A stretch of 64,000 bases of DNA from an uncultured Bacteroidales bacterium (GTDB taxonomy: Bacteria > Bacillota_I > Bacilli_A > RFN20 > CAG-826): contig CAVJMG010000001.1 in assembly GCA_963650805.1 (NCBI GenBank), positions 334,554 through 398,553 of the forward strand, read 5' to 3'. Below the pieces are notes generated by a model, which saw nothing but the letters and a program-made list of their open reading frames with translations, was not told the DNA's origin and ran no database searches. This document shows, piece after piece, positions 1 through 64,000 of the stretch; positions within the stretch are counted from its first letter, which is position 1, and every line of letters begins with the position of its first letter. The position numbers and the translations under genes were made by a program.

Positions 1-8
1 ATGGAATT

Positions 9-824
9 GTGGAAGCAGGCGATCAAACCCTTCGCCCCTTCTCCTCTTATTTCGAACAGGCTCAAGAAGTCGACTATAATTGGCTCAACGACGTCATTTT
101 CTATAGAGACAAATACAACAGAGGGGATTCGTACGTATTCGGAGAGAACGGCCGGTTTATTAAGGTCAACGGCGCAGGCAAATATGATGATTACATGCGC
201 AATTCGAAAGGCGGAAAAATCAATGTCAACGACGTGAACAGTTTTGATTCATACTCTTTGGGAGGATGGAGAAACGCCGTTAAGGGTTACGATTACGACA
301 AAGCCTATGACCTCACCAATGTTTCAAAAGAAGAGCTTTTAGAGTATCTACCGCATTTAATATCCGACTACCACTATTATTGGACGGTAACTGATAATGG
401 CGATGTCGTCTACTCCCAAAGCGCAACAGGAAGCAACGGTGGCTATGAAGTTTATTCTAAACCATCGCGCATCTATACGACATCTGGCATATATGACATC
501 GTTTCTGAATATGCCTATTTAAGGGATACATCTTTAATCAGCGAGAAGGATTGGAACTGGAGCTTAATATTCCGTGGGGAAGGGGCTTACCAACTAAAAG
601 AAGGAAGCATATACAAATACGCATTCGTAGATGATAGCGTCTCCAAACTGGATTTGGACGGCTGCATCATCACCAGCCTCCATGTCGATGAAGAAAAGCA
701 CATCACCATAGAGGGCATGGACAAAGATTACCAAAAATTCAACGGCTATCTTGATTTGAACGACAAGATATCCCTAACCAAATATTCGAACTCGGTCGAC
801 GTGGTTCTAACGCCTATCAATTAA
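9..824 (+). CDS. Hypothetical protein, probably 5'-truncated at the window edge (the frame is open back to nt 3)
   Basis: Long ORF that is rich in Tyr, Asp and Asn. No recognisable catalytic motifs. It runs convergent with the wzx gene. Confidence 0.4.
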   Translation: MEAGDQTLRPFSSYFEQAQEVDYNWLNDVIFYRDKYNRGDSYVFGENGRFIKVNGAGKYDDYMRNSKGGKINVNDVNSFDSYSLGGWRNAVKGYDYDKAYDLTNVSKEELLEYLPHLISDYHYYWTVTDNGDVVYSQSATGSNGGYEVYSKPSRIYTTSGIYDIVSEYAYLRDTSLISEKDWNWSLIFRGEGAYQLKEGSIYKYAFVDDSVSKLDLDGCIITSLHVDEEKHITIEGMDKDYQKFNGYLDLNDKISLTKYSNSVDVVLTPIN

Positions 825-853
825 GGCGCGATTCATGGCAAATAGCCTTGAAG

Positions 854-879
854 AAAACCGGGCCTCTTAAAGCTCGGTT
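854..879. terminator. Candidate bidirectional stem-loop between convergent genes
   Basis: aaccgggc-ctcttaaa-gctcggtt forms an 8-bp stem with one G·U pair. It is flanked by T-rich runs on both strands. Confidence 0.3.
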
Positions 880-2471
880 TATTTAGTGTCGCCTTTTGAA
901 TCCGCATTCGCTTTGCGTTTATCCAAAGCCCTTTTAACCGCGGCTTTAAGAGAATCCCTTTCGAAATGCGACATGCCGGTAAAATACATGGAAACGCAGT
1001 AAATGGCCGTATAGGCAACGATGAGAAGGGCGAAATCCCAAAGCCCGTGGAATTCATAGAAAAGCAATAAAGGAATGCCGCAAGCAACGGGAATAAGGAG
1101 GCCTACGCTTATTCTCAAAATCTCGATCCAAAATCTGCCGATGTCCAAGTGAAGCTGTTTGGCGTAGATGATGTTCATGGCGAAATCGTTAAACAGGAAT
1201 ATCGTGATCGTTGTTCCCGCGGCGGCCCCGATGGCGCCCCACTTCATCGCCATGAAAATCGATATCGTGATGTTGAACGCAGCACCGATCAGATAAATTA
1301 TGCTGCGGCTCTGATGCTTGTTCTCGGCCCGTTGAATTTCAATGCCCAAATGCTGGATGACGTCTACGGTGATAGGCGCGATAAGCAGAATAATTATGTA
1401 ATAGGCGTCGGAATAGCCTTCGCCAGCCCACCGGAGGACGAAGTATTTCCCGAAGAAAACGAAGCCGGTGAAAACAAGCATTATCAATGGGTAAACGATT
1501 TTGGCGACCTTAATCATCAAATCGGAAAGTGACTTATCAATCTCTTCTTGCGGACGCCCACTATAGACAATACCGTTTACTTTAGGAACGAAGACGCTCG
1601 ATATAGCTGTGCCGAAGGTGATGTAGTACGTATTGATTTGGCTGCCTACACCATAGACCGCCACCGCTTCCGCGGTGACGACTTTCCCAAGGATGACTTT
1701 ATCGGCTTGCCAGTTCACTTGATCGATTAATTGGTTTATCGCGATAAAGAAGGAGAAGACGAATATTTCCTTGAGGAGGTGAAAATCAAAGCCCTTGAAG
1801 GAAAGGCGCATTTTCAGTTTATGGAACGAATAGAAAATGTTTATGGCGTCGACGAGCAAGGATAGTGTCAGCGTTACAACGACCATCCCAATGGATTTGT
1901 ATCCAAGGGCGAGGACCAAAACCATCGACAAAGGAGATAAGACGGATTTGATGATATTGACGGATTGGAGGAATATAAACCGCTCATGGGCGCTTATGTA
2001 AGAGGAGAAGACGCTCATCGGGAAAGAGACGGCGAGGTTAACGGTCATCAGAATGAAAAGGATGCGGGCAATGTCCTTTTGTTCATCCGTGTAAGTTTCA
2101 TTGAAGAAGATGTTCGCGTTAAACGAAAGAATCAATCCAGCGCCTAAGGCAACGAGCATGATGACAAAGAAAATAAGGAGATAGTGCCCATTTAAGGATG
2201 CGATTTTGCCATCCGTTTCTTCCTTATCGTCCTGGCATTTGGCCCTAGCGTAAAAGCGTATGTAAGAGGATTGCATTCCCATCGTCAAAAGGCTTAGATA
2301 GGAGATAATGGAATTCGATAGGTTATATAACCCATATTCGGCTTTCCCAAGTTTGGAAAGCATATATGGGGTGTAGGCAAAAGAGATCAGCGTGGACGCT
2401 GCAAGTTGGACGTATTGGAGTATGGCTCCTATTTTGCGATTTTGCGACCTATCAAACGAAATTCCACTCAT
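879..2471 (-). CDS. wzx: Wzx-type oligosaccharide flippase (MOP/polysaccharide biosynthesis protein family)
   Basis: 530 aa multi-pass membrane protein. The N-terminus (…QYVQLAASTLISFAYTPYMLSKLGKAEYGLYNLS…) is typical of Polysacc_synt flippases. It sits at the distal end of the glycan operon. Confidence 0.8.
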   Translation of the reverse strand: MSGISFDRSQNRKIGAILQYVQLAASTLISFAYTPYMLSKLGKAEYGLYNLSNSIISYLSLLTMGMQSSYIRFYARAKCQDDKEETDGKIASLNGHYLLIFFVIMLVALGAGLILSFNANIFFNETYTDEQKDIARILFILMTVNLAVSFPMSVFSSYISAHERFIFLQSVNIIKSVLSPLSMVLVLALGYKSIGMVVVTLTLSLLVDAINIFYSFHKLKMRLSFKGFDFHLLKEIFVFSFFIAINQLIDQVNWQADKVILGKVVTAEAVAVYGVGSQINTYYITFGTAISSVFVPKVNGIVYSGRPQEEIDKSLSDLMIKVAKIVYPLIMLVFTGFVFFGKYFVLRWAGEGYSDAYYIIILLIAPITVDVIQHLGIEIQRAENKHQSRSIIYLIGAAFNITISIFMAMKWGAIGAAAGTTITIFLFNDFAMNIIYAKQLHLDIGRFWIEILRISVGLLIPVACGIPLLLFYEFHGLWDFALLIVAYTAIYCVSMYFTGMSHFERDSLKAAVKRALDKRKANADSKGDTK

Positions 2472-2572
2472 GTAAAATTACCGGCCCTATTGTGGCAACT
2501 TGAATATCGTCTTTCAAGTCATAGACGAATCAGACCCGAATAACGGTTGACGCATTGAGAATACACGGCCTT

Positions 2573-3238
2573 TCACGGATTCAATTTTCCGTTTTTTAGT
2601 GCTTCATATACGCTCTTCAAATCCTTGTACTTAAGAGCCATGAAAGAGCCAAGCTTTTTATTGGATGACCCCGTCTCGTTCCAAAGATAGTAAAGGCCGT
2701 TCTTGAAGAAATAATTCCCATGAGCAAAAGAGTTTCGGATTCTCGCAAATAACGAATCTATCTCTGCCCCCTCTCCCTTTGAAAAGAAAATCACACGTTT
2801 TTGATGTGAAGCATATGCAAATTTAATCTCTTCGATTAGAGACTCCATCTCATTACTCCCCAAGCAATATTTATAGGTCGTTCCTTTTTCCAATCTTAAC
2901 GAACGGAGAATCTTCGTCTTGAGCCACTTGAAATCGTTGCTGCGAATAATGCCGTAATCCTTGAATTTCCTCGCCAATTCAGGCCCTGCGCTTGATGGGC
3001 AATTATCGACAAACCAAAGCAATAAATTCTTCTTCTCTTTTTCGCGTTTGGGAGAAGAGGTTCTGCGATAGTCTTTTTCAATCAGTTTCCTAAAGTTCTT
3101 TAACGCTTCGCTTTGTTTCTTCATCGTGTAACAGCTCCCTGCCTCAGTAAGATTATAGGCCATGAAATCTTGAACTCTTGTGTTTTCCCCGGGCTCAGTA
3201 AACAACGTGGTCTTTATGTCCGCTGATAGTTTCCTCAA
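2573..3238 (-). CDS. Hypothetical protein with a C-terminal Rx4H (HEPN-like) motif, paralogous to the C-terminus of 5218..5913
   Basis: C-terminal …ARIRNSFAHGNYFFKNGLYYLWNE… aligns with …LRHVRNSIAHARYSIIRGGNYYKFLFED… in the neighbouring gene. The RNxxxH motif is HEPN-like. Confidence 0.45.
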   Translation of the reverse strand: MRKLSADIKTTLFTEPGENTRVQDFMAYNLTEAGSCYTMKKQSEALKNFRKLIEKDYRRTSSPKREKEKKNLLLWFVDNCPSSAGPELARKFKDYGIIRSNDFKWLKTKILRSLRLEKGTTYKYCLGSNEMESLIEEIKFAYASHQKRVIFFSKGEGAEIDSLFARIRNSFAHGNYFFKNGLYYLWNETGSSNKKLGSFMALKYKDLKSVYEALKNGKLNP

Positions 3239-3283
3239 GCACGATGATGGCGCCCCCCATAAACAGCCTCGATCAAATAGCGT

Positions 3284-5047
3284 TTAATTTCCTGTTACGC
3301 CATTGCCCTCCCCTTCAGTTTTGGGCTCATTTGCAGACGGCGTCACATACCCTAACGTTTTCTTAAGTTCGGCCGCCATAAGTTCTTTCCTTTTCTCAAA
3401 GAACGTATCGAAATCCTTCAGTTCGGCAGAGACTCCATCCGGCATAAATTTGACCGTGTTGCCCCCTTTTATCCAATCAGCCAGCGTCGAATCGTTCTTT
3501 GATTCGTTAACCTGCCCCTGAAGCAGTTCGAGATTGGGAAGCTTGTTTCTCATCCATCTCCACCTCTCAATCGTTTCTTTGGAGAAACCCTTTCCTTTAA
3601 TGTTCTTATTTTCAAACCCAGCATATGGATGAACGTGGTCTTGGTGGAATACGGCCGCATCGACTTGAATTTCGGGATATAAAAGAGTCAGCAGCATGAA
3701 GGTGTAAGATCCCTTGTCATAATCAAAACATTTGCTGATGACGTCATCGGTTATCGCGAAGTTCAAATCGCCTGTAAGCCTTACGTCCTTGAAAAGTTCA
3801 ACGGAGAAGTTCTCTTTCTTGAAGTTTTGGATGTTCTGAACCGCTTTCCTCGTTTCGCCAATCGCCGTATTGCTTGCGACGCCGAAAATGTTCTTGATCT
3901 GAGCAATGATGAAATACTTCTTGAATTCAGCGATGTTCTTAGCGCTTAAGGAGCCACCTCTATACAAATAATAGGCAATGGGCATCAACGCATTGTAGGA
4001 CGTGATTGATTCATCGCTGAAACCGCATTTGACAAGGAAAGCCACCACGTCTAGTAATGCCGTCTTTATCCTTTCCCAGTTTTCGGACACTTTTAGGATA
4101 TTTGATTTCTTAAAAGATCCGATTTTCAAATTGATGGGCGCGTCCGTCAACGCAAGGCAAGCTCTCATGACAAAGTCGGTGTTAAAATCAAACTTGCCCC
4201 TTCTTCCGTTCATGGAGTTGATGAGATTTTCGATTTCCTCTCTCCCCCCTTGCCAATACGAAACGATTGTCGAAAACAGCAAGTCCGTCTTTGATAATGG
4301 GGTTCCAGAGGAATTCAATCTAACGAAAATGTTCAGAACGTCATCATAATCTGCTTCCTCAATCTCATAGAAGCTTAGTGCGCCTTCTTCCTTGTTTGTC
4401 AAAATCTTGTATAAAGATAGGATGTTCTTCCCAGCCCTACCATCCTCGTAGTTTTTGGCTGCGTAGGTGAAGATCGAATACTCATCGTCAAATCTGAATA
4501 TATCCTTAACCTTAAACCATTTCTTCGGGTTCTCGCCATATTCATCCGACGTCAAAAACTTGAATCTTTTCGTCTCGTCATCGTCAAGAATCTTGGCAGT
4601 CGGATCAATTGTGAGATTCATGTAGAGTTCTTTTTTAGGGAAGGAGCCGTCAAGGCCCCACCAGCAACGCGGGAGTTTGCGTGCAAGGCTTCCTTTGATG
4701 GCGATGTATAACGAAGACAATCTTTGTTGGCCATCCAAAACAATGTAATAGGATTCAAAGTCGGTGGTAATCGGCAAAGGAGCCTTTTTGTTGTCCTTAT
4801 TGTCTCTCTCGTGATAGTCACGAATAAACTCATAGAGGTTCAAAGCGGTATCATCGCTATTCAGCACCTTTTTTGAGGTTTTCCAAAACAGCAATGCGCC
4901 GACTGGGTAGCCCAAAATCAAAGAATCGAAGAGGTTCTCTACCTGCTCCTCTTTCCAGACGAACTTTCTTTGGATTTCCGGAAGATACATCCTTCCGGCT
5001 TCGATGTAATTAACCGCTTCTTTGATTGATAGTTTCTGATAGCCCAT
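3284..5047 (-). CDS. GmrSD-family DUF262 (ParB-like, DGQQR) + DUF1524 (His-Me/HNH-like) nuclease; putative type IV, modification-dependent restriction enzyme
   Basis: N-terminal LPEIQRKFVW and DGQQRLSSL motifs (DUF262). C-terminal FHQDHVHPYAGF motif (DUF1524). 587 aa. Confidence 0.85.
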   Translation of the reverse strand: MGYQKLSIKEAVNYIEAGRMYLPEIQRKFVWKEEQVENLFDSLILGYPVGALLFWKTSKKVLNSDDTALNLYEFIRDYHERDNKDNKKAPLPITTDFESYYIVLDGQQRLSSLYIAIKGSLARKLPRCWWGLDGSFPKKELYMNLTIDPTAKILDDDETKRFKFLTSDEYGENPKKWFKVKDIFRFDDEYSIFTYAAKNYEDGRAGKNILSLYKILTNKEEGALSFYEIEEADYDDVLNIFVRLNSSGTPLSKTDLLFSTIVSYWQGGREEIENLINSMNGRRGKFDFNTDFVMRACLALTDAPINLKIGSFKKSNILKVSENWERIKTALLDVVAFLVKCGFSDESITSYNALMPIAYYLYRGGSLSAKNIAEFKKYFIIAQIKNIFGVASNTAIGETRKAVQNIQNFKKENFSVELFKDVRLTGDLNFAITDDVISKCFDYDKGSYTFMLLTLLYPEIQVDAAVFHQDHVHPYAGFENKNIKGKGFSKETIERWRWMRNKLPNLELLQGQVNESKNDSTLADWIKGGNTVKFMPDGVSAELKDFDTFFEKRKELMAAELKKTLGYVTPSANEPKTEGEGNGVTGN

Positions 5048-5217
5048 ACGAAGCCTCCCGCGCGACGTCGAAACGCCCCTTTCGGCAGCCGAACGATTCC
5101 TTGTTAATTATATGTTAGAAGTGGGTGGCGAAGCGAAAATGCGCCAAATTCGCCCCCCATTCAGCAAAAAACTCGATGATTAGAGAATTTATATCGACCA
5201 CGGTTTCCTGCATTATT

Positions 5218-5913
5218 TCAATTAGAATGGCTTTCCGAAGACATCAGTATTTCTTTCCATTTTTTCAAGGTGGAATGGTTAATTACCATTTTAAAAGTAA
5301 TATCTTTCTCACCATCTCTGTCCTCAAATAGAAACTTGTAATAATTTCCTCCCCTTATGATTGAATAACGGGCGTGAGCTATAGAATTTCTGACATGCCT
5401 CAAAAGAGCCGTTAATGCGTTCTTTCTATCGCTGGAGCACACTCTGCAAACAAATCTTTTGCAAGATGAATTAATATCGGTACCATTCAAGGAAAATTTT
5501 CCTAAATCGTCATCCGTAATCTTGCCCGACACGAACGAAAACGTTTTATCTTTGCGAAAGCCTATCTTAAGCATTTCTTCTAAAAGCCTTGTGCTCGTTT
5601 CTAAATCGATTGGAAACGACAAGTCTGAGGACGTGTTGGGAGAAAGATATTCGTAAAATATGATGAGATCATGTACCGCCGAATCGTTAGATAACAAATA
5701 CGTTCTAATTGCGCTTTTCGAATTATCGAATTTTTCGCAACGCTTCTTACAGTTTGAGCATTTTTTCATATTTGGAGAAGAGCCTCGGAGAGGCTTGTGA
5801 ACGGAGCCGATAGAGTTCCGCGTCAGCAAACCCATTATAGTGTCGGCCCACCCCCACGTTACAAGTCCCTCTAGCTTCCCCGAGCAAAGTTTGTCATCGT
5901 CGTAGGTTGCCAA
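5218..5913 (-). CDS. Hypothetical Cys-rich (CxxC…CxxC) protein with a C-terminal Rx4H HEPN-like motif
   Basis: Contains CSNCKKRC and CRVCSS pairs. The C-terminal RHVRNSIAHARY is shared with 2573..3238. It is the first gene of the minus-strand triad. Confidence 0.45.
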   Translation of the reverse strand: MATYDDDKLCSGKLEGLVTWGWADTIMGLLTRNSIGSVHKPLRGSSPNMKKCSNCKKRCEKFDNSKSAIRTYLLSNDSAVHDLIIFYEYLSPNTSSDLSFPIDLETSTRLLEEMLKIGFRKDKTFSFVSGKITDDDLGKFSLNGTDINSSCKRFVCRVCSSDRKNALTALLRHVRNSIAHARYSIIRGGNYYKFLFEDRDGEKDITFKMVINHSTLKKWKEILMSSESHSN

Positions 5914-6005
5914 AGTGATTTCCGGCTTTAGGCGGCGAACCGAAATTTAATTTGGCGATGGTCTAAAATGGCGGTCCCCCGCCTTTTTTTGAAAGGAGTC
6001 AGATT

Positions 6006-6240
6006 ATGAACATAAAAGGAAGCGCCATCTCACCAAGGAGGACCGGAGAACCATCTGGGACTCCTTGGCGGAAGGGCAGAAGCTCAAAGAGATCGCCGCG
6101 CTGGTCGGGAAGGATGAGAGGACGGTCTCCAAGGAGATTATGAAGCGGAGGACGCCGAAAGCCAACGGGCGCGTCGTCTTCTCCGGGGACAAGGCCTCGG
6201 AGTGGAGGGAGCTGAAATCACACCTCTCCTTGCCCGTCCT
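6006..6240 (+). pseudogene. IS30-family transposase N-terminal HTH fragment (frameshifted and truncated)
   Basis: One frame reads …KRHLTKEDRRTIWDSLAEGQKLKEIAALVGKDERTVSKEIMKRR…, a classic IS30 N-terminal HTH. A strong RBS (AAAGGAG) and an ATG at 6006 lie in a different frame. Similarity is lost after about 60 codons. Confidence 0.5.
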
Positions 6241-6322
6241 CATTGTCGGCGGAGTGAGACTCTTTTCCATTGATAAAAGAGGCAGCAAACGGACGCTCCA
6301 TCTCACGGCATAGAAAAATCAC

Positions 6323-6778
6323 TTAGACATTTTCGTCATTTATCAACCTCAAAAAGGAATTCATGTATTCGAAGATTTCACCTTTGCGATTGTGTAACTC
6401 TTCCGCGACGCTTTTATTGAAATCGTGAGTTAAAACATTTCTTATGAATTTTGCCGAGCGCTTTCCCTTTCCGTTCCCGGATCCAAAAAGCCTTTCAATG
6501 GTTACATCCTCATATTTATATCCGAAAAAGGATAAAGCAGCCCTCGCTTCAGCTATATTTATCTTCAAATCCGCCGACTTTACTTCTTTTTCACATTTCA
6601 GCTTCTTATATTGTTTTAAAAGGTATTTATAGGCAATCTCGCAAATTTCAAATTGAGTTTTGAAATTGTTGATTTCTTCGATTCTTTCTTTGTTTCGAAC
6701 AAATTCATTCAACTTACGCAATTTTTCCTTCGTTTTCCTTTTTATCGAATTCTTTTCTTTATCCCGTATCTTTTTCAT
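6323..6778 (-). CDS. Hypothetical basic protein with a possible HEPN-like RNxxxH motif (FIRNVLTHDF)
   Basis: 151-aa ORF with a Lys-rich N-terminus. The Rx4H motif lies near the C-terminus. It is adjacent to the defence triad. Confidence 0.35.
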   Translation of the reverse strand: MKKIRDKEKNSIKRKTKEKLRKLNEFVRNKERIEEINNFKTQFEICEIAYKYLLKQYKKLKCEKEVKSADLKINIAEARAALSFFGYKYEDVTIERLFGSGNGKGKRSAKFIRNVLTHDFNKSVAEELHNRKGEIFEYMNSFLRLINDENV

Positions 6779-6950
6779 ATCGATTCATCCTTTGACACGA
6801 AGTCGTGAAAGAGTTTTGCGTTTCGGATCGACGTAGGCTTGCGTTTACGAAATTCTAGCGCAATCTCCGTATATGCAAAGCAAAAGTCGAGGGGGGTGCG
6901 GACAAAAACTGGACCTTCTTCAATATGATATCCCAAGCTCCTTCCTCCTA

Positions 6951-8290
6951 TCAATCATGCTTTTGTAGCCCAGTGATTCCTTGATTCTCTTTTCTATGAA
7001 CCGGGCCAGATATTCTTCCAGATAGGGGATGAACCCCTTGACCGTCATCGCCGATTGGCCTTCGTTGCAGAACATCTCGTTTTTGATTGTTCCGGAGAAC
7101 CCCCTCGCAGGCCGAATTGTCCGGCGAGCGGCCCTTCTTGGACATGGAGCGCACGAACCCGAATTCCCTCATCAGGCCTATCCAGCCGGGCCATCGGTAA
7201 TGGCATCCGCGATCGGAATAAACGATGCAGCGGGTCCCCATGAGGACTATGCCATGCACCTTGCGAAGCATGTCGTTCGCCAACTTGGCGTTCGGAGACG
7301 CCCCTATCGTCCACGCGATCGGCATTCCGTCGAAGCGGCCTATCGCGGGCGATAGGTAAACCTTGCCGTCGCCGAGGGCGAACTCGGTTATGTCCGCGGT
7401 CATCTTCTCAAAGGGCCTTTCCGCCGCGGAATCCCTTTGCAAAAGGTTCGGCGCCTCCGGGGAAAGCTCCCCTAGATACGATGAGCATTTCGCCCTCTTC
7501 TTCTCTTCGGAGAAAGCCCCAGCTCCTTCACGAGCCTTCTGACGACCTTTTCCGACAGCCGCCCGAATTCCTCCAGAAGGCATTGCCTCAGCCCCCGTAT
7601 CCGTAGACACCGCGGTTTTCCAGGAATTCCTGGCCGAGCCTCTCTTTGAGGCGGGCGTGTTCGTCCGGCTTCGATTTGGCTTTCTCCGCATAGAAATAAG
7701 GGCTTTTGCCCAAGGCCAGGGCCGAAAGCAGCCTGCGCAGCGGATATTTGCCTCTGAGGCATCAGCCATCGCTGCCTTTTCCTTTGCCTTCAATGGCTTT
7801 TGGCTGATGCGCGGGTCTTTTTAGGACTTTTATAGTCTCCGTGAGGATGCCGATCTGCATTTGCATCTCGTCCAGCCTTTTGGATATGTCGTCGCTTGGC
7901 GGTTCCGCCTTCTTCGAGGCTTTTGGCTTTTTGCTTCCCGTGAGCAGCCCTATTATACCCCCGGCCAGGTATTGCCTTTTCCACTTGCATATGGTTGCCC
8001 GCTGTGGCCGGTCGAGATCGCCACGTCCATCACCGGCTCATGACCGGCGGCCGCCCTTTCGACTGCCACGAGCTTTTGCTCCGGAGCCGGGCGGCCAGCT
8101 TCCGGAAAGACGCCGGAGCGCCCTTTTCTGGCGCGTTCCCTGCCTTCTTTTTGAGCCAAGTGTAGAACGTCGCCCTCGTGCAAATGGGGATTTCCCTAGC
8201 GCCTTGGCGATGCTGCGGCATTTGCGGTAATACTTCAAAGCTTGAGTTTTCTGCTTTTCGTCGACCATAAACCTCCTCTCGGTTGATGGT
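6951..8290 (-). mobile_element. IS3-family insertion-sequence remnant (degraded orfA/orfB with several frame breaks)
   Basis: Fragments read …ATFYTWLKKK… (orfA-like) and …YSDRGCHYRWPGWIGLMREFGFVRSMSKKGRSPDNSACEGV… (orfB DDE core). By eye this region is about 60% GC against about 45% in the flanks. Confidence 0.6.
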
Positions 8291-8330
8291 CCAGTTTTTT
8301 GTCCGCGGTCCCCTCCCCAAAAGTCAAATT

Positions 8331-9419
8331 TCATCTCGTTTTTAAAAGGATTTCAAATTTTACAAATTGTTTTTTCTTTAAGACTCGTTCTACTTCTTCG
8401 CTAATTTCGCTGCAGTAATTCTTAAAATATCTTTCTCTTAGATCGGACTCTAAAACAAAAATAGCTTTCCTTATACTCTTAGAGAGCTTACTTGTTCTCC
8501 AATAATTAGTTACACATTGCTGAAGGAAATACTCGTAAGCCCGCTGATCATAGGGCACGTCAAACAAAGGGAACTCTTTGAGGCACAACTCTGTGATATA
8601 AAAACTATCAATGCTTTTCAGATTACCTGTGCTTGTGACTGTAATGCCCTTTGGATTAAGTCGATAACCGTATACAACGTTCGATATACATTTATATTTG
8701 TAGCCTTTCGAGTACAAAATAAATGAAATCGGGGTATCTTCGAACCAGTAACCTTCCGGAAACTGAAAATGTTCGAGTGTTTCCGCCTTAAAAAGTTTGC
8801 CCCATGGATAGCCAGAAAGGCTCTTCGCCTCCAAGGCGTTAGACCGTTTATAGCCCCCCCAAGTCAGCTCAGTATCGCAATACCAGCCGCCTTGAACTAT
8901 GTCCATTGACTCATCGGCAGCCTTGGCGGCATTCATTAAGACATCTATTGCGTTTTCCGTAAGCACATCGTCAGAATCTAAGAACGTAACATACCTTCCT
9001 TTTATAGTTTTCATTGCAGCATTTCTCGCAGCAGAAAGCCCTTTATTACGTTGACAAATAATTTCAATTTTATTGGGGTATTTTCCCCATAAGAACGGAT
9101 AATTTCTAAAGTATTATCGGTTGACCCATCGTTAACAGCAATAATCAAATAAGAGTATTTTGTTTTTTTGATTTACAGCAGACTCCAAACACTGGCCAAT
9201 ATATTTGCCAACATTATAGGCCGGAATAATAATTACAAGGTCGTATTGTATAGAAAGAGCATTTTGACCAACGCAAGTTGTGGAGGGATCTTTATGAGCC
9301 GATAATAAAATGGTTTTAGCTTTTTTGGCAGTCATCCTTGTACACCAGTTAAAAAAGGGCAGCCATTTCCTTATCAAAGATTTTAAAAGCTTTTTCATAT
9401 AGTTTGCTCCTTCAACCAA
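8331..9419 (-). pseudogene. GT2 glycosyltransferase interrupted by a +1 frameshift in an A7/T7 homopolymer (9163-9169)
   Basis: The N-terminal piece is …IIIPAYNVGKYIGQCLESAVNQ. The shifted frame continues …KYSYLIIAVNDGSTDNTLEIIRSY… and then MKTIKGRYVTFLDSDD…. One fewer A would restore a canonical GT2 protein. Confidence 0.7.
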
Positions 9420-9480
9420 CTAGAGAACGGCGCGTATAAACGACTGCTGGATTTCAACACTCAATGGGGTGTTGGGATCG

Positions 9481-9896
9481 CGGATAGCGTTCCGTTTCTG
9501 TAGGCGATCCCCGCAATCAAATCGTCCAAATTATAGTACCCCGAACTCTGTCCCGGCGATGATTTTCTTCACCCCGCATCCCATCTCGTAGGTGTCGAGG
9601 GTGCCGTGAAATGATTTGCCGTACTTCCCCCGGTCCGTCCGCGATGAGATAGTTTTGCCCGCATCGAAAGCGAAGGTAAAACGACGGACGAAGAAAGAAG
9701 CGCGGCGTCGGCCCTCTCGAGCCATTCCGCGACGAAGGCGGGCGCCGCCTCCTCGGCGCTCTTCACCATTTTGTCCAGCCAGCTGGACTCTTGTGCTAAA
9801 ATCTTCACGGAAGTTCCCCTCCCATTATCTTTAGGGACTTAATTGCGGGACTTCCTTTTTCTTACCGCCACCTACATTTGCGGAACGCTACCGCTA
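9481..9896. mobile_element. About 415-bp GC-rich non-coding element bounded by imperfect terminal inverted repeats of about 24 bp (MITE- or IS-remnant-like)
   Basis: 9481-9508 cggatagcgttccgtttctgtaggcgat versus the reverse complement of 9866-9896 (…cctacatttgcggaacgctaccg…). The interior holds only short GC-rich ORFs. Confidence 0.35.
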
Positions 9897-10013
9897 CCCC
9901 GAAAAAACTTGCAACAACAGGCCGAGGAGGGCGACAATACCGATAAAATTAAGCGGCTAAATTTCTGAAGCGCTACCCTACGGCCCAGCTCAATTCTCAG
10001 AGGATCTTCAAAA

Positions 10014-11015
10014 ATGTCTAATAAAATTTTAAAAGTATCAATTATAATTCCGGTCCACAATTCTGAAAAAACACTTAAGCGATGTGTCCATAGCATTCTT
10101 TCACAAAATTACCCAGAGGTTGAGTGCATATTAATTGAAAACGGCTCAACCGATAGTTCAAAATCTATGTGTGGCTCTCTAGCCGGCAAGTATTCTAACG
10201 TGCATTACGCCTCAACCGATTCTCCGGGGGTATCAAAAGCGAGGAACATTGGCCTATCAATTGCCACAGGAGACGTTATCTCCTTTTGCGACGCTGATGA
10301 TTATCTGGAAAAAAACGCAGTCGAAAAGGCGATTGAACAATTTTATAGCAATCCAAGTGTTGCGGTTGTTGTGGGCGCCATTAACACCGGAGCTTACGAA
10401 AACAACCATTTTATAAAAAGTTCTCGAAAGCTAAAAGAAAGAACTATCCACGCCGCAAAAGCTTTACGGCTAATTTTAGTTGATGACTCCATAATGGGCA
10501 GCGTTTGTAACAAATATTATAGAAGGCAAATATTAAAGGGGACCAAGTTCGACCCGGAACTAAGCTTATGCGAGGACATGCACTTCAATGCAGTTGTCCT
10601 TAGTTCCATAGGTTCAACGTATAGAATTAAAATCATAAGTACCCCCCTATATTGTTACGTGGCTAACCCCGCCAGTGTTACGCACGATAAAGACGCTTTA
10701 TTTGACGAGAACGATGAACTAAAGTACATTTCAGCATTAAAGAGAATCGGGAAGGATTGCGATTTGGATCGCAAAACAATTGGCTTCCTTCAGATGAAAA
10801 TTTGCTGTTTCGCTATTGATTGTTTGGAGGGCACCGAGCTTTGCGAAAATCGGAAACATAATTTGCTGTCGGAGCTAAAGAAAACGTACATGAGCTTACT
10901 CTTCCATTTGTTTGCGAACAATTGGAAATGGAATACAAAAAGGCTCATCCATGGCCTCAAATTTTTAATTCTAGCAAAAAGGGAAAGGGCCAAAGTCAAA
11001 AAAGAACAAAACTAA
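10014..11015 (+). CDS. GT2 family glycosyltransferase
   Basis: IIIPVHNSEKTLKRCVHSILSQNYPEVECILIENGSTDSS… followed by a CDADD (DxD) motif. Confidence 0.8.
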   Translation: MSNKILKVSIIIPVHNSEKTLKRCVHSILSQNYPEVECILIENGSTDSSKSMCGSLAGKYSNVHYASTDSPGVSKARNIGLSIATGDVISFCDADDYLEKNAVEKAIEQFYSNPSVAVVVGAINTGAYENNHFIKSSRKLKERTIHAAKALRLILVDDSIMGSVCNKYYRRQILKGTKFDPELSLCEDMHFNAVVLSSIGSTYRIKIISTPLYCYVANPASVTHDKDALFDENDELKYISALKRIGKDCDLDRKTIGFLQMKICCFAIDCLEGTELCENRKHNLLSELKKTYMSLLFHLFANNWKWNTKRLIHGLKFLILAKRERAKVKKEQN

Positions 11016-11098
11016 TCCTGTTATAGGACTTTCGAATAACCGACCCAAAGCATGTTTAACATTATCGGCCTAAAACCAGGTAAGAAAGCTTCTACGCG

Positions 11099-11815
11099 TC
11101 AAGACCCCTTCAGTGCTTTTCTCATGGTGACTTTAATCCAAACCCAGAATACTTTAAAAGGGTTTTTAATGTGCTTAGTTCTCAGGAAAATTTCGCCGTC
11201 TCTAGTTAAATTCCATCCGTAATTATACCAATGAATTGTTACCGTCTCTTTCTTATTTACCGGCAAATTGTTGACATGAGAATAATCATATGGAGAAAAA
11301 ACGTTTTTCTCGGCGATCAAAGTGTTCTTCAATAGTTCGGGATTATTATCTCTAACAAAGTTGAAAATATACGGATTGACGTATAATTCAGATTCCATTA
11401 TTTCATTATCGTAGTAGTTCAATAATCTTTGTATCAGTTTTGAATGTTTTTCTGCACCAATAACGCCAGTGCATATAAATTGTTTCTCTTCATATCCCAT
11501 GAAGTTTTCATATCCCAAGAACTTATCAAACTTTTGTAATATTTCTACATCCGTATCTAAATAAATGCCGCCTTCATTATATAAGATATATAGCCTTAAA
11601 TAGTCAGAGGCAAATGCCCATAATTTATATTTAAGACATTTATCAAGGAATTCGTTTCCTTTCCTCAGCTCTTCCAAATCGAGATTATCTTCATTCCACT
11701 CAACAATTTCATAATCGTCGCCCAAAACGTTGTACCACGAATTAATACAAATTTCAGAAAGTTTAGATTTACCTCCCTTACCTAACCATATGTAATGGAT
11801 TTTCTTGTCTATCAT
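11099..11815 (-). CDS. DXD-motif glycosyltransferase (GT32 / Gly_transf_sug-like capsular sugar transferase)
   Basis: N-terminal KIHYIWLG signature and a DTD motif. 238 aa. Confidence 0.65.
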   Translation of the reverse strand: MIDKKIHYIWLGKGGKSKLSEICINSWYNVLGDDYEIVEWNEDNLDLEELRKGNEFLDKCLKYKLWAFASDYLRLYILYNEGGIYLDTDVEILQKFDKFLGYENFMGYEEKQFICTGVIGAEKHSKLIQRLLNYYDNEIMESELYVNPYIFNFVRDNNPELLKNTLIAEKNVFSPYDYSHVNNLPVNKKETVTIHWYNYGWNLTRDGEIFLRTKHIKNPFKVFWVWIKVTMRKALKGS

Positions 11816-11940
11816 CAGTTGTTCTCCGAGAAATCAAACGCGCTCATCCGGCTTATAAGCCATATTTTTATTCAAATGGCCTCGCAATAAAAGACACATT
11901 CGTTAAATGTCGACGAACAGCAAGACGGCCGTTGCGAAGT

Positions 11941-13245
11941 TTAGCTGACGGCTCGATGCTTATAGTAGACAAAGGATGAGGCGAGCAAGAAATAAACAAC
12001 ATAGCCAAGTTCCATTCTTAAAGTCGAATTGTAGATGGCAAAAACTATCAGAAGCAGACAATAGACTTGTCCAAAAGCCCCGTAGCCATCATTATCTCCA
12101 AATTTCCTTTTAGCGCGGGAGATCCAAATAAAGATTGAAATGAAAACCGCAAGATAAGCCGCAACGCCTAAGAACCCGCACTCCAAAAAGAATTTTTGGA
12201 AAGAAAACCAAGAATAATGATAGGAACTGAACGCCAAAGAAAAAGGACTCGTGAATATGGGATAAGCAGAAATTTCGCAAGCCCCGAAGCCATAGCCAAA
12301 TAGATTTAAAACCCAATCGCCGTGAAACCATATGTCGTTAATATCGGAAACGGCGCCAAACCTCGATATTTCATAACCGCCACCGACGGCAAAACCAACA
12401 TTAAAATAATCAGATAGATTGGCCATTTGAGATGCCCACTCCGGAAAAACGATGCTAAAAACGGCATAAGAAACGGCCAAGCCCACAATGCTAATAAATA
12501 TTAAGGCGACTGACTTCGTGGATTTCTTAGAAAAGATAACGCATAAAATAATGGCCAAAGCAAACTCTGCATAAAATGCTTTCAGCTCGGCTAAAGCGCT
12601 TAGCAACAAACAGCTGAGCAATGTAAGCGCCATCTTTGAGAAAGACATTTTGGAACGTAAATAAAGGCAAACAGCAGCCACCGTTAGATAGCAAAAATAC
12701 GCATTCGTATAAGCGTTGCAGCCCGTTGTGACACCAAAGATACCGCCAAGATTGTCCTGCTTATAGCCGAACACAAAGTATTGAATCAAAGAAACTAATA
12801 CATTCAAAATTTGAAGTCTAAACAAAAACTTTGCAACGCGCTCGACAGAGTTAATCGACAAATATAAAACGCAAGCAAGGAAGAAAGGGAAAAACCGCAT
12901 TTCGTTTCTGAAGGCCCAAACAACAAGAAGTGGATTAACCAAATGGATTATCGAAGTGGCGAAGCACGCCAAATTTAAGCACACCAAAGCATAAAAGACA
13001 CCGGTAAGCCGAAGCTTATAAATCTTTTTGTTGCGAGACGCATCAAAGAGAATCTCGATTAAGACGAAAAGGTTGATAACGTCTATCAGATAGCTAAGCG
13101 TTGTCGGCAAAGAGAACAAAGCGCATACTCCATTATAAAGAAGCGCGAACCAAAGCTGAAAAAGAATGACCTTTTCCAAGTCAATCCGCTTTGTGGAATG
13201 CGTTCTGCAATGTCCCATATTGTGCGCAACAACAGCGTCCATCAA
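11941..13245 (-). CDS. wzy: Polytopic membrane protein; putative Wzy-type repeat-unit polymerase
   Basis: 434 aa with at least ten predicted hydrophobic helices. It lies between GT genes in a Wzx/Wzy-type locus. Confidence 0.5.
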   Translation of the reverse strand: MMDAVVAHNMGHCRTHSTKRIDLEKVILFQLWFALLYNGVCALFSLPTTLSYLIDVINLFVLIEILFDASRNKKIYKLRLTGVFYALVCLNLACFATSIIHLVNPLLVVWAFRNEMRFFPFFLACVLYLSINSVERVAKFLFRLQILNVLVSLIQYFVFGYKQDNLGGIFGVTTGCNAYTNAYFCYLTVAAVCLYLRSKMSFSKMALTLLSCLLLSALAELKAFYAEFALAIILCVIFSKKSTKSVALIFISIVGLAVSYAVFSIVFPEWASQMANLSDYFNVGFAVGGGYEISRFGAVSDINDIWFHGDWVLNLFGYGFGACEISAYPIFTSPFSLAFSSYHYSWFSFQKFFLECGFLGVAAYLAVFISIFIWISRAKRKFGDNDGYGAFGQVYCLLLIVFAIYNSTLRMELGYVVYFLLASSFVYYKHRAVS

Positions 13246-13359
13246 TCTCCCTCAAATTCAGCGAGGATACTATAAACCTCGTTTTAAGTTCTAACAACAA
13301 GGGTTCCGACCTCCGGAAACTTCGTCTAGGCCCCTCCCGAAGTCGACATAAGAGTGTCC

Positions 13360-14415
13360 TTATTTCAAAACTTTCTTAATACAACGCTTCAACCTCAGCA
13401 GAAAAACGGCAAACCAATTAAGTCTGTGTCTTATGGCGAAAACCAAAACTCGTTTGTATGGTTCGCTTCCATTGAACGCTAAGCGTTTGGCTATTTCTTG
13501 AAAACGCTCATCGCTAATTATTTCTTTGAGTTTTTTCGTCTTTTCTTTTCTGCTAAATTTCGAGCAATTTAGAATTAAATCAAACGCGCCTTGTATATTG
13601 CCAAAATACTGTAAGCCCAAGTTTTTCTTTACCAAATCGTTGTAGCCAAATTCTTCTGCCAGTTTTATTGATTCAAAATACTGATAGGTGCATTTTTCGA
13701 ACCTATCATCTCGATACGTTGAGGTCAAAGAGGCCACGTTGTTCTTTCTATAAAAATATAAATTATCCGGAATAGAAAGAACGCTTTTCGCATATTTGAA
13801 TAGGAACAGGTTGGAATAGTAATCCTCAGATATAAAGACTCTTTCAGAAACAAACCGGAACTTTGATGAGCGAATGAGCTCCATCGAAATAATTTTTGTG
13901 CATGCCGACCCATCGAGCCCCTTGTCCGTTCCACCAAGATAGACCACCTCCGGCAAGGTTGTATTTTGTACCGCGTCGCCCAAATATTCAGTGTGCTTAT
14001 TAGACAATTTAGCTTCGGCGATCTGTTTCTCATCAACGAAGGTTGTTATCCCATAAGCAAAGATGTCATATTTTTTCGTTGATAAATACTTGGCCGCAAC
14101 TTCAAACAAGCGAGGATCCAACACGTCATCTCCATCAATAAAGGCAATATAATCCCCAGTCGCATTTTCGATCCCTGTGTTTCTAGCCATCCCTAGTCCG
14201 GCATTGACTTTATGTACAGCCTTAATTCGGGCATCGTCCGCCGCGAAAGCGTCGCATATTTTCCCAGAATCATCCTTAGACCCATCATCGACCAGAATAA
14301 TCTCAAGGTTTTTGTAGGTTTGATTAATGATTGATTTGACACATTTGCCAACGAATTTCTCGATGTTGTAGACGGGGACCACAACGGTGAAACATATATC
14401 TTCATTTGGTTCCAT
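13360..14415 (-). CDS. GT2 family glycosyltransferase
   Basis: FTVVVPVYNIEKFVGKCVKSIINQTYKNLEIILVDDGSKDDS … AFIDGDD. Confidence 0.8.
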   Translation of the reverse strand: MEPNEDICFTVVVPVYNIEKFVGKCVKSIINQTYKNLEIILVDDGSKDDSGKICDAFAADDARIKAVHKVNAGLGMARNTGIENATGDYIAFIDGDDVLDPRLFEVAAKYLSTKKYDIFAYGITTFVDEKQIAEAKLSNKHTEYLGDAVQNTTLPEVVYLGGTDKGLDGSACTKIISMELIRSSKFRFVSERVFISEDYYSNLFLFKYAKSVLSIPDNLYFYRKNNVASLTSTYRDDRFEKCTYQYFESIKLAEEFGYNDLVKKNLGLQYFGNIQGAFDLILNCSKFSRKEKTKKLKEIISDERFQEIAKRLAFNGSEPYKRVLVFAIRHRLNWFAVFLLRLKRCIKKVLK

Positions 14416-14505
14416 TGATTTTGCCTTTCATTGTTGAAGTCATTAGTATCGTCACATGACCGCCCGTTTCGGGGCGATTTAGTTTGTGCCAATATATGGA
14501 TGCGG

Positions 14506-15093
14506 TCATTTACCCGATGGGCTTTTCTCCCAAGGTATCGAATCCAAGAATTTATTCATATCTTTATATTTCTTTGTGCGCTGTTGAAATTTCAATAGAG
14601 TTGCATCTTCTCTTACAAGTTTATTCATCTCTTTATATTGGGGGATTAGCCCATCGCTAGAATCAGTAAATAGCCAAAAGAATTCACGCAAGTCCTCAGG
14701 TTTTGGATTTTGATTGAACCTTGCTCTGTAGCATTTAACCAATTCAATTGCTTCAGCCTCATAGGCATTTAGCCTTTTTTGATAATATTCATCCAAAGTG
14801 CATATCAATTTCGCGGGATTACCCGCTATAACGGAATTATCTGGAAACGATTTATTAACGAGGGAATTGGCACCAACAATACAGTTATTGCCAATGTGCA
14901 CTCCTTTTAATATCGTGGCGTTCATACCTATGAAAACATTATTGCCAATAACCACTTCGCCCGAGGACCCAATGACATCACCATGAACTCCTCGAAGGAC
15001 GGCCCAATCGTAACCACGAGTTAGACTAGAGATCCCCTCAATTTCGCACCCATGTTTTCCTAAAAGCTGAACACTGCACCTATAACCGTACAA
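14506..15093 (-). CDS. Left-handed β-helix (hexapeptide-repeat) O-acetyltransferase
   Basis: VIGNNVFIGMNATILKGVHIGNNCIVGANSLV…AGNPAK. Confidence 0.7.
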   Translation of the reverse strand: MYGYRCSVQLLGKHGCEIEGISSLTRGYDWAVLRGVHGDVIGSSGEVVIGNNVFIGMNATILKGVHIGNNCIVGANSLVNKSFPDNSVIAGNPAKLICTLDEYYQKRLNAYEAEAIELVKCYRARFNQNPKPEDLREFFWLFTDSSDGLIPQYKEMNKLVREDATLLKFQQRTKKYKDMNKFLDSIPWEKSPSGK

Positions 15094-15145
15094 CAGCTTT
15101 TATCGCATCTTTTGAAATAATTTCATAACAGACATAAACGTAACC

Positions 15146-15634
15146 TCATTTAGAACTGTATTCTTCTATTGAACAAATCTGGTGAGCAGGATTTCCAGCG
15201 TAAACCATACCATCCGGAATGTCTTTTGTAACAACGCTCCCCGCGCCGACAATACAGTTTGATCCAATGCTGATTCCACAAAGGATAGTGACTCTTTGGC
15301 CAATGAAGGTGTTGTCCCCAATTTTGGTGGGAGCTATTTTCACCTCAGTTTGCCCGGTCTTCAGATTATGTAATTTGTAACTGAGGGCTGCGTCGTGCGT
15401 CAAGATTATTGTGTACTGAGCAATAACGACATTTCGACCAATATAAATAGGAGCGCTCGTATCCAAGTGAGCCCGATAAGATATGTAATTGACCCCCCCG
15501 CTAAAGACAACCCCGTATTTCTTATAAATCCGAACGAGATGCTTATTGTAGGCTTTCCGACCGAAGATCATGAAATACTGAAGCGTCGAAAGACGCATTT
15601 TCTTCAAAACTTGTCCGAATTTCCCCATAACCAT
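15146..15634 (-). CDS. Hexapeptide-repeat O-acetyltransferase (WcaF/WbbJ-like)
   Basis: IGDNTFIGQRVTILCGISIGSNCIVGAGSVVTKDIP…AGNPA. Confidence 0.7.
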   Translation of the reverse strand: MVMGKFGQVLKKMRLSTLQYFMIFGRKAYNKHLVRIYKKYGVVFSGGVNYISYRAHLDTSAPIYIGRNVVIAQYTIILTHDAALSYKLHNLKTGQTEVKIAPTKIGDNTFIGQRVTILCGISIGSNCIVGAGSVVTKDIPDGMVYAGNPAHQICSIEEYSSK

Positions 15635-15641
15635 TTGGTGC

Positions 15642-16167
15642 TCATTCTATAAAGCCGATACCGTTGCCCATTTCGTCAATGAATTCCGAAACGCAATCTT
15701 CATTCAATTGAAACGGCCTTTTCCCGTTGAGATCCAAGTGTGGCGCGTTTTCAAATTTTTGGCCACATCTATTTTTAAATTCATCAACTGTACATAAGAA
15801 CCTAGCCGGAACACCCCCCCCAAACTTCTCCTTGCGGTACATCCTTATTAACAAGCGAGCACGCGCCAATTATGGAATTTGTTCCAATGTGAACGCCAGG
15901 CATAACAACGCTTTTGGTCCCAACAAACGCATTATCGTTAATCACAGTTTTGGACACTTTGGTGTAATTCAATAGTTTCTTAGTGCTCCCATCATGAGCC
16001 AATATGTAAACATCTTTCGCTAGTGTCACATTATTCCCAATAGTTATCAATTCAGGAAAAACCGCATCGATGTTAGCTCCTTTCTCTATGTGGAAATTGG
16101 TTCCAAGCGTTAAGCCTCGCTTTTTTAATCTCCACAAATACAGCTTTCGATAGATTTGATACAGCAT
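15642..16167 (-). pseudogene. Hexapeptide-repeat O-acetyltransferase split by a frameshift in a G8/C8 homopolymer (15814-15821); candidate phase-variable gene
   Basis: The upstream piece ends …DVPQGEVWGG|CSG*. The other frame continues GGVPARFLCTVDEF…. Nine G residues would give an uninterrupted WbbJ-like protein. Confidence 0.65.
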
Positions 16168-16180
16168 AAAAGCCTCCTAA

Positions 16181-17263
16181 TCAAATTACATTAAAATACA
16201 AGTCAACGAGCTTTCTAACGTGCGCATCAAGAGAGAATCTCCCTTTTGCCAGTGAATAACTACTCTCGGACATTTTTTTGTAGATTGATGCGTCCGTCAA
16301 TATTTTAACAATCGCGGATGATGCGCCTCGCACATCCCCCGGGTCAAAAGTATATCCGTTAAAGTCATTAATCACAATTTTAGGTATACCGCCTACGTTT
16401 GTAGAAACAATCGGAAGCGCATATCCCATTGCGTCTAAAATAGACATTGGCATACCTTCGTTATACGAGGGTAAGATGAATAAATCTGCATTCATTAACG
16501 CCTCGTCCTTTTCCTCTCCTCTTATCCAACCTGGCATACTTACGGATTCGGAAACGCCTAAGTCGGCGCACAGGCCTTTAAATTTAACCTCATCTTTGGG
16601 GGTTCCTTTTCCGGCGATTATAAACTTAGATGCCGGGATGGTTTTTTTTACCGAAGCCACGATAGCCGGAATATCATAGCAGCCTTTCCTTTCCCCAATT
16701 TCCCCCAAGAACAAAACGGTGTTATTTTTGTTAGAGTCGCGCTTTACTCCTTCCTTAACCACGCAATAGTTTTGAAGGACAACCACCTTATTCGATTCAA
16801 CGATTCTTGATAGTTTGTCTTTCCATTCATCGGATAGCGCAATCAAGAGGTCGCATTTGTTGTAGGTTATCTTAATTTGCCTCTTTTTATTTTTATCGGC
16901 GTTCACGTAAAAACTTTCGAAATCGGCGCCATGAATATGATTAATGATTTTAATCTTGAAAAAGTGCGCTACATCAATAAAGAACTTTTTACGGTAAAAC
17001 GAAGGTCCGAAAGATGAGTGGATGTGCACAATCTGAGGCCTGAAAAAAATAAGAACGAAGACGAATCTAATATAAGCGCACAAAGCTTTTAGGAGTTTTC
17101 TCAGCTTGTTTCCATTTACATAAGATTCAATGTATTTGATTTGGACACGCTCATTAAGGTATTTGTTATCCCTATACCCATTAGTAACGGAAGCTATCCC
17201 TCCCTGGACGTTTCTATTTGGAACAATCATGCAAACTTTCATTTTCATATCACCCGAAAACAA
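16181..17263 (-). CDS. GT4 (group 1) glycosyltransferase
   Basis: C-terminal EGMPMSILDAMGYALPIVSTNVGGIPKIV motif. Confidence 0.75.
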   Translation of the reverse strand: MFSGDMKMKVCMIVPNRNVQGGIASVTNGYRDNKYLNERVQIKYIESYVNGNKLRKLLKALCAYIRFVFVLIFFRPQIVHIHSSFGPSFYRKKFFIDVAHFFKIKIINHIHGADFESFYVNADKNKKRQIKITYNKCDLLIALSDEWKDKLSRIVESNKVVVLQNYCVVKEGVKRDSNKNNTVLFLGEIGERKGCYDIPAIVASVKKTIPASKFIIAGKGTPKDEVKFKGLCADLGVSESVSMPGWIRGEEKDEALMNADLFILPSYNEGMPMSILDAMGYALPIVSTNVGGIPKIVINDFNGYTFDPGDVRGASSAIVKILTDASIYKKMSESSYSLAKGRFSLDAHVRKLVDLYFNVI

Positions 17264-17265
17264 AC

Positions 17266-18078
17266 TTAATTAAGGTTGTTCTCCTTGTATTTAAGTTTAT
17301 TCTTCTTAGTCACGCCAGTTAGACCATCGCAAAGAGAATACCAAACGTATTTGAATCCCCCGACAATGTATCTATTGAACAGACGCTTTGGCTCTTTGAA
17401 AAAACGGTACAGCCACTCCAAGCTCAATTTCTCTATCCATTTAGGGGCTTTCTTCAAATTGCCAGAAAAGAAATCAAAAGCCGCTCCAACGCCAAGGAGG
17501 ACTCCTGAGTCGATGCTATTTTCATGGGCGTCGATCCATCTCTCTTGCTTAGGCGCACCTATGCCCACCCAAATAAAATCAGGTTTAAGCGCGTTGATCT
17601 CTTTGACGATGTCTGCATCTTCTTTCTCAGTTAAAGGCCTAAAGGGAGGACAATAGGAGCCCACTATTTTCAAATTAGGATGTTTTTTTAGAATTTCAGA
17701 TTTGAGTGTAGACAAGACTTCCTCATTCTTGCCCCCATAGAAATAATGCGTTTTCCCGCTTCTCTCTGATTCTGAAAAAACAAAATCCATAAAATCCGGA
17801 GCCGAGCATCTCTCATTAGTTTTACCGCATTTGCGTACCTTTTTCACGATGGGCATACCGTCAATAACATTAAAAGACGAGTTCCCGTAAATGGCTTTCA
17901 AATCTTCGTGCTCTCTGCAGGCGATCGCGGCGGGAACGCCAACTAAATAAACGCTGTAAAAATTGGATTGTGAATCCAAAGACATCAAGGTGGTGACAAG
18001 TTCTTTTTTGGTGAACGCGGACACCTCAACGGAATTCAAAACGTAGTAGTTTTTGGAATGCTTGTATTCGGATTTCAT
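17266..18078 (-). CDS. WecB/TagA/CpsF-family (GT26) glycosyltransferase
   Basis: …IWVGIGAPKQERWI… signature. 270 aa. Confidence 0.75.
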   Translation of the reverse strand: MKSEYKHSKNYYVLNSVEVSAFTKKELVTTLMSLDSQSNFYSVYLVGVPAAIACREHEDLKAIYGNSSFNVIDGMPIVKKVRKCGKTNERCSAPDFMDFVFSESERSGKTHYFYGGKNEEVLSTLKSEILKKHPNLKIVGSYCPPFRPLTEKEDADIVKEINALKPDFIWVGIGAPKQERWIDAHENSIDSGVLLGVGAAFDFFSGNLKKAPKWIEKLSLEWLYRFFKEPKRLFNRYIVGGFKYVWYSLCDGLTGVTKKNKLKYKENNLN

Positions 18079-18086
18079 GCAACGTT

Positions 18087-19019
18087 TTATTTTTCTACTT
18101 CGTTCAAATAATAACGAATCGTGTTCCGCAAGCCTTCATCGAAAGTGGTTTCAGCCTCGAAGCCAAATTTTTCTTTGGCTTTCGAAACATCCAACACCCG
18201 TCTTTGCTGACCACCCAATCCGTTGTTGATATATACGAATTCACCTTGATAATCCATGATATCGCCAATCATTTTGGCGAGCTCACGAATAGTGATCTCA
18301 TTGCCGCTGCCGACATTGACCGGTTCAATCTCATTATAGTATTCAGCGGCCAAAACAACGGCTTTCGCCGCGTCAGCGACATAAACGAATTCCCTTGACT
18401 CGTAACCGGTCCCCCAAACCTCAACAGTTGGAAGACCCTTCATTTTGGCGTTGTAAACCTTCTTGATTAACGCCGGAATAACATGCGAATGCGCATCGTC
18501 AAATTTGTCTTTAGGCCCATAGAGATTAACGGGGAGCAAATGAATGGATTTATAACCGTATTGCTTTTTATAGGCAATTTGCTGTGCTAAAAGCATGCGT
18601 TTCGTCAAACCATAGGCATCGTTGGTGGGAACGGGATACCCGTCCCACAAAGTGTCTTCTTTGAATGGGCATGGCGTAATCGCGGGATATTCGCAAACGC
18701 TACCTACGGCAACAAACTTCTTTACCCCGTTTAAATAGGAGTGCTTAAGCATATATATATTGATTAAGGCATTCCTATCAAATTGATCGGCAGGATGAGT
18801 GGCGCTATACCCAATGCCGCCAATATCGGCCGCGGCGTGGATAACCATATCTACGTTTTTGTGGTCACAAAAAAGCCTCTTCGCGCCTTCCTCTGTGCTC
18901 AAATCGTAATCTTTGCTCCTAGGGACAATTACCTCATTATGATCCTTTAAAAGCGAAACGACATGAGATCCGAGGAAGCCTGCGCCGCCAGTAACTATTA
19001 TTTTTTTGTTTTCAATCAT
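18087..19019 (-). CDS. fcl: GDP-L-fucose synthase (GDP-4-keto-6-deoxymannose 3,5-epimerase/4-reductase)
   Basis: KIIVTGGAGFLGSHV Rossmann motif. …NLYGPKDKFDDAHSHVIPALIKK…EVWGTGYESREFVYVAD… matches Fcl. It sits directly downstream of gmd. Confidence 0.85.
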   Translation of the reverse strand: MIENKKIIVTGGAGFLGSHVVSLLKDHNEVIVPRSKDYDLSTEEGAKRLFCDHKNVDMVIHAAADIGGIGYSATHPADQFDRNALINIYMLKHSYLNGVKKFVAVGSVCEYPAITPCPFKEDTLWDGYPVPTNDAYGLTKRMLLAQQIAYKKQYGYKSIHLLPVNLYGPKDKFDDAHSHVIPALIKKVYNAKMKGLPTVEVWGTGYESREFVYVADAAKAVVLAAEYYNEIEPVNVGSGNEITIRELAKMIGDIMDYQGEFVYINNGLGGQQRRVLDVSKAKEKFGFEAETTFDEGLRNTIRYYLNEVEK

Positions 19020-19021
19020 TG

Positions 19022-20113
19022 TTATTCCCCCAAAGCCTTATCGAGTTTCTCGACGTTCATATGCAGTTTCTCAATCTTGGTTTTCATCAAATCTGCTTCC
19101 GCCATCATCTTGCAGAGTTCCTCATAAGAAGTCTTTTGGGGATTCCAATGAAGCACGCTCTTGGCTTTGCTAGGATCTCCCCAAAGGTTAACGACGTCGG
19201 TAGGACGATAGAACTTCTCATTCACGCAGACAAGCATTTTGCCCGTTGCCTTATCGTAGCCCTTCTCTTCGATGCCATTGCCTTTCCATTCAAGTTCAAT
19301 ACCAACGTAATGGAAAGCGAGGGCGCAGAATTCCCGAACCGTATGTTGGACACCGGTTGCAATCACGAAATCATCGGGCTGCTCTTGCTGAAGGATAAGC
19401 CACATGCATTCGACGTAGTCCTTGGCAAATCCCCAGTCTCTCAATGAATCTAGATTCCCGAGTTCTAGATGGTCCTGCAAGCCCATTTTGATTCTGCCTG
19501 CGGCAATGGTGATTTTACGGGTAACGAAATTCTCTCCGCGCCTAGGGGATTCGTGATTGAACAAAATCCCATTCGCGGCGAATATGCCGTAAGCGTCCCT
19601 ATATTCCCTGCACATCCAGAAGCCGTATTGTTTGGCAACCGCGTAAGGGGAATAAGGATGAAACGGCGTTTTCTCGTTCTGCGGGCATTCCTCTACTTTG
19701 CCATAAAGTTCAGAGGTGGAAGCTTGATAGAATTTCGTCTTCTTTTCCAAATGGAGAATATGAATAGCCTCTAGAATCCTAAGGACACCTAAGGCATCCA
19801 CATCTCCGGTGTATTCAGGGGCATCGAAGGAAGTGCCTACATGAGATTGGGCGGCGAGGTTATAAATCTCATCCGGTTGAATCTTGCCAATAAGATTGAT
19901 TAGGCTCGAGGAATCCGAAAGGTCGCCATCGTGGAGGGTTATGAGCTTCTTCTCCAAAAGATGATCGATCCTCCCCGTGTTGGATATGGAGGATCTGCGG
20001 ACAAGCCCGTGGACCTCATACCCTTTCTCAAGCAGGAACTCGGCCAAATAAGAGCCGTCCTGCCCCGTGATTCCCGTAATTAACGCTACTTTGTTCATAA
20101 ACACCTCATTCAA
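19022..20113 (-). CDS. gmd: GDP-mannose 4,6-dehydratase
   Basis: [35 protein letters not shown]… is near-canonical for Gmd. Confidence 0.9.
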
Positions 20114-20175
20114 ATCATTCTAATTATAAATGCAAACCCTATTGATGGTTTAATTTCCCAAACTTAAGGGAAACC

Positions 20176-21492
20176 TCACCATTCCAGATCATACTTCTTC
20201 TTATCCTTCTCATCGATGTCTTTACCGATCTGCACCTCGATGATTTTCAAATCCTCGAGGGCCTCAATCGCATGCTTGCAACCGGTTTTGATGGTGACGA
20301 CATCGCCCCCATGGACAACGCGACGATCTCCATCAATAACAACGTTTCCTGTTCCGGAGACGACGTTCCAAACCTCATCTCTTCGCTCATGGGAATGGTA
20401 ATGCATCTTATTCCCCTTATTCATCGTTATCTTGACCGTCAGGGAATTCGGTCCAACGTCGATGACTTCATATTTGCCCCAGGATTTCTCCGCGAAGCGA
20501 ATCGTATCGTCGAATCCTTCAACATAAGGCTTGATGAACGAGGATTGCTCAGGGCTCGTTACCAGTATTCCTTCCGGGGAGGAGGCGACGATAACGTTCT
20601 TTAAGCCCATGCACAAGACGGGAATATCCAAGGAATTGATGACCTTAACGTTCTCGCATTTTTCGTTTAGGGCAACGTTGCCTATCGCGTTCTCCGTCAT
20701 CGCCTCGGTTAAGGTGTTCCAAGTCCCTAGGTCTTTCCATAAGCCATTGAACCTCATGACTTGGATGCTAGTTTCGTGTTCTGCAACCGCATAATCGAAG
20801 CTGGTTTTAAGGACGTTTGGATACTTATTGAGCAAATCCTTGTAATCGATGAAATCAATAAGCTCATGGGCCCGCTTAAGGACATAGCCGATTTTATAGG
20901 CGAATATCCCCGCGTTCCAAAGAGCTCCTTCTTTAATATATTCCGCGGCTTTCTCTTCAGTTGGCTTCTCTTTGAACGAAGACACCGGACTAACCTTGCC
21001 CTTCGTTTTCGGCACGATATAGCCATACTTCGCGCTTGGGTAAGTCGGTTCCATCCCCATCAACGTGAGATTGGCTTTGCCTTCGCTAGCCAGCTCATAT
21101 AGTTTCTTCAACGATTCGAAATAGTCATCCTCTACATAGGGATCCACTGGGCAAACGACAACGGCTTCGTCCTCGGATACGCCCATTTGATCGTGGAGAT
21201 AAGACGTAGCTAAAGTGATAGCGGCGAAAGTATCCCTTCTAGTGGGTTCGACGGAAATGTTGATGTCCTCTCCCAATTGATGGATGAGCTCCGAAACCTG
21301 CGATTTGCTTGTGGCAATCGTGATCTTCGCGCCTTTATCGATTTTTTCGATGGATCGATAGACTCTTTGAACCATGGATTCGTAGTTCCCGTTCTCGTCT
21401 TTGAAAATGCTGATGAACTGCTTTGACCTAACGTCGTTAGATAACGGCCAAAGCCTTTTTCCCGATCCTCCTGATAGCAAGATGATATTCAT
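20176..21492 (-). CDS. manC: Mannose-1-phosphate guanylyltransferase / mannose-6-phosphate isomerase (bifunctional ManC type)
   Basis: MNIILLSGGSGKRLWPLSNDVRSKQF… with a C-terminal cupin. Confidence 0.85.
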   Translation of the reverse strand: MNIILLSGGSGKRLWPLSNDVRSKQFISIFKDENGNYESMVQRVYRSIEKIDKGAKITIATSKSQVSELIHQLGEDINISVEPTRRDTFAAITLATSYLHDQMGVSEDEAVVVCPVDPYVEDDYFESLKKLYELASEGKANLTLMGMEPTYPSAKYGYIVPKTKGKVSPVSSFKEKPTEEKAAEYIKEGALWNAGIFAYKIGYVLKRAHELIDFIDYKDLLNKYPNVLKTSFDYAVAEHETSIQVMRFNGLWKDLGTWNTLTEAMTENAIGNVALNEKCENVKVINSLDIPVLCMGLKNVIVASSPEGILVTSPEQSSFIKPYVEGFDDTIRFAEKSWGKYEVIDVGPNSLTVKITMNKGNKMHYHSHERRDEVWNVVSGTGNVVIDGDRRVVHGGDVVTIKTGCKHAIEALEDLKIIEVQIGKDIDEKDKKKYDLEW

Positions 21493-21510
21493 ATAACGTC
21501 CTCGTATTCC

Positions 21511-22425
21511 TTATTCGCCACTATGATCGGTAAGCACAAACCATAGCCCTTTGAATATGATCTTCAAATCAAGGGCCGCGCTTCTGGTCTTGATGTATTG
21601 GATGTCCAAATCAACCCATTGGTTAAACGATAAGGAGTTCCTATTCGGGGTGATTTGCCATAAGCAAAGCAACCCACCTTTAACGTCTAAGCGGTGTTTC
21701 TGATATTCGTTATACTGATTGGTCTCTATAGGCAATGGAGGCCTAGGGCCCACTACACTTAGTCTACCGACGAAGATATCCCAGATTTGAGGCAACTCAT
21801 CAAGAGAGGTCTTGCGTAAGAATGACCCCACCTTGGTGATCCTAGGATCCTCTTTGAGTTTGAATGCCGGGGCATCCGCCTCATTGATCCCGTATTCTAG
21901 GAGTTTAGCCTTCATGGCCTCCGCCCCAGGACACATGGATCTAATCTTGTGGAACTTAAACAGTTTCCCTTTCTTGCCGACGCGGATGGACGTGTATAAC
22001 GCCCCCTTAACCGTGGGGTCTATCTCTCCGTTAGGATCCTTAGACACCCTGCAGTCATAACGTTTTCCATCCTTGGAGAGATATCTACCCTCGGGGTTCT
22101 CGATGATGTCGAGCTTATAGGCTCTGCCCCCATAATCCTCCAGGAGCTTAATGAGCATCAGAAGCAATATAAACCAGCCAAACAGCAACAACACCGTTCC
22201 GGAGGAAACAATGTCGAAGGCCCTCTTGATGAACTCGTAGAACTTGCCCCCATTGACAACGATGTCGTTAGAGGCGTCGTTCTCACCGCGGACAACCCTA
22301 GGCCCGTTAATCGCGGCTTCGCCTAGAGGCGATTCTAAGTTGCCGCTCTCTACTTCAGGCTCATTCATGCTCTTGGTATCCTCTAGGCAACCTATGAACA
22401 AAAGAAAATGAATCGTCGTTGCCAT
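21511..22425 (-). CDS. Initiating phosphoglycosyl (bacterial sugar) transferase, small WbaP/PglC-like
   Basis: …KFHKIRSM…DPRITKVGSFLRKTSLDELPQIWDIFVGRLSVVGPRPP…. First gene of the minus-strand operon. Confidence 0.8.
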   Translation of the reverse strand: MATTIHFLLFIGCLEDTKSMNEPEVESGNLESPLGEAAINGPRVVRGENDASNDIVVNGGKFYEFIKRAFDIVSSGTVLLLFGWFILLLMLIKLLEDYGGRAYKLDIIENPEGRYLSKDGKRYDCRVSKDPNGEIDPTVKGALYTSIRVGKKGKLFKFHKIRSMCPGAEAMKAKLLEYGINEADAPAFKLKEDPRITKVGSFLRKTSLDELPQIWDIFVGRLSVVGPRPPLPIETNQYNEYQKHRLDVKGGLLCLWQITPNRNSLSFNQWVDLDIQYIKTRSAALDLKIIFKGLWFVLTDHSGE

Positions 22426-22603
22426 AATCAGGATAGAGCTTCCCTATGAATGCTTCTTGCTCCGATTTGTTGGCTTGGATGAATTTCATAATCGTCTTCG
22501 TTCGTTGATATGTAAATCGTTATATCGGGGCTAGTTTACATATCTAACGTAGATTGGCAAGCCCCCAACTTCATATAAGCGTTTCCATTTCGTTTGGATG
22601 GCC

Positions 22604-22623
22604 TATATATATATATATATATA
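22604..22623. repeat. (TA)10 dinucleotide microsatellite in the divergent intergenic region
   Basis: tatatatatatatatatata read directly. It lies about 180 bp upstream of the sugar-transferase operon start. Confidence 0.9.
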
Positions 22624-23037
22624 TTATTGGGACGGAGAAACATTTGTCGCAAGAGCAATTGAGTTCGGAAGCGCTGAGAAAACCGGATATCTGCTACAGC
22701 AATCGCCACAAGCGCTTGACAATTTTTCGAGTATTTGCACAACTCCAGTTCGAGGCGCTAGAAAACACTAGAAGTATTTGTAGGAATTCCGCTCAAGTTT
22801 TCATCTTTGGCCTGTAGATAAAGCCGCAGTGCAAAAACACCCCGCCATCGAAAGCGTTATCGTCTTATTTTTCATACGTGTTGCGGAGCTCGTTACAGCC
22901 CTTTTTCGAAAGGCGAAATACATCGCTGCGTCCAAAAACAGCCCCCCGAAAGCAATCGGGCACCAAAATTCGAGCATACCATCTATCAAAACGGCAGTGA
23001 AGCCAGCGCTCCGAATTGCTTAATGTTTCACGTTGTT

Positions 23038-24111
23038 TTAAAGCCAATGCCTTTCGCTTGTTTCTATTCTGCATAGCAGCTTTTGAATAGCCATCTTGTC
23101 GATGAACTTGTAGATGAAACCGAACCCATAACCGATGATGATGGCGGCGAAAAAAGAAATGAGCCAAAACGCATAATGGTTCTCTATTTTTAGGCATTCA
23201 AAAAGCAAAATCATGGGGAAGCGTTGGAGGATATACACCCCAAAGGAGATAGAACTAAGGAATTTGAATATCCGTGAGCCGAATTTCAAATAATAAGTGA
23301 GACCAAATATCGCCCCGCAAAGGGAAAGAGCTCTAATCTCAAACGTTATTAAGTAGGGGATTTCCGGTACAAAACGAGAGAGAATATAAGAAGCAAAAAA
23401 CGTTGTGCTGCACGCCCCCAATAGTAAACCATAGAACAGGCCTTGCCGTCTCAAGCCCGATATTTTAGGCAGCGCATAGCCTACTCACAAACCCAGAGGG
23501 AAACAAAGAATGGTGTCATACCACCACGCGCCGTACCCCAATAGTTTGAATGCAATTACGTATCCAAAGACCGATAAGCTGGTGATTAAAATTGGCCATG
23601 CTTTGTTCTTGAAGGGAACGAGGAGGGCCAAACCCGAAGAAAGATAACAAAACAAAATGGCGAAAATAAACCAATTAGAATTTCCTATAGACGCCAAACC
23701 GATTGGAGCCAAAAGGTAGTCCGCCCATGAGTAGACGCCGTTGACTAAGGCCAAAACACAATACGGGATCAAGGAAACAAAGACGTAAAGGAATACTTTG
23801 AAGAAGTGCTTTATTAAAATAGTTTTTTCGTACGAGCGCCCTTTTTTCAGAACCGACGAAGCGATGCCGTATCCAGAGAAAAAGAAGAAGGGCGCCACCA
23901 TAAGCTGACCTATGCAGGCTAAAATGGCATTTAAATATTTGGAGCCGAAATCATCAAAGGCGATATAACTTGAGATATGGCTAAAGAGGATGAAAATGAC
24001 GCAAAGCCCTCTGATTGCGTCACAAGAGTTTTTTGTTAAGGTTTCTTCCCCTTTATTCAAACGGACAGACAGCGCGAACAGTAGGCACAAAATCACAAAA
24101 AGAAATATCAT
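23038..24111 (-). pseudogene. Acyltransferase-3 (OatA-like) membrane O-acyltransferase interrupted by an in-frame TGA (23485-23487)
   Basis: N-terminal …CDAIRGLCVIFILFSH… (acyl_transf_3 signature). The same frame continues after a single TGA codon into the 138-aa piece. Confidence 0.6.
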
Positions 24112-24213
24112 TTAAACTCCAAAAGTCAGTTTTTTATATCACGTTCGCCGCCATTTTTCTATAATCGTCGTGGCGCTTAATCATATTTCGCCCCTAGATT
24201 CGCTTGAATAAGA

Positions 24214-25785
24214 ATGGCTATACGAGGAAACGACGCTAAAAACATAAAATTGGGGATATTTATATCCTATTTTTCCTTAGCGGTTTCCCTCATGGGCTAT
24301 TTTGTTGTTACCAAAAAGGTTCTTTATTATATCGGCGACTACAACTACGGTCTCTATTCGTTTGTTCTTTCCATTGTAAATTGGGCGACAATTGTGTCCA
24401 ACGCTTTAAACGCTTCTTATATTAGATTCGCCGTCATAGAAGCGGAGAGGAACGGCGACGTTGGGCGCATCAACTCCATTTACGTTAAATTGCTTGGTAT
24501 TATCTCCGTTGCGATTCTGGCCATCGGGTTTTCGGTTTTTGGACTGCTTTATTTTTGGAAAGTGCCTTTATTCGAGTACTCCTGGGATGACAGCCGAACC
24601 TTGTATTGTCTTTTCGCCACTTCTTTGATTAATGTGGCATTTTCAATTCTTACGTCCGTTTACAGTTTATTCGTCAACTACAAGAAGGAATTCGTATTCT
24701 CTAGATTGCTTTCCCTCGGCGTAACTATCCTTGGATTCGCGGCACACTGGGCGCTTGCCTATTACACGAAAAGCGTCATGGCGATAGCCGTATATTCCAT
24801 CGTTGCCACGCTTATTAACGCAATCGGGAACCTCATTTATTCAAGAAAATGCCTTGGCTACCATTATAAAGAAGCGAAACTAAGGGATAACCGTATCTTG
24901 CTAAAGCAGATCGCCGCTTTTTCCGGGATCATTCTTTTTAATACTTTGGTTGACCAAATCAACGCAAGCGTGGATCAAATGATCCTCGGAGCCATGGGGG
25001 CTCCAGAAAGCGTGACGATCTATAAGCTCGGACAATCTCTATCAACTTATTTGACGACAATGTCACTAGCGGTAAGTTCCTCCTACGTGCCAACAATCAA
25101 CGAACTTGTGGCGAAGGGCAAGGACGACGAAATAAACGCTCTTTACCTAAAAGTATCAAGAATGCAAACTATAGTGCTTTGCACCGTCGCGTTCGGCTTT
25201 CTTTCTTGCGGATACGATTTCATTCAGTTGTGGCTTGGTCAAAAGAGAATTGAGGCGTTTTATGTAGGCGTTACGTTGATGCTGCTCAACCTTTGTCCTC
25301 TGACCATCAACGCCTCCATTGAAGTTCAAAGGGCCAGAAACAAACACCTATTTAGGGCTCTCGTCTATTTCTTTGTCGCGCTGGGGAACGTTGCGCTTTC
25401 CGCCTTGTTCCTATTCCTCTTCCCAAAAGATAAGGCAATATACGCTTGCCTTCTAGGGACGGTCATCGCGGTTACCATTTCGCATTGGATCGTCATGAAC
25501 ATATACAACGCGAAGGCCATGCATTTGCCCGTCCTTCGCCAAATGGGCACGCTAGGGCTGTTCATGGCGCTTGGGGCAGCGTGCTGGGGAATAACGTACG
25601 CTTTCTTTTTGATACCCGCGCTTTCGGGAATGGAAAGCCATTTCTATCGTTTTCTTATTAAGGGATCGCTTTTCGTTGCGTTTTATTTACCTTGTTTGGT
25701 TTTGCTCAATTGGAAAAGCCTCAAGCCGCGTTTAATTTCTATCATAAGCAGATTGAGAAAGAGGGATTCCGACAATGAAATCTAA
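24214..25785 (+). CDS. wzx: Second Wzx-type oligosaccharide flippase
   Basis: 523-aa polytopic protein. The N-terminus and topology are typical of Polysacc_synt. Confidence 0.75.
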   Translation: MAIRGNDAKNIKLGIFISYFSLAVSLMGYFVVTKKVLYYIGDYNYGLYSFVLSIVNWATIVSNALNASYIRFAVIEAERNGDVGRINSIYVKLLGIISVAILAIGFSVFGLLYFWKVPLFEYSWDDSRTLYCLFATSLINVAFSILTSVYSLFVNYKKEFVFSRLLSLGVTILGFAAHWALAYYTKSVMAIAVYSIVATLINAIGNLIYSRKCLGYHYKEAKLRDNRILLKQIAAFSGIILFNTLVDQINASVDQMILGAMGAPESVTIYKLGQSLSTYLTTMSLAVSSSYVPTINELVAKGKDDEINALYLKVSRMQTIVLCTVAFGFLSCGYDFIQLWLGQKRIEAFYVGVTLMLLNLCPLTINASIEVQRARNKHLFRALVYFFVALGNVALSALFLFLFPKDKAIYACLLGTVIAVTISHWIVMNIYNAKAMHLPVLRQMGTLGLFMALGAACWGITYAFFLIPALSGMESHFYRFLIKGSLFVAFYLPCLVLLNWKSLKPRLISIISRLRKRDSDNEI

Positions 25786-26992
25786 AGCGTTCATTAAAAA
25801 AGGCATCAAAAAAAGCCTTTATCGTTTATTCCCTCACAAGATTATCCCTAATCGCATTTTGTTCGAAGGCATAGGCCCATATGATAATGGATATTCCCTT
25901 TTTCGATATGCGCGCGTGAATGCCAAGCATTTGGAATGCTACTTCTTAGTTCCGTGGCAAAACAGGAAGCAAATGCCAAAAGAATGCAAGAAAAACCTTG
26001 TTTATACGTATAACAGTGGCCTCGCTTGGTGGCGCGCTTTTTTTGCAGTTTTTAGTCATCCCGCTTCTGCGTTTAAAACAATGCGGTTGCGAAGCACTTT
26101 CGCTTATGAGTTTTCGAGTTATGGATCGGCCCTTTCCTGGAATCGAAGCACCAAAAAAATATACGTTTATCACGGAATCGGCCTGAAAGGGGCGATGGAG
26201 TACTTCAAATCCGTATATAACGCGTTTGATAAGGCTACAGTTCCTTCCGCATTCGTAAAGAGCAATTATGTCAAATATTACAGCGAGAAAGAAGATAAAT
26301 TCGACATCTTGCCTTCGTGCCGCGGATCGGAACTGAAATTTGATGACAAAACAAATCGCGCCTTCCGCGATTTGGTGCACGCAGGATCTAACAAGATTCT
26401 CTTAGTCATGGTAACGTTTAGGCGGAACCCGGATAACACGTTCGATGAGAAGACAATCTTGCCCCTACAACTTGACTTTAATCGGTTGAACGCCATCTTG
26501 GTTAACGCGGGGTATACGATGGTTATAAAACTACACCACGCGCTGAACAACGCTGATCTATCTATTTTTCCAAACTGTTCAAATATTGTTTTCTTGAAAA
26601 ACAAGGATATCCAAAAGCTTGGATTAACGCCCACGTCGACAATGCCCTACTGCGATGCTCTCATCTCGGACTATTCTTCATGTTCGACGAATTATTTACT
26701 TCTCGATAGACCGATTGGGTATTTAATCCCGGACTTCGAATCGTATAAAACCGAAATCAACGGCGGCTTTATTTTCGACGATCCGCTTTCCCTTATGGCG
26801 GGAGACAAATTTACGAATCAAGAAGGTTTAGAAAAGTTCATTGAAACTTTGGGCGATGGCCAAGATGCCCACAAAGAAGAAAGAGCGAAGGTGAGCAAAC
26901 TTCTCAATGGCGATTGGCCAAAGGACATTTGCCCGGAAAAAGCCGTTCTCGACTTCTACTGTGGTCAACAGGCTTTGAAACAAACCGCTTAA
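25775..26992 (+). CDS. CDP-glycerol glycerophosphotransferase (TagB/TagF family)
   Basis: N-terminal ILFEGIGPYDNGYSLFRYA matches the TagF family. Adjacent to tagD. Confidence 0.7.
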   Translation: MKSKAFIKKGIKKSLYRLFPHKIIPNRILFEGIGPYDNGYSLFRYARVNAKHLECYFLVPWQNRKQMPKECKKNLVYTYNSGLAWWRAFFAVFSHPASAFKTMRLRSTFAYEFSSYGSALSWNRSTKKIYVYHGIGLKGAMEYFKSVYNAFDKATVPSAFVKSNYVKYYSEKEDKFDILPSCRGSELKFDDKTNRAFRDLVHAGSNKILLVMVTFRRNPDNTFDEKTILPLQLDFNRLNAILVNAGYTMVIKLHHALNNADLSIFPNCSNIVFLKNKDIQKLGLTPTSTMPYCDALISDYSSCSTNYLLLDRPIGYLIPDFESYKTEINGGFIFDDPLSLMAGDKFTNQEGLEKFIETLGDGQDAHKEERAKVSKLLNGDWPKDICPEKAVLDFYCGQQALKQTA

Positions 26993-27147
26993 TAGTCGAA
27001 GTTATTTCATCGGCTAGGCGAAGCCAAAATCTTGAGTCATTTTCCGTTTTGAATAAACCCATACGCAATTATGCGGCACAAATTTCAAATTACGAAAAGT
27101 GCTTCTAATCTTTCTCGAGCGGCGATGAAACCAAAAAGCCGGTGGGA

Positions 27148-27540
27148 TTATTTGTGCAAATCAGTTTTAATTTGGGTCGTCGATATTTCAGGCGTTCTGG
27201 ATAGATAAACAACCTCGACATTTTCGTCTTTAAGGAAATCGAAACGCCCCTTCCAATCGTCGCCCATGACAAATGTATCAATGTGATATTCGTGTACATC
27301 ACTAACTTTTTGCTTCCAGTTTTCCTCAGGAATCACGAGATCGACGTATCTGATAGATTCGAGTAGAGCCTTCCTTTGTTCGTATGTGAAATAACATTTC
27401 TTGCCCTTTTCGTTCCAATTGAATTCATCCGTCGACAGCGCCACGATTAAATAATCCCCAAGGGCTTTGGCTCGTTTTAAAAGATTGATGTGACCATAAT
27501 GCAGAAGGTCGAATGTTCCGTAGGTGATAACTCTTTTCAT
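27148..27540 (-). CDS. tagD: Glycerol-3-phosphate cytidylyltransferase
   Basis: MKRVITYGTFDLLHYGHINLLKRAKALGDYLIVALSTDEFN… The ORF track starts further upstream; the start was chosen at the MKRV codon. Confidence 0.85.
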   Translation of the reverse strand: MKRVITYGTFDLLHYGHINLLKRAKALGDYLIVALSTDEFNWNEKGKKCYFTYEQRKALLESIRYVDLVIPEENWKQKVSDVHEYHIDTFVMGDDWKGRFDFLKDENVEVVYLSRTPEISTTQIKTDLHK

Positions 27541-27940
27541 TTTAACGCCCTTTCCCGCCACGCGAGATTCTTGTTTAATCAATAGAAACGGTTTCGCTAA
27601 ACGATGGTTTCCATCAGGCTTTCGTAGGATACCACCCAACCGAGTCTAAGCCCTAGACTTTTGTTTGATTGCGAAGCATCCTAACGGCCAGCCCAAAGAA
27701 TTTACCGATCTACAATAATCACGAATGTTCCGTCAGACGTCCGTGGAATCGCACGGCGAAAGCCATCCACGATGGCAAAGCGGTTTATTCAATGAGGACC
27801 AATGAACTTTTGCGAGCCCCTTTCCTTGTTCTCTAGGGAGATATATCTCTCCTCATCGCCACAAATACAAGCAATGACGCGGTCTCCTAAAGAACGATTA
27901 TGGGTTTAATCAATGCAATTTCGCAGAAGAACGACAACTC

Positions 27941-28978
27941 TTAAGCCGTGCGACGCCGACGTAAAATGCTTTTTAAGCACGTCCTCTTAAGGCGAGCAAG
28001 CCTCATATGGATCATCTGATATCTATCGATAGAAAAATACGCGTTTTTCAAATACAGCCTAACCAATTTGTCTTCATTGAACCATAACCCTTTTTCAAAA
28101 CTTTCCCTGCAAAGCTTATAGAGTTCAAATCGAGTTTGGCGGTCTTTAGGCGAGGACAACGCGGCTATATACGTGTAAGCCTTTAAATAATGGTATTCCG
28201 ACTTAAAATAGGCTTTTTCGTCAAAAAGATTGTTTTTCTTCAATCTTTCTTCTTTATAGGCGAGCATTGCCCTGACCGAACCTATATCCTTAAAGAATTT
28301 CTCTTTGTTGAAAACATTGCAGACGGAGGCTTCGTTATAACGGTAAACATATAGGCGGTTCGTTATAAGAGCAATAGAGCGAGCCTGTTCGATGTAAAAA
28401 ATAGACTGAACCGCATCTTCGCCCATTCTCATGTCCTTGCATCTCTCCAGCAAATCCTCAGGAAGTGCCGGAACGGGATTTTTAATAGCCTTATAGCAAA
28501 GACTATTAAACAAGTCGGAGCAGCAAGCCCTCAAAAGCAGCTCGTCAACTTTTGGACCGGCGTAAAGCCTTTCATCGTTCCAATCGCTTGGGCCGTTTAT
28601 CTTGCCGCCGATTTTCAGAATATAATAATTGAAAATCAGCATATCAGGCCAACGGTGTTTCGTTATTTTGTCACGCAAAACAGCCAACGTCTCTTTTTCA
28701 AGTAAATCATCACCGTCTAAAAACAGTGAATAATCCCCGCTGTTGCGTTCCAAGGCTTTCGTTCTAGCGGCCATTTGGCCTTGATTTACTTGATGAATGA
28801 CAGTCCACCGTTTATCTCGTCTCGCCCAATCGTCCGCTATCTTTGGAGTGTCATCGTTAGAACCATCATCGACTACAATCACTTCAAAATTTCCATAGGA
28901 TTGCTCTAAGATGGACCGGAAGCACTCATCAATGTATTTTTCTCCGTTATAAACAGGTATGTTAATGCTAAATTTCAT
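27941..28978 (-). CDS. GT2 family glycosyltransferase
   Basis: MKFSINIPVYNGEKYIDECFRSILEQSYGNFEVIVVDDGSNDDT…LFLDGDD. Confidence 0.8.
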   Translation of the reverse strand: MKFSINIPVYNGEKYIDECFRSILEQSYGNFEVIVVDDGSNDDTPKIADDWARRDKRWTVIHQVNQGQMAARTKALERNSGDYSLFLDGDDLLEKETLAVLRDKITKHRWPDMLIFNYYILKIGGKINGPSDWNDERLYAGPKVDELLLRACCSDLFNSLCYKAIKNPVPALPEDLLERCKDMRMGEDAVQSIFYIEQARSIALITNRLYVYRYNEASVCNVFNKEKFFKDIGSVRAMLAYKEERLKKNNLFDEKAYFKSEYHYLKAYTYIAALSSPKDRQTRFELYKLCRESFEKGLWFNEDKLVRLYLKNAYFSIDRYQMIHMRLARLKRTCLKSILRRRRTA

Positions 28979-29174
28979 ACTCTTTCCTCGGAATGATTTG
29001 GAAGTCCGCTTCAGAAGTTCTTTAAATCGAAGCATTTTTCTTCTAACGAGATTTTAAGACAAACAAAATCTCACAACCACCCACAACGAGACTTAAAACG
29101 CTGAAAGGAGGCCCGTAGATGGCTCCATAAGACAAGATGTTTGAAGTTTGTGATAATATTGAACCGCTAAAACC

Positions 29175-30437
29175 ATGGGCAAAAGAAAATGCATAAAAAA
29201 ACACACCTTACCGCTCCTTTCGGTTTTATGCACGCTTTTAGGGTTGTTTTCCGCAAGCGCCGCTTCTTTTTTTTCACCCAGCGCCTTAGAAACCTCTTAT
29301 GCCCAGCTTACTGCGGCCAAATGCAAAGAAAGCAAAAGCAACAATGCAAATGCCTTATTCAACATAGGCGAGAGTTCCTATAAGGAAATAAAAAACACAT
29401 TCTCTTCGCTTTGGCAGCAAAATTTCCTGGGAACTATGCAATTCATCCCCGCATGCGTCAATGACGACGCGACCGATTACGCTTCTTTCCCGGCGACCTT
29501 AGAAGGGACCGATGTTTCCGACGATGTCGCCGTGGGGACGGCGTTCTTGTTTTCAAACCAAGAGAAAACCATGCGCTTTGAAACACTATGCATAAACGTT
29601 TACCAGAAAAAATGGGCCTATTCAAGTTTTGCAAACCTCAGTAAAGATGGCTTCGTTTTTATTCCCGACTACTATGCGGACAACCTTATCAGCCGGTCTA
29701 CGAAAATGAGTAGTTACGACGATCTTTTGCCGGACTATTCCGAAAACGGAACAATTTCAAATTTTCAATGTCTTAACATTCCTTTTGAAAACTCAATAAG
29801 GAGTTGGGCGATTGTCGGCATCTATCATGCCAAGGGATTTAACGAAGCCCATTATGGAAAGGCGTTCACTTCTAACGATCAAGGGTATGGCGCTTTCGCC
29901 AATGGATTTAACGCACCCTTGCTCATTGGGTTCGACGCGGATTTCCTTACTAAAAATTTAAATGGCTTCTTCGTATCTTCAAGAGCGCAAACCTACGTTC
30001 TCAAGAACAACGTTGAAACTTTGATAAGTCAAGATGAAACGGCGGCAGGCTGCGCACGTTTTTTCTCGCTCGACTCTGAAAAAATGGCCGAAATCCCATC
30101 TTCTTATGAAATTTATCGACAGTGTTTATTAAAGCGACAAGGGCCAAGTTGGCAAACCATCCTATTCGTTTCCCTTTCTCTCGTATTTTTTGCCTGTGCT
30201 GTAATCGTAAGCAAAAAGGCAAATTTTAAAAGCGCGACAGCTGCCGCCTTTTGGCTGCTAACCCCCACAGTAGTCGTTGGAGTGGTATCAGGAATCCTTA
30301 GAGGCTTCTTTTCGAACGAAATTTTGTTTATTGCCTTAGGAGTGTCCCATTATCTAGGTCTAGCTTTACTTCTATCACTTTTAATCGAAACAACCTTCAT
30401 CGTTTTTTATGCAAAAAAAGAAAGGGAGGGAGCATGA
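29175..30437 (+). CDS. Hypothetical exported protein with C-terminal membrane anchor(s)
   Basis: Signal-peptide-like N-terminus and hydrophobic C-terminal helices. Translationally coupled (ATGA) to the downstream Wzy-like gene. Confidence 0.5.
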   Translation: MGKRKCIKKHTLPLLSVLCTLLGLFSASAASFFSPSALETSYAQLTAAKCKESKSNNANALFNIGESSYKEIKNTFSSLWQQNFLGTMQFIPACVNDDATDYASFPATLEGTDVSDDVAVGTAFLFSNQEKTMRFETLCINVYQKKWAYSSFANLSKDGFVFIPDYYADNLISRSTKMSSYDDLLPDYSENGTISNFQCLNIPFENSIRSWAIVGIYHAKGFNEAHYGKAFTSNDQGYGAFANGFNAPLLIGFDADFLTKNLNGFFVSSRAQTYVLKNNVETLISQDETAAGCARFFSLDSEKMAEIPSSYEIYRQCLLKRQGPSWQTILFVSLSLVFFACAVIVSKKANFKSATAAAFWLLTPTVVVGVVSGILRGFFSNEILFIALGVSHYLGLALLLSLLIETTFIVFYAKKEREGA

Positions 30438-31648
30438 CTAAGGAACGGATGAATAAAATAATCCGTTTTGCTATCTACGGGCTTTGCTCCATTCTGTTTT
30501 TCTTCTCTTTTGGTTTGGCTGGGAGGCGCCCTTACAACTACGTCAACATCGGCTTATGGGTTGTGTTGGCCATTTTATTCGCCTTTAGCCACGATTGGAA
30601 AAAGCGTTGGCATCCCGATTTGTTCTTTTTCATCAACGCTTTTTATTTATTAGTTCAGCTAGTTTCTTATGTCGCTTCCGGACTCAAGAGTTTTCCCCAA
30701 ACCACCCTTGTCATAGGCGCGACGAGCCTGATGTTGTACCAAATCCTTATTGAGGAAAAAGCCAGCAAGGACCGTTATTTCACAATTGCCGGAATAGGCT
30801 GTGCGGCATTTTTGGTTTTGTTCGCAATTATTTATAGAAACGAAATCTTCCACCCTAACATAAGCTCGAGAATCGGCAGTTTCTTTGACAACCAGAACAA
30901 CGTTGGAAGATCCCTAGCTATAATTTCGATATTGCTTTTCGCCAACGGCATCCGCAGCAAAAAAAGGATTTTTAAAGTCCTTTGGATTATTGGAGCAGCT
31001 GCTTCTTCCTACTTTTTGTTGCTTACAGGATCGGTCTCGGCGGTGCTTACCCTTTGTTTCACCGCGTTTGTAGCTATCCCACTTTCGTTTAAAAAACATC
31101 GCTGGGTCGTCTTGCTCCTCGAATCCGGTCTAGTGTTTGTGGGGATAACGCTTTTGTTTTCCATTCCGGCCCTTTCTTACTATGCCAATCGAATTTTAGG
31201 CATGTTAGGGTCAGTAGGAATCGTAAGTGGCAAAAGCGACTTGTCCTTTGAAACCCGTTTCAAAGGGGCCATAGTGGGTTTTGAGATTTTCCTGAATGCC
31301 CCCTTGACGGGTTCAGGGTATAACGCCGTTCAAACTGCGTTTTACGTTGCCGCTCACAATAACTTTTCCGAAGTTTTGGCCGATTTTGGGATTTTTGGCT
31401 TTCTGGCTTTGGAGAGTTTGTTTGTAATACCCATGGCATATCTTTTAAAAAGCAAAAAAGACGGATGGCTAACACCCTTTTCTTTGTTGCTGTTCGTTTT
31501 TTGTTTCCAGTTTTTTCTCCTTATGCACAACTCCAAGCCTGACAGTCTTATTTTAACCCTTTGCTTTGCCGCTTGTTTTAACGGAGGCTGTTACCCGGCT
31601 TTCTTAAAGCGCAAAAGAATAAAAATGGACAGGTTGAAAATTAAATGA
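30434..31648 (+). CDS. O-antigen ligase / Wzy-like polymerase family membrane protein
   Basis: 404-aa polytopic protein with a Wzy_C-like central loop region. Confidence 0.55.
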   Translation: MTKERMNKIIRFAIYGLCSILFFFSFGLAGRRPYNYVNIGLWVVLAILFAFSHDWKKRWHPDLFFFINAFYLLVQLVSYVASGLKSFPQTTLVIGATSLMLYQILIEEKASKDRYFTIAGIGCAAFLVLFAIIYRNEIFHPNISSRIGSFFDNQNNVGRSLAIISILLFANGIRSKKRIFKVLWIIGAAASSYFLLLTGSVSAVLTLCFTAFVAIPLSFKKHRWVVLLLESGLVFVGITLLFSIPALSYYANRILGMLGSVGIVSGKSDLSFETRFKGAIVGFEIFLNAPLTGSGYNAVQTAFYVAAHNNFSEVLADFGIFGFLALESLFVIPMAYLLKSKKDGWLTPFSLLLFVFCFQFFLLMHNSKPDSLILTLCFAACFNGGCYPAFLKRKRIKMDRLKIK

Positions 31649-32727
31649 GAATTCTCGAAGTGATGTCTCAAATGATGTTCCGAGGGGGAGGCGAAGTTTT
31701 TTTCGCTTCCTTGGCAACGAAATTGGAAAAAAGTGAAGACGTCTATTGTCTAATTCTACACGGCGGAATACACCCAAGTTTTGCTGCGCTCGAAGAACGC
31801 TTCAAGGGGCGGTTTTTCACTTGCCACAAACGGAATGGTTTGGATTTAAGGGCAGCGAAACGTTTCAAAGAAATAGTGAACGCAGTTCATCCGGACATTG
31901 TCCACAGTCATTGCCAATGTATAAGTACCTATTTCATAGCGTTCGGGGTACGCAAAACAAGCTTCCTCTATTTTCACACCCTGCACTCGGTCGCAAAAAA
32001 AGAAGCCCCAATTTATGACCGAACGCTAAAGAAGATTCTGATCAAGCATAACAGGCTATCACTAATCGCAATCTCCCCAGCTATCGCAAAAACAGCGGAA
32101 CATGTCTATAGAACAAAACCCACCATCATTCCCAACGGCATTGATGAAACACCCTACGTTTCTATGAAGGCGAAGCAACAATGGAACGGAAATTTCATCT
32201 GCGTAGCCGGATTCCGCCCAGTTAAGAATCACGAATTGCTTGTGCGCGGTTTTGCGGAATTGAAAAAAAGGGGCCATCCCTTCAGATTGGTTTGTTGCGG
32301 TGGCGGAGAGACCTTGGAAGTTTCAATACAATTAGCCAAAACGCTTGATATCGACAAGGAAACCACATTCACAGGATGGATAGACAATGCAACTCCTTAT
32401 TTGATTGAAGCAAATTGTTTCGTCCTAGCTTCTCATTATGAGGGCAGCCCCCTCTCCGTTATTGAAGGACTATCTTGTGCGCTGCCTTGCATCGCCCCCG
32501 ATGTCGGAGGCATCCCAGATTTGCTAAATGGTGGAAATGGGATCCTCTTCAAACCAGAGAATCCAGAATCTTTAGCTGACGCCTTGGAATTTTTCTATTT
32601 GCACCCGGACCTATATCCGGCCTATTCAGAGAAAGCGTTACAAAGCGCCAAAAAACATGGCATGGTTGAATGCGCAAGAGTTTACATTGAAACGTTTAAA
32701 TGGCATCTTGAAAATCGCAAAATCTAA
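31645..32727 (+). CDS. GT4 glycosyltransferase
   Basis: EGSPLSVIEGLSCALPCIAPDVGGIPDLL. Confidence 0.8.
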   Translation: MRILEVMSQMMFRGGGEVFFASLATKLEKSEDVYCLILHGGIHPSFAALEERFKGRFFTCHKRNGLDLRAAKRFKEIVNAVHPDIVHSHCQCISTYFIAFGVRKTSFLYFHTLHSVAKKEAPIYDRTLKKILIKHNRLSLIAISPAIAKTAEHVYRTKPTIIPNGIDETPYVSMKAKQQWNGNFICVAGFRPVKNHELLVRGFAELKKRGHPFRLVCCGGGETLEVSIQLAKTLDIDKETTFTGWIDNATPYLIEANCFVLASHYEGSPLSVIEGLSCALPCIAPDVGGIPDLLNGGNGILFKPENPESLADALEFFYLHPDLYPAYSEKALQSAKKHGMVECARVYIETFKWHLENRKI

Positions 32728-32730
32728 CGT

Positions 32731-33795
32731 TTATCGATTGTATATCTCTTCCAGTTTCTCGCAGACTCTTTCTGCGTCATAATTTTCAGAAAATTTGGCC
32801 AGTTCAGTATCAGATGCTTCTTTTCTTAAATCGAAGCTAGAAACAAATCGGGCGAGCACCTCGAAGAAGCGTTGTTCGCAACCGATATCAAATATTCCGG
32901 CTTTAGTGCCGGAAAGAACGTTTGGGATATCCCCAACATTTGAAGCAATAACTGGCAGGCCCAAGCTCATCGCTTCCAAAATTACCATGGGTAAGCCTTC
33001 AGTTTTAGATGGCAGCAAAAGCAAATCAGCTTGGCTCATATACCGTAAGACTTCATCTTTACTGACTTCGCCCCTAAAAGTGACATTGTTCAGGTTTGGA
33101 TGAGGAACATCTTTAAAATCAGGACCGACGAGAGTGAAATGGATGTCCGTATATTGCTTCGCAGCTGCATATATAGTTTCAATACCCTTTTCTTTTCGGA
33201 CATGCCCAACAAAAAGAATATTAATAACCTTTTGATTAATATGGCATTTAAGTTTTGAGAAGGAGACAAAGTTGGTCACACGGTTTATGGCCGTTTCTTT
33301 TACATTGACTTTCTTTTGAAAGAAAGACGACGATTGTTCATTTAGGACAAGGAAGCGAACACCGTTTTTATAAGCTTTTTTAAGTTCGCGAATGCAAATC
33401 CAGTCGTCATAAAAATAATTTGCATCGCAATGGCATTCCATAAAAGTCTTAATTCCCTTCTTCGCGGAATGATTAGCCATCATGCAATCCCTTATAAGCC
33501 CAAGTTTCGAACCGCCGAAATTTATATGGACTACATCCGGCATTTCTTTCTTGCAAAGACGTTTGAACTCAATCGTCTTCTTGTAATCCCTCAAAGTTGA
33601 AGCAATTTTGCGTTTTTTAGCCTTTCTAGGTGAATATAAATTTAAAAAAATAACGTGTTTGCCTTTGGCCCAATTCGACTGCAAAAAATTACCGGTCCAA
33701 GATACCACCCCTCCTGCACAAAAGGGAGAATAAGCAGATACTAGAAGCATTTTGTTTACAGTCATGTTATTTGTAATCTTTTTAGGGCAGTTCAA
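32731..33795 (-). CDS. GT4 glycosyltransferase
   Basis: EGLPMVILEAMSLGLPVIASNVGDIPNVL. Confidence 0.75.
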   Translation of the reverse strand: MNCPKKITNNMTVNKMLLVSAYSPFCAGGVVSWTGNFLQSNWAKGKHVIFLNLYSPRKAKKRKIASTLRDYKKTIEFKRLCKKEMPDVVHINFGGSKLGLIRDCMMANHSAKKGIKTFMECHCDANYFYDDWICIRELKKAYKNGVRFLVLNEQSSSFFQKKVNVKETAINRVTNFVSFSKLKCHINQKVINILFVGHVRKEKGIETIYAAAKQYTDIHFTLVGPDFKDVPHPNLNNVTFRGEVSKDEVLRYMSQADLLLLPSKTEGLPMVILEAMSLGLPVIASNVGDIPNVLSGTKAGIFDIGCEQRFFEVLARFVSSFDLRKEASDTELAKFSENYDAERVCEKLEEIYNR

Positions 33796-33919
33796 ATCGC
33801 GCGTCGCCGTATTTTAGATAATTGGGCGGAAAGTATCAAATCAACGCGAGTTGGGACTCCAAATCGAATCAATTACGATCGTTTAATGCAATTCGGCATG
33901 CTCAAAGGTCTAAATCCCC

Positions 33920-35104
33920 TTAAACGATCTCCTCAAGGCACGCTTCTATGGCGCTCATGAAAATACTCTCTTCGAGCTTGCCCTCATAAAGTCTCTTGCA
34001 CTTTGTCGAAAATTCCTCTTTCCCCCTTGAAGATAAAGAGGCGTATTCCTTAAGTGCTTTGGCCAAGCCTTCGTAATCCCCGGAATCGAGCACCTTCCCG
34101 CATTGATGCTCATCAACGAATTCTTTTGTCGCCCCAAAAGCAAGTCCATACACCGGTAGCCCCATTTTTAAATAGGACTGCACCTTACCCGGTATTGTCA
34201 GCCTCGAGAACAATTCATCGCTTAAGCCAACTAAGCCAACAGACGTCTCTTCATACACTTTCCGGAGTCCTTCCTTAGAAAGCCTTCCAAGCAAAGAAAC
34301 GTTACGCAACTGCTTCTTTGTAACGAAATCTTTTAGATAATCAGCCTCAGACCCACTTCCGGCAATGTTGAAATGGATTCTAGGATCGTCGGACAATAGT
34401 TCGGCGCATTTCATTAAGCTTTCTAGGTTCTGCGCCTTGCCTAGATTCCCCGCGAACAAAACGTTGACGGCGTTCTCCTGCAAACGGTGTTTCTCCAATG
34501 GTAAATCGTCCGCGAATTGAAGCAAGGGCGTTATCTCTATTTCATCCCCAATCAATCCGCGTATGTAATCCACGTGCGCAGGGCTAGAGACCAATATCCT
34601 GTCCATTTGGGAATAGACCTTCTTCGACACCTTTTCGAAGCGCTTATAGATCGGGGAACTAGGTTTTACTCCTCCCGCGGTTAACGAGGCCGGCCATAGA
34701 TCCATCTCATATAACAATATCGGAGTTCCGTACTTCTTCTTATACGCGATCGCTGGATATTCCATGTAAATAGGAGATAACCCAAACGCGAGGATAACGT
34801 CGAAATCTCCCGGGAGCTTTTTAGCCTCCCTGGAGCCGAAATAGCCATAGGAATAGTAATTTATGGCCCTATTGATCAAATCCTTCTTCCTGGGGTGCTC
34901 CCTAACGCGAATAACGTTAACCCCATTTATTGTTTCCCGCCGCCTCTGCTTATAGGAATAACCGGGATAAAATACCCCTTCAGGATAATTTGGGATACCC
35001 GTAAGCACGGTGACTTCATGTCCTCTAGACACAAGGCTCTCAGTAATTCGAGTCACTCGAAAGGGCTCTGGATAATAATGTTGGGATACGACAAGAATCT
35101 TCAT
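33920..35104 (-). CDS. GT4 glycosyltransferase (WbuB/PimA-like)
   Basis: MKILVVSQHYYPEPFRVTRITESLVSRGHEVTVLTGIPNYPEG…. Confidence 0.8.
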   Translation of the reverse strand: MKILVVSQHYYPEPFRVTRITESLVSRGHEVTVLTGIPNYPEGVFYPGYSYKQRRRETINGVNVIRVREHPRKKDLINRAINYYSYGYFGSREAKKLPGDFDVILAFGLSPIYMEYPAIAYKKKYGTPILLYEMDLWPASLTAGGVKPSSPIYKRFEKVSKKVYSQMDRILVSSPAHVDYIRGLIGDEIEITPLLQFADDLPLEKHRLQENAVNVLFAGNLGKAQNLESLMKCAELLSDDPRIHFNIAGSGSEADYLKDFVTKKQLRNVSLLGRLSKEGLRKVYEETSVGLVGLSDELFSRLTIPGKVQSYLKMGLPVYGLAFGATKEFVDEHQCGKVLDSGDYEGLAKALKEYASLSSRGKEEFSTKCKRLYEGKLEESIFMSAIEACLEEIV

Positions 35105-35218
35105 ACGCGATTGTTTCTTATTTAGTATGCGCTTAAATGTCCTTTTCTTATATTCGGATTGGTCTTATTCCCGCTGTTTCACAGCAAAGTCAGAAGGGGC
35201 CCCAAAATAAATAGAGGC

Positions 35219-36259
35219 TCACTTGGTTTCTTTCAAAGAATCTAAGGTCTTCTTAACCCCTTCTTTAAGAGTAAATAGAGGTTCCCACCCCAACGTCTTA
35301 AGCTTATCGCAGTCCAACAAGGCGTATGTGGCTTTAGAAGCCCCAACTTGCGCATGTTCTAAATCAAAAACTAATTTAACGTTGCAACAAGAGCAAATAT
35401 AAGAGGCGATGTCGGCCAAAGTAGAGCCGTAGTCATCATCGGATACGTTGTATGCCTGACCGCGTTCCCCCTTAAGCAAAGCGGTGAGAATGCCGCTGAC
35501 GGCGTCCACGTAATAGCAATAGGAATACCTCTGCTTCCCCTCGCTTTTAAGCACGACGTCACTCCCCTCAACGGCCGAAGAGATGAACTGGGACATGGCC
35601 TTGCTATCTTTTTTCGTTTTGTCTGGGCCAAAGCAACGGGCCAATCTCACAATGACAGAGTCAACGGAATATTGAGTCAAATAGGATTGAACCAAACTCT
35701 CGCTGACGCGCTTGGATTCGTTATAGCCCGCCCTAGAAGTGTTGCAATCGATATAGCCGCTATAAGATTCCCTAACGGGCTCGGCCCCGCATTCCCCATA
35801 AATTTCAACGCTAGAAGCGAGCAAGAAGCGTTCCGCCTTCTTTTCTCTAGCTACTTCAAGCATGTTGTAGCAGCCAAACACATTCGTCGTAATCGTCCCC
35901 ACGGGATCGGACGCATATTGGGCAGGATGCGTATTAGAGGCTAAATGCAGCACGAAATCAACGTCGCCATCTATAGCAATGGGTTTATTAACGTCTGCCT
36001 GTAGATATGCAACGTTTCCTTGAGATTCCCTTGGACGCCTTGATAATGAGATGATTTTGATGTCGTCCCCGAATAAGCGGTTACGTATCTCAAGTGTCTC
36101 TATCAAAGCGCTGCCTAAAAACCCCGTACCCCCGCTTATCAGAATCGTCTTTCCACGAAGCTTTTCCCAAGGCAATGGCAAAGTAGCGACGCGGAGCAAA
36201 TCCTCGTTAAACCCCTGCCCTACTTGAGCCATGTGTCTTTCTCCATCTTCAGGTAGCAC
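35219..36259 (-). CDS. NAD-dependent epimerase/dehydratase (extended SDR)
   Basis: ILISGGTGFLGSALIETL Rossmann motif. 346 aa. Confidence 0.7.
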   Translation of the reverse strand: MLPEDGERHMAQVGQGFNEDLLRVATLPLPWEKLRGKTILISGGTGFLGSALIETLEIRNRLFGDDIKIISLSRRPRESQGNVAYLQADVNKPIAIDGDVDFVLHLASNTHPAQYASDPVGTITTNVFGCYNMLEVAREKKAERFLLASSVEIYGECGAEPVRESYSGYIDCNTSRAGYNESKRVSESLVQSYLTQYSVDSVIVRLARCFGPDKTKKDSKAMSQFISSAVEGSDVVLKSEGKQRYSYCYYVDAVSGILTALLKGERGQAYNVSDDDYGSTLADIASYICSCCNVKLVFDLEHAQVGASKATYALLDCDKLKTLGWEPLFTLKEGVKKTLDSLKETK

Positions 36260-36936
36260 TTGAACATCTCGAGGTCGTCTTTCGTCGTGAGCTTGATGTT
36301 TTTGTCCGAGCCCGAAGCGAAATAGAGCCTCTCCCCTAACTCCACCATCATCGTATTCGTATATGAGGAACCATAGATTCCAATTTTCTTCTCAAATGCC
36401 TCATGGTAAGCCCAATCAAGTTTGCCGAATTTATAGGCTTGCGGGGTGGATACGCGCCGAAGCGTTTCCCTAGGAATGTATTTGATCGTGGATTCCTCGT
36501 CGTCCTTGACGAATATCTGCTCGTTATAGGGCATAGAGGTCACCGCGTTGCCCTTTTCTTCGCAGACGGCGATGACGTCAGAAAGCACCGAATCCTCCAC
36601 CAGCGGCCTAATGCCATCGTGGATGATGATCGTGTCATCGCTAGAAGCGATATCCTCGAGGTTATAGACCCCATTCCGGATAGACTCTTGCCCGGTCTCT
36701 CCCCCATCGACGACCCATTTGAGCTTAGTGATTCCGAATTGCTTGGCGTAAGCTTTTAGAACATCCTGCCAGCCTTTTAGGCAAACGACTTCGATGGCGT
36801 CGATTTTGGGATGACGTTGAAAGCCCTCCAAGGTGTAAATGACCACGGGTTTGTCATAAACATTGATGAATTGCTTAGGAATATCTTGGCCCATCCGGTG
36901 TCCGGAACCGGCGGCGATTATGATGGCGATGTTCAT
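36220..36936 (-). CDS. IspD/TarI-family nucleotidyltransferase (CDP-alcohol, e.g. ribitol-5-phosphate cytidylyltransferase)
   Basis: MNIAIIIAAGSGHRMGQDIPKQFINVYDKPVVIYTLEGF…. Confidence 0.75.
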   Translation of the reverse strand: MNIAIIIAAGSGHRMGQDIPKQFINVYDKPVVIYTLEGFQRHPKIDAIEVVCLKGWQDVLKAYAKQFGITKLKWVVDGGETGQESIRNGVYNLEDIASSDDTIIIHDGIRPLVEDSVLSDVIAVCEEKGNAVTSMPYNEQIFVKDDEESTIKYIPRETLRRVSTPQAYKFGKLDWAYHEAFEKKIGIYGSSYTNTMMVELGERLYFASGSDKNIKLTTKDDLEMFKCYLKMEKDTWLK

Positions 36937-36989
36937 AGCTTGGTGCCTCCAAATAAGATTTTAGGAACAAACGGGGATATAAGGTAGCC

Positions 36990-38402
36990 TCAATCATCCC
37001 CGAAGAGGTCCCTGCTGTAGACTTTCTCCTCGCACCCTTCAAGGTCTTTCGAACGCCTGTTGGCGAGGATCACCGTAGATTCCCCTATAAACCTCTCCAA
37101 ATCGTTCTCCACCCTGCTTCCGAAGAATAAGGACCCATTCGGCAAGGAGGGCTCATAAACAATGACGTTAGCCCCTTTAGCCTTGACCCGCTTCATGACG
37201 CCTTGGATGCTTGAGGATCGGAAGTTATCCGAATTCGATTTCATAGACAAACGATAGACCCCTATGGTCACTTGCTTCTCCTTGTCCTGAGAATACACCG
37301 GGGAATCCCCATAGTCGTAATACCCGGCTTTCTTAAGTACTTGGGAAGCGATCCAATCCTTCCTCGTCGCATTCGAATCGACGATGGCCTTGATGAGGTT
37401 TTGGGGAACGTCATCGTAATTGGCAAGCAATTGCTTCGTGTCCTTCGGCAGGCAATACCCCCCATAGCCAAAGCTTGGGTTGTCGTAATAATGCCCAATC
37501 CTAGGATCTAGGGCCACTCCTTTGATGATTTCCTCTGAGGATAGCCCTTTGCTTTCGGCGTACGTGTCTAGCTCATTGAAGAAGGATACCCTTAAGGCCA
37601 AGTAGGTGTTGGAGAATAGCTTCACCGACTCCGCTTCCTTATAGCCCATCAGCAATAGGGGAACGTCTTGCTTAATGGCGCCTTCTTGCAGCAAGGAGGC
37701 GAACAAGCAAGCGTCTTCCTCATCGTTTTGATGCCCAACGACGATTCTAGAGGGATAGAGATTATCATAAAGGGCCTTCGATTCCCTGAGGAATTCCGGG
37801 GAGAACAGCAGACTCTTGAAACCATACCTATCCTGTATCGAAGAGGTGTACCCAACGGGCACCGTCGACTTGATGACGATCAAGGCGTCGGGATTGACTC
37901 TTTTAGCCAAGGAGAGGACCTCCTCGACCTTAGAGGTGTCGAAATAGTTCTTCGAAGGGTCGTAATTGGTCGGGGTGGAAACGATGATGACGTCAGCCTG
38001 CTTATAGGCGCTTTCCCCATCTAGGGTCGCATGAAGGTCTAAGGCTTTAGAGGAGAGATATTCTTCAATCTCTTTGTCCACAAGCGGAGACACCCCTGCG
38101 TTGAGCTTATCGACTTTCTCCTTGTTGACGTCTACGGCGAACACCTTGTTATGCTGGGCCAATAGAATTGCCAAAGATAGGCCGACATAGCCAATGCCTG
38201 CGACGGCGATGGTGAGTTTCTTCTTCTCCCCGTAATCGAGTAGACGCTTGCAGGCGGAAAGGTAGGAGGAGCTCCCCTCCTCCCCGGTTTCGAGGTATTG
38301 GTAGTTCCTCCTAGACATCTTGCATACGGAGGCGGCTTGAATCTGGGTAAGTCCCTTAGCGAGCCTTATTTGCTTTAAGTTCATGGGATTAGGGTAAAGC
38401 AT
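36990..38402 (-). CDS. ugd: UDP-glucose 6-dehydrogenase with an N-terminal XRE-type helix-turn-helix extension
   Basis: The Ugd core (…[23 protein letters not shown]… through …DLFGDD) is preceded in-frame by [35 protein letters not shown]…. No in-frame ATG, GTG or TTG lies near the core despite a GGGGAG SD-like sequence, so the fusion appears real. The start was chosen at M83; the ORF is open up to 38648. Confidence 0.75.
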
Positions 38403-38607
38403 GAATGCGCAACTGGCAAGGTTAATAAATAGGTTGCGCAATGGTTTTCCATATAGTTGCGCAAGGAAACCTTCGAACGTTCTCCAACCGTTTTTCCCGT
38501 ATTCGTCTTTCTTATTTACCGGTAATTTGAATGAAATTTTGTGCTGATTAGACAGTTTCTTTGAATTGGCAAATAATTCAGATTCCATCGCTATTTTTAG
38601 AATGAGA

Positions 38608-38674
38608 TTCCCTAAGTTGGCGCATTTCAATTCCCTAAGTTGGCGCATTTTAATTCCCTAAGTTGGCGTTTTTA
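38608..38674. repeat. Three tandem direct repeats of about 23 bp (ttccctaagttggcgcatttcaa)
   Basis: Read directly. They lie just upstream of the HTH-ugd start region. Confidence 0.85.
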
Positions 38675-38747
38675 CTTAGGATGTCGAACGGAAACAACGC
38701 CAGTTCCCCTTGGCTAGCACGTCCAATCGACCCGCGCCAGAAAAAAG

Positions 38748-38826
38748 TTGGAAAAATGCAAGATTGACCCATTTTTCGGTTGGAAAAATGCAATTTTAGG
38801 GGTGTTTTATGGTTGGAAAAATGCAA
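38748..38826. repeat. Three copies of gttggaaaaatgcaa at a period of about 32 bp
   Basis: Read directly. The plus-strand ORFs covering them are probably artefacts. Confidence 0.8.
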
Positions 38827-38962
38827 TTCAATTCCTTTTCCGAGAATTCAAAAGCCGAAAAAGTTACGATGGCTCCGAGTCATTTGCCAAATTAATCCCT
38901 GTGTTGACGCTAAAAGCGATTGGGACAAGGCAAAACGTCATCGTTTCAACCGAGTTTCTCGC

Positions 38963-39397
38963 CTATTTCTTATGCTTTTCTAGATACGACTCTTTTAGCC
39001 TATCTATCGCCATCTCCACGCTCATCGTATGGTAGGCCAAATAAGTAACGCGCATCGTCTTCGTGGGAGCTTGCCTATAGATTTCCTTGCTGCTTTCTCC
39101 TGTGTAAAAGTGCCATCTCCGATAAACGTATCCCATCCAATATAGAGTCTCGCGGTCGTAAGTCTCTCCGCCTATTTTCAGCTTGTCTTTAAGCTCATCG
39201 AGGATGCGTTCCATGATGTATTCTTTGCCCGCCCACTGCATGTGGTTGAATTCCGAGTCGAGGTCTCTAGCGATATCCGAGGTCATAAACGCTTTCACGA
39301 AGGAGTCACTATCTAAGCCCTTCTCAATGGACATTTCGAAAAGCTGCCCCTGCATGTCAGAAAGAGAGGATTGCAAAGCCCTATGCATGTAGCTCAC
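38963..39397 (-). CDS. Hypothetical protein, DUF3791-like partner of the downstream gene
   Basis: 144 aa. Overlaps the upstream gene by 17 nt. Confidence 0.4.
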   Translation of the reverse strand: MSYMHRALQSSLSDMQGQLFEMSIEKGLDSDSFVKAFMTSDIARDLDSEFNHMQWAGKEYIMERILDELKDKLKIGGETYDRETLYWMGYVYRRWHFYTGESSKEIYRQAPTKTMRVTYLAYHTMSVEMAIDRLKESYLEKHKK

Positions 39398-40034
39398 CCC
39401 TTAGGATTTCGTCGAAGTATCTTCCTTCTCTGCGGTATTTCAGCAGTGTCTCTTCCGTGAGGCTAATCCCCTCTTCTCTCCTAGCGATGCTTTTATCCCG
39501 AAGCGCCCCTAGCTCAAGAGGTGAAAGCTCTCTGCTAGAGATGATTTCAAGATGTTCGCAAGCCTTAGGCGTTTTGCAAACGTATTGATATCCCAAATCC
39601 AAAGCCGAGAGGCTACGGATGAGCGAGACATCGGTAATCTCCTTTTCGAAAAAGTTCTTCATCACGCGGTACATGCGATCGTCGGCGATATAGCCAAGCA
39701 CCACGTCGTATCCATCCGTAAGACTTGCGTACTTCTTATAGATTTCGCAGCCCTTGGCTTCGTCCATATAGCCCCTATAGCAGGCAATCAGTAGCGCCCA
39801 TTCAAGGTCCATCTTCATCTCCAAAACTTTAAGACCCGATAAATCGAGTTTCATCGTATATAAAACCGGTTTCTCCTCGCCACATATCAAAGTCAAAGCA
39901 TCCGCGGAATCGCTGCAGAGGTAAAAGCCTTTGCCAAAATCGCATGAAGCGCGACTTATCGGCGAGATTTTGCCCGCGAGGCCCTTCTTAGAGCCGTGAT
40001 AAACAATCAGGCTTTCGTCGTAATTGCGTTTCAT
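39381..40034 (-). CDS. DUF3990-like protein (putative toxin-like module)
   Basis: N-terminal …LIVYHGSKK… and …DFGKGFYLC… resemble the DUF3990 signature. Confidence 0.45.
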   Translation of the reverse strand: MKRNYDESLIVYHGSKKGLAGKISPISRASCDFGKGFYLCSDSADALTLICGEEKPVLYTMKLDLSGLKVLEMKMDLEWALLIACYRGYMDEAKGCEIYKKYASLTDGYDVVLGYIADDRMYRVMKNFFEKEITDVSLIRSLSALDLGYQYVCKTPKACEHLEIISSRELSPLELGALRDKSIARREEGISLTEETLLKYRREGRYFDEILRGELHA

Positions 40035-40055
40035 GGTTTGGTTTCGCTTTGTTTA

Positions 40056-41381
40056 TTAGTTTCGCAGCAAGGCCAGAGGAACGACATAAACCCCATCCTC
40101 ACGTCGATAGGCGAATTTGCCCTTGGTAACAACCATCAAAAAGGCCGGGCTCTCTTTTTCTTGTTTTATGTCTTGGGAGAGTTTGACGAGCTTTTCGCAA
40201 GCTAGGTTTATGTCTTCTTCGTCCCCGAGCTTAATTTCAATTAACGCCCATTCCCCATCGTTGAATACGATGACGGCATCCGCTTCCCGGTCGTAGGAAT
40301 CCCTATAATGGTATATTTTGGCGCCTATGGAATCGGCGTAGACACGCAGGTCGCGAATGGCCAAAGACTCAAACAAGAAGCCGAATGTCCTCATGTCACG
40401 GAAAAGCGAATCCGGGGTTAGCCCCAGACAAGCCGTCGCAATCGAAGGATCGACGAAATAATGGGTGGGCTTGCTTCTGACCGCGGATTTGCTGCGAAGG
40501 TTGGTGTTCCATGCCTCCATTTCCTCAATAACGTAAAGCTTCCGCAAAGACAAAAGATATTTGGAGAAGGTCTCTCCGTCGATGGAGCAATATTCAGAAA
40601 GGTCCTTAAGGAGTTCCTTCTCCGCCGATTGTCCCCCGATGTGACGGGAATAGGAGCGCATAACCGCACGGGATTTCTGGGAATCCTGACGCAGAGGAAC
40701 GCTCTTTAACGAAAAAACGTCATCTTCGACCAGGCCCTCGTAGAAGTCGATTGCCTGTTGCAAAGCAACGGAGGAGTCTTCGCCAACGGATGTCGGCCAT
40801 CCGCCGCGACAAATATAAGAAGCATAATCTTCAATCGTCGCTTTCGAGATCGATGGGGTGAATGTCCCCGCCTTCAAGCCCGCAAGCGAGACCGTGCCTA
40901 GACTATCCCGGCTCTCAAAAAGCGACATTGTGCGCATTCTTTTGCGCACGATTCTCCCGGTCCCCGTATGCGTTTCATCCGCGCCGTCGCCCTTATTCGC
41001 GTCCAAGGCGTCGGTGACGCTCCCGGTCAAAATATATTGGCCGAATTCATCGTTTTCATCGATCGCGCTTTTTAGATCATCCCAAATGAAGGAGACAATC
41101 TGCCATTCGTCGATAAGGATGGGTTTTGGCCCGTAATTGAGAAAGTGCTGAATCGCGTTTTTGGCGAGCGCGACATATTCCTTGCGCGTTGAGCGAGGAA
41201 GCATGTTGATGGTTGTCGCCGCAAAACGCTCCGCGGTTCTAGATTTGCCACACCACTTAGGCCCCACAACCAAAACTGCCCCTTTGCTTTTAAGGGCAAA
41301 CTCCAATGTTTGGTCAAACAAGCGAGGGATATAGTCTTTTTTCATACATATGATTTTATGTGTGTCTATCAATGTTTTCAA
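40056..41381 (-). CDS. AAA+ ATPase with C-terminal DUF4143
   Basis: Walker A VLVVGPKWCGKSRTAE. 441 aa. Close paralogue of 50946..52226. Confidence 0.8.
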   Translation of the reverse strand: MKTLIDTHKIICMKKDYIPRLFDQTLEFALKSKGAVLVVGPKWCGKSRTAERFAATTINMLPRSTRKEYVALAKNAIQHFLNYGPKPILIDEWQIVSFIWDDLKSAIDENDEFGQYILTGSVTDALDANKGDGADETHTGTGRIVRKRMRTMSLFESRDSLGTVSLAGLKAGTFTPSISKATIEDYASYICRGGWPTSVGEDSSVALQQAIDFYEGLVEDDVFSLKSVPLRQDSQKSRAVMRSYSRHIGGQSAEKELLKDLSEYCSIDGETFSKYLLSLRKLYVIEEMEAWNTNLRSKSAVRSKPTHYFVDPSIATACLGLTPDSLFRDMRTFGFLFESLAIRDLRVYADSIGAKIYHYRDSYDREADAVIVFNDGEWALIEIKLGDEEDINLACEKLVKLSQDIKQEKESPAFLMVVTKGKFAYRREDGVYVVPLALLRN

Positions 41382-41394
41382 TGTTAAATCCTTC

Positions 41395-41457
41395 GTTTGT
41401 AGGTTTTTAAATCATTTGTTTGTAGGTTTTTAAATCCGATGTTTGTAGGATTTGCAG
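41395..41457. repeat. Two perfect copies plus one degenerate copy of gtttgtaggtttttaaatc at a 23-bp period
   Basis: Read directly, immediately upstream of the ATPase start. Confidence 0.8.
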
Positions 41458-41844
41458 GCATTAAATCGAAACTAAAGCCGCCCAAAAAGGGATGCTGAAA
41501 CGCATCAACGAGGATCGAACTAGGCTTCCAAGAATGTCTACTTTCCCCTCATGTTCTTGATTAATAATGGGTTATAGCCTTCCGCTCGATAGCCCAACGG
41601 AAAAGGTCCGTAAATCCTACATAAAACAACATTTGTCGCCGCTGTTGGAAGTTTAAGACAAAATGTTGCGTTTTCAACGTTGATTCCCAACACATTGACG
41701 CGGTGGGATTTTTCTAGGTGTCTATCCTTATTAAATAGAGGCCGAAAGAAAATCGGGCATTAAAATTAACCTTTGACAACCTAAAGGCTAATAGCCTAGT
41801 CTTATGTTTGATAACCAAAATTTTCCGCCTAACGGAGACAAATT

Positions 41845-42789
41845 ATGGAAAACACAGAACCTAAAATCCTATGCCGCTTGATCGCAGGAAAAGAGGCCGC
41901 CTCGCCTTTTGCAGAGGAAGCCCTCGCCTTTTTCCAAGAGGGAATGAGGCCTTTCTGCCACCAGTATTTCGCGGGGCTCATCCCCAACGCGAAGAAGGAA
42001 GAGATTGAAAGCGCGGCCTACGAGGCCTTCAAGAAGCTCGGGGAAACCTATTTGGGGCTCCGCAAAAAGGATTTTGACGCGTATGTCGAAGAGCATAAGG
42101 AAGAACATGATTCTGCTTTAAGCTCTTCTTTTTTCGCCTCATTCGAGGATCCTGAGCTCGCCTATAGGCTCTCGCTTCTTTCTGCCAACTACACCCTCTA
42201 TACCCGCATGGGAGACCAAGCTTTGATCGTGGACCTCGAATCCAATGTCCCCCTCTCCTATATAAAGGAGGAAGAGCCTATTGTCCTCCCCGAAGAAAAA
42301 GAAGAGGAGCCGGTTAAAGAAGAAGAACCCAAAGAAGAACCTCAGGAAGAGCCCAAGGAAGAGGGACCCGAGGAGGCTGAAGAAAGCGAGGAAGAGGCCG
42401 AAGAGGAGGAAAACCCCTTCGCTAACATCAAACGCCGCACCTTCTCCGAGAAGCTCAAGAAAGCCTCCCCTGAACTCAGGAAGAACTACAAAGCCATCAA
42501 GCAGGCGGCCATCGACTGCAAGCTTAAGGGTCGCGTCTCCAAAGCCGCGGACACCTATCACCTCGGCAGGAAGACCTATCTCAAAATCACCATCGCGGGC
42601 AAAACGCTCAAATGCTATTTCGCCGTCGACGCGAAGAACTACGCCGATACGGCGATCCCCTTGGAAGTCTCCGACAAGAAGGCTTATCAAGACACCCCCA
42701 CTTTGCTCCGCGTGAAGAGCTCCTTAGCTGTTAGGCGCGCGATCTCCATCATCTCCGACATGACCGCCGAGCCGAAGGAGAACGAATGA
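41845..42789 (+). CDS. Hypothetical cytoplasmic protein with a central acidic (E/P/K-rich) low-complexity linker; first gene of the TasA/SipW operon
   Basis: RBS ggagacaaattATG. No signal peptide. …EEEPVKEEEPKEEPQEEPKEEGPEEAEESEEEAEEEE…. 4-nt overlap with the next gene. Confidence 0.6.
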   Translation: MENTEPKILCRLIAGKEAASPFAEEALAFFQEGMRPFCHQYFAGLIPNAKKEEIESAAYEAFKKLGETYLGLRKKDFDAYVEEHKEEHDSALSSSFFASFEDPELAYRLSLLSANYTLYTRMGDQALIVDLESNVPLSYIKEEEPIVLPEEKEEEPVKEEEPKEEPQEEPKEEGPEEAEESEEEAEEEENPFANIKRRTFSEKLKKASPELRKNYKAIKQAAIDCKLKGRVSKAADTYHLGRKTYLKITIAGKTLKCYFAVDAKNYADTAIPLEVSDKKAYQDTPTLLRVKSSLAVRRAISIISDMTAEPKENE

Positions 42790-43289
42790 TCAAGAAAGGC
42801 GTTATCATAACCCTTTTCGCCCTGTCCGGGGTCGTTTTAGGCGCAACCGCCGCCATACCCGTTTGCTATGCCTTAAACGAGCAGTATCAAAACGTCGCCT
42901 CCTCGCAAAGTGACGGAAACGTCATGGTCAAGGACGAAGAGGTCCACCTCTCCACCGACGAGAACCCCCTGTTCCCCGGAGATAAGAGAACGCTGACGAT
43001 CGATCTCAAGCAAACGATTGAGAAGAGCAACAAAGTCAGCGTCTACTTCGATAAGTACTCAGGGCAGGGTTACGAATACCTCTCGCTGTCCATCAAAGAC
43101 GAGGAGCAGACCTATATGCCTGATGCCCTCATCGAAAGCGCGACGAGCGAGTCCCCTTGGGAATTCTCCATGAAGGTAGGCAAGCAAAGCGGCCTGAGCT
43201 TCGTCTACACCTTAAGCAAAGACGTCCCAAGCACTTACGAGGACCTCGCCTTCTCGTTCACGATGCATCTAAGGGTCAATTGGAGATAA
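42786..43289 (+). CDS. Membrane-anchored or secreted accessory protein (possible TapA-like partner)
   Basis: N-terminal MIKKGVIITLFALSGVVLGATAAIPVCYALNEQ hydrophobic segment with a SipW-cognate-like …YALN… motif. About 140-aa extracytoplasmic domain. Confidence 0.5.
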   Translation: MIKKGVIITLFALSGVVLGATAAIPVCYALNEQYQNVASSQSDGNVMVKDEEVHLSTDENPLFPGDKRTLTIDLKQTIEKSNKVSVYFDKYSGQGYEYLSLSIKDEEQTYMPDALIESATSESPWEFSMKVGKQSGLSFVYTLSKDVPSTYEDLAFSFTMHLRVNWR

Positions 43290-43302
43290 AGGAGAAACAC
43301 TC

Positions 43303-43575
43303 ATGCTCGTATTAATCATCTGCATCTGCGTCTTAGGCTTAGCGGTGTCGGGGTATCTGACCTACGCCGGCATCGACTCGCTCATCAAAAACAAAAATGA
43401 GCCAAAGCCGGTGACGATGACGCCAAAACCCAGTTTATATCGAGTGAGGGCATACCCATTCGTTTATAAAGGAGAAGACAGCCAAAAGCCCGAAGGTCTC
43501 TTCTCCGCTTCCATCCTTCACAAAGACGAGGGGAAGCAAAAAGAAACCGAAGAGGGCTTAGAAGAAAGGAGGTAA
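43303..43575 (+). CDS. Small membrane protein (one N-terminal transmembrane helix)
   Basis: MLVLIICICVLGLAVSGYLTYAG…. Tightly packed between operon genes. Confidence 0.4.
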   Translation: MLVLIICICVLGLAVSGYLTYAGIDSLIKNKNEPKPVTMTPKPSLYRVRAYPFVYKGEDSQKPEGLFSASILHKDEGKQKETEEGLEERR

Positions 43576-43578
43576 CAA

Positions 43579-44202
43579 ATGAAAAGCACGCACATCAAAG
43601 CATTGCTCATCGCTTCAGGCGTTGCCGCGCTAGCTTTAGGCGGAACAGTCGCAGGAACGTTCGCCTTGTTCCAAAGGAACACCCAAGTGGTGACCCACGT
43701 CAAGGTCGGGAACCTCAACTTCAAGTTCAGCCGCACCAACCTCAAGTACAAAGCGCTCAGCGATAGCACGGGCTACCTCGAAGAGAAGGAAGACAAGACC
43801 GTCGTCGACTTAAGCGAAGACGGATCGAAGGCCTTCGATCTCGCTAGCTTAGCCCCGGGCAGCGAAGTGGCGTCCACCTTCGAGCTCGAGAACATCGGGG
43901 GAACCGCCTTCAAGACGAGCCTCGACCTTCTTAACGTCGAGATCAAGAAGGATGGGGTGACCGCGACCTCGGTCGATTGGCTCCAGTACGTTTCCGTCTC
44001 CTTGATCGAAGGGGAGAAGAAAACAGACTTCACCTTAAAAGACCTCAAGACAGTCAGCCTAATCGATTTGCCGAAGGGGCAGAAGACAAACTTCGTCATG
44101 AAGCTGTCCTTCGACGCCGAGCACATCGAAAACGAAGCGCAGGACCATGACCTCAGCTTCGCGATAAGGCTCAGCTGCACCCAACTCTTAACCCAAGCCT
44201 AA
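43579..44202 (+). CDS. TasA/camelysin-family secreted protein with a SipW-cognate signal peptide (paralogue 1)
   Basis: …ALALGGTVAGTFALFQRNT…, then …LAPGSEVASTFELENIGGTA…, which parallels TasA (GTWAAF…, NLKPGDKLTKDFQFENNGSL). RBS ggaggtaacaaATG. Confidence 0.75.
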   Translation: MKSTHIKALLIASGVAALALGGTVAGTFALFQRNTQVVTHVKVGNLNFKFSRTNLKYKALSDSTGYLEEKEDKTVVDLSEDGSKAFDLASLAPGSEVASTFELENIGGTAFKTSLDLLNVEIKKDGVTATSVDWLQYVSVSLIEGEKKTDFTLKDLKTVSLIDLPKGQKTNFVMKLSFDAEHIENEAQDHDLSFAIRLSCTQLLTQA

Positions 44203-44214
44203 TCGGAGCAAACC

Positions 44215-44775
44215 ATGAAAAAGAACAAAGTCTTAATGGCCTCCACCATCGTCGCCTTATTGGCCGCCAGCGGAGCGGTCGCCGGAAGCTACGCCTACTT
44301 CAGCGCTTCCAAAGACGCCCCCGCCACGGTCAAGATGGCCAAAGTCGACCTCGAGGTCTCCATCAAAGAAAATTCCCTAGAGCTCTACTCCATGGACAAG
44401 AAGCAAGAGGGAAGCAAATTCGAAAACGGCGGAGAAGCCAAATTCACCACGATCACCCTTAATGGAACGTCGGTGAAAGCATTGTCCCTAGACCGCGTAT
44501 CCCCCGGGGATGCGGTGAAATTCAATTTGGGGATAAACAACCTCTCCAACATCGCCGTCGCCTACAAAATCAGCATCGCCTTAGCCGACGCCACGGAAGA
44601 TTGCCCCTTCACCCTCACCGGGGAAGTGGCCGATTGGCAGAAGATCGCCGCCGCGGAAGCAATTCCCGACAAGCCCGTCTCCATATCCTTCCCCAAGGAA
44701 AAGGAGAACGAGTATCAGGATAAATCCTATACCATCCTGATCAACGTCAACGCGATCCAGGCTAACGCCGTCTGA
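44215..44775 (+). CDS. TasA/camelysin-family secreted protein (paralogue 2)
   Basis: …LLAASGAVAGSYAYFSAS… and …VSPGDAVKFNLGINNLSNIA…. C-terminal …AIQANA motif shared with the other paralogues. Confidence 0.75.
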   Translation: MKKNKVLMASTIVALLAASGAVAGSYAYFSASKDAPATVKMAKVDLEVSIKENSLELYSMDKKQEGSKFENGGEAKFTTITLNGTSVKALSLDRVSPGDAVKFNLGINNLSNIAVAYKISIALADATEDCPFTLTGEVADWQKIAAAEAIPDKPVSISFPKEKENEYQDKSYTILINVNAIQANAV

Positions 44776-44801
44776 TTCGAAAATCCTTAGAAAGGTAAAA
44801 T

Positions 44802-46199
44802 ATGAAACTTACAAAAAAAATCACGAAAACCCTGATCCTCTCCGGCGCGACAGCCCTTGCCTTCGGCACCGTTGCAGCGGGCACCACCTACGCTTTATTC
44901 ACCTCCAACGCGGAGAGTGAAGTCGTCGTCACCTCCGGTAAGGTCAGCGTGACTTCCGAAATCAAGGTCAAAGAGAAGTATCGCCCCGCTTTGATCAGCC
45001 AAGAAGAAGGGAACGAGATCGTTGAATCCAGCAACATCGCCGAAACCTCCGACCTCGAAGTCAGCGTCGAAAACAACAACGTCAAAATCGCCAAGATGCT
45101 CCCTGGCGACAAAGTGACCCTCACCGTCACCCCGAAGAACGAGAGCAACGTGAAGATCAAATATCGCGAAACCTATTCCTTCATCGGAGACGTCGCTAGC
45201 GACCTCAAAATCACCGGCGACGAAAAGATGGTCAAGCTTTGGACCGAACTCGGCGTCGGAGAAGCCATCGAGGCTTATGACATCGTCGTTGAGCTCCCCA
45301 CCACCGCCGTGGGCGAAATCGAAGAAACCACCATTAAACTAGGCATCGAAGCCGTCCAGGGCAACGCCCAAGTGGTTGACGAAGTCGTCAAAACGGAAAA
45401 AGAGCTTCAAGACGCAATCGACGCTCTGAAAACTTCCACCGACAAAAACCTCAGCGTCACCCTCTCCGAGGACCTTGCCCTAACCGCTCCCTTGGAAGTC
45501 AACGGGAACGTCACCATTTACGGAACCACCAAAGAAGATGGTAGCAAGACCAAAATCACCGCCCCTTCTGATGGCGCTGAGAATCAGCGCAGCATAACCG
45601 TTAACGACAACACCGATCCGGTCTCCTTGACTCTTGTTGGCATCGATGTCGAGGGGCCGACCACAGGCTCTGAAACTCGCGGCATATCGCTCGCAGCGAA
45701 CAAAGACCTCACCCTCATCATGGACGATTGCAGCATCTCAACGAATTACTATGCGCTGAATCTTGCGTCTGGAAACGAAAAAGCCAACATTTACATCCGC
45801 AACAGCACCTTAAAGGGTTGGGCCGCCGTGAACGTATGGTCACCAAACAACATCAGCAAAGCGGTTTTCGAAAACTGCACCCTGATTGGTGATAGCATCT
45901 CAAGGGAGGTCTTCCCCACCATCAGCTTGTACGAATGTGATAACAGCGAATTCACTTTCAAAGGCTGCACTATCAAAGCAAACGAACTTGGAACCAGCAA
46001 AGACGACATCAAACAGTTATTCTTCTACAGCGACGCAAAAAACAGCAAAGTCACTTTCAGTGATTGCAGTTTCTACAAAACATTCACAGATATCGGAGAA
46101 ATTCAATTATCAGGCTCCGAAGCTGCAAGTTTGATGTACGCGTCCGAATCCAGTTCTACGACAATCATCGACGGCGTTTCCTACGTTTACGAAGATTAA
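44802..46199 (+). CDS. TasA-like N-terminal domain fused to a C-terminal parallel β-helix-like passenger domain (paralogue 3)
   Basis: AAGTTYALFTSNAES signal and …MLPGDKVTLTVTPKNESNV…. The C-terminal 270 aa have repeated N/D/G-C-T/S-I/L/F turns (NCTLIGD, GCTIKAN, DCSFYK). Confidence 0.7.
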   Translation: MKLTKKITKTLILSGATALAFGTVAAGTTYALFTSNAESEVVVTSGKVSVTSEIKVKEKYRPALISQEEGNEIVESSNIAETSDLEVSVENNNVKIAKMLPGDKVTLTVTPKNESNVKIKYRETYSFIGDVASDLKITGDEKMVKLWTELGVGEAIEAYDIVVELPTTAVGEIEETTIKLGIEAVQGNAQVVDEVVKTEKELQDAIDALKTSTDKNLSVTLSEDLALTAPLEVNGNVTIYGTTKEDGSKTKITAPSDGAENQRSITVNDNTDPVSLTLVGIDVEGPTTGSETRGISLAANKDLTLIMDDCSISTNYYALNLASGNEKANIYIRNSTLKGWAAVNVWSPNNISKAVFENCTLIGDSISREVFPTISLYECDNSEFTFKGCTIKANELGTSKDDIKQLFFYSDAKNSKVTFSDCSFYKTFTDIGEIQLSGSEAASLMYASESSSTTIIDGVSYVYED

Positions 46200-46227
46200 A
46201 TAGCCGCTAGGCTAAAAAGGAGTTTCT

Positions 46228-48426
46228 ATGAAACTTACAAAAAAAATGACGAAAGGACTGATCCTCTCCGCTTCCGCGGCCCTGGCATTCGGGGCCGTGG
46301 CGGCCGGGACGACCTATGCCTTATTCACCTCTAACGCGGAGAATTCCGTGAGCGTCAGCTCCGGTAAGATCTCCTTGAAAAGCGAAATCCTCAATCTCAA
46401 GCTCTATTCCTTAAGCGAAGAGACTGGCGAGATCGTTCCTCTTGAAAGCGAAGATACCTTCACCCTTGGAGGCACCGCGACTATTGATGGAACCACCCTC
46501 AAGCTCGACAAAGTCGTTCCTGGCGACAAAGTCGAATTCGAGATCAAGGTCACCAACGAGTCCAACGTCGACATCAAGTTCCGCGAAGTGTTCAAGACCG
46601 TCAAAGATACCGGCCTTGGCAGCGGGCTTGAATACACGATCGACGAAGAGACCTACGATGGCGGAACCATCATCACCGACTATGAGCTTTGGGAAGCCAA
46701 GGCTGCGGAGCAAGAAAAGACCGTCAAGGTCTCCATCGCTCTCCCCAAGAGCGCCGAGAACATCTATCAGGAGAAATCCTGCGAGCTCTCCTTCAATTTC
46801 GAGGCCATCCAGAAGAACGCGAAGACGGAAGACGTCGATTCTACCGTTTATCAGATCTACACGCCGACCGATTTAAGCGCCTTCGCTAATAAGGTCAGCG
46901 CCGGAACCTTCACCTGCGATAAGGTCATCTTGATGGATGACATCGATATGGATGGACTTAGCTACATGTCACCGATGTACGCTAGGGAAAATACCGCTAT
47001 CGAATTCGATGGAAACGGCAAAACCATCAAGAACCTCGTCGCTCTCGAAAACAGCGATAAATCCGGCAACCGCGGAGCTGGCTTATTCGGAAAAGTGGGA
47101 CACGGAAGCCTAAACATCCATAATCTCAATATGGAGAACGTCACCGTTTCCGGCAGCTTCACCGTCGAGGGCGATCAGCACTTAGGCGGAGGGGCTATCG
47201 TCGGAACGAGTGACAGCGGCGTAAGCGCCATTGACATCACCAACGTTTCGGTCACTGGCGTTAGCGTCAAAGGCGTTAAGTACGCCGGCGGAATCGTTGG
47301 ATACAGCTCCATTGGCGGAACAGATACGATTAAAAACGTGACCGTCAAAGATGCTGAAATTTCCGGTTACACAGCCGGTGGCGTCATCGGCCAAGTCGGC
47401 GGCGGAAAAGCCGTCATCAATGGAGTCGAAGGCAGCGGCATCGTTGTTGATGGATATAAGAGAGAGGGCGGAATGGTTGGTGCAAATTCCGGTACAAGTC
47501 TCACCATCACCTACGACGAAGCCGAATACTCCTCCTCCATTTCCGGAGAGGCCTTTGGCAACAGAGGAACCATCGTCGGGCTCACCGGGGACACCACCGT
47601 CAACGGCAATCAATACCACACCGCTATCAGCACCGATCAAGTCAAAGGGATTAAGGCCGCTTCGGACAAGCTCAACATCGTCGAAATCTTTGAAGGCACG
47701 TACTCCTTCGGTGGAGCAACTAACCTCCAAAGCGTCAAAGGCGGCGTTGAAGTCCGCGGCATTGGCGACAAAACCAAGATCAAATGGATGCAAGCTGGCG
47801 GAACAGATGTGGGATATGGGTTCTCCGGCACGAATCTGACGATGAAAAACGTCAGCGTCGGAACCGAAGTCACCGGCAACTATCTCGGTTTCCCCGGCGC
47901 CGCTTCCGTTTCGTTCGAAGACTGCGTCTTCAATGTCACCAAAGCCAACGAATCCTTCCGTTACTGGGGCGATGGGGCCGTCAACTTCAAAAATTGCAAG
48001 TTCGATAGCACCAAAGCCGAAGACAGCAACATGTTCACCTACGGCGGCAAGAGCTTCTACTTCGAAGGCTGCGAATTCATCAGCGACGAAGCCGCGATCA
48101 AGCTATATAGAAACGCTAGTCTGACCGACAGCGTCGAAGTGCCCGTCACCATCACCGGCTGCACGTTCAAAAACGTTCATGAAGGCACATGGAGCGATAG
48201 CGATCTGCCGAAGAGGACCGTCCTCAGCATCGATACCGATAATGCCGCCGATAAGACCCACTACAAGGTCACGATGACCAATTCTAGCTACAGCGGCAAC
48301 TACTCCGACGGCATCCTCGCCGACAGGAAAGGCTTGTTTGGAGTCAGGCAACAGGACAAAGTCAAGAAGAGCCTAATCACCTTCACCCTTGACGGAACCA
48401 CGCTCGACTTGGGCCTACCTGAGTAA
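46228..48426 (+). CDS. TasA-like N-terminal domain + GLUG-motif repeat region + β-helix-like C-terminal domain (paralogue 4, 732 aa)
   Basis: The N-terminus is near-identical to paralogue 3. The mid-region has repeated AGGIVGYS, GGVIGQVGGG and GGMVGANSG units (GLUG-type). The C-terminus has DCVFNV, NCKFDS, GCEFIS and GCTFKN turns. Confidence 0.7.
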   Translation: MKLTKKMTKGLILSASAALAFGAVAAGTTYALFTSNAENSVSVSSGKISLKSEILNLKLYSLSEETGEIVPLESEDTFTLGGTATIDGTTLKLDKVVPGDKVEFEIKVTNESNVDIKFREVFKTVKDTGLGSGLEYTIDEETYDGGTIITDYELWEAKAAEQEKTVKVSIALPKSAENIYQEKSCELSFNFEAIQKNAKTEDVDSTVYQIYTPTDLSAFANKVSAGTFTCDKVILMDDIDMDGLSYMSPMYARENTAIEFDGNGKTIKNLVALENSDKSGNRGAGLFGKVGHGSLNIHNLNMENVTVSGSFTVEGDQHLGGGAIVGTSDSGVSAIDITNVSVTGVSVKGVKYAGGIVGYSSIGGTDTIKNVTVKDAEISGYTAGGVIGQVGGGKAVINGVEGSGIVVDGYKREGGMVGANSGTSLTITYDEAEYSSSISGEAFGNRGTIVGLTGDTTVNGNQYHTAISTDQVKGIKAASDKLNIVEIFEGTYSFGGATNLQSVKGGVEVRGIGDKTKIKWMQAGGTDVGYGFSGTNLTMKNVSVGTEVTGNYLGFPGAASVSFEDCVFNVTKANESFRYWGDGAVNFKNCKFDSTKAEDSNMFTYGGKSFYFEGCEFISDEAAIKLYRNASLTDSVEVPVTITGCTFKNVHEGTWSDSDLPKRTVLSIDTDNAADKTHYKVTMTNSSYSGNYSDGILADRKGLFGVRQQDKVKKSLITFTLDGTTLDLGLPE

Positions 48427-48446
48427 TCTAAACTCTACATCTTAGA

Positions 48447-48482
48447 CACAGGGGGCTATAATAAAGTCCCCCTGTGTTTTCT
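48447..48482 (+). terminator. Stem-loop (10-bp stem acacaggggg/ccccctgtgt) plus T-tract between the structural genes and sipW; possible partial terminator or attenuator
   Basis: acacagggggctataataaagtccccctgtgttttct read directly. Confidence 0.4.
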
Positions 48483-48486
48483 AACT

Positions 48487-49239
48487 ATGGAACAAGACAA
48501 AGAAGCAAATAGCAACAAAGGCAAAAGAAAAGTAGCCAAAATCATTGGAAACTCCGTTTTCTACACCATTCTTGGCCTGCTTACCGTTTTCGCCGCATTT
48601 TCGATTACCTCTAGGATTACCGGAGGTAGGATTGGCGATAGCCAGTATCTTGTCGTCATCTCCGGATCAATGGATGGCGAAAGGCAAGAAGAATATCCCA
48701 TCAAGACCATTCCGGTGAAATCCCTCATCAAGGTGGATTTGATCAAAGACGGCGAAGAGAAGGAATTCTATTCTTCCCTTAAGAAGGGGGACGTTTTGAC
48801 GTTTAACTACGCTTCTTTGAATAACGTGACCATCACCCACAGAATCATCGAGGATCCGTTGCTATTAAGCGATGGAACCACCTATCAAATTAAACTCAAA
48901 GGGGACGCGGTCGAGGGGAATGAGATTCAAACCCTTTATAGCGATGGCAGAACCGGAGAGGTCATCGGCAAAGTCTCCTTCGTGTCCTTGCCCTTAGGAC
49001 AGATGTACTTCTTCATGTCGAGCAAGATGGGAACCCTGGTATTGGTAATCCTCCCCTGCAGCGCGGTCTGCATCTACGAGATCGCCAAAATCGTTTACAT
49101 CCTCTCAGAGAACAAACGGAAAAAGAAGGAAGAGGCCGCTCAGGCAGTCACTTCAAGCAAGGACAAAGAGATCGAGGAGCTCAAAGCCAAGCTCGAGGCG
49201 ATGCAAAAGCAAAGCCAAGAAGAAAAGAAAGAGGAGTGA
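48487..49239 (+). CDS. sipW: Signal peptidase I of the SipW (archaeal/ER, S26B) type, with a charged coiled-coil C-terminal tail
   Basis: VVISGSMDGE (catalytic Ser box) and GDVLTFNYASLNNVTITHRIIEDP (His box), compared with B. subtilis SipW SGSMEP / …VTHRIV…. N- and C-terminal transmembrane helices. The tail is …KRKKKEEAAQAVTSSKDKEIEELKAKLEAMQKQSQEEKKEE. Confidence 0.8.
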   Translation: MEQDKEANSNKGKRKVAKIIGNSVFYTILGLLTVFAAFSITSRITGGRIGDSQYLVVISGSMDGERQEEYPIKTIPVKSLIKVDLIKDGEEKEFYSSLKKGDVLTFNYASLNNVTITHRIIEDPLLLSDGTTYQIKLKGDAVEGNEIQTLYSDGRTGEVIGKVSFVSLPLGQMYFFMSSKMGTLVLVILPCSAVCIYEIAKIVYILSENKRKKKEEAAQAVTSSKDKEIEELKAKLEAMQKQSQEEKKEE

Positions 49240-49258
49240 CATAAGGCCATATCCTCAT

Positions 49259-49283
49259 GCGGGCTTCGGCCCGTTTTTCTTAT
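49259..49283 (+). terminator. Rho-independent terminator after sipW
   Basis: gcgggcttcggcccgtttttctt: GC stem with a TTCG loop and a T-run. Confidence 0.5.
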
Positions 49284-49378
49284 GCTTATAGGCAATATGA
49301 GAGCATAAGCAAATGGTTCGGAGAATTTGAGGAATCGTTTTTTTGGGGGTTTAGTCGAAAGTAAAGGCTTCAGCCGAA

Positions 49379-50663
49379 CTATTTTTTAAGGATTTTCCAA
49401 TACCCCGATTTATTCGTCCCCGCCCGTTCTATCCTTTTTTCAGCTTTTAAGTCTTTGATGATTTTAACGACTCTGGTTCTGCCTAAGCCGGATAGCTCGC
49501 ATAGCCCACTTAGGGTGAGGCTTGGGTTTTGATTCAATAAGACAAGTATCTTGTTATGGCTTGGGCTCAAATTAGCCTCCAACCGCTCAAAGCTTGGTTG
49601 GAACGCAAAGGGGAAGGTCACTACGATGTGGTTCTCAAAGAGAGAGCGCCTCTTTTCCGTATTTGGAGATTATCAAAGGCACGCCGTGGCCGGTTTGCTC
49701 AATGTAATCGAGCTGCCCCATTATTTTCATCAAACTCATATTTATTGGATGGCTCACGCCTTGGAAAAATTCCTCTTTCGAAAAATCTAAAGGCAGGCCC
49801 CCCGTAGATACAATTTCAATTCGATTGGAGAAAATGTAGATTGCCGGAGGCACGTTTCTCGCCCATCTATTGTGCAAGCATGCGTTCGTCCAAGCCTCGT
49901 CTAAACAAGCTTCGTCAAAGAGCTTTGTTTCTTTTCTCTCTAGGCCTTGATTTAGATTCACTCTCGTTTCGTTGAACGAAGAGGCGAACTCATACGCTTG
50001 CCTCATCGCCAAAAGCATGCATTTGTATCCAAATTCGTTTCTGGAGATCATCTCCGTCTTGTCCTCGCCCCTGAAACGGACGACCTTAATGGAGCAGTTG
50101 TTATTGTCGGACAAAATTTCGGCAATGTAGTTGTATGTCCCCTTGGACGTTAATAAGCCCATATTCTTTGCGAATGTGGCGTTATCGCTTGAAAAACCAT
50201 GCGCTACATACAAAGACTTAAGCCCATTAAAGGTCAAATCTTGATCCAAAGACTCTATTTTTTCGGCGGCGAGGTTGGAATTGGTAAAGAACAAATCTCC
50301 GAGCTGCTCCGGCAATATCTTTTTATTTTCGCTACCAACGCGAATAAGATAATTTCCAAAACAGGCATAGGGTTTCTTGTCTCCGCTTGCTTCAACCTCA
50401 ATCACCGTTTTATCTCCATGGGCAATAGGAGTTATTTTGGCGAGTACGGAAAGAACAATTGCTTCTTTGATTCTTGTACCGATTTTCTTAATCGTTTCTC
50501 GGCTAAAATCTTTCGCCCCTTCGATTTCGGCGTTATCGAGAACACCAAAAGCAACCTTCCCATGACCGCTTTTATTAAGCGTGGCAGAGAGCGCCTCCAA
50601 GCCACGGTCTAATTGACTTGGGGATTTCTTGAATTCTACCGTTTCGTTTTCGTATCTCTGCAA
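49379..50663 (-). pseudogene. AlbA_2 (Schlafen-like) + HATPase_c_4 + wHTH putative transcriptional regulator, split into two ORFs by a frameshift near 49621-49635
   Basis: N-terminal …ENETVEFKKSP… (PF04326-like). The C-terminal ORF ends …RVVKIIKDLKAEKRIERAGTNKSGYWKILKK (wHTH). Confidence 0.55.
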
Positions 50664-50945
50664 ATAATCCGCGTTGCACTCCTCAACGAATAATGGTGTT
50701 TCACAAAACCCAAAACATCAATATAATCGTGCCACTATCGTGCCACTTTTTAGCGGCACGATTGGTGGCACATTCATTTTGCGGATTGGCCAATAACGTC
50801 GTTAGACGGATATTCTCCGCCAATTTCGAAAAAGCGCATTTGGTTTGCGTCCATTTCAGCCAACCCGAAAACGTTCGTTGCTCAAGGCAGTCTTAAACAA
50901 AACGGCGTTTCACCCAGATTCGGCACAACATAACGGATTGCCCTG

Positions 50946-52226
50946 TCAGTTCTTCAAGCAAGCAAGCGGGACAACCCAAACGCCGTCTTCCCTTTGATAG
51001 GCGTATTCCGTCGCGGTGATGACCATAAGGAACTCGGGCTTCTTCATTCTTTGATCATCAATCAAAGAAGCCAAGCGGAGCAGGTTTTTCGCTCCTTCTT
51101 CAATGCGGTCTTGATCGTGCAATTTAATTTCGAACGCGGCCCATTTGCCGTTATAAAGATGAATCACGGCATCGGCTTCAAGCCCGTTTCTATCGCGATA
51201 ATGGTAAACCTCGCCACCGAGGGTATCGGCGTATATCTTCAAGTCCCTCACGGCCAGATCTTCGAAAACTAAGCCAAACGTGTTCAAATCATTAATCAGA
51301 TCTTCTTTATAAGCTCCCAAGGCCCGGCAAGCAATGGAGGGGTCCACGAAATGCCTTGTCGGGGAAGTTCTTATGGTCGTTTTGCTTCTTAGATTCGGGC
51401 ACCAAGCTTTTATGTCATCTATCACGTACAATTTCTCGAAGGCCTTGATATAGGACTTAACGGTCTCATCGCTGATGAGCTTTTGGTTGCCGCCATTGAT
51501 GTCCGAAAGTATGGTTTCAACGCTGCATTCGGTCGATACGTTGCGGGCGTAGGAGCGCAAGAACAATTTGACTTTATCAATATCTCTAGAAACGTTATCG
51601 ACGCTTCTTATATCGTTTTCGACCAAGCCGTCATAATAGTTCTTCGCAATTTCCATCGACACCTTTTCGCTTTGCCCAACCGATTTTGGCCAACCGCCTC
51701 GGCAACAATAAAAAGCGTAATCGAGCAGTTTCTTATCGCTAAAGGCAGGATTCACCTTTTCATTTCGAAAAAGAGAGGCAAGGGATATTTGCCCGTTGCT
51801 ATCAAGCGACTCATAAAGGCTCATAGGGCGCATAACCAAAGAAGAAATCCGCCCTACTCCGCTATGCTGCTTTTGCTTTTCTTCTTCATCCATTAATGGA
51901 GTTGCGCTTCCAGTCAGGATGAATTGCCCAAATTCATCCCGTTTATCAATCTCATATCGAATATCGTCCCAAATAAACGGAACAATTTGCCATTCGTCGA
52001 TCAGTCTCGGCGTATCGCCGGATAAAAAGAATTCAGGGGCGTTTTTTGCCAAAGCTATATTTTGGTCCCTGTCTTTCCGATTCTGCATATAAACAGAGCT
52101 CTTCGCGATGCGCTCTGCGGTCGTTGATTTCCCACACCATTTGGGACCCTTTATCCAAACCGCCCCAGAACTCTCTAACTTTTCTTTCAGCAGCGTATCC
52201 GCGCATCTATTCAAATATTGCTTCAT
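50946..52226 (-). CDS. AAA+ ATPase with DUF4143
   Basis: VWIKGPKWCGKSTTAE Walker A. The C-terminus …VVPLACLKN is paralogous to 40056..41381. Confidence 0.8.
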   Translation of the reverse strand: MKQYLNRCADTLLKEKLESSGAVWIKGPKWCGKSTTAERIAKSSVYMQNRKDRDQNIALAKNAPEFFLSGDTPRLIDEWQIVPFIWDDIRYEIDKRDEFGQFILTGSATPLMDEEEKQKQHSGVGRISSLVMRPMSLYESLDSNGQISLASLFRNEKVNPAFSDKKLLDYAFYCCRGGWPKSVGQSEKVSMEIAKNYYDGLVENDIRSVDNVSRDIDKVKLFLRSYARNVSTECSVETILSDINGGNQKLISDETVKSYIKAFEKLYVIDDIKAWCPNLRSKTTIRTSPTRHFVDPSIACRALGAYKEDLINDLNTFGLVFEDLAVRDLKIYADTLGGEVYHYRDRNGLEADAVIHLYNGKWAAFEIKLHDQDRIEEGAKNLLRLASLIDDQRMKKPEFLMVITATEYAYQREDGVWVVPLACLKN

Positions 52227-52257
52227 GGGTATTCCCTCAATTGAATTTTAGAATCTA

Positions 52258-52349
52258 TTTGGCAATTTGGCAACGTTTCATTTGGCAATTTGGCGGTGTT
52301 TCATTTGGCAATTTGGCGGTGTTTCATTTGGCAATTTGGCAATCTCTTA
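52258..52349. repeat. About 3.7 tandem copies of a 23-bp unit (tttggcaatttggcggtgtttca)
   Basis: Read directly, 30 bp upstream of the ATPase start. The core ttggcg…tttca resembles the 38608-38674 repeats. Confidence 0.9.
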
Positions 52350-52445
52350 GGCATAAGCAAAACTGCGACATGGCCATTAAGGGCGATAAAGGAGGGCAGA
52401 CGATGCCTTTACCATAAAAGGCAAAGGGAAGATAATACGAGGGAT

Positions 52446-53555
52446 ATGAAGGTTTTACTGACAGGAGCGAAGGGATTCATCGGGAAAAACCTTTCCCTTC
52501 ATTTGCAACAAAAGGGACACGAGGTTCTCTCTTTCGACAAAGAGAATAGCGATGAGGATTTGAAGACTTATCTTAGCCAAGCTGATTTCATCGTGCATCT
52601 AGCGGGCATAAACCGTCCGCTTAAAGAAGAAGAGTTCTTCGACGGTAACGTCAACTTCACCGTTAAGCTATTAGACTACCTCAAAGCCTCAGGCAGGAAG
52701 ATACCCCTACTCTTCTCTAGTTCCACCCAAGCCGAGAAAGACAACCCCTATGGGCGTTCCAAAGCCATGGCGGAGTCCCAAATCTTCGCTTTTGACGAGC
52801 AAAGCGGCAACCCCGTTTACGTCTACCGCCTCTATAACGTCTATGGCAAGTGGTGTCGCCCTAGCTATAACTCCGTCATCGCCACCTGGTGCTACAACAT
52901 CTCGAGAAATATCCCCATTCAAATCAACCCTTCCGCGGGAAAGATAGATTTCGTCTATATCGATGACGTTTGCCGCGAAATCGTTTCGTTAATCGAAGGG
53001 GAGATATCCCCTTCTTGCAAGGATGTCCATCACGTTGAGCCCCATGACTCCGTAACGTTAGACGAGGTAGCAAGATTATTGCTAAGCTTCAAGGAATCGA
53101 GGGAAAACTTCCTCGTCCCCGAAATAGACACCCCCTTCAAAAAGAAGCTTCACGCGACTTACCTCTCCTATCTCCCAGAAAGCGAATTCGATTATCCCCT
53201 CAATAGCCATAAAGACCAGCGAGGCTCCTTCACCGAGATTTTAAAGACCGCCAAAGAAGGCCAGTTCTCCGTTAACGTCATTAATCCCGGGGTCACCAAG
53301 GGAAATCATTACCACCACACCAAAAACGAGAAATTCGTCGTTTTAAGCGGAACGTGCCTCGTCCGTTTCAGGAAGCTTGGAAGCGAGGAAGTCCTCTCCT
53401 ACACCTTAAACGGCGAAGAAATGAGGGTTCTTGATATCCCCGTAGGATACACTCACAGCATCCAAAACGTCGGAAAAGAGCAAGCCATCGTCTTCATGTG
53501 GGCCTCGGAGAGCTTCGATCCTAGTAACCCCGACACCTACCCCTGCAACGTCTGA
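52446..53555 (+). CDS. capF: CapF/WbjC-like bifunctional SDR + cupin enzyme (UDP-L-FucNAc / 6-deoxy-hexosamine pathway)
   Basis: MKVLLTGAKGFIGKNL… Rossmann N-terminal domain and a C-terminal cupin (…GNHYHHTKNEKFVVLSG…). Followed by capG. Confidence 0.7.
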   Translation: MKVLLTGAKGFIGKNLSLHLQQKGHEVLSFDKENSDEDLKTYLSQADFIVHLAGINRPLKEEEFFDGNVNFTVKLLDYLKASGRKIPLLFSSSTQAEKDNPYGRSKAMAESQIFAFDEQSGNPVYVYRLYNVYGKWCRPSYNSVIATWCYNISRNIPIQINPSAGKIDFVYIDDVCREIVSLIEGEISPSCKDVHHVEPHDSVTLDEVARLLLSFKESRENFLVPEIDTPFKKKLHATYLSYLPESEFDYPLNSHKDQRGSFTEILKTAKEGQFSVNVINPGVTKGNHYHHTKNEKFVVLSGTCLVRFRKLGSEEVLSYTLNGEEMRVLDIPVGYTHSIQNVGKEQAIVFMWASESFDPSNPDTYPCNV

Positions 53556-53566
53556 AAGGAAACCCC

Positions 53567-54718
53567 ATGGATAAGAAAATCAAACTCATGACCATCTTAG
53601 GCACCCGGCCTGAGATCATCCGCTTGTCTGAGGTCATCAAAGCCTGCGACAGGGCCTTTGACCACGTTTTGGTGCATACGGGCCAGAATTACGATTACGA
53701 GCTCAATCAAATCTTCTTTGAGCAGCTTGGGCTTAGAAACCCCGATTATTACCTCAACGTCGTCGGCACAAACCTCGGGGAGACCATGGGCCAGGTGATT
53801 TCGAAATCCTATGATTTGATCGCGGAGGTCAAACCCGACGCGATCCTCATCTTAGGGGACACCAATAGCGCCCTTTCCGCTATTTCGGCCAAGCGCTTAA
53901 AATGTCCCATCTTCCATATGGAGGCGGGGAACCGCTGCTGGGACTGGAACGTCGCCGAAATGACGAACAGGACCATCGTCGACCACATCGCCGACATCAA
54001 TATGCCCTATAGCTATTTCGCCTACGGAAACCTCTTAAAAGAAGGCTGTTCCCCAAAGAATACTTTCATCACGGGCTCCCCGATGAAAGAGGTCATCTCC
54101 GCCCACATAAGCGAAATCTCCTCCTCAAGGATCCTAGAGGAAAGAGGACTTGAGAAAGGGCATTACATCGTCATGTCCGCCCATAGGGAAGAAAACGTGG
54201 ACATCAAAGAGAAATTCGACCGCCTCTATCCTAGCCTCAATCGCATCGCCGAGCACTTCAAGATGCCCGTGGTCTTCTCCGTCCACCCAAGGACGAGGAA
54301 ACGCTTCGAGGAAAAGGGATTCGTCTTATCGAGCTATATCCGCGAGGACAAGCCCTTCGGGTTCTTCGATTACTGCGCCCTCCAAAAAGGGGCCTACGTC
54401 GTCTTAAGCGACTCGGGGACGCTTTCGGAGGAGTCTTCCATTCTAGACTTCCCCGCCGTGCTCATCCGCACCTCCAGCGAACGCCAAGAGGCCAATAGGC
54501 ACGGCTCCATCGTTTTAGGGGGCGTGGACTACGAAACCATCTTGCCCGCGATAGAGCAAGCTAGGGAAATCCATCGCCCAGGCAATTCGTTACCCATCGT
54601 CTTAGACTACTCCAGTGAAGACGTGTCGAAGACAGTCGTCAACATCATCGAAAGCAATATCGATAGAATAAATAAAGAAACGTGGCTCAAAGGAGTAAGG
54701 GACGAAGCTCATTTATAA
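53567..54718 (+). CDS. capG: UDP-N-acetylglucosamine 2-epimerase (non-hydrolysing; Cap5G/WecB type)
   Basis: MDKKIKLMTILGTRPEIIRLSEVIKACD…HTGQNYDYELNQIFFEQLGL…. Confidence 0.85.
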   Translation: MDKKIKLMTILGTRPEIIRLSEVIKACDRAFDHVLVHTGQNYDYELNQIFFEQLGLRNPDYYLNVVGTNLGETMGQVISKSYDLIAEVKPDAILILGDTNSALSAISAKRLKCPIFHMEAGNRCWDWNVAEMTNRTIVDHIADINMPYSYFAYGNLLKEGCSPKNTFITGSPMKEVISAHISEISSSRILEERGLEKGHYIVMSAHREENVDIKEKFDRLYPSLNRIAEHFKMPVVFSVHPRTRKRFEEKGFVLSSYIREDKPFGFFDYCALQKGAYVVLSDSGTLSEESSILDFPAVLIRTSSERQEANRHGSIVLGGVDYETILPAIEQAREIHRPGNSLPIVLDYSSEDVSKTVVNIIESNIDRINKETWLKGVRDEAHL

Positions 54719-54871
54719 GGGTTTCTTAATCGCCCAATAGCCCGTCTTTCTAGAGCCGACCCTTTCGATCACGCCGCTTTTACTAAGGGCTTTGAGGCGC
54801 CGCGGTACCGTTGCTGTCGACTTTTTAGTCAAAGAAGCCATTTCTTTCGTGGTGATATATTTGTTTTCCAT
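54716..54871 (-). CDS. Possible small winged-HTH ORF (about 51 aa), resembling the C-terminal wHTH of the AlbA_2-type regulators
   Basis: MENKYITTKEMASLTKKSTATVPRRLKALSKSGVIERVGSRKTGYWAIKKPL. Three 12-bp direct repeats (54905-54946) lie upstream. Confidence 0.3.
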
Positions 54872-55044
54872 AATGGAGTCGATGAGGCTCTTATCGGAAG
54901 GGTTTATCCTATCGTTTATTCTGTCATTTATTCTATCATTTATTGTATCACAGACCTTTGGGAGTCACGTGCGGAGAAACCCAAAAAAACGGCAGCCACC
55001 ACTGCTTCGACAACCCTATAAACGTAGGAGGCAAAACTTAAAAG

Positions 55045-55082
55045 ATGTGTTACAAACTTGAAATTTTGTGAGTTTGTAACAC
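55045..55082. repeat. Palindromic element gtgttacaaact-N12-agtttgtaacac abutting the 3' end of the ATPase gene
   Basis: Perfect 12-bp arms. It would form a terminator-like hairpin on the minus-strand transcript. Confidence 0.7.
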
Positions 55083-56312
55083 TTATTTAACGTCGATATC
55101 GATTTTGCCTAACAGCCACTCTTCGATATTTATGTGCCTAATAGGCCCTTGGGACATGTCGAAGTCGTCCATGCTGAAAACGTATTTAGGCGAAGGATCC
55201 TTGATCGAATCAAACGCGGAGAATTCTCTTTTCGCGGTTTCTTCGTCCGCTAAAAGATAGGCGACTTGGATAAAGCACTTGCCTTCGTCTTTCATGGCGA
55301 CGAAATCGATCTCGCCCTTATACGTCTTGCCGATTTTCACGTTGTATCCACGGTAAATGAGTTCGTTGTATACGAGGTTTGCCAAAGCGTGGGACACGAA
55401 CAATTTATTCGATGAAGCACAAGCTAAAACTAGACCGTTATCCATCGCGTATTGTTTTTCAATCGATTTGAGGTTTCTTTTCGAGGCGATGTCATAACGT
55501 TTGACCCGGGAAATAAGGAAAGCCTCCTCGAGCTTTCTTAAATATCGATACACGGTCTCCCTGTATATGGTCTCTCGATTGCTTTTGTTGAAATACTCCA
55601 CGACGTTATCCGCAGAGAATTCCTTTGATGCGTTGGAAATGACGTAATCGGCGATGGCCCTGAAGGATTCTTTGTTTATCTTCGAGGATGGGGTGCAGAT
55701 ATCCCTTTGGATGATGCCTTCGTATAAAGAAATAAGATAGGCTTTGATGTCTTTCTCAAGGGAATAGTCCATTCTTTGGGGCATGCCGCCATAACGGAGG
55801 TAATTCTGCAAAGGCTTATCGGGGATCTCTATCCCATTAACTCGGTAATATTCCAAGAACTCCTTATAGGAAAAAGGCATGATTTTGAATTCTTTGCAGC
55901 GGCCCACCAGAAGGCTGGCGAGCCTTCCTGAAAGAAGGGTCGAATTGCTGCCGGTGACGAACAGCGAGACGTTTTGGGTGGCCTTAAGGGAGGCTAGGGT
56001 CTTTTCAAAAGAGCGCACATGTTGGATTTCATCCAAGAAAACATAGTATTTCTTCTCGTCTTTAATTTTCCCTAGGATATAGGTGTTCAGCTTTTGATGA
56101 GAATGAAGCGAGGAGAAGGAAAGGTCTTCGAGATTGATGGAGACAATATGCTCCTGATCGATTCCGCGTTCTTCTAGAAGCTCTTCTTTGATTTGATTCA
56201 GAAGGACGCTCTTGCCGCATCTACGGATCCCAGTCAAAACCTTGATGAGGTTAGAATCGTAGAACCTTCGAATCTCCGTCAAATATTGATTCCTTTTTAC
56301 GTCCATAAGCAT
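55083..56312 (-). CDS. AAA+ ATPase with DUF4143
   Basis: VLTGIRRCGKSVLLNQ Walker A. 409 aa. Confidence 0.8.
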   Translation of the reverse strand: MLMDVKRNQYLTEIRRFYDSNLIKVLTGIRRCGKSVLLNQIKEELLEERGIDQEHIVSINLEDLSFSSLHSHQKLNTYILGKIKDEKKYYVFLDEIQHVRSFEKTLASLKATQNVSLFVTGSNSTLLSGRLASLLVGRCKEFKIMPFSYKEFLEYYRVNGIEIPDKPLQNYLRYGGMPQRMDYSLEKDIKAYLISLYEGIIQRDICTPSSKINKESFRAIADYVISNASKEFSADNVVEYFNKSNRETIYRETVYRYLRKLEEAFLISRVKRYDIASKRNLKSIEKQYAMDNGLVLACASSNKLFVSHALANLVYNELIYRGYNVKIGKTYKGEIDFVAMKDEGKCFIQVAYLLADEETAKREFSAFDSIKDPSPKYVFSMDDFDMSQGPIRHINIEEWLLGKIDIDVK

Positions 56313-56348
56313 CCTTTCGTTGAGTTAATAATAACGGATGAAACAAAA

Positions 56349-56394
56349 ATATGTGTTACAAACTTCGAATCTTTTTGAGTTTGTAACACATATT
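56349..56394. repeat. Second copy of the same palindrome family (atatgtgttacaaact-N14-agtttgtaacacatat)
   Basis: Perfect 16-bp arms. It lies between the MATE 3' end and the ATPase 5' end. Confidence 0.7.
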
Positions 56395-56491
56395 TGAAAT
56401 CTCTTGTGTCTGATAAACTTGAAGGAATGGGCCTAAAAAATGTAGGGAAACACCAAAAAGAAGTGGTCCTGTACGCGATTTAACCAAAATA

Positions 56492-57895
56492 TCACCGGCA
56501 TTCTCTCAAAAGCTTTTTGAAGTAACCTAGCGTTAAGGGCAAAGTGATGGACACCCCAATAACGTCGGCGAAAATCGACGAGTAAAGAACAAGTTCCAAA
56601 CCGAACCCTGGAGCAATCCTTTCTCCTAAATAAGGAAGAACGATGACGCAGGGGACGAAGACGAGGAGATCCCTGGACAAAGAAGATACGGTGGCCAAAA
56701 GAGGCCTCCCCGCGCTTTGGAAGAATAAGGAGGTAAGCTTAACAAAGACGGTCAAAGGAATTGATGCAAGCATGAGGCGGAACATCTTTCTGGCGAATTC
56801 GAGGTAGAGTTCCCTCTCCGCCCCACCATCGCCAAAGGGAAGAATGAACATATCGGGATAGATTTCATTGGCCAAAACAAACGCCAAAGAGATGCCTAAA
56901 CTCCAAAATAACGTAAGAAGGTAGGTCTTTTTGACCCTATCCGGTTTCTTCGCACCAATGTTATAACCGATGATCGGAGCCCCTCCTAGGACAATGCCGA
57001 TAGCGATGTTCAGCACAAAGGAAAAAACCTTGGTTTCGATAGACATCGCCGACAAAGGAATGTTGGCCCCGTATTTTGAACTGGGGCCCCATTTCGACAT
57101 CGTCGAATTGCAAGATAAGGATATGGCGACCACGGCGAGTTGGGTGATGAGGGTGGACACCCCAAGCGTCATGGGCTCTTTAAATGCGGAGAAATCGGGG
57201 ATGAAGTCTTTGAGGGTTAAGCGGAAAGTTTTGGAACGGAAGAGATAAGAGAAAGCCAATATGAAACTCACCCCTTGGCCAATTACCGTGGCCCAGGCCG
57301 CTCCTTCGATACCGGCGTTGAGCACATAAATGAAAATAGGGTCTAAAGCGATGTTTACGACGGCCCCAGAAGCAACGGCAACCATCGAATACACCGGGGA
57401 ACCGTCGCAGCGGATTACCCCAAATATCGCGTTTTGAAACAAGAATATGGGGAAGAACCAGGCGAGGATCCTAAGATAGGAAGATGCCATGGGAAGGGTT
57501 TCCGATGTTCCTCCGAAAATAGAGATGATGGATTCAGCAAAAACAAGGCAAACCACCATCAACACCACGGCGATGGCCTCGATCAAAACAATGGACGTCC
57601 CTATCGCTTTGGAGGCTTTCTTCGTGTCTTGCCTGCCTTGGCAAATGGAAAGATAGGAAGCGCAGCCATCAGAAAACCACCAGGAGAAAGCTTGGGTTAT
57701 TGTGATGATGGGAAAGGCAAGGCCTGTGGCGGCATTGCCTAAATAGCCAAGACTAGAGTTGCCAACGAAGATCTGATCGACGAGGTTATATAAGGAAGAA
57801 ATAAGAAGGGAGGAAACGGCGGGAATAGAAAAAGAAAGCAGAAGTTTCCCGATGGGGTCGTTGCCAAAATCGCGGATTGCATTCTGTTTTTTCAT
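56492..57895 (-). CDS. MATE-family efflux transporter
   Basis: …LLISSLYNLVDQIFVGNSSLGYLGNAATGLAFPI…. 12 transmembrane helices. Confidence 0.8.
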   Translation of the reverse strand: MKKQNAIRDFGNDPIGKLLLSFSIPAVSSLLISSLYNLVDQIFVGNSSLGYLGNAATGLAFPIITITQAFSWWFSDGCASYLSICQGRQDTKKASKAIGTSIVLIEAIAVVLMVVCLVFAESIISIFGGTSETLPMASSYLRILAWFFPIFLFQNAIFGVIRCDGSPVYSMVAVASGAVVNIALDPIFIYVLNAGIEGAAWATVIGQGVSFILAFSYLFRSKTFRLTLKDFIPDFSAFKEPMTLGVSTLITQLAVVAISLSCNSTMSKWGPSSKYGANIPLSAMSIETKVFSFVLNIAIGIVLGGAPIIGYNIGAKKPDRVKKTYLLTLFWSLGISLAFVLANEIYPDMFILPFGDGGAERELYLEFARKMFRLMLASIPLTVFVKLTSLFFQSAGRPLLATVSSLSRDLLVFVPCVIVLPYLGERIAPGFGLELVLYSSIFADVIGVSITLPLTLGYFKKLLRECR

Positions 57896-58002
57896 ATCTC
57901 CCTCCTATAGGCCAACACGGGATTATAAGGAAGGGTGGTGAAGTTGGCCATAAAAAGATTGCGTTTAACAATAGCTCCTAGCAATTCCATTAATAAGTTG
58001 GA

Positions 58003-58095
58003 ACTTTGCGGTTTACGGATATTTTCAACAAAAACTACTTTGCGGTTTTTATGGTTTTACTGAGAAATATACTTTGCGGTTTTTGGTTTTTATAG
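58003..58095. repeat. Three direct repeats (core actttgcggttttt) at a 34-bp period upstream of an ATPase gene
   Basis: Read directly. The array ends about 30 bp before the start codon. Confidence 0.75.
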
Positions 58096-58122
58096 CATAA
58101 TTTATACGAAGGAATCGAGATA

Positions 58123-59493
58123 ATGGAACTTAAAAGAAAGATATATTCAAAATTGTTGCAATGGAAGCAAGGGAAGACGAAGTCCGCGGTGATGATAGAA
58201 GGCGCTAGGCGCATCGGAAAATCAACGATTGCCAAGCGATTCGGCCAAGAAAACTACAAATCATTCGTTATCATTGATTTCGCTAAAGTCAACAAACGCA
58301 TCAAAGACAACTTCGACAACCTCGACAATCTCGATATTTTCTTCCAAAACATATCGCTTGAGTTCAATACCCGTCTCTACCCCCACGAATCGCTAATTAT
58401 ATTTGACGAAGTCCAAAAGTTCCCTAGAGCAAGGGAGGCCATTAAATATCTCGTTGAAGACGGAAGATATGACTTCATCGAAACGGGATCCCTGATTTCA
58501 ATCAAAGAAAGCACCGAGGGCATCCTCATTCCATCCGAGGAGCTGAAATTGAAAATGCATCCCCTCGATTTCGAGGAATTCCTTTGGGCTGCCGGAGAAG
58601 AGGTTCTCATTGATTACATTCTCGGCTGCATCAAATCCAAAACCTCTCTAGACGAAGATTATCATCGGAAGGCTATGCGCTTATTCAAAGAATATATGCT
58701 CGTAGGCGGCATGCCGCAAAGCGTGGTTGCCTATTTTGAAAATGGGCGCGACTTCTTTGAAGCCGATAAAGCGAAAAGGCTCATTCTTTCCCTTTACAAA
58801 GACGACATCGCGAAAGCCAACGCCAAATGCAGCATGAGGGTGTCCTCCCTTTTTGAAAACATCCCATCCTTCCTATCGAAGCACGAGAAAAGAATCACGT
58901 TCTCGACCCTTGAAGAAGGCGCGACTTCAAAGCAATACGCCGATCCTCTATTCTGGCTTGAAGACTCGATGATTTGCAACAACTGCTACAAATGCAATGA
59001 CCCAAACGTCGGCTTCTCGCTGAATAAAGACGATTCTCAAGTCAAATGCTATATGGGGGATACAGGATTGCTTTTAAGCCTCGCTTTCAATGAGAACAAA
59101 CTCCTCAGCGAAAACATCTACAAAGACATCATGAACGACAAACTGGCGATTAACCAAGGCATGCTTTATGAAAACGCGATTGCTCAGATGATCGTCTCTA
59201 TGGGGAGAAGGCTATATTTCTACAATCACTTTTCGCCCGAGAAAAAACGCAATGACATCGAAATCGACTTCCTCATTTCAAATAGCAACCAAACGCGGGC
59301 GAAGATTTACCCCATCGAAGTCAAATCGTCTAAAAATTACACCAACGTTTCCTTTGATAAATTCAGGGCCAAATTCAAAAGCCGCATCGACTTTGGCTAC
59401 ATTGTTCACCCAAAGCCCTTCTGTTTGGGCGAAGGCGTGATTAAAGCGCCTCCGTATATGTTTTATTTCATGCTAAAAGATGAGCGAACTTAA
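58123..59493 (+). CDS. AAA+ ATPase with DUF4143
   Basis: VMIEGARRIGKSTIAKRFG Walker A. 456 aa. Confidence 0.8.
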   Translation: MELKRKIYSKLLQWKQGKTKSAVMIEGARRIGKSTIAKRFGQENYKSFVIIDFAKVNKRIKDNFDNLDNLDIFFQNISLEFNTRLYPHESLIIFDEVQKFPRAREAIKYLVEDGRYDFIETGSLISIKESTEGILIPSEELKLKMHPLDFEEFLWAAGEEVLIDYILGCIKSKTSLDEDYHRKAMRLFKEYMLVGGMPQSVVAYFENGRDFFEADKAKRLILSLYKDDIAKANAKCSMRVSSLFENIPSFLSKHEKRITFSTLEEGATSKQYADPLFWLEDSMICNNCYKCNDPNVGFSLNKDDSQVKCYMGDTGLLLSLAFNENKLLSENIYKDIMNDKLAINQGMLYENAIAQMIVSMGRRLYFYNHFSPEKKRNDIEIDFLISNSNQTRAKIYPIEVKSSKNYTNVSFDKFRAKFKSRIDFGYIVHPKPFCLGEGVIKAPPYMFYFMLKDERT

Positions 59494-59559
59494 AGCGCTT
59501 TAAGCCCCTCCTTCCGCCTAAATGCGTTATCATCTTCACGAAAAAAGGAGACACCTCTC

Positions 59560-60096
59560 ATGAAATTCCTCATCGGCTCAGACATCCACGGTTCCCTATA
59601 TTACGCGCAGAAGTTCTTCGCCAAAGACGAAGCCCTTCAAAGCGACCGCATCATCGTCTTGGGGGACTTCTTCTATAACGGGGCTAGGAACAACCCCCCG
59701 AAGGAATACAGCCCCAAAGACGTCTCCGCTTTGGTCAATTCCTACGCGCATAAGCTCATCGCCATCAAAGGCAACTGCGACTCGGAAGTCGATCAGATGG
59801 TCGCCGAATTCCTCTTTTGCCAGGTCGCGACCATATTCGCCTTTAACAAAACCATCTCGTTGACCCATGGCCATAAATACAGTTTCGACAACCTTCCCAA
59901 GAATCCCGGGGACATCTTCTTCCAAGGCCACACCCACATCGGGGTGCTTGAGAAGAAAGGCGATTTGATTTTGGCTAACCCCGGATCCATCTCCCTTCCC
60001 AAAGACGACCACCACTCCTACATGGTCATGGACGAAAAAGGAATCACCCTCTTCGACTTAGAGAGCGATTCCGTCTTAAAGCATCTTGATTTCTAA
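59560..60096 (+). CDS. Metallophosphoesterase (YfcE-like phosphodiesterase)
   Basis: MKFLIGSDIHGS… GDFFYNG … GNCD … THGH … GHTH motifs. Confidence 0.75.
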   Translation: MKFLIGSDIHGSLYYAQKFFAKDEALQSDRIIVLGDFFYNGARNNPPKEYSPKDVSALVNSYAHKLIAIKGNCDSEVDQMVAEFLFCQVATIFAFNKTISLTHGHKYSFDNLPKNPGDIFFQGHTHIGVLEKKGDLILANPGSISLPKDDHHSYMVMDEKGITLFDLESDSVLKHLDF

Positions 60097-60097
60097 T

Positions 60098-60763
60098 TCA
60101 GAGATCGATTTTCTCGAACTTCTTCTTCGAGGCTTTAAACGCGCATAGATTGAACAAGAAGAAACAAGCAATTCCCACGAGCAGTATGCCTAATTGAGCC
60201 CACAAACCCGGCCCAGAATAGGAATTGATGAATGTTGCCGCGTCAGGAATCCCCATGAACAAGCCGGCGCATACCCCATAGAAAGAGAGCGCGCAGAAAT
60301 ACGCCAAAAGGCTGGCGAACACGTTTTTGGTGTCCGGAGATTTGTAATAACGAGGGAAATAGATGAGGTTGAATATCCCAAAGCCGATCAAGACGATGCC
60401 ATACATCGCCACATTGACCCCAAGCTCCGCATAATAGGAATCCGCAGGGACCATGGGGGATAAAACGAGATTCCTCACCACCCCAAAGGGAATGGAAACA
60501 GCAATGCAAAGCAGCTCTAAGAAGCAAAGCAATAAAACCTTCCCTAAGACCACCTTGCTCTTATCGATGGGCAAGGTGCCGGTATAGAGGAGATCCCTAT
60601 TGGCCAAGGCGACCGGGAAAACGGATAAAAAGCCCGACAAGGGATAAATGAACGCGACTAAGGAAGGCCACGTGGGGATAGCAATGAGGCAGGTCAAAAA
60701 CACGAATATCCAGACTTGGGGAGGAATGCAGAGCTTGATTTCCTTATAGAGGAGATTCTTCAT
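60098..60763 (-). CDS. ABC-2-type transporter permease
   Basis: 221-aa protein with six transmembrane helices, overlapping the upstream ATPase gene. Confidence 0.6.
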   Translation of the reverse strand: MKNLLYKEIKLCIPPQVWIFVFLTCLIAIPTWPSLVAFIYPLSGFLSVFPVALANRDLLYTGTLPIDKSKVVLGKVLLLCFLELLCIAVSIPFGVVRNLVLSPMVPADSYYAELGVNVAMYGIVLIGFGIFNLIYFPRYYKSPDTKNVFASLLAYFCALSFYGVCAGLFMGIPDAATFINSYSGPGLWAQLGILLVGIACFFLFNLCAFKASKKKFEKIDL

Positions 60764-61628
60764 CTTCGTTGCCCCTTTCTATGCTGAGCATGATTTCTTC
60801 TAGGCTTGCTTGGGAGCTTTCCTTTTCGAAGGAATGGGCGTCCTCTTTTTTGATGACCCCTTCATAACGTCCTTGATGAACCCTTAGATGCGAGATCAAA
60901 GGGGATTTGGTAGGCGCTAAGGAGCTCTCCTCCCCTTCAACGTGTAGATAGCCTGATTTGAATGCTTCCATTTCTCCAGAGAATACGATTTTGCCTTTTT
61001 GGATGTAGGTGATATCGTCGGAGACCTTCTCCAAATCGGAGATGACATGCGTGGAGAAGAGGATAGCGACGTCCTTTTTATCCGCGAGCTTCCTTAGGCA
61101 ATCAAGCAATTCATCCCTGCTCACCGGATCTAATCCCGAAGTGGGCTCATCTAGCAGCAGCAGTTTAGCCCCATGGCTTAAAGCAATCGATAAGCCGTAT
61201 TTCACCTTCATCCCGTTGCTTAGCTCCCGGATTTTCTTCTTTTCGTCGATTCCAAAGAAATGGAGCCATTTTTGATAGAGATCTTGGTCCCAGTTGGAAT
61301 AGAAACGCCTGGTAACCGAGGTTAAGGTGGAAACTTTCTGGGAGGGATAGAAATCGATTCCCCCGAATAGCAAACCGACGTCTTCCTTGAATTTGGGGTC
61401 CTTATTCGAGGGCGCCCCGTTGTAGAGGATTTCTCCCCCATCGGGTTTAACGAGGCCATAGATGGCTTTTAGGGTCGTCGTCTTGCCCGCGCCGTTCCTG
61501 CCGATGAAGCCCATGATCCTCCCGGGGGTCAATGAAAAGGTCGCCTGTTCCAAAGAGAATGAGGGGTAATGCTTGCTGACGTCTATTAGCTCTAGGATCT
61601 TGCTAGGCATGGGCGTCCTCCGTTTCAA
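60744..61628 (-). CDS. ABC transporter ATP-binding protein
   Basis: GFIGRNGAGKTT Walker A and LSNGMKVKYGLSIALS signature. The true start may be the MPSK codon at 61610. Confidence 0.75.
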   Translation of the reverse strand: MKRRTPMPSKILELIDVSKHYPSFSLEQATFSLTPGRIMGFIGRNGAGKTTTLKAIYGLVKPDGGEILYNGAPSNKDPKFKEDVGLLFGGIDFYPSQKVSTLTSVTRRFYSNWDQDLYQKWLHFFGIDEKKKIRELSNGMKVKYGLSIALSHGAKLLLLDEPTSGLDPVSRDELLDCLRKLADKKDVAILFSTHVISDLEKVSDDITYIQKGKIVFSGEMEAFKSGYLHVEGEESSLAPTKSPLISHLRVHQGRYEGVIKKEDAHSFEKESSQASLEEIMLSIERGNEDEESPL

Positions 61629-61815
61629 GGGCCTGGCTCACGAAATCGCTTTTGACGATGGCTATCCCCTTCTTTTTGTCGGCGAGCAAAAACACTTGGT
61701 CGCCAGCGGAGATGCCAAACATCTCCCGTATTTCGGCGGGAATCACGATTTGGCCTTTAGCACCCACATTGGCGATGCCGATGAATTTATCTTTCTTACT
61801 TTTCATACTATTCAT
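61603..61815 (-). CDS. AbrB/MazE/SpoVT-family DNA-binding protein
   Basis: …GIANVGAKGQIVIPAEIREMFGISAGDQVFL… swapped-hairpin β-barrel signature. It sits upstream of the ABC genes. Confidence 0.6.
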   Translation of the reverse strand: MNSMKSKKDKFIGIANVGAKGQIVIPAEIREMFGISAGDQVFLLADKKKGIAIVKSDFVSQALETEDAHA

Positions 61816-62015
61816 ACTTTAAACCGATGGCTATAAGAGGTCAACCGACGCCCAAAAGAAAAGCGCCAGAACCCGATGGAGGATTCCAGCGCTTTGCTAT
61901 GGATTTAGACTTAGGCTTCGGCTTTGACGACGGTGTACCGGGCGGCGCCTTAGGAGCAACAGTCAAATCATTGTTTCCTGCGACATTTCTTGTGACATTT
62001 GATGCAATTTAACTG

Positions 62016-63384
62016 AGGATACGATCAAAATGAATTTGGGTAATGAATCCGAAATCAAAGAATTCAAAGAGACGACATCCGAACTCGAAGAAGCGCTCAT
62101 TGATATACAGCGATTTTAAACAAGCACGGCCATGGCGATCTTTATTTCGGAGTAAAAGATAACGGCGATATTAAGGGGATGCAAATCGGCAAAGAGACGA
62201 AGCGAGATATTTCGAGAAGAATATATGAGAAAATAAAACCTCAGATTTATCCGATTATCGAAGAACTAAATGACGACGGAAGCAAATACATTCACATCCA
62301 ATTTAATGGCATATCGAAGCCCTATTCATGTGACGGCAAATATTACATACGCGTAATTGATGAAAGCAGAGAATTATCCCCGCTCGATTTAACCAATTTC
62401 ATCCTAAATACGAATTACAAAAAATGGGAGCAATTGATTTCCGACTGCGGCATTGATGACATAGATGTCAATACGCTAAAAACCTTTTATAAAAAAGCCA
62501 TCAAAATCAAGAGACTGCCGGAAATTGAGTTTGACGAAACACTTTTACTTAATAAATTAGGTCTCCTCTATGACGACAACATTCATTTGAACAACGCCGG
62601 AAAAATGCTTTTCTCAAACAAAAAGCCAATCATTTTAAAAATGGCAGTTTTCGCGACGAATGAGAAAAAGACGTTTATAGACATATGAATCAAATTGAAG
62701 GCAATATTTTTCAGCTCATAGATGAGGCTGAGCAATATGTAAAGAAGAATATCAATTGGGGCGTTGAGATTGCTGGGTTTGAAAGAATCGAGAAACCGGA
62801 AATTCCTATAGAGGCCTTAAGAGAAATCATAGTAAATTCGTTTGCACACGCGAATTACATTGGGACCAGCAGACACGAAATAGATATTCACCCAGGCAGA
62901 ATATCCATCTATAATCCGGGCAGCTTTCCCGACGGCCTCACGCCAGAAGATTTTAGAGCAAGGAACATTTCATCTAGAATCAGAAACGAAATAATATGCA
63001 ACGTATTGTTTCGATGCGGAGAAGTCGAATCCTGGTCCACGGGGCTTAGAAAAGTCTTTGATTTGTGTGAAGAGGATCATGTCAAAATTTCCTATGAAAA
63101 AGAATATGATGGTTTTTGGTTCTTTTTTATCAGGAATGACACAAGAAATGTCACAGAAAACGTCACAAGAAATTCTTCGATTAACGATTTGACTGAACTT
63201 GAAAAAACAAATCTTTGCAGAAATTCAAAAGAACCCGAAAACAAATCGCGATTTACTATCTCAAATCACAGGCAGAACGTCCAGACATATTCAAAGAGCG
63301 TTAGATGTTCTCAAATCAAAACATTTAATAGAAAGAGTCGGCCCTACAAAGGGTGGATATTGGAAAGCAAATCATCAAGATTGA
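62016..63384 (+). pseudogene. Second AlbA_2/HATPase_c_4/wHTH-type regulator, broken into at least four ORFs by frameshifts
   Basis: MNLGNESEIKEFKETTSELEEALIDI|(shift)LNKHGHGDLYFGVKDNGDIKG…. The HATPase_c_4-like middle follows. The C-terminal piece ends …LKSKHLIERVGPTKGGYWKANHQD. Confidence 0.5.
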
Positions 63385-63619
63385 TGTTTTTATTCACGGA
63401 GCAACAACTTCAGACGCACTTTGATTGAGTTCGCCCCATAAAATCGTTTCTTTAGAAAGAGAAACATATGCCAGTTTTGGTTTGAATATTAAAGGGCGTT
63501 CGTTTCGAAACGGCGTAGAAAGCCTACATTTCTCGCAAACCCTAAAATTTGTTTTTGCCTTAGAAAAAGGCCACCATCATACAGGCAGCCTTTCGTTGCT
63601 TTTGAAATTTCCGTCAATT

Positions 63620-64000
63620 CTATTTGCTAAGGATCTTGATGTATTTCGCTGGCACCTTATCGCATAGCCACACCTTGTCGTTTCCGATATAGAATTCAAC
63701 CCCGTCGTTTGAGGCGGATTTTGCATCGATTTCAAGAATCGCCGGATTCGCATCTCTTCTTTTGCCAACAAGATTAGCCACATCCGTATCAACGCTAAGA
63801 TGGACATACTGCCTCTCCATTGGAAGAAGGCCGTCTTTCATAATCGAGTCCAAGAATCTCTTGGCGGTCCCATGATAAAGGACGTCTGGCGGAATACCAG
63901 GCGTCTTCTCAATCTTTATCGGAGTCGAGTGCCCATACAGGGCCCTTATTTTGTCTCCGACAATCTCATGCCTTTTCTTATCGGAATGCTTAACTATGTA
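63620..64000 (-). CDS. kptA: RNA 2'-phosphotransferase (Tpt1/KptA); the N-terminus lies beyond the window end
   Basis: …GHSTPIKIEKTPGIPPDVLYHGTAKRFLDSIMKDGLLPMERQYVHLS… in the frame that is open to nt 64000. Confidence 0.75.
   Translation of the reverse strand, partial: YIVKHSDKKRHEIVGDKIRALYGHSTPIKIEKTPGIPPDVLYHGTAKRFLDSIMKDGLLPMERQYVHLSVDTDVANLVGKRRDANPAILEIDAKSASNDGVEFYIGNDKVWLCDKVPAKYIKILSK

Follow-up and report, generated by a model that had tools for sequence, protein, structure and literature searches.

The window analysed here, a stretch of 64,000 nucleotides, carries three co-oriented genes on the minus strand, namely p3, a brxU-like gene and p1, which lie within a polysaccharide locus together with a further minus-strand ORF, p4 (Table 1). 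All four ORFs were found at the coordinates given in a first-pass annotation of this DNA, and every motif quoted there was recovered: RNSFAHGNY...NGLYYLW in p1, both VLDGQQR and QDHVHP in the central protein, RNSIAHARY...GGNYYKFLF in p3, and the p4 motif listed in Table 1. The likely true starts of p1 and p3 were taken from homologue alignments and public gene calls. The p1 start at 3124 has a GGGAG ribosome-binding site, and its ORF is extendable to a TTG at 3238; brxU is preceded by GGGAGG, 8 nt upstream. For p3, alternative starts exist at 5835 (5218-5835, 205 aa) and at 5913, and no clear ribosome-binding site was seen at the homology-supported start. The spacers between the three genes measure 170 and 159 nt. 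Since the genes are co-oriented and no terminator was predicted between them, they could be co-transcribed.

Table 1. Features of the islet and its surroundings
Feature	Position	Strand	Description
Wzx-type polysaccharide flippase	879..2471	-	Polysacc_synt E 5.7e-13, Polysacc_synt_3 E 1.9e-11 (Pfam)
p1	2573..3124	-	183 aa; predicted member of an unannotated sister family of pEK499_p136 HEPN proteins
brxU-like gene	3284..5047	-	587 aa; predicted GmrSD-family type IV (modification-dependent) restriction endonuclease
brxU-like protein, N-terminal part			DUF262 NTPase domain; NLFDS; DGQQR at residues 105-109
brxU-like protein, C-terminal part			DUF1524 HNH nuclease domain; DHVHP at residues 470-474, N505, N514
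p3	5218..5769	-	183 aa from MKKCSNC; predicted pEK499_p136-type HEPN protein
IS30-type transposase N-terminus, truncated	5993..6313	+	HTH only; between p4 and p3; GC about 54%
p4	6323..6778	-	151-aa lysine-rich ORFan; FIRNVLTHDF
IS3-family element, degenerate	6889..8315	-	GC 55-59%; transposase frames broken
GT2 glycosyltransferase, split	8331..9419	-	two ORFs: 9132-9419 (N-terminus), 8331-9014 (C-terminal part)

The wzx gene lies directly downstream of p1, at the edge of the glycan locus, whose genes after Wzx include GT2, GT1, WecG and GDP-mannose dehydratase genes, among others; the polysaccharide-locus setting proposed earlier was thus confirmed. In the 227-aa piece of the GT2 glycosyltransferase, Glycos_transf_2 (Pfam) matched with an E-value of 2e-4 over profile positions 77-131 only, and this split gene, which borders the IS3 element, is likely a pseudogene. 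The adjacent insertion sequence remnants also proved real. The IS30-type remnant matched HTH_38 (Pfam; E 1.3e-8, 34.9 bits against a cut-off of 27), and the IS3 element has terminal inverted repeats at 6889-6918 and 8285-8315, an rve domain (E 3.2e-8) in the ORF at 6951-7793, and fragmented, overlapping ORFs. The suggestion that the triad was acquired by transposition was not borne out, since both remnants lie on one side of it and do not bracket it, and its GC content (41-46%) is the same as that of its neighbours, as against 55-59% for the IS elements.

The central gene encodes a predicted BrxU-type enzyme

The earlier identification of the central protein as a DUF262/DUF1524 GmrSD-type nuclease, with DGQQR and DHVHP motifs in place, was upheld and could be narrowed to BrxU/HEC-05. 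The PADLOC profile HEC-05 matched residues 1-566 (E 8.5e-167), and Pfam GmrSD_N was detected with an E-value of 1.6e-33; GmrSD_C remained under threshold (E 0.045). Against the BrxU structure 7P9K the match covered residues 15-527 (E 5.7e-75), with NLFDS, DGQQR, DHVHP and the HNH asparagines aligned, and all columns invariant across 30 homologues are kept. BrxU of Escherichia fergusonii pEFER (7P9K, PADLOC HEC-05) has the same length (587 aa) and the same DUF262-linker-DUF1524 architecture, and aligns end to end with the central protein; the two have NLFDS/RLFDS, DGQQR, DH(V/I)(H/Y)P and the HNH asparagines in common. Judged by these matches, the central gene is intact and codes for a GmrSD type IV restriction enzyme of the BrxU/HEC-05 type. 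It differs from BrxU in its setting, which is a Clostridia-type glycan locus and not the vicinity of BREX: the largest ORF in the window is of at most 732 aa, therefore no PglX or BrxC is present in it. A single gene suffices for the activity of HEC-05, which is BrxU (bioRxiv 10.1101/2024.01.29.577857; PMC10952713).

The flanking genes encode predicted HEPN-like proteins

The profile searches agreed with the first-pass annotation that both flanking proteins are HEPN-like. p3 exceeded the gathering cut-off of Pfam PF18736 (29.4 bits against 26.6, E 7.6e-7), and a precomputed match to this family was present in 12 of its 13 homologues (34-64% identity). Conserved cysteines (CxxCxxxC ... CxxxxCxxC) lie in its N-terminal part, and its C-terminal part holds an invariant R-N-S-I-A-H, of which R149, N150, A153 and H154 are invariant in the family alignment. 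By these criteria p3 is a HEPN protein of the PF18736 (pEK499_p136) family. p1 gave no match in a Pfam search, and only one of its 41 homologues (40-90% identity) had a precomputed PF18736 match. It nevertheless contains an invariant R-x-x-x-A-H-x-N (RNSFAHGN) followed by YYLWNE, and 7 of 19 members of its family showed weak, sub-threshold matches to another HEPN family, HEPN_RiboL-PSP (PF18735). An AF2 model of p1 (pLDDT 90.5, pTM 0.88) puts the motif at the C-terminus of helix 121-134, with beta strands next; in HEPN proteins the motif has been described at the end of helix 3 (PMC3710099). A Foldseek search with this confident model returned no match at E<0.1 in PDB or BFVD and so did not confirm a HEPN fold for p1, which counts against our preferred explanation below.

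Compared directly, p1 and p3 are only weakly similar: BLASTP aligned 26 aa (38% identity, E 0.002 for a single comparison). Alignment of the two families by hhalign gave a probability of 92% and an E-value of 6.3e-7 over 145 columns, and the plain HMM of each family detected members of the other with E-values of 1e-8 to 1e-3; the two are therefore related over almost their full length. The shared C-terminal block of about 45 aa noted earlier thus stands as regards its R-N-S-[FI]-A-H motif, and its proposed extent does not. R-N-x-x-A-H is invariant in both families, and a polar residue such as their Asn after the Arg is typical for HEPN (PMC3710099). On the basis of the profile-profile and reciprocal HMM matches, together with those to PF18735, p1 is HEPN-like by sequence, and at about 18% identity the split between p1 and p3 is ancient and not a local duplication.

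A third nearby HEPN protein, which had been proposed for p4, was not supported, since p4 shares only a 10-residue motif. BLASTP gave E-values of 20 against p3 and 0.32 against p1, hhalign probabilities with both HEPN families were 0.2-0.3%, and no match was found in Pfam, PADLOC, PHROG or NCBIfam, nor any homologue besides p4 itself among 5.8 billion proteins. Its single-sequence AF2 model (pLDDT 52.8) was unusable. p4 is neither demonstrably HEPN nor demonstrably part of the islet function.

HEPN genes of the pEK499_p136 family have been described in R-M and Pgl/BREX operons, where a second-line suicide role was proposed for them (Anantharaman et al. 2013, PMC3710099). The flanking proteins resemble this family in that p3 lies above the cut-off, in the Rx4H motif with Asn after the Arg, and in being small stand-alone proteins beside restriction/BREX-type genes (PMC3710099). 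They differ in that p1 escapes the Pfam model and represents a sister family of its own that has no annotation, and in having a type IV enzyme as partner instead of a classical R-M or Pgl operon. The literature searched contained no experimentally characterised member of the family.

Conservation of the three-gene layout

In order to determine if the arrangement recurs, gene neighbourhoods were compared. None of 80 loci with BrxU homologues from other species had a p1/p3-like ORF within 5 kb of brxU, and among 52 same-strand immediate neighbours of those genes each Pfam family was seen at most twice. Likewise, a DUF262 gene was present in none of about 12 distinct p1/p3 contexts. Conservation of the flanks beside DUF262/DUF1524 genes was therefore absent except in one sister contig (L109, 95.5% DNA identity), the only place where the order p3-brxU-p1-wzx recurs, and the reading of the sandwich as an unnamed system was not supported. 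Nor is the pairing without precedent: HEPN genes with R-M/BREX have been known since 2013 (PMC3710099), and PD-T4-2 is a named system that combines DUF262 with HEPN (PMC10952713). Since the layout is limited to one lineage, it would represent an ordinary patchwork of separate defence genes and no new system. p1 and p3 each have relatives in unrelated contexts that share 62-64% identity with them, but share only about 18% with each other, which argues that the two arrived separately.

In the sister contig brxU has lost 4 nt and p1 has lost 1 nt, and both genes are frameshifted in consequence. These deletions, the split GT2 gene, the broken IS3 element, the truncated IS30 gene and the p3 start without a clear ribosome-binding site would suit an islet, or flanking ORFs, in decay and without current function. 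We consider this very unlikely, since in the window all three frames are full length against their homologues with every invariant residue intact, p1 and brxU have good ribosome-binding sites, and the sister contig is a short-read contig whose frameshifts could be assembly errors.

Some p1 homologues directly follow large serine recombinase genes at the ends of prophages or elements; others have type I R-M, IS21 or unknown genes as neighbours. p3 homologues occurred beside a 2594-aa TIR/LRR protein with DUF4365, inside a BREX pglX, and beside unknown or IS21-like genes, once directly after an istA/istB pair. The recombinase and IS21 associations, like the IS30 and IS3 remnants adjoining the triad, could mean that p1 and p3 serve mobile elements as cargo or maintenance genes (e.g. 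addiction toxins, or regulators travelling with recombinases and transposases) and are not defence RNases, with the adjacency to brxU a by-product of mobile-DNA traffic. The failure of the p1 model to match solved HEPN proteins agrees with this, as does the absence of both families from PADLOC, save for weak matches to DzbB (E 4e-4 to 3e-3). We regard it as unlikely, because other homologues form part of genuine defence operons (BREX, TIR/LRR with DUF4365), with gaps of 5-10 nt, and because a nuclease is indicated both by the invariant R-N-x-x-A-H and by the assignment to a Pfam HEPN family. Defence genes are themselves common among the cargo at prophage ends, so this explanation overlaps with the one we prefer.

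The tight embedding of pEK499_p136-family HEPN genes in defence operons elsewhere (gaps of 5-10 nt) counts against independent modules and leaves room for functional coupling. PrrC-EcoprrI and RloC, HEPN anticodon nucleases linked to type I R-M, likewise have the HEPN RNase encoded next to a restriction enzyme, for which it may serve as a suicide back-up (PMC3710099). By analogy with the former, the triad might be one functional system in which the HEPN RNases guard the type IV enzyme: they would stay latent while BrxU is intact, and cut host RNA once BrxU is disabled by an IPI*-like phage inhibitor or restriction fails. The compact, same-strand triad lacking a predicted terminator and the gene order kept in the sister contig favour such a system and count against independent modules; the family member inside a split pglX and the occurrence in R-M/Pgl operons, for which precisely such a second-line suicide role has been put forward (PMC3710099), also speak for it. 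So does PD-T4-2 (Vassallo et al. 2022), described in PMC10952713 as a validated two-gene defence system of DUF262 and HEPN (PF18735) proteins; it shows that joint action of a DUF262 protein and a HEPN partner is possible, which again counts against independence. As in PD-T4-2, a DUF262 NTPase gene here adjoins a HEPN gene, and the p1 family is weakly, sub-threshold similar to PF18735. However, the DUF262 protein of PD-T4-2 is without DUF1524, so that HEPN is presumably the effector there, whereas the DUF262 protein here has its own nuclease, and the adjacency here is not conserved. PADLOC, which gave HEC-05 for the central protein and nothing for p4, found no PD-T4-2_B match for p1 or p3, and PD-T4-2_A matched the central protein marginally (E 0.0021) over 30 residues. 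PrrC and RloC, for their part, have an ABC-ATPase domain, belong to other HEPN families and show conserved R-M linkage; p1 and p3, at about 183 aa, have no NTPase domain and no conserved partner. Given also the lack of co-occurrence in the 80 BrxU loci and about 12 independent p1/p3 contexts, the protection afforded by BrxU/HEC-05 as a single gene, the unrelated histories of p1 and p3, intergenic gaps of about 160-170 nt with no overlap, and frameshifts in the sister contig that fit poorly with an addictive guard, we think a guard system quite unlikely.

Possible function of the islet

We consider it rather probable that the triad is a small lineage-specific defence islet of three independently acquired single-gene modules, accreted inside a decaying polysaccharide locus. 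By homology to BrxU, the DUF262 domain of the central protein would bind and hydrolyse NTPs, and its DUF1524 HNH domain would cut invading DNA with modified cytosines, for which no partner should be needed. p1 and p3 would each most likely be a stand-alone, metal-independent RNase toxin using the Arg and His of R-N-x-x-A-H; family membership and motif conservation suggest that their activation during infection may bring about cell arrest (abortive infection). p4 would be a bystander, as would the IS30 and IS3 remnants. The position of p1 and p3 next to brxU would then reflect no dedicated three-part machine, and may instead be an instance of the general tendency of this HEPN family to settle next to or within other defence genes and at mobile-element ends.

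Gene organisation of the islet

All four minus-strand ORFs named in the first-pass annotation were found to be present, and every motif quoted from them was located in the sequence. Three of these ORFs, namely p3 (the upstream flank), brxU (the central gene) and p1 (the downstream flank), form a triad which is transcribed in the same orientation as the surrounding polysaccharide genes. Using homologue alignments and the gene calls of the public contig, which is identical, we shifted the probable starts of both flanking genes inward.

Features of the islet and of the adjoining glycan locus
Feature	Coordinates	Strand	Remarks
Wzx	879-2471	-	
p1	2573-3238 (ORF)	-	probable gene 2573-3124, 183 aa; GGGAG 10 nt upstream of start
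ATGGGGGGCG, first copy	3251-3260	-	
brxU	3284-5047	-	587 aa
ATGGGGGGCG, second copy	5151-5160	-	
p3	5218-5913 (ORF)	-	probable gene 5218-5769 (183 aa, MKKCSNC...) or 5218-5835
Truncated IS30-type HTH gene	5993-6313	+	HTH_38, E 1.3e-8
p4	6323-6778	-	
Degenerate IS3-family element	6889-8315		terminal inverted repeats; rve ORF broken
Split GT2 gene	8331-9419		two ORFs, 9132-9419 and 8331-9014
High-GC stretch	9485-9890		20-nt inverted repeats 9485-9504 and 9871-9890
Glycan genes beyond islet			GT2, Gly_transf_sug, Wzy-like membrane protein, GT2, GT1, WecG/TagA, epimerase, GDP-mannose 4,6-dehydratase, mannose-1-phosphate guanylyltransferase

The two IS remnants, with p4 lying between them, set p3 apart from the GT genes. 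They are compositional outliers with a GC content of 55-59%, as against 41-46% for the triad and 35-45% for its glycan neighbours. Acquisition of the islet by transposition had been proposed earlier, and this was not borne out, as both remnants are located to one side of the triad, which nothing brackets. A composite-transposon origin was rejected because of this one-sidedness and because no direct repeats bracket the triad. The GT2 gene adjoining the IS3 element is itself broken into two ORFs, and the stretch of roughly 400 bp just beyond it (about 54% GC) is possibly another small mobile-element remnant. Insertions are eroding the glycan locus.

The small gene p4 had been described as encoding a third HEPN protein. 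We observed no profile-level similarity in support of this: p4 had no HEPN match in Pfam, PADLOC, NCBIfam or PHROG, and a homologue search returned p4 itself alone. On hhalign against both flank families the probability was 0.2-0.3%, with just a 10-residue motif aligned. A single-sequence AF2 model of p4 was unusable.

The central gene product belongs to the predicted BrxU-type enzymes

The assignment of the central protein as a GmrSD-type DUF262/DUF1524 nuclease was upheld both by full-length profile matching and by alignment with a solved structure. In a PADLOC scan, as called for in the first-pass annotation, the HEC-05 profile matched residues 1-566 with an E-value of 8.5e-167; PHROG 17051 also matched (E 8.5e-109), and the BrxU structure 7P9K aligned with residues 15-527 (E 5.7e-75). 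The DUF262 domain, a ParB-like NTPase, is present N-terminally (Pfam GmrSD_N, E 1.6e-33). Its VLDGQQR motif at residues 103-109 pairs with the identical motif in 7P9K, and the residues from D105 to R109 are invariant in 30 homologues. The Pfam GmrSD_C model taken alone did not reach its threshold (E 0.045; 14.1 bits, cut-off 23). The DH..P motif and downstream Asn expected of a DUF1524 HNH domain were nevertheless present, with D470, H471, N505 and N514 invariant across the same 30 homologues, and the window protein retains all the columns that are invariant in this set. Besides VLDGQQR, the motif pairs between the central protein and BrxU are NLFDS/RLFDS, DHVHP/DHIYP and NKLPNLELLQG/NKLPNLQLLEG.

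An exhaustive HMMER search returned 6765 relatives, 723 of them at E<1e-30. The closest representative shares 71% identity, and MAGs of uncultured Clostridia and Christensenellaceae are the source of the nearest BrxU homologues. By these sequence comparisons, the central protein is predicted to be an intact BrxU-clade GmrSD type IV restriction enzyme, and it adds a member to a characterised family. HEC-05, which is BrxU, protects as a single gene and, in a reaction that depends on NTP, cleaves DNA carrying 5mC, 5hmC or glucosyl-5hmC (bioRxiv 10.1101/2024.01.29.577857; PMC10952713). By homology, the central protein would be expected to show NTP-stimulated cleavage of modified-cytosine DNA and to confer phage protection as a single gene. 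No BREX genes were found in the window, where the largest ORF is at most 732 aa.

The flanking proteins are related to the PF18736 HEPN family

The p3 protein matched PF18736, the HEPN pEK499_p136 family of Pfam, with 29.4 bits against a gathering cut-off of 26.6. Only 13 homologues of p3 were detected at E<=0.001 among 5.8 billion clustered proteins, and 12 of these carry a precomputed PF18736 match. For p1, which has 41 homologues, Pfam holds no family of its own and there was no direct match to PF18736; one homologue (P0037) has a precomputed match to it, and HEPN_RiboL-PSP gave sub-threshold matches in 7 of 19 family members. Comparison of the two family alignments using hhalign gave a probability of 92% (E 6.3e-7) over 145 aligned columns, and a plain HMM of each flank family matched the other family with E-values of 1e-8 to 1e-3. 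The C-terminal block reported earlier as common to p1 and p3 is therefore real and HEPN-linked, and extends further than was described. Lack of HEPN similarity in this block, which would have spoken against the original reading, was not what we found, given the PF18736 match of p3 and the p1-p3 alignment.

HEPN proteins are recognised by an Rx4-6H motif in which the arginine is followed by a polar residue (PMC3710099). This motif reads RNSIAH in p3 and RNSFAH in p1. Every sequence in the two family alignments shares its R, A and H, and its N is invariant within the p3 family, where the conserved residues correspond to R149, N150, A153 and H154 of p3. With about 18% identity, p1 and p3 are ancient paralogues that did not arise by local duplication.

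The AF2 model of p1 was of high confidence (pLDDT 90.5, pTM 0.88). In this model RNSFAH lies at the C-terminal end of a helix, and Anantharaman et al. have placed the HEPN motif at the end of helix 3 (PMC3710099). The three beta strands that follow the motif recall the beta hairpin found after the motif in Csx1 (PMC3710099). Foldseek with the p1 model found no relative in PDB or BFVD, and a search of solved structures gave spurious matches only with the p1-family sequence profile and no match with that of the p3 family. From sequence we infer a HEPN fold for both flanking proteins, which would be putative metal-independent endoribonucleases. The p1 family is a previously unannotated sister group of PF18736. 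Its structure is predicted with confidence, none of its relatives has been solved and PADLOC lacks a model for it; as a structurally unmatched group it is modestly new.

Members of the p3 family also carry conserved cysteines, as C-x2-C-x3-C near the N-terminus and as S-C-K-R-F-V-C-x2-C ahead of the HEPN motif, which suggests a zinc-binding module. This cluster is absent from the p1 family alignment. In scans of sequence collections, viral contigs yielded two loci of the p1 family and none of the p3 family; metagenome contigs yielded a single, short p3-family locus.

Comparison with named defence systems

PD-T4-2 offers a precedent for a DUF262 protein encoded with a HEPN protein (PMC10952713). 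Its PD-T4-2_A profile matched the central protein only with an E-value of 0.0021 over residues 23-52, and PD-T4-2_B matched neither p1 and p3 at E<=1 nor their family members in PADLOC. Moreover, the DUF262 protein of PD-T4-2 lacks DUF1524, which the central protein possesses, and identity with this system was rejected. Dazbog (DzbAB) was likewise rejected, as there was a weak DzbB match in p3 only and no DzbA match in the central protein. The DzbB match of p3 is confined to the motif region (E 0.003) and is seen in 2 of 12 family members (best E 4e-4). Across all flank-family members, PADLOC indicated no relationship to known HEPN defence proteins, HEC-08 and PD-T4-2_B included, and gave nothing beyond weak matches to DzbB and RTasHEPN.

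The triad is not conserved as a unit

In order to survey the neighbourhood of BrxU, we took 80 loci from different GTDB species (28-48% identity) with 5 kb of flank each. A p1- or p3-like ORF was detected at none of the 80 using both flank-family HMMs (E<=1). Among 52 immediate neighbours on the same strand, no Pfam family occurred more than twice, and the BrxU clade therefore has no conserved partner. The closest homologue (71%) is flanked by a proteasome-like gene and not by a HEPN gene.

The contexts of the flanking genes were surveyed as well. A homologue of p3 follows a 2594-aa TIR/LRR/TPR protein at a distance of 5 nt and precedes a DUF4365 nuclease; others separate the two parts of a split pglX within a BREX locus, come after an IS21-like istA/istB pair, or have unannotated neighbours. 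Homologues of p1 directly follow large serine recombinases at the ends of prophages, where the genes downstream vary and include type I R-M. They were also found after an unknown 665-aa protein that adjoins IS21 and a recombinase, and after a purA-like gene cluster. A DUF262 gene was seen in none of about 12 distinct contexts.

The triad recurs only in L109, a 4.3-kb Logan contig with 95.5% DNA identity to window positions 1192-5456, in which the order p3-brxU-p1-wzx is kept (L109:1-4288). Here an (AG)n run of brxU is shorter by 4 nt (window about 4238-4241), and one nucleotide is missing from the spacer between brxU and p1 and another from p1 itself (window about 2686). These deletions frameshift brxU and p1, and could reflect real decay or an assembly error. 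The first-pass annotation had made its reading depend on the flanking genes being conserved next to DUF262/DUF1524 genes elsewhere; because no co-occurrence was seen from the BrxU side or from the flank side, L109 being the only exception, it fails on this point. HEPN-GmrSD-HEPN is not a conserved multi-gene defence system in these surveys.

Each intergenic spacer of the triad contains one copy of the 10-mer ATGGGGGGCG, which has no other exact copy in the 64-kb window, and each copy opens a tiny ORF (MGGEFGAFSLRHPLLTYN, MGGAIIVLEETISGHKDHVVY). We considered this repeat as a regulatory site, a recombination site or a leader-peptide start, and rejected all three. It is probably due to chance, since no similarity was found flanking the copies, the number of matches with at most one mismatch (four) is close to the 3.4 expected, and L109 does not conserve the tiny ORFs.

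Several of the homologous loci deserve mention in their own right. In L007:3517-7504 a HEPN gene of the p3 family (184 aa, 6001-6555) splits the BREX gene pglX, as also happens in L008, L009 and L010; the four contigs stem from different sequencing runs. The N-terminal PglX part (824 aa; PADLOC PglX, E 7.8e-289) ends 9 nt short of the HEPN gene. A 313-aa ORF, which begins 7 nt beyond the stop of the HEPN gene, matches positions 876-1170 of the 1174 in the PglX profile (E 1.1e-126), giving a gene-within-a-gene arrangement. The association of pEK499_p136 HEPN genes with restriction and BREX genes has already been published (PMC3710099); the splitting of pglX by a p3-family member is a modestly new observation.

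In L022-L026 and L111, prophage-like elements end in one or two large serine recombinases with a p1-family gene immediately after, in the order holin, amidase, SHOCT, recombinase, p1-like gene, with varying genes beyond. Defence cargo carried by prophages typically occupies this position. In L017-L021 a conserved four-gene cluster (about 2127-5786) just upstream of the p1 homologue encodes proteins of 289 aa (Zn-ribbon), 294 aa, 394 aa (adenylosuccinate-synthetase-like) and 194 aa. It had no match in PADLOC, and may represent an uncharacterised module for defence or nucleotide modification. The proteasome-like gene (Ntn-hydrolase, PF00227; L108:34-681) directly upstream of the closest BrxU homologue shares 56% identity (E 5e-78) with L006:1647-2255, located 3.7 kb from a p3 homologue on an unrelated contig, and may be a recurring passenger of such islands.

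Functional interpretation

The best-supported picture is that of an accreted islet of independent single-gene modules. The BrxU-type enzyme would, by homology, cut DNA with modified cytosines, and p1 and p3 would be two stand-alone HEPN-type RNase toxins, probably acting in abortive infection, as their family membership and invariant catalytic residues suggest. A less likely reading is that the HEPN proteins serve as guards of BrxU or as its back-up, in the manner of PrrC-EcoprrI. Anantharaman et al. have put forward such a rationale for the HEPN genes of R-M and Pgl operons (PMC3710099), and PD-T4-2 lends it a precedent; we disfavour it because the flanks and BrxU do not co-occur elsewhere, p1 and p3 are of separate ancestry, spacers of 160-170 nt lie between the triad genes, and BrxU is self-sufficient. 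We regard it as improbable that p1 and p3 are dedicated guards of BrxU, in a three-component 'restriction plus double RNase fail-safe' so far confined to this lineage, or that, more broadly, the HEPN family is a portable add-on which combines with many unrelated defence systems and turns failure of a host system into RNA-level abortive infection. If the broader idea were true, the hosts would be BrxU here, the split PglX in BREX and the TIR/LRR giant protein elsewhere. The evidence does not favour a dedicated HEPN-BrxU-HEPN machine.

With the islet seen as an accretion of single-gene modules, the catalogue of defence islands gains one BrxU-type type IV restriction gene and two HEPN genes, together with a set of contexts in which this HEPN family lies repeatedly next to or within other defence genes and at the ends of prophages. 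The family would offer a simple, testable case of layered immunity if it turned out to act as a general plug-in RNase fail-safe.

Follow-up and report, generated by a model that had tools for sequence, protein, structure and literature searches.

RESULTS

The Reading Frame of AT1 Depends on the Length of a Poly-G Tract

An acetyltransferase gene interrupted at a homopolymer inside a polysaccharide operon raises the question of whether the gene is broken, miscalled, or switched off. We addressed this question for AT1, the gene at 15642..16167 of the window (the whole 64-kb stretch of DNA that was analyzed). On the comparisons described below, we consider it probable that AT1 is a contingency gene in which slipped-strand mispairing would phase-vary the acetylation of a glycan and that it stands in the OFF state in this genome.

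The plus strand carries a run of exactly 8 C at 15814-15821, which places G8 on the coding minus strand, within the ORF of AT1; this is the longest G/C homopolymer of the window (Table 1). AT1 starts downstream of an AGGAGG and, as sequenced, is read from 15802..16167 (-) as a protein of 121 aa that ends in ...PQGEVWGGCSG*. Both the sequence and its translation thus agree with the sequence-only reading, which had the G8 tract truncating the protein at CSG*. The C-terminal frame at 15642..15813 (-), ...VPARFLCTVDEF...GFIE*, which carries on as VPARFLCTVDEFKNRCGQKFENAPHLDLNGKRPF...GIGFIE*, is left unread at 8 G. An identical 121-aa product is also encoded by a Logan contig of SRR13434624.

Translation of AT1 with tract lengths of 5-11 G gave a full protein of 174/175 aa at 7 G (WGGVPARF...) or 10 G (WGGGVPARF...) and the truncated form at 8 or 11 G. 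At 6 or 9 G the third frame was entered, and this also stops (at 9 G, WGGVFRLGSY...*). The earlier statement that 9 G restores the frame was therefore incorrect; the nearest ON states from 8 G are 7 G, by loss of one G, and 10 G, by gain of two. Gain or loss of one repeat toggles the product between full-length (174 aa) and truncated (121 aa), a property that AT1 shares with SSR phase-variable genes, as it does the position of the tract within the ORF with G on the coding strand.

By itself, the tract is statistically unremarkable. Runs of G7 or longer occurred 4 times in the window, compared with 6.9 +/- 3.2 expected from dinucleotide shuffles, so that such runs are not over-represented, and with GGG making up 30% of the Gly codons here, a G7 at W-G-G is not improbable. 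Because of this codon share, the conservation of GGG codons alone was set aside as weak proof of selection for the tract. Its significance comes from its position and from the comparison with relatives.

Table 1. Coordinates of AT1, its tandem neighbors, and other features of the window
Feature	Coordinates	Strand	Basis
AT1, LbH (hexapeptide) sugar acyltransferase (predicted), 174 aa if the tract is 7 G	15642..16167	-	Pfam, NCBIfam, structure model
Poly-G tract (G8) in AT1, codons W116-G117-G118, OFF	15814..15821	-	Sequence, translation of lengths 5-11, homologous tracts in relatives
AT2, LbH acyltransferase, 162 aa, intact	15146..15634	-	Pfam, NCBIfam; 36% identical to AT1
Poly-G tract (G7) in AT2, codes F-S-G-G-V, ON here	15493..15499	-	Sequence and relatives
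AT3, LbH acyltransferase, 5'-decayed	14506..15093	-	Pfam; comparison with relatives
Polysaccharide operon	11099..22425	-	ORFs, Pfam
Defence-like genes in the polysaccharide region	3284..5913, 40056..41381, 49635..52226, 55083..56312, 58123..59493

The Truncated AT1 Product Is Predicted to Lack Conserved Structure

With its frame repaired, AT1 matched Pfam Hexapep PF00132 (3.9e-11) and, in NCBIfam, many sugar and xenobiotic acetyltransferases at superfamily level, all far under the curated cut-offs. The description of AT1 as WbbJ-type consequently holds for the superfamily and fails for the equivalog: against the WbbJ model (NCBIfam NF007240, cut-off 243 bits), repaired AT1 scored 51.4, AT2 77.4, and AT3 76.8 bits. 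A profile of the AT1 family matched the solved LbH acyltransferases QdtC, maltose and galactoside O-acetyltransferases, and NeuO (3JQY, 7e-11). The AF2 model of AT1, built with 26 homologues, has an LbH fold (pLDDT 95.6), and Foldseek with this model recovered the same LbH enzymes, its top matches including both N- and O-acyltransferases. Its hexapeptide repeats and LbH fold place AT1 in the LbH acyltransferase superfamily. These results indicate that AT1 is, by sequence and model, a predicted LbH sugar acyltransferase, whose acetylation may be of the O or the N type.

In the AF2 model, the tract codons W116-G117-G118 sit in the last turn of the beta-helix. Residues G118, P120, and A121 are invariant across the family, and W116 is invariant in the seven closest relatives. 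According to the model, the 8 G product would be without P120-A121, strand 121-126, and helices 127-140 and 156-166. The corresponding strand and helix at the C terminus of NeuO build the interface of its trimer (PMC3046976). Because invariant residues, the last strand, and the C-terminal helices are missing and the NeuO equivalent is an interface of the trimer, the truncated AT1 is likely to be inactive.

Sister Lineages Are Out of Frame at the Same Codons but Conserve the Downstream Sequence

A search of 5.8 billion protein clusters with repaired AT1 revealed that all matches of >=70% identity end prematurely at one and the same W-G-G site. The truncated cluster representatives are P0001, which is the window's own (121 aa), P0003 (85% identity, 126 aa), P0005 (83% identity, 121 aa), and P0007 (70% identity, 129 aa); intact full-length representatives were found only at 58% identity or lower. 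A scan of genome contigs with repaired AT1 yielded only two distant LbH genes, from Gilvimarinus and from a Thermodesulfobacteriota MAG, and metagenome contigs scanned with the family alignment yielded two loci, one of them a further contig of the Ruminococcus-like species described below.

At the homologous codons, the tract reads tG8t in the window and in contig L001 (in-frame length 7), tG7a in the four lineage B contigs L002-5 (in-frame length 8), tG10t in L006 of lineage C (in-frame length 9), and tG8a in L007-8 of lineage D (in-frame length 7). All four lineages are therefore out of frame at these loci, and the correction differs in sign, an added G for lineage B and a lost G for the window and for lineages C and D. 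The downstream frame is nevertheless open to ...GFIE* or ...NYIE* in 4/4 lineages. By the NG86 method, synonymous sites between the lineages are saturated (pS 0.58-0.90), whereas over the 55 codons 3' of the tract pN was 0.22-0.37 and dN/dS, where computable, 0.13-0.38. As in SSR phase-variable genes, the sequence downstream of the tract is thus open and under purifying selection despite the OFF states. The low dN/dS next to saturated synonymous sites indicates that the AT1 C terminus was translated during most of the divergence, and the present frameshifts must therefore have arisen recently and separately, as a reversible switch would predict.

Near-identical Contigs Carry Different Tract Lengths

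We drew allele series from 90%-identity clusters and read the protein tails as tract lengths. In lineage B, the tails WGGRLLNLFVK (7 G) and WGGDAC* (9 G) were found together with the 174-aa ON alleles P0109 and P0110 (8 G), and 6 G is implied by a downstream fragment. The alleles of lineage C have 10 G or 11 G, none being ON among its 6 contigs; in lineage D, 8 G occurs beside P0119, which is ON at 179 aa. In-frame alleles include P0109, P0110, P0119, and P0123. The P0021 cluster contains ON, WGGTS*, and WGGGTS* tails. As a suggestive control at the protein level, P0066, which has a WGGVPAKY motif, may be compared: of its 17 members, 15 were listed, and 12 of these have 173 aa, the other three having 154, 68, and 164 aa. 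For P0119, P0112, P0066, and P0021, the tract lengths were inferred from protein tails only.

DNA sequence confirmed the lengths in lineages B (7 G in L002-5, 8 G in L013, 9 G in L014-17) and C (10 G in L006 and L019-22, 11 G in L018). When the flanks were compared, L003 (7 G) and L014 (9 G, 85x coverage) had 2 mismatches over the 4241 nt upstream of the tract and none over the 300 nt downstream of it, and L018 (11 G) and L021 (10 G) matched without exception over 3627 nt. Within lineages, then, contigs that are 99.9-100% identical over 3-4 kb carry 7/8/9 G or 10/11 G. A tract of polymorphic length between conserved flanks, which is characteristic of SSR loci, was found both in the sister lineages and in the Ruminococcus-like set. 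The idea that this homopolymer is a hypermutable ON/OFF switch accordingly finds support in the conserved tract, in purifying selection on the C terminus, and in length differences between near-identical contigs; compared with related strains, AT1 is variable in tract length and not uniformly broken, the sister lineages holding in-frame full-length alleles. Because the window and L001 (both 8 G, probably from the same run) are a single sample of the window's own strain, switching in that strain, with its reversibility and rate, is inferred. An acceptor sugar, and selection by phage or by host immunity, are likewise presumed.

The Tandem Neighbors of AT1 Also Bear Tracts

As the sequence-only reading had proposed, AT1 lies among three tandem hexapeptide acetyltransferases of a surface-glycan locus: AT1, AT2, and AT3 are mutually 36-38% identical, all match PF00132, and all are within the polysaccharide operon. 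AT1 had been counted as the third of them, which is correct in plus-strand coordinates, but in the direction of transcription it comes first. Besides these genes, the operon encodes an initiating phosphoglycosyl transferase, ManC, Gmd, Fcl, a WecG/TagA-family GT, a GT4, a GT2, a Wzy-like membrane protein, and a DXD glycosyltransferase, and the whole window is rich in polysaccharide genes. The nearest named matches of the operon's Gmd are Oribacterium MAGs (83%). Together with the AT1 homologue of a Ruminococcus isolate described below, they may point to an uncultured gut or rumen member of the Clostridia, a placement that is tentative because sugar-nucleotide genes move between genomes. The ATG of AT2 is located 8 nt past the in-frame stop of AT1, without an obvious Shine-Dalgarno sequence, and one may speculate that an OFF state of AT1 weakens translation of AT2 as well.

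The AT2 tract is in frame in the window. In lineage C (L018-L021 and L006) it has 8, 9, or at least 9 G, all OFF, and in lineage B (L002-5 and L013-16) the run is broken by other bases, GGGGGTG(T/G)G, and is not in frame; close relatives have only 127-aa, N-terminally shortened calls of AT2. The Logan contig L006 ends at 4141-4149, inside the AT2 tract (at least 9 G), which is the behavior of a de Bruijn assembler at a site that is heterogeneous in length or poorly covered. Relatives of AT3 carry G8 (KIGGGT, ON, 242 aa; L023/24) or G9, which is OFF (L025). The AT3 of the window is without ~35 codons present in its relatives (P0105; L023/L024), the G8 tract (KIGGGT) included, and has an in-frame TAA upstream (14506..15145). 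With tracts in relatives of AT2 and AT3 as well, each of the three tandem acetyltransferases bears one in this family; here, AT1 is OFF, AT2 is ON, and AT3 is decayed.

Several observations concern other genes of the window. The GT2 gene at 8331..9290 (-), also present in the Logan contig L026 (SRR13434624), has two compensating frameshifts at the A runs 'caaaaaaac' and 'ggggaaaatacccc', which lie ~85 nt from each other and enclose stops, and is either a pseudogene or affected by homopolymer errors; it also contains an in-frame G7 at 8854-8860, again coding W-G-G. The membrane Acyl_transf_3 gene at 23038..24111 (-) has a single in-frame TGA at 23485-23487 (...FPLGL*VGYALP...), which probably replaces a Trp codon. 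An alternative genetic code in which TGA specifies an amino acid was rejected for this site, as other long ORFs are intact under table 11. An rve (IS-type) integrase is encoded at 6951..7793, and defence-like genes (GmrSD, HEPN, Schlafen/AlbA_2, and four AAA_14+DUF4143 ATPases) are scattered through the region (Table 1). The segment 41845..48426 has a raised GC content (~52%) and a strong positive AT skew, and its large plus-strand ORFs (up to 732 aa) gave no Pfam or NCBIfam match. The UDP-glucose 6-dehydrogenase ORF at 36990..38648 (-) encodes 552 aa and exceeds the family model by ~145 residues at its N terminus; most proteins in its 90% cluster have 464 aa, so that the difference may reflect either a wrongly placed start or a genuine extension. 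The 64-kb window contains no tRNA genes.

A Pseudogene Accounts Poorly for the Comparative Data

Some of these lesions bear on a simpler explanation, namely that AT1 is a plain pseudogene, in which the additional G is a one-off loss of function in a decaying accessory locus, with no adaptive or reversible role, the tract being simply where it chanced to occur. Irreversible lesions do lie nearby, in the 5' deletion and TAA of AT3, the two frameshifts of the GT2 gene, and the in-frame TGA of the Acyl_transf_3 gene, and so does an IS-type integrase; the interrupted, out-of-frame AT2 tract of lineage B looks like decay locked in the OFF state. A one-off loss is hard to reconcile, however, with a site at which three sister lineages underwent separate shifts of differing direction, with a downstream frame that stayed open and constrained, or with ON and OFF alleles that coexist in near-identical contigs, and a single slip to 7 G restores AT1. 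We therefore regard simple decay as unlikely, although it is the strongest competitor of phase variation.

A Ruminococcus-like Relative Shows Tract-specific Length Variation

A homologue of AT1 with 51% identity is found in the isolate Ruminococcus sp. f11 (GAA6264664.1) and in many metagenomes. The protein tails in its cluster, WGGT, WGGY, WGGV, WGGGT, WGGGY, WGGGV, and WGGGGT, correspond to 7 to 13 G (24, 19, 86, 25, 3, 1, and 1 contigs, respectively), a conversion that rests on the DNA-verified flank tG9tacccgctc. In-frame alleles are the commonest in this species (87/159 contigs). Nine contigs from Ruminococcus sp. f11-like genomes (L027-L035; L030 is from GCA_042850715.1) contain two tandem LbH acetyltransferases, each with a poly-G tract, near 5755 and 6347, and neither tract is out of frame in the cultured isolate. 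Heptose-type genes (SIS, GHMP kinase, and NTP transferase) and an RtcB gene belong to the same locus.

In an alignment of seven 12.45-kb contigs of this type, substitutions fell in 18 columns and indels at three internal sites, the only other gaps being two groups that reflect ragged ends of the contigs. The only indel site that varies in more than one contig is the G tract of the upstream/adjacent acetyltransferase, with 8, 9, 10, or 12 G; 10 G, the length in the cultured isolate, is ON. L031 alone carries the remaining two indels, of 12 bp and 2 bp, and eleven A/T runs of 7-8 nt are invariant.

These data also bear on the possibility of a sequencing or assembly artefact, in which the true tract would be in frame and miscalled homopolymers would have produced both the 8 G and the length differences between public contigs. 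Such errors deserve consideration, as G tracts were found hard to size in a study of Bifidobacterium breve (PMC9187656). In our own material, L006 ends inside a G tract, the lineage B variants GGGGGTGTG and GGGGGTGGG could be errors made just after a homopolymer, the window and L001 were probably assembled from one set of reads and hence are not independent, and the ON contig L013 has only 4.4x coverage, homopolymer lengths in assemblies being open to miscalling. Against this, 9 G was found in L014-L017 under four sample accessions (ERZ15610558, ERR10753946, ERR10753944, and ERR10689730; L014 at 85x), of which fewer than four may be independent because an ENA assembly and a Logan contig may share reads, and 7 G was found in two sample pairs, so that lengths are reproducible within sample groups. 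Furthermore, A/T runs of 7-8 nt never vary, the Ruminococcus-like alleles of 7 to 10 G are each found in 19-86 contigs, which come from many projects and assemblers, and an isolate genome has both tracts in frame. Together, these observations make an artefact very improbable.

Slightly less probable still is recoding, in which RNA-polymerase slippage or ribosomal frameshifting would decode the out-of-frame tracts and tract length would tune the amount of enzyme: homopolymer runs of 8-11 nt can support transcriptional slippage, and the closest lineages are mostly out of frame yet conserve the C terminus, but the correction required is +1 nt for lineage B and -1 nt for the window and for lineages C and D, and in-frame alleles exist and predominate in the Ruminococcus-like species. 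A programmed frameshift or programmed slippage would show the same out-of-frame arrangement in all homologues, which is not the arrangement found here; recoding is thus unlikely to be the main mode, although OFF alleles may be expressed leakily.

DISCUSSION

A Model for Switching of AT1

Taken together, these results favor slipped-strand phase variation of AT1 over decay, artefact, and recoding. In this model, the poly-G tract in the conserved W-G-G(-V) codons would gain or lose G by slipped-strand mispairing at replication. With 7 or 10 G, the enzyme would be made in full, at 174 aa (ON), and with any other number translation would end a few codons on (OFF), so that expression would be stochastic, with the sequenced genome caught in the OFF state at 8 G. 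With independent tracts in AT2 and, in relatives, AT3, one population could display varied acetylation patterns on one surface glycan. Because W-G-G-V (TGG GGN GGN GTN) can become G7-G9 by synonymous changes alone, the tract recurs at this site.

A broader proposal, to which we give about even chances, is that in an LbH acetyltransferase subfamily of gut and rumen Clostridia (Ruminococcus- and Lachnospiraceae-like), Gly-Gly motifs (W-G-G-V, S-G-G-V, and I-G-G-G) have repeatedly turned into poly-G contingency tracts, with two or three tandem copies per locus switching independently to yield up to 4-8 acetylation states of a single surface glycan. This would be an undescribed SSR 'phasome', plausibly driven by phage or antibody, and, if it exists in these obligate-anaerobe commensals, it would be readable directly from metagenomes.

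For this window alone, the significance is modest, being that of one gene in the OFF state. If the switch is confirmed, it would mean clonal diversification of capsule or cell-wall glycan acetylation in abundant gut and rumen bacteria, with a bearing on phage susceptibility, antibody recognition, and strain persistence. Tract-bearing genes in MAGs are routinely annotated as pseudogenes or split ORFs, and tract lengths mined from metagenomic reads could serve as in situ reporters of selection.

Comparison with Known Systems

Homopolymer-driven phase variation of surface-glycan decoration is textbook knowledge in Campylobacter, Neisseria, and Haemophilus. In the literature, we found no description of it in Ruminococcus or other commensal Clostridia. 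Most likely, AT1 carries an ordinary ON/OFF mutational switch of a sort previously undescribed in gut or rumen Clostridia.

As enzymes, the best sequence and structure matches to the AT1 catalytic domain are the maltose/galactoside O-acetyltransferases and enzymes of WbbJ/WcaF type (for example, PDB 3SRT and 1KQA). Unlike these, AT1 has a distinctive helical C-terminal extension of 50 residues, and its NCBIfam scores are far below the cut-offs.

NeuO is the phase-variable polysialic-acid O-acetyltransferase of the Escherichia coli K1 prophage CUS-3 (PDB 3JQY; PMC3046976). It shares with AT1 the LbH acyltransferase fold (profile E 7e-11; Foldseek TM 0.52), and in it capsule acetylation is switched by slipped-strand mispairing in the coding region, as is predicted for AT1. 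The repeats are different: NeuO has a 5' heptanucleotide VNTR (AAGACTC), from which a functional N-terminal domain is translated as well, whereas AT1 has a mononucleotide run two-thirds into the gene, hidden in a conserved motif of the catalytic domain, and sequence similarity between the two is low. AT1 is consequently not of the NeuO type, which combines the 5' VNTR (poly-psi) with a prophage location; its run lies at codons 116-118, among chromosomal polysaccharide neighbors.

The poly-G contingency loci of Campylobacter jejuni, which include genes for modification of capsule, LOS, and flagellar glycan (PhasomeIt survey, PMC6321876), resemble AT1 in the switch itself. They have intragenic poly-G tracts of 7-13 nt on the coding strand of surface-glycan decoration genes, the frame sets ON or OFF, several genes per locus switch independently, and length varies between homologues; with the Ruminococcus-like relative they further share a heptose-type locus with SIS, GHMP-kinase, and NTP-transferase genes. 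C. jejuni, however, is an AT-rich epsilonproteobacterium without MutS/L, whereas the present organism has ~45% GC and is probably a Gram-positive member of the Clostridia, and tracts are not over-represented in the 64-kb window.

The G-tract switch of a B. breve pilus (PMC9187656) differs in its target, a sortase-dependent pilus, and was verified by maximum-depth sequencing, whereas the case for AT1 is one of comparative genomics only. It nevertheless offers a close parallel: in this Gram-positive gut commensal, too, an ORF is split by a G tract, the tracts (G9-G12) are conserved across the species of the clade, and populations carry mixed lengths.

Follow-up and report, generated by a model that had tools for sequence, protein, structure and literature searches.

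Architecture of the locus

Within a surface-polysaccharide locus, the window (the whole 64,000-nucleotide stretch of DNA analysed here) carries a minus-strand gene that encodes an XRE/Cro-type helix-turn-helix (HTH) domain followed, in the same polypeptide, by UDP-glucose 6-dehydrogenase (Ugd); we refer to this gene as HTH-Ugd. Upstream of it lie three TTGCGC boxes with a predicted promoter, two sets of tandem repeats, a DUF3791/DUF3990 pair and a DUF4143 ATPase gene, with a second such ATPase gene further away (Table 1). Nucleotide-sugar dehydrogenases carry out the committed step toward UDP-glucuronate, which is used for capsules and other surface glycans.

Table 1 Features of the HTH-Ugd locus and its upstream region, in window coordinates
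Feature	Position	Strand	Basis or remarks
UDP-glucose 6-dehydrogenase core: Rossmann, central and UDP-binding domains	36990..38216	-	Pfam, TIGR03026, Foldseek
HTH-Ugd coding sequence	36990..38384	-	464 aa; start ATG 38382-38384, MNLKQIRL...
XRE/Cro-type HTH, residues 1-56, four helices	38217..38384	-	HTH_3/HTH_31, AlphaFold2, Foldseek
In-frame upstream extension of the ORF	38385..38648	-	non-coding leader/spacer, outside the protein; neither ATPase nor other homology detected
Predicted -10 hexamer TACCCT	38391..38396	-	inferred; ends 6 nt before ATG
TTGCGC box 3	38407..38412	-	-28..-23, inside predicted promoter spacer; at -28 in 8/9 lineages, -27 in L069
Predicted -35 hexamer TTGCCA	38414..38419	-	inferred; TTGnnn starting at about -35
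TTGCGC box 2	38436..38441	-	-57..-52; box 1 lies 23 nt away; found at -57 (±1 nt) in 9/9 lineages
TTGCGC box 1	38459..38464	-	-80..-75 from ATG; at -80 within 2 nt in 9/9 lineages
Array A: three 23-nt units (CGCCAACTTAGGGAATTnAAATG)	38607..38675	-	orphan ATPase-type promoter array (predicted) facing HTH-Ugd
Three copies of TTGCATTTTTCCAAC in a degenerate 32-33-nt tandem unit	38747..38828	-	
DUF3791 (38963-39397) and DUF3990 (39381-40034) pair	38963..40034	-	PADLOC candidate defence pair PDC-M42B, PDC-M42A
DUF4143/AAA_14 ATPase (PADLOC PDC-S01)	40056..41345	-	likely start ATG 41345
Array B: three 23-nt units	41384..41453	-	ends 39 nt 5' of ATPase start
Second DUF4143/AAA_14 ATPase (PDC-S01)	50946..52226	-	47% identical to the first
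Array C: 3.7 23-nt units (GCCAAATTGCCAAATGAAACACC)	52257..52343	-	ends 31 nt 5' of ATPase start

An HTH domain fused to a dehydrogenase core

Judging from its sequence, the enzyme part of the fusion is a complete UDP-glucose 6-dehydrogenase that is predicted to be catalytically intact. The three-domain architecture of the UDP-glucose/GDP-mannose dehydrogenase family (NAD-binding N-terminal Rossmann domain, helical central domain and UDP-binding C-terminal domain) is present, with Pfam matches that all exceed their cut-offs (PF03721, 1e-33; PF00984, 1e-25; PF03720, 2e-9) and a TIGR03026 score of 311.6 bits against a cut-off of 189.8. The best NCBIfam model, PRK15057 (Ugd), scored 519 bits, which is under its equivalog cut-off of 757. 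Foldseek aligned the core with Ugd of K. pneumoniae (3pid/3pjg, 54-56% identity) and UDPGDH of S. pyogenes (1dli, 52%) at TM-scores (target) of 0.90-0.92. An alignment of 23 sequences showed the Ugd motifs GxGYVG, EAESxKLFxNTYLA and GGYCLPKD to be invariant; in the window protein they correspond to the NAD motif G63...G65-Y66-V67-G68 (GxGxxG), the helix E250-A251-E252...K255...N259...L262-A263 (ExxKLxxNxxLA) and the catalytic-Cys motif G308-G309-Y310-C311-L312-P313-K314-D315.

A linker of about 7 residues joins this core to the HTH. A preliminary description of the locus had proposed a complete Cro/C1-type HTH of about 55 residues; such a domain is indeed there, although it measures 56 residues and has four helices instead of the canonical five. 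Its HTH_3 score falls just under the Pfam cut-off of 23 bits when the full-length ORF is scanned (20.9 bits) and above it when the window HTH is scanned alone (25.9 bits), and all 12 orthologous N-termini scanned matched both HTH_3 and HTH_31 (best E-value 2e-7). The AlphaFold2 model of the isolated domain (pLDDT 89.1) places helices at residues 3-10, 14-20, 25-33 and 39-50 and lacks the usual fifth helix of the XRE fold. The best 50 Foldseek matches in the PDB were all XRE/Cro proteins, among them HipB, ClgR, C.Esp1396I and 434 Cro, with a probability of ~1, TMq of 0.6-0.7 and rmsd of ~2-3 Å over 48-49 residues.

Invariant positions in the HTH alignment are M1, L3, R7, K10, L12, Q14, A17, A18, C21, M23-N27 and Q29-E32; within the recognition helix, 12 sequences show no variation at residues 23-27 and 29-32. 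Between the window and its nearest relative, L002, the HTH has a dN/dS of 0.04 and the core one of 0.05; in the other pairs, dS is saturated or very high. Purifying selection on the HTH is as strong as on the enzyme core.

Gene model and start codon

Reading the longest minus-strand ORF (36990..38648, 552 aa) directly, we found the HTH and the Rossmann motif GIGYVG in one frame with no intervening stop, as had been described. The enzyme core likewise has no start codon of its own, because ATG, GTG and TTG are all missing between ATG 38318, which encodes Met23 within the HTH, and TTG 38174, which lies past the GxGxxG motif. The 552-aa ORF, also the automatic gene call in L066 (the same sequence in a different assembly), is over-extended relative to a gene of 464 aa: some 15 homologous clusters of 464-468 aa align to the 464-aa protein at 100% coverage from Met1. 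The corrected model is thus 464 aa and replaces the pipeline calls of 552 or 443 aa. The window protein read from ATG 38384 has no exact database record, since the pipeline had called the 552-aa ORF.

We consider it very improbable that the HTH is a decaying relic, as the preliminary description had allowed, or that the protein starts elsewhere, either at Met23 (ATG 38318), which would leave a truncated HTH, or at Met 38588 or 38648, with products of 532-552 aa. Such starts agree with the pipeline calls, namely 552 aa at this locus and Met23 in the L207 orthologue, with the 88 open codons 5' of ATG 38384 in the window and with the lack of a Shine-Dalgarno (SD) sequence at that ATG. Yet the sequence of the upstream extension is not conserved, and in the relatives tested (L001-L006) a stop codon shuts the frame 5' of the HTH ATG after 3 or 30 codons; L207 keeps its first 22 codons intact and conserved despite its gene call; and the missing SD is accounted for by the conserved predicted -10 element, which ends 6 nt before the ATG (see below). 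The HTH dN/dS and the invariant recognition helix likewise speak against a relic.

Distribution of the fusion

The preliminary description had proposed a search for orthologues with the same fusion and had left room for its absence in all relatives. We found it shared by about 15 protein clusters (464-468 aa) with 68-92% identity to the window protein, and the HTH-enzyme fusion is accordingly genuine and conserved. It had also been called unusual; the fusion is real, but it is less singular than implied, since it recurs in four or more clusters at the 50% identity level and a second fusion type exists. More distant fusions (P0266, P0283 and P0380) carry the same HTH subtype on a nucleotide-sugar dehydrogenase, and this subtype also occurs on proteins of ~150 aa and on one AAA_14 ATPase.

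When genome contigs were scanned with the first 157 aa, 59 loci matched, and the 48 Ugd genes with a readable N-terminus, all of them unfused, served as the negative control set. The apparent full-length matches at L013 and L043 were alignment spill-over into the upstream gene. The second fusion type (492-494 aa; P0037, 'nucleotide sugar dehydrogenase [Eubacteriales bacterium]') has the same order of XRE HTH and Ugd and a core 60-66% identical to that of the window. Unlike the short-HTH fusion, it has a canonical five-helix HTH of ~75 aa with unrelated sequence, a longer linker, an SD-like GGGGG before its ATG and no TTGCGC boxes (L084). It is probably an independent fusion.

Three TTGCGC boxes in a predicted leaderless promoter

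The element that travels with the fusion, unmentioned in the preliminary description, is a triplet of TTGCGC boxes in nine lineages: the window, L002/L206, L004, L067, L069, L071, L082, L083 and L207. The boxes, spaced by 23 and 29 nt, hold fixed positions while the flanking DNA is unalignable among the lineages, and the first T of the hexamer is invariant in every box (at least 27 boxes). The TTGCGC triplet at -80/-57/-28 is the conserved cis-element of the short-HTH Ugd family. Boxes 1 and 2 form the sole TTGCGC-N17-TTGCGC site in the window, and outside the triplet TTGCGC does not recur three or more times within 80 bp, either there or in any of the seven relatives' loci tested; no further triplet was found in ~120 kb from the window and the relatives' genomes. 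Two or more boxes within 100 nt upstream were seen in none of the 48 unfused Ugd genes (a single box in one), and the long-HTH fusion L084 had no box upstream. The boxes are arranged as direct repeats, unlike the inverted half-sites to which XRE dimers usually bind, and the box core TGCGCA/TTGCGCAA is palindromic in many boxes, not all.

A sigma-70-type pair is predicted around box 3, consisting of TTGCCA, 17 nt and TACCCT. A TTG-led hexamer lies in the stretch -37..-29 in 8/8 tabulated lineages, and L207, which is outside the table, has ATTGTCT; TAnnnT occupies -12..-7 in all nine lineages, these -10 hexamers being weak (TACCCT in the window). An SD-like 4-mer in -20..-3 occurs in 0/8 tabulated lineages versus 22/39 other genes of the window. 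Together, the TTGnnn at -35, the TAnnnT at -12 to -7 and the lack of a Shine-Dalgarno sequence point to a leaderless mRNA as the most likely template for translation, which begins at ATG 38384.

We also considered the boxes themselves as sigma-70 -35 elements and rejected this, since inspection of the spacing by eye showed no -10 element 16-18 nt from any box and box 3 falls within the spacer of the conserved TTGnnn/TAnnnT pair. In 38000-39100, scans turned up no terminators, and the single promoter-like site, on the plus strand, was no better than chance. We likewise set aside a riboswitch or other structured RNA in 38200-39100, the Rfam search (E<=1) having returned only a chance snoRNA match (22.6 bits against a gathering score of 45).

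The upstream repeats are distinct from the conserved boxes

The preliminary description had pointed to two repeat sets upstream of the gene as candidate operators. The 3×23-bp set, array A, is present, with units of 100/96/83% identity (TRF period 23, 2.7 copies, score 117). Its reported likeness to the repeats at 52257-52343 (array C) holds and goes beyond the motif that was quoted, as the two share period (23), orientation and register. CGCCAA-TT...AAT-AA is invariant across array A and ATPase-associated arrays (array C, L077 and L073), and direct reading shows that ATTCTAAAA(A/T)T follows the last unit in both A and C. In array C, the last unit supplies TTGCCA, 17 nt before TAAAAT.

Using TRF, we found a period-23 array upstream of all 11 DUF4143 ATPase genes examined, ending 26-63 nt before the start; for the first ATPase in the window, the 429-aa gene call in L066 agrees with a start at ATG 41345. 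We define these period-23 arrays as at least 2.5 tandem 23-nt units in the same orientation as the downstream gene, and we came across no mention of them for these ATPase genes in the literature searched. Array A has the unit number and orientation of this class, but no ATPase starts within 26-63 nt of it; it ends 223 nt before the Ugd ATG, and HTH-Ugd is the next gene. We call it an orphan because neither an ATPase nor a remnant of one lies downstream: between array A and the Ugd promoter, neither tblastn with 124 ATPase proteins nor blastn and tblastx against the ATPase region of L207 gave a match better than E of ~0.05. In L207 the order is a period-23-type array, a frameshifted (decaying) ATPase, the boxes and HTH-Ugd. 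By sequence comparison, array A is an orphaned DUF4143 (PDC-S01) promoter array, apparently left in a defence-gene insertion hotspot. The hotspot lies between HTH-Ugd and its ancestral neighbour. Array A, which the window and L002 both retain, could still be active as an upstream promoter and drive part of Ugd expression.

The second set consists of three exact GTTGGAAAAATGCAA copies spaced 32 and 33 nt, as described; when as many as 2 mismatches are allowed, the window holds 4 matches to the 15-mer versus 0.38 expected. L002 carries a single copy, and the other HTH-Ugd lineages have none. No Rfam family matched the region, and a scan of viral contigs gave only single chance matches to the 15-mer; relatives of the 58123 ATPase were not found among the viral contigs either. 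The 15-bp repeats are a recent, lineage-specific local triplication. The DUF3791/DUF3990 pair belongs to an island inserted beside HTH-Ugd, and in L004, which has neither island nor repeats, the pair is missing at this position. A 22-nt imperfect inverted repeat (38561-38582 / 38874-38895) brackets both repeat sets. A MITE-like element built on it was discounted, as a 9-nt seed in 700 nt is close to chance by rough estimate.

These observations bear on the proposal that the 3×23-bp and 3×15-bp repeats are distal, iteron-like operators through which the fused HTH autoregulates the enzyme, which we regard as improbable. Both sets do lie upstream of HTH-Ugd in its orientation; units 2 and 3 of array A hold ATGCGC, one mismatch from TTGCGC and with the same 23-nt spacing as boxes 1-2; and two array units survive in L002 (100% identity across 42 nt), although its coding DNA is only 82% identical. 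Against this, the repeats, located 223-442 nt 5' of the ATG, are missing in 7/9 lineages (absent upstream of HTH-Ugd in L004, L067, L069, L071, L082 and L083, and at that position in L207), and the recognition helix is invariant even in lineages without them. Array A has an A where the first T of the boxes is invariant in nine lineages, and L002 has only one copy of the 15-mer. The 23-bp array is instead homologous to the promoter arrays of DUF4143 ATPases, which precede ATPase orthologues in L072, L073 and L080 and occur with no HTH-Ugd nearby.

The term iteron-like fits only the look of the repeats, because no replication gene or origin feature is present. Plasmid iterons are short direct tandem repeats, as are the sets in the window; unlike iterons, the latter have no rep gene, AT-rich unwinding region or DnaA boxes nearby, their neighbours are DUF3791, DUF3990, the DUF4143 ATPase and polysaccharide enzymes, and their context is chromosomal, a polysaccharide locus and a defence island.

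A proposed model of autoregulation

A conserved DNA-binding domain and three invariant boxes in its own promoter indicate that HTH-Ugd probably regulates itself, and an autoregulatory role for the protein is plausible. We favour, with somewhat better than even confidence, the reading that HTH-Ugd is an autoregulating trigger enzyme that would act by binding the TTGCGC boxes. In the most probable mechanism, the HTH of the enzyme, which by homology would be dimeric, would bind the three boxes and repress its own promoter; repression would extend to the divergent epimerase operon wherever the ancestral arrangement survives. Expression of the cell-surface polysaccharide locus would then be coupled to the amount of the enzyme and possibly to its ligand state. 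Box binding by the HTH, repression, leaderless initiation and any ligand effect are steps that we infer.

Alternatively, the boxes could be read by a separate regulator or by the transcription machinery, with the HTH having another role such as binding other DNA targets, tethering the enzyme to the nucleoid or contacting proteins; we regard this as unlikely, although it carries more weight than distal operators. Binding of the boxes by the HTH is a prediction from sequence, and direct repeats at 23/29-nt spacing are unusual for XRE dimers. The box-bearing lineages also form one related group, apparently of gut Bacillota, so co-inheritance could mimic co-evolution and a clade-specific factor other than the HTH could recognise the boxes; the HTH subtype occurs on the ~150-aa proteins and the AAA_14 ATPase as well, so these genomes may contain proteins of similar specificity. 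Weighing against a separate reader, the triplet co-occurs with the short-HTH fusion in 9/9 lineages and is absent from the 48 unfused genes and the long-HTH fusion, and neither the recognition helix nor the hexamer varies among lineages in which synonymous sites have reached saturation. The lack of a second triplet in the ~120 kb of sequence, a within-locus control, makes a general promoter motif less likely but does not bear against a separate, dedicated regulator.

We offer more tentatively a joint reading, which we consider possible but doubtful, in which HTH-Ugd represents a new class of ligand-reading trigger enzyme and the period-23 arrays are an obligatory cis-element of PDC-S01. The enzyme would sense the occupancy of its own substrate, product or NAD(H), its XRE domain would repress the leaderless three-box promoter, and the 23/29-nt box spacing would correspond to the distance between the two N-termini of the elongated Ugd dimer.

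If this joint reading holds, the enzyme would provide direct metabolic feedback on capsule or cell-wall polysaccharide synthesis in gut Bacillota. The comparative data yield a clean, testable prediction, namely a 56-aa HTH with an invariant recognition helix, three fixed hexamers and a predicted leaderless promoter. The period-23 arrays are the constant companion of one DUF4143/PDC-S01 ATPase subfamily; they may account for stray 'iteron-like' repeats in defence islands and, if the joint reading is true, would point to control of an uncharacterised ATPase-nuclease.

Comparison with known systems

DUF4143/AAA_14 ATPases (COG1373; PDC-S01) are the closest parallel for array A, since their arrays share its period, orientation, register and core sequence; unlike theirs, array A has no ATPase after it. 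PDC-S01, an ATPase with a PD-(D/E)XK-superfamily domain, is a very common candidate defence gene whose validation is pending (PMC12988326), and in a recent survey it ranks fourth in abundance among defence candidates of prokaryotes; DUF4143 has been placed in the PD-(D/E)XK superfamily (PMC3424549).

Stand-alone Ugd enzymes (K. pneumoniae 3pid/3pjg; S. pyogenes HasB/UDPGDH 1dli) match the whole HTH-Ugd core at 52-56% identity and conserve its catalytic and cofactor motifs. They and the 48 unfused relatives start with MKI(A/T)V(A/I)G(T)GYVG, without the N-terminal domain of HTH-Ugd. The known regulation of stand-alone Ugd works through separate regulators or tyrosine phosphorylation (reviewed for B. 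subtilis in PMC4304235) and involves no fused HTH. In the literature searched, we found no paper on a trigger enzyme built on a nucleotide-sugar dehydrogenase.

Only a few enzymes double as transcription factors, and they make instructive cases (BirA, NadR, PutA); the concept of 'trigger enzymes' is reportedly that of Commichau and Stuelke. BirA and PutA are enzymes with a DNA-binding domain that autoregulate their own operon, ligand or redox state switching the binding. Their DNA-binding domains are a winged HTH and a ribbon-helix-helix, respectively, in contrast to the XRE type of HTH-Ugd; neither is a nucleotide-sugar dehydrogenase, and ligand control in HTH-Ugd is purely hypothetical. NadR, the enterobacterial NAD regulator, NMN adenylyltransferase and ribosylnicotinamide kinase, tunes its repression of its own pathway's genes to the metabolite level. 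It shares with HTH-Ugd the order of an N-terminal Cro/C1-type HTH before a nucleotide-metabolising enzyme, but the enzyme folds and pathway are unrelated and the likeness is that of a generic HTH; NadR has operators built as inverted repeats, in contrast to the three direct TTGCGC boxes that are the candidate sites of HTH-Ugd. As in trigger enzymes, HTH-Ugd unites a DNA-binding domain and a catalytic domain, the catalysis being predicted, in one polypeptide, and its candidate operator, the TTGCGC triplet, overlaps the predicted promoter in 9/9 lineages.

The fused gene and its relatives

The minus-strand open reading frame 36990..38648 encodes 552 aa, with the helix-turn-helix (HTH) segment ~30 residues ahead of the Rossmann motif and the frame open between the two, so that translation confirmed the uninterrupted joining of HTH and Rossmann fold claimed in the preliminary description. 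A pipeline annotation of the identical sequence also gives 552 aa; we rejected this call as merely the longest open reading frame, because the upstream frame is closed by stops in relatives (after 3 codons 5' of the ATG in loci L004-L006 and 30 codons in L001-L003). The true gene, HTH-Ugd, is 36990-38384. A search for orthologues of its 464-aa product (from MNLKQIRL) found the same fusion in 15 clusters of 464-468 aa and 68-92% identity, which aligned over 100% of the query and all start M-x-L-x-x-(I/L)-R. The orthologue at locus L207 has its pipeline start at internal Met23, yet its first 22 codons are intact. Alternative start codons are unlikely. The ATG at 38318 is internal to the HTH, and the next start-type codon, a TTG at 38174, lies past the NAD-binding motif; as no ATG, GTG or TTG occurs between them, the enzyme core cannot be made alone, and the lack of a separate core start, also claimed earlier, is real.

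The enzyme part is an ordinary UDP-glucose dehydrogenase (Ugd). All three Pfam UDP-glucose/GDP-mannose dehydrogenase domains are present, TIGR03026 is matched far over its cut-off, and the top equivalog model is E. coli-type Ugd, with a score under its strict cut-off. The structural matches of an AlphaFold2 model (pLDDT 80.5) were solved UDP-glucose dehydrogenases (TM (target) range 0.90-0.92), including K. pneumoniae Ugd (54-56% identity) and S. pyogenes UDPGDH (52%). In the alignment of homologues, neither GGYCLPKD, which contains the catalytic Cys, nor any of the remaining signature residues varies.

The N-terminal domain looks like a functional XRE HTH. HTH_3 and HTH_31 were matched by 12/12 orthologous N-termini, the window HTH scanned alone scored 25.9 bits (cut-off 23), and a PDB profile search returned nearly exclusively XRE-type proteins, every one a weak match (best E 0.018). 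Modelled alone, the domain forms four helices (pLDDT 89.1), and its best 50 PDB structural matches were all Cro/C1-type (HipB, ClgR, CapH, C.Esp1396I and 434 Cro among them). Its third helix, S24-R25-R26-N27-x-Q29-Y30-L31-E32, is invariant among orthologues. Between the window and the related locus L002, the HTH had a dN/dS of 0.04 and the core one of 0.05; for the remaining pairs, synonymous sites were saturated or very high and dN of the HTH was not above that of the core. That the HTH is a relic, the alternative originally considered, is unlikely given this dN/dS, the invariant helix and the XRE-type fold matches.

A second fusion group, of 492-494 aa, carries a canonical five-helix XRE domain unrelated in sequence to the short HTH; one example, P0037, has 'nucleotide sugar dehydrogenase' as its sole annotation. 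Searching 1.84 billion cluster representatives with a short-HTH profile revealed three further HTH + UDPG_MGDP_dh joins (P0266, P0283 and P0380, representatives at the 50% identity level). Among close Ugd relatives with a readable N-terminus (GTDB species representatives), 0/48 were fused, and a full-text literature search, by titles and abstracts, yielded no described HTH-UDP-glucose dehydrogenase fusion protein. The top HTH-profile matches formed a ~150-aa family (P0257-P0259) in which residues 1-56 are the HTH and the C-terminal part is uncharacterised. In the 378-aa protein P0309, an N-terminal HTH of this subtype (MTIKELRKTKGLSQAECAQYLGMSLRNYQIYE) precedes an AAA_14 ATPase domain identified by Pfam.

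TTGCGC boxes and a predicted leaderless promoter

Upstream DNA of the fused genes was anchored at the ATG and compared across nine lineages (window, L002/L206, L004, L067, L069, L071, L082, L083 and L207). TTGCGC recurs at -80 (±2 nt), -57 (±1 nt) and about -28 in 9/9, and the surrounding DNA is unalignable between lineages. The window, like each of the 7 relatives' loci tested, holds only this one cluster of three TTGCGC inside 80 bp, and TTGCGC-N17-TTGCGC is a single site in the whole window. The main rival to recognition by HTH-Ugd itself is recognition of the boxes by some other factor. Within 100 nt upstream of 48 unfused Ugd genes, a single TTGCGC was found in 1 and two in none, and the long-HTH fusion L084 has no TTGCGC boxes upstream; an invariant hexamer thus accompanies an invariant recognition helix in lineages saturated at silent sites.

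Features upstream of HTH-Ugd in the window
Feature	Sequence	Position	Strand	Distance from ATG
Box 1	TTGCGC	38459-38464	minus	-80..-75
Box 2	TTGCGC	38436-38441	minus	-57..-52
-35 (predicted)	TTGCCA	38414-38419	minus	-35..-30
Box 3	TTGCGC	38407-38412	minus	-28..-23
-10 (predicted)	TACCCT	38391-38396	minus	-12..-7
HTH-Ugd ATG		38382-38384	minus	+1

A TTGnnn hexamer starting at about -35 lies within -37..-29 in 8/8 lineages tabulated (the one printed -37..-29 stretch of L207 contains TTG as well), and TAnnnT occupies -12..-7 in 9/9. In the window, 17 nt separate the two predicted elements and 6 nt follow before the ATG. A Shine-Dalgarno-like 4-mer was present in -20..-3 of HTH-Ugd in 0/8 lineages tabulated; the same test was positive for 22/39 other window genes. 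The simplest reading of these signals is a leaderless mRNA with its 5' end at the ATG, which would explain why no ribosome-binding site was found in the preliminary description. Box 3 falls inside the spacer of the predicted promoter, which would be a classical repressor position, and lies 52 nt, or ~5 helical turns, from box 1. The spacing of boxes 1 and 2, 23 nt, equals the period of the ATPase arrays described below, and units of some of these arrays (L077-L079) start with TTGCGCCAAAT; the match may be coincidence or reflect shared binding geometry.

Repeat arrays and DUF4143 ATPases

Both repeat sets originally proposed as operators exist where described. Array A (38607-38675) comprises three units of 23 nt, to which TRF gives period 23, 2.7 copies and a score of 117. 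The second set is the 15-mer GTTGGAAAAATGCAA, present in three perfect copies across 38747-38826 at spacings of 32 and 33 nt; with <=2 mismatches allowed, the window has 4 matches to it against 0.38 expected. The window holds three period-23 arrays, at 38607-38675, 41384-41453 and 52257-52343, the latter two ending 39 and 31 nt ahead of the start codon of a DUF4143 ATPase. Relatives of the 52226 ATPase (51-81% identity) at nine metagenomic loci (L072-L080) all follow a tandem array whose unit is exactly 23 nt long and is repeated 2.5-5.7 times, with 26-63 nt between the end of the array and the start codon; such arrays thus precede 11/11 DUF4143/AAA_14 ATPases of this subfamily examined. The sequence of the unit changes in step with ATPase lineage, and by direct sequence reading the last unit provides a -35-like hexamer 17 nt ahead of TAAAAT or TATAAT.

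In alignment, array A keeps the register of these arrays (nearest L077-L079, GCGCCAAATTAGGTAAT versus GCGCCAACTTAGGGAAT) and shares ATTCTAAAA(A/T)T after the array with array C at 52257, which upholds the likeness to the 52-kb repeats noted earlier. It ends 223 nt from the Ugd ATG, and no ATPase or remnant is detectable downstream of it. L002 retains two array units and a single 15-mer copy; L004, L067, L069, L071, L082 and L083 have neither array A nor the 15-mer. Absence from most lineages and the match of array A to ATPase arrays make a role of these repeats as HTH-Ugd operators unlikely. At L207, a period-23-like array with a similar core (CAAACTTGGGAAA; 1425-1520) is followed by a frameshifted DUF4143 ATPase, the three boxes and HTH-Ugd, likely an intermediate state. 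We read the site upstream of HTH-Ugd as an insertion hotspot for ATPase cassettes and array A as the leftover of one.

The first ATG past array A (38586-38588) reads ATGGAAT and is in frame with Ugd; the L207 ATPase gene likewise opens ATGGAAT after its related array (about 1570; ATGGAATAT...). The window ATG may be a relic start codon of a lost ATPase, or chance. The 15-mers form a degenerate 33-nt triplication confined to the window lineage; its layout resembles three ACTTTGCGGTTT repeats, ~34 nt apart, before ATPase 58123, a likeness for which no link was found. The last of these (upstream region 57990-58122) lies 17-18 nt ahead of CATAAT, and ATPase 55083-56312 (minus) has a 15-nt perfect inverted repeat upstream (ATATGTGTTACAAAC...GTTTGTAACACATAT, 56355-56400). 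Both this ATPase and 58123-59493 (plus) are 22-26% identical to the other DUF4143 ATPases, and their upstream repeat layouts differ from the period-23 arrays.

DUF4143 has been placed in the PD-(D/E)XK superfamily, with function unknown (PMC3424549), and PDC-S01 is reported to rank fourth in frequency among defence candidates across prokaryotes, most such candidates awaiting validation (PMC12988326). Our literature search found no description of period-23 arrays at DUF4143/PDC-S01 genes. The arrays could serve this widespread defence candidate as a site of autoregulation or sensing.

Genomic context

Relatives' HTH-Ugd genes are located in surface-polysaccharide loci, usually with an epimerase gene divergent from or just before HTH-Ugd and a short intergenic region filled by the boxes. 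The window epimerase operon, at about 52.4-54.7 kb, adjoins HTH-Ugd divergently in several relatives; here a seven-gene cluster (41845-49239, plus strand), also beside HTH-Ugd in L004/L005, and two islands lie between. G+C is higher in the cluster, at about 52%, and AT skew is strong. Its Pfam scan gave nothing but a weak Peptidase_M73/camelysin-like match (43579-44202), and its products may be a system of secreted or surface-fibre proteins. Both islands are missing from L004; they carry DUF4143/AAA_14 ATPases (PADLOC PDC-S01) and a DUF3990/DUF3791 pair (PADLOC PDC-M42). The second, between the cluster and the epimerase operon, comprises the second ATPase and a Schlafen-type gene (49635-50663, minus). 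The product of this adjoining gene has Schlafen AlbA_2 and HATPase_c_4 domains, and PADLOC gave no match to it. A 12-nt unit (TTTATTCTATCA) is repeated four times in tandem at 54903-54950, in the gap that separates the Epimerase_2 gene from the 3' end of ATPase 55083-56312.

Proposed regulation and known systems

Given a conserved fusion, an XRE-type fold, the boxes and the promoter signals, we infer that HTH-Ugd is probably a bifunctional enzyme-regulator that would bind the TTGCGC boxes and repress its own predicted leaderless promoter; ancestrally, it may also have repressed the divergent epimerase operon. Enzyme abundance, or perhaps ligand state, would then set the expression level. The proposed regulatory logic is the one known from NadR, BirA and PutA. 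NadR, in which a Cro/C1 HTH lies N-terminal to a nucleotide-handling enzyme, is nearest to HTH-Ugd in architecture.
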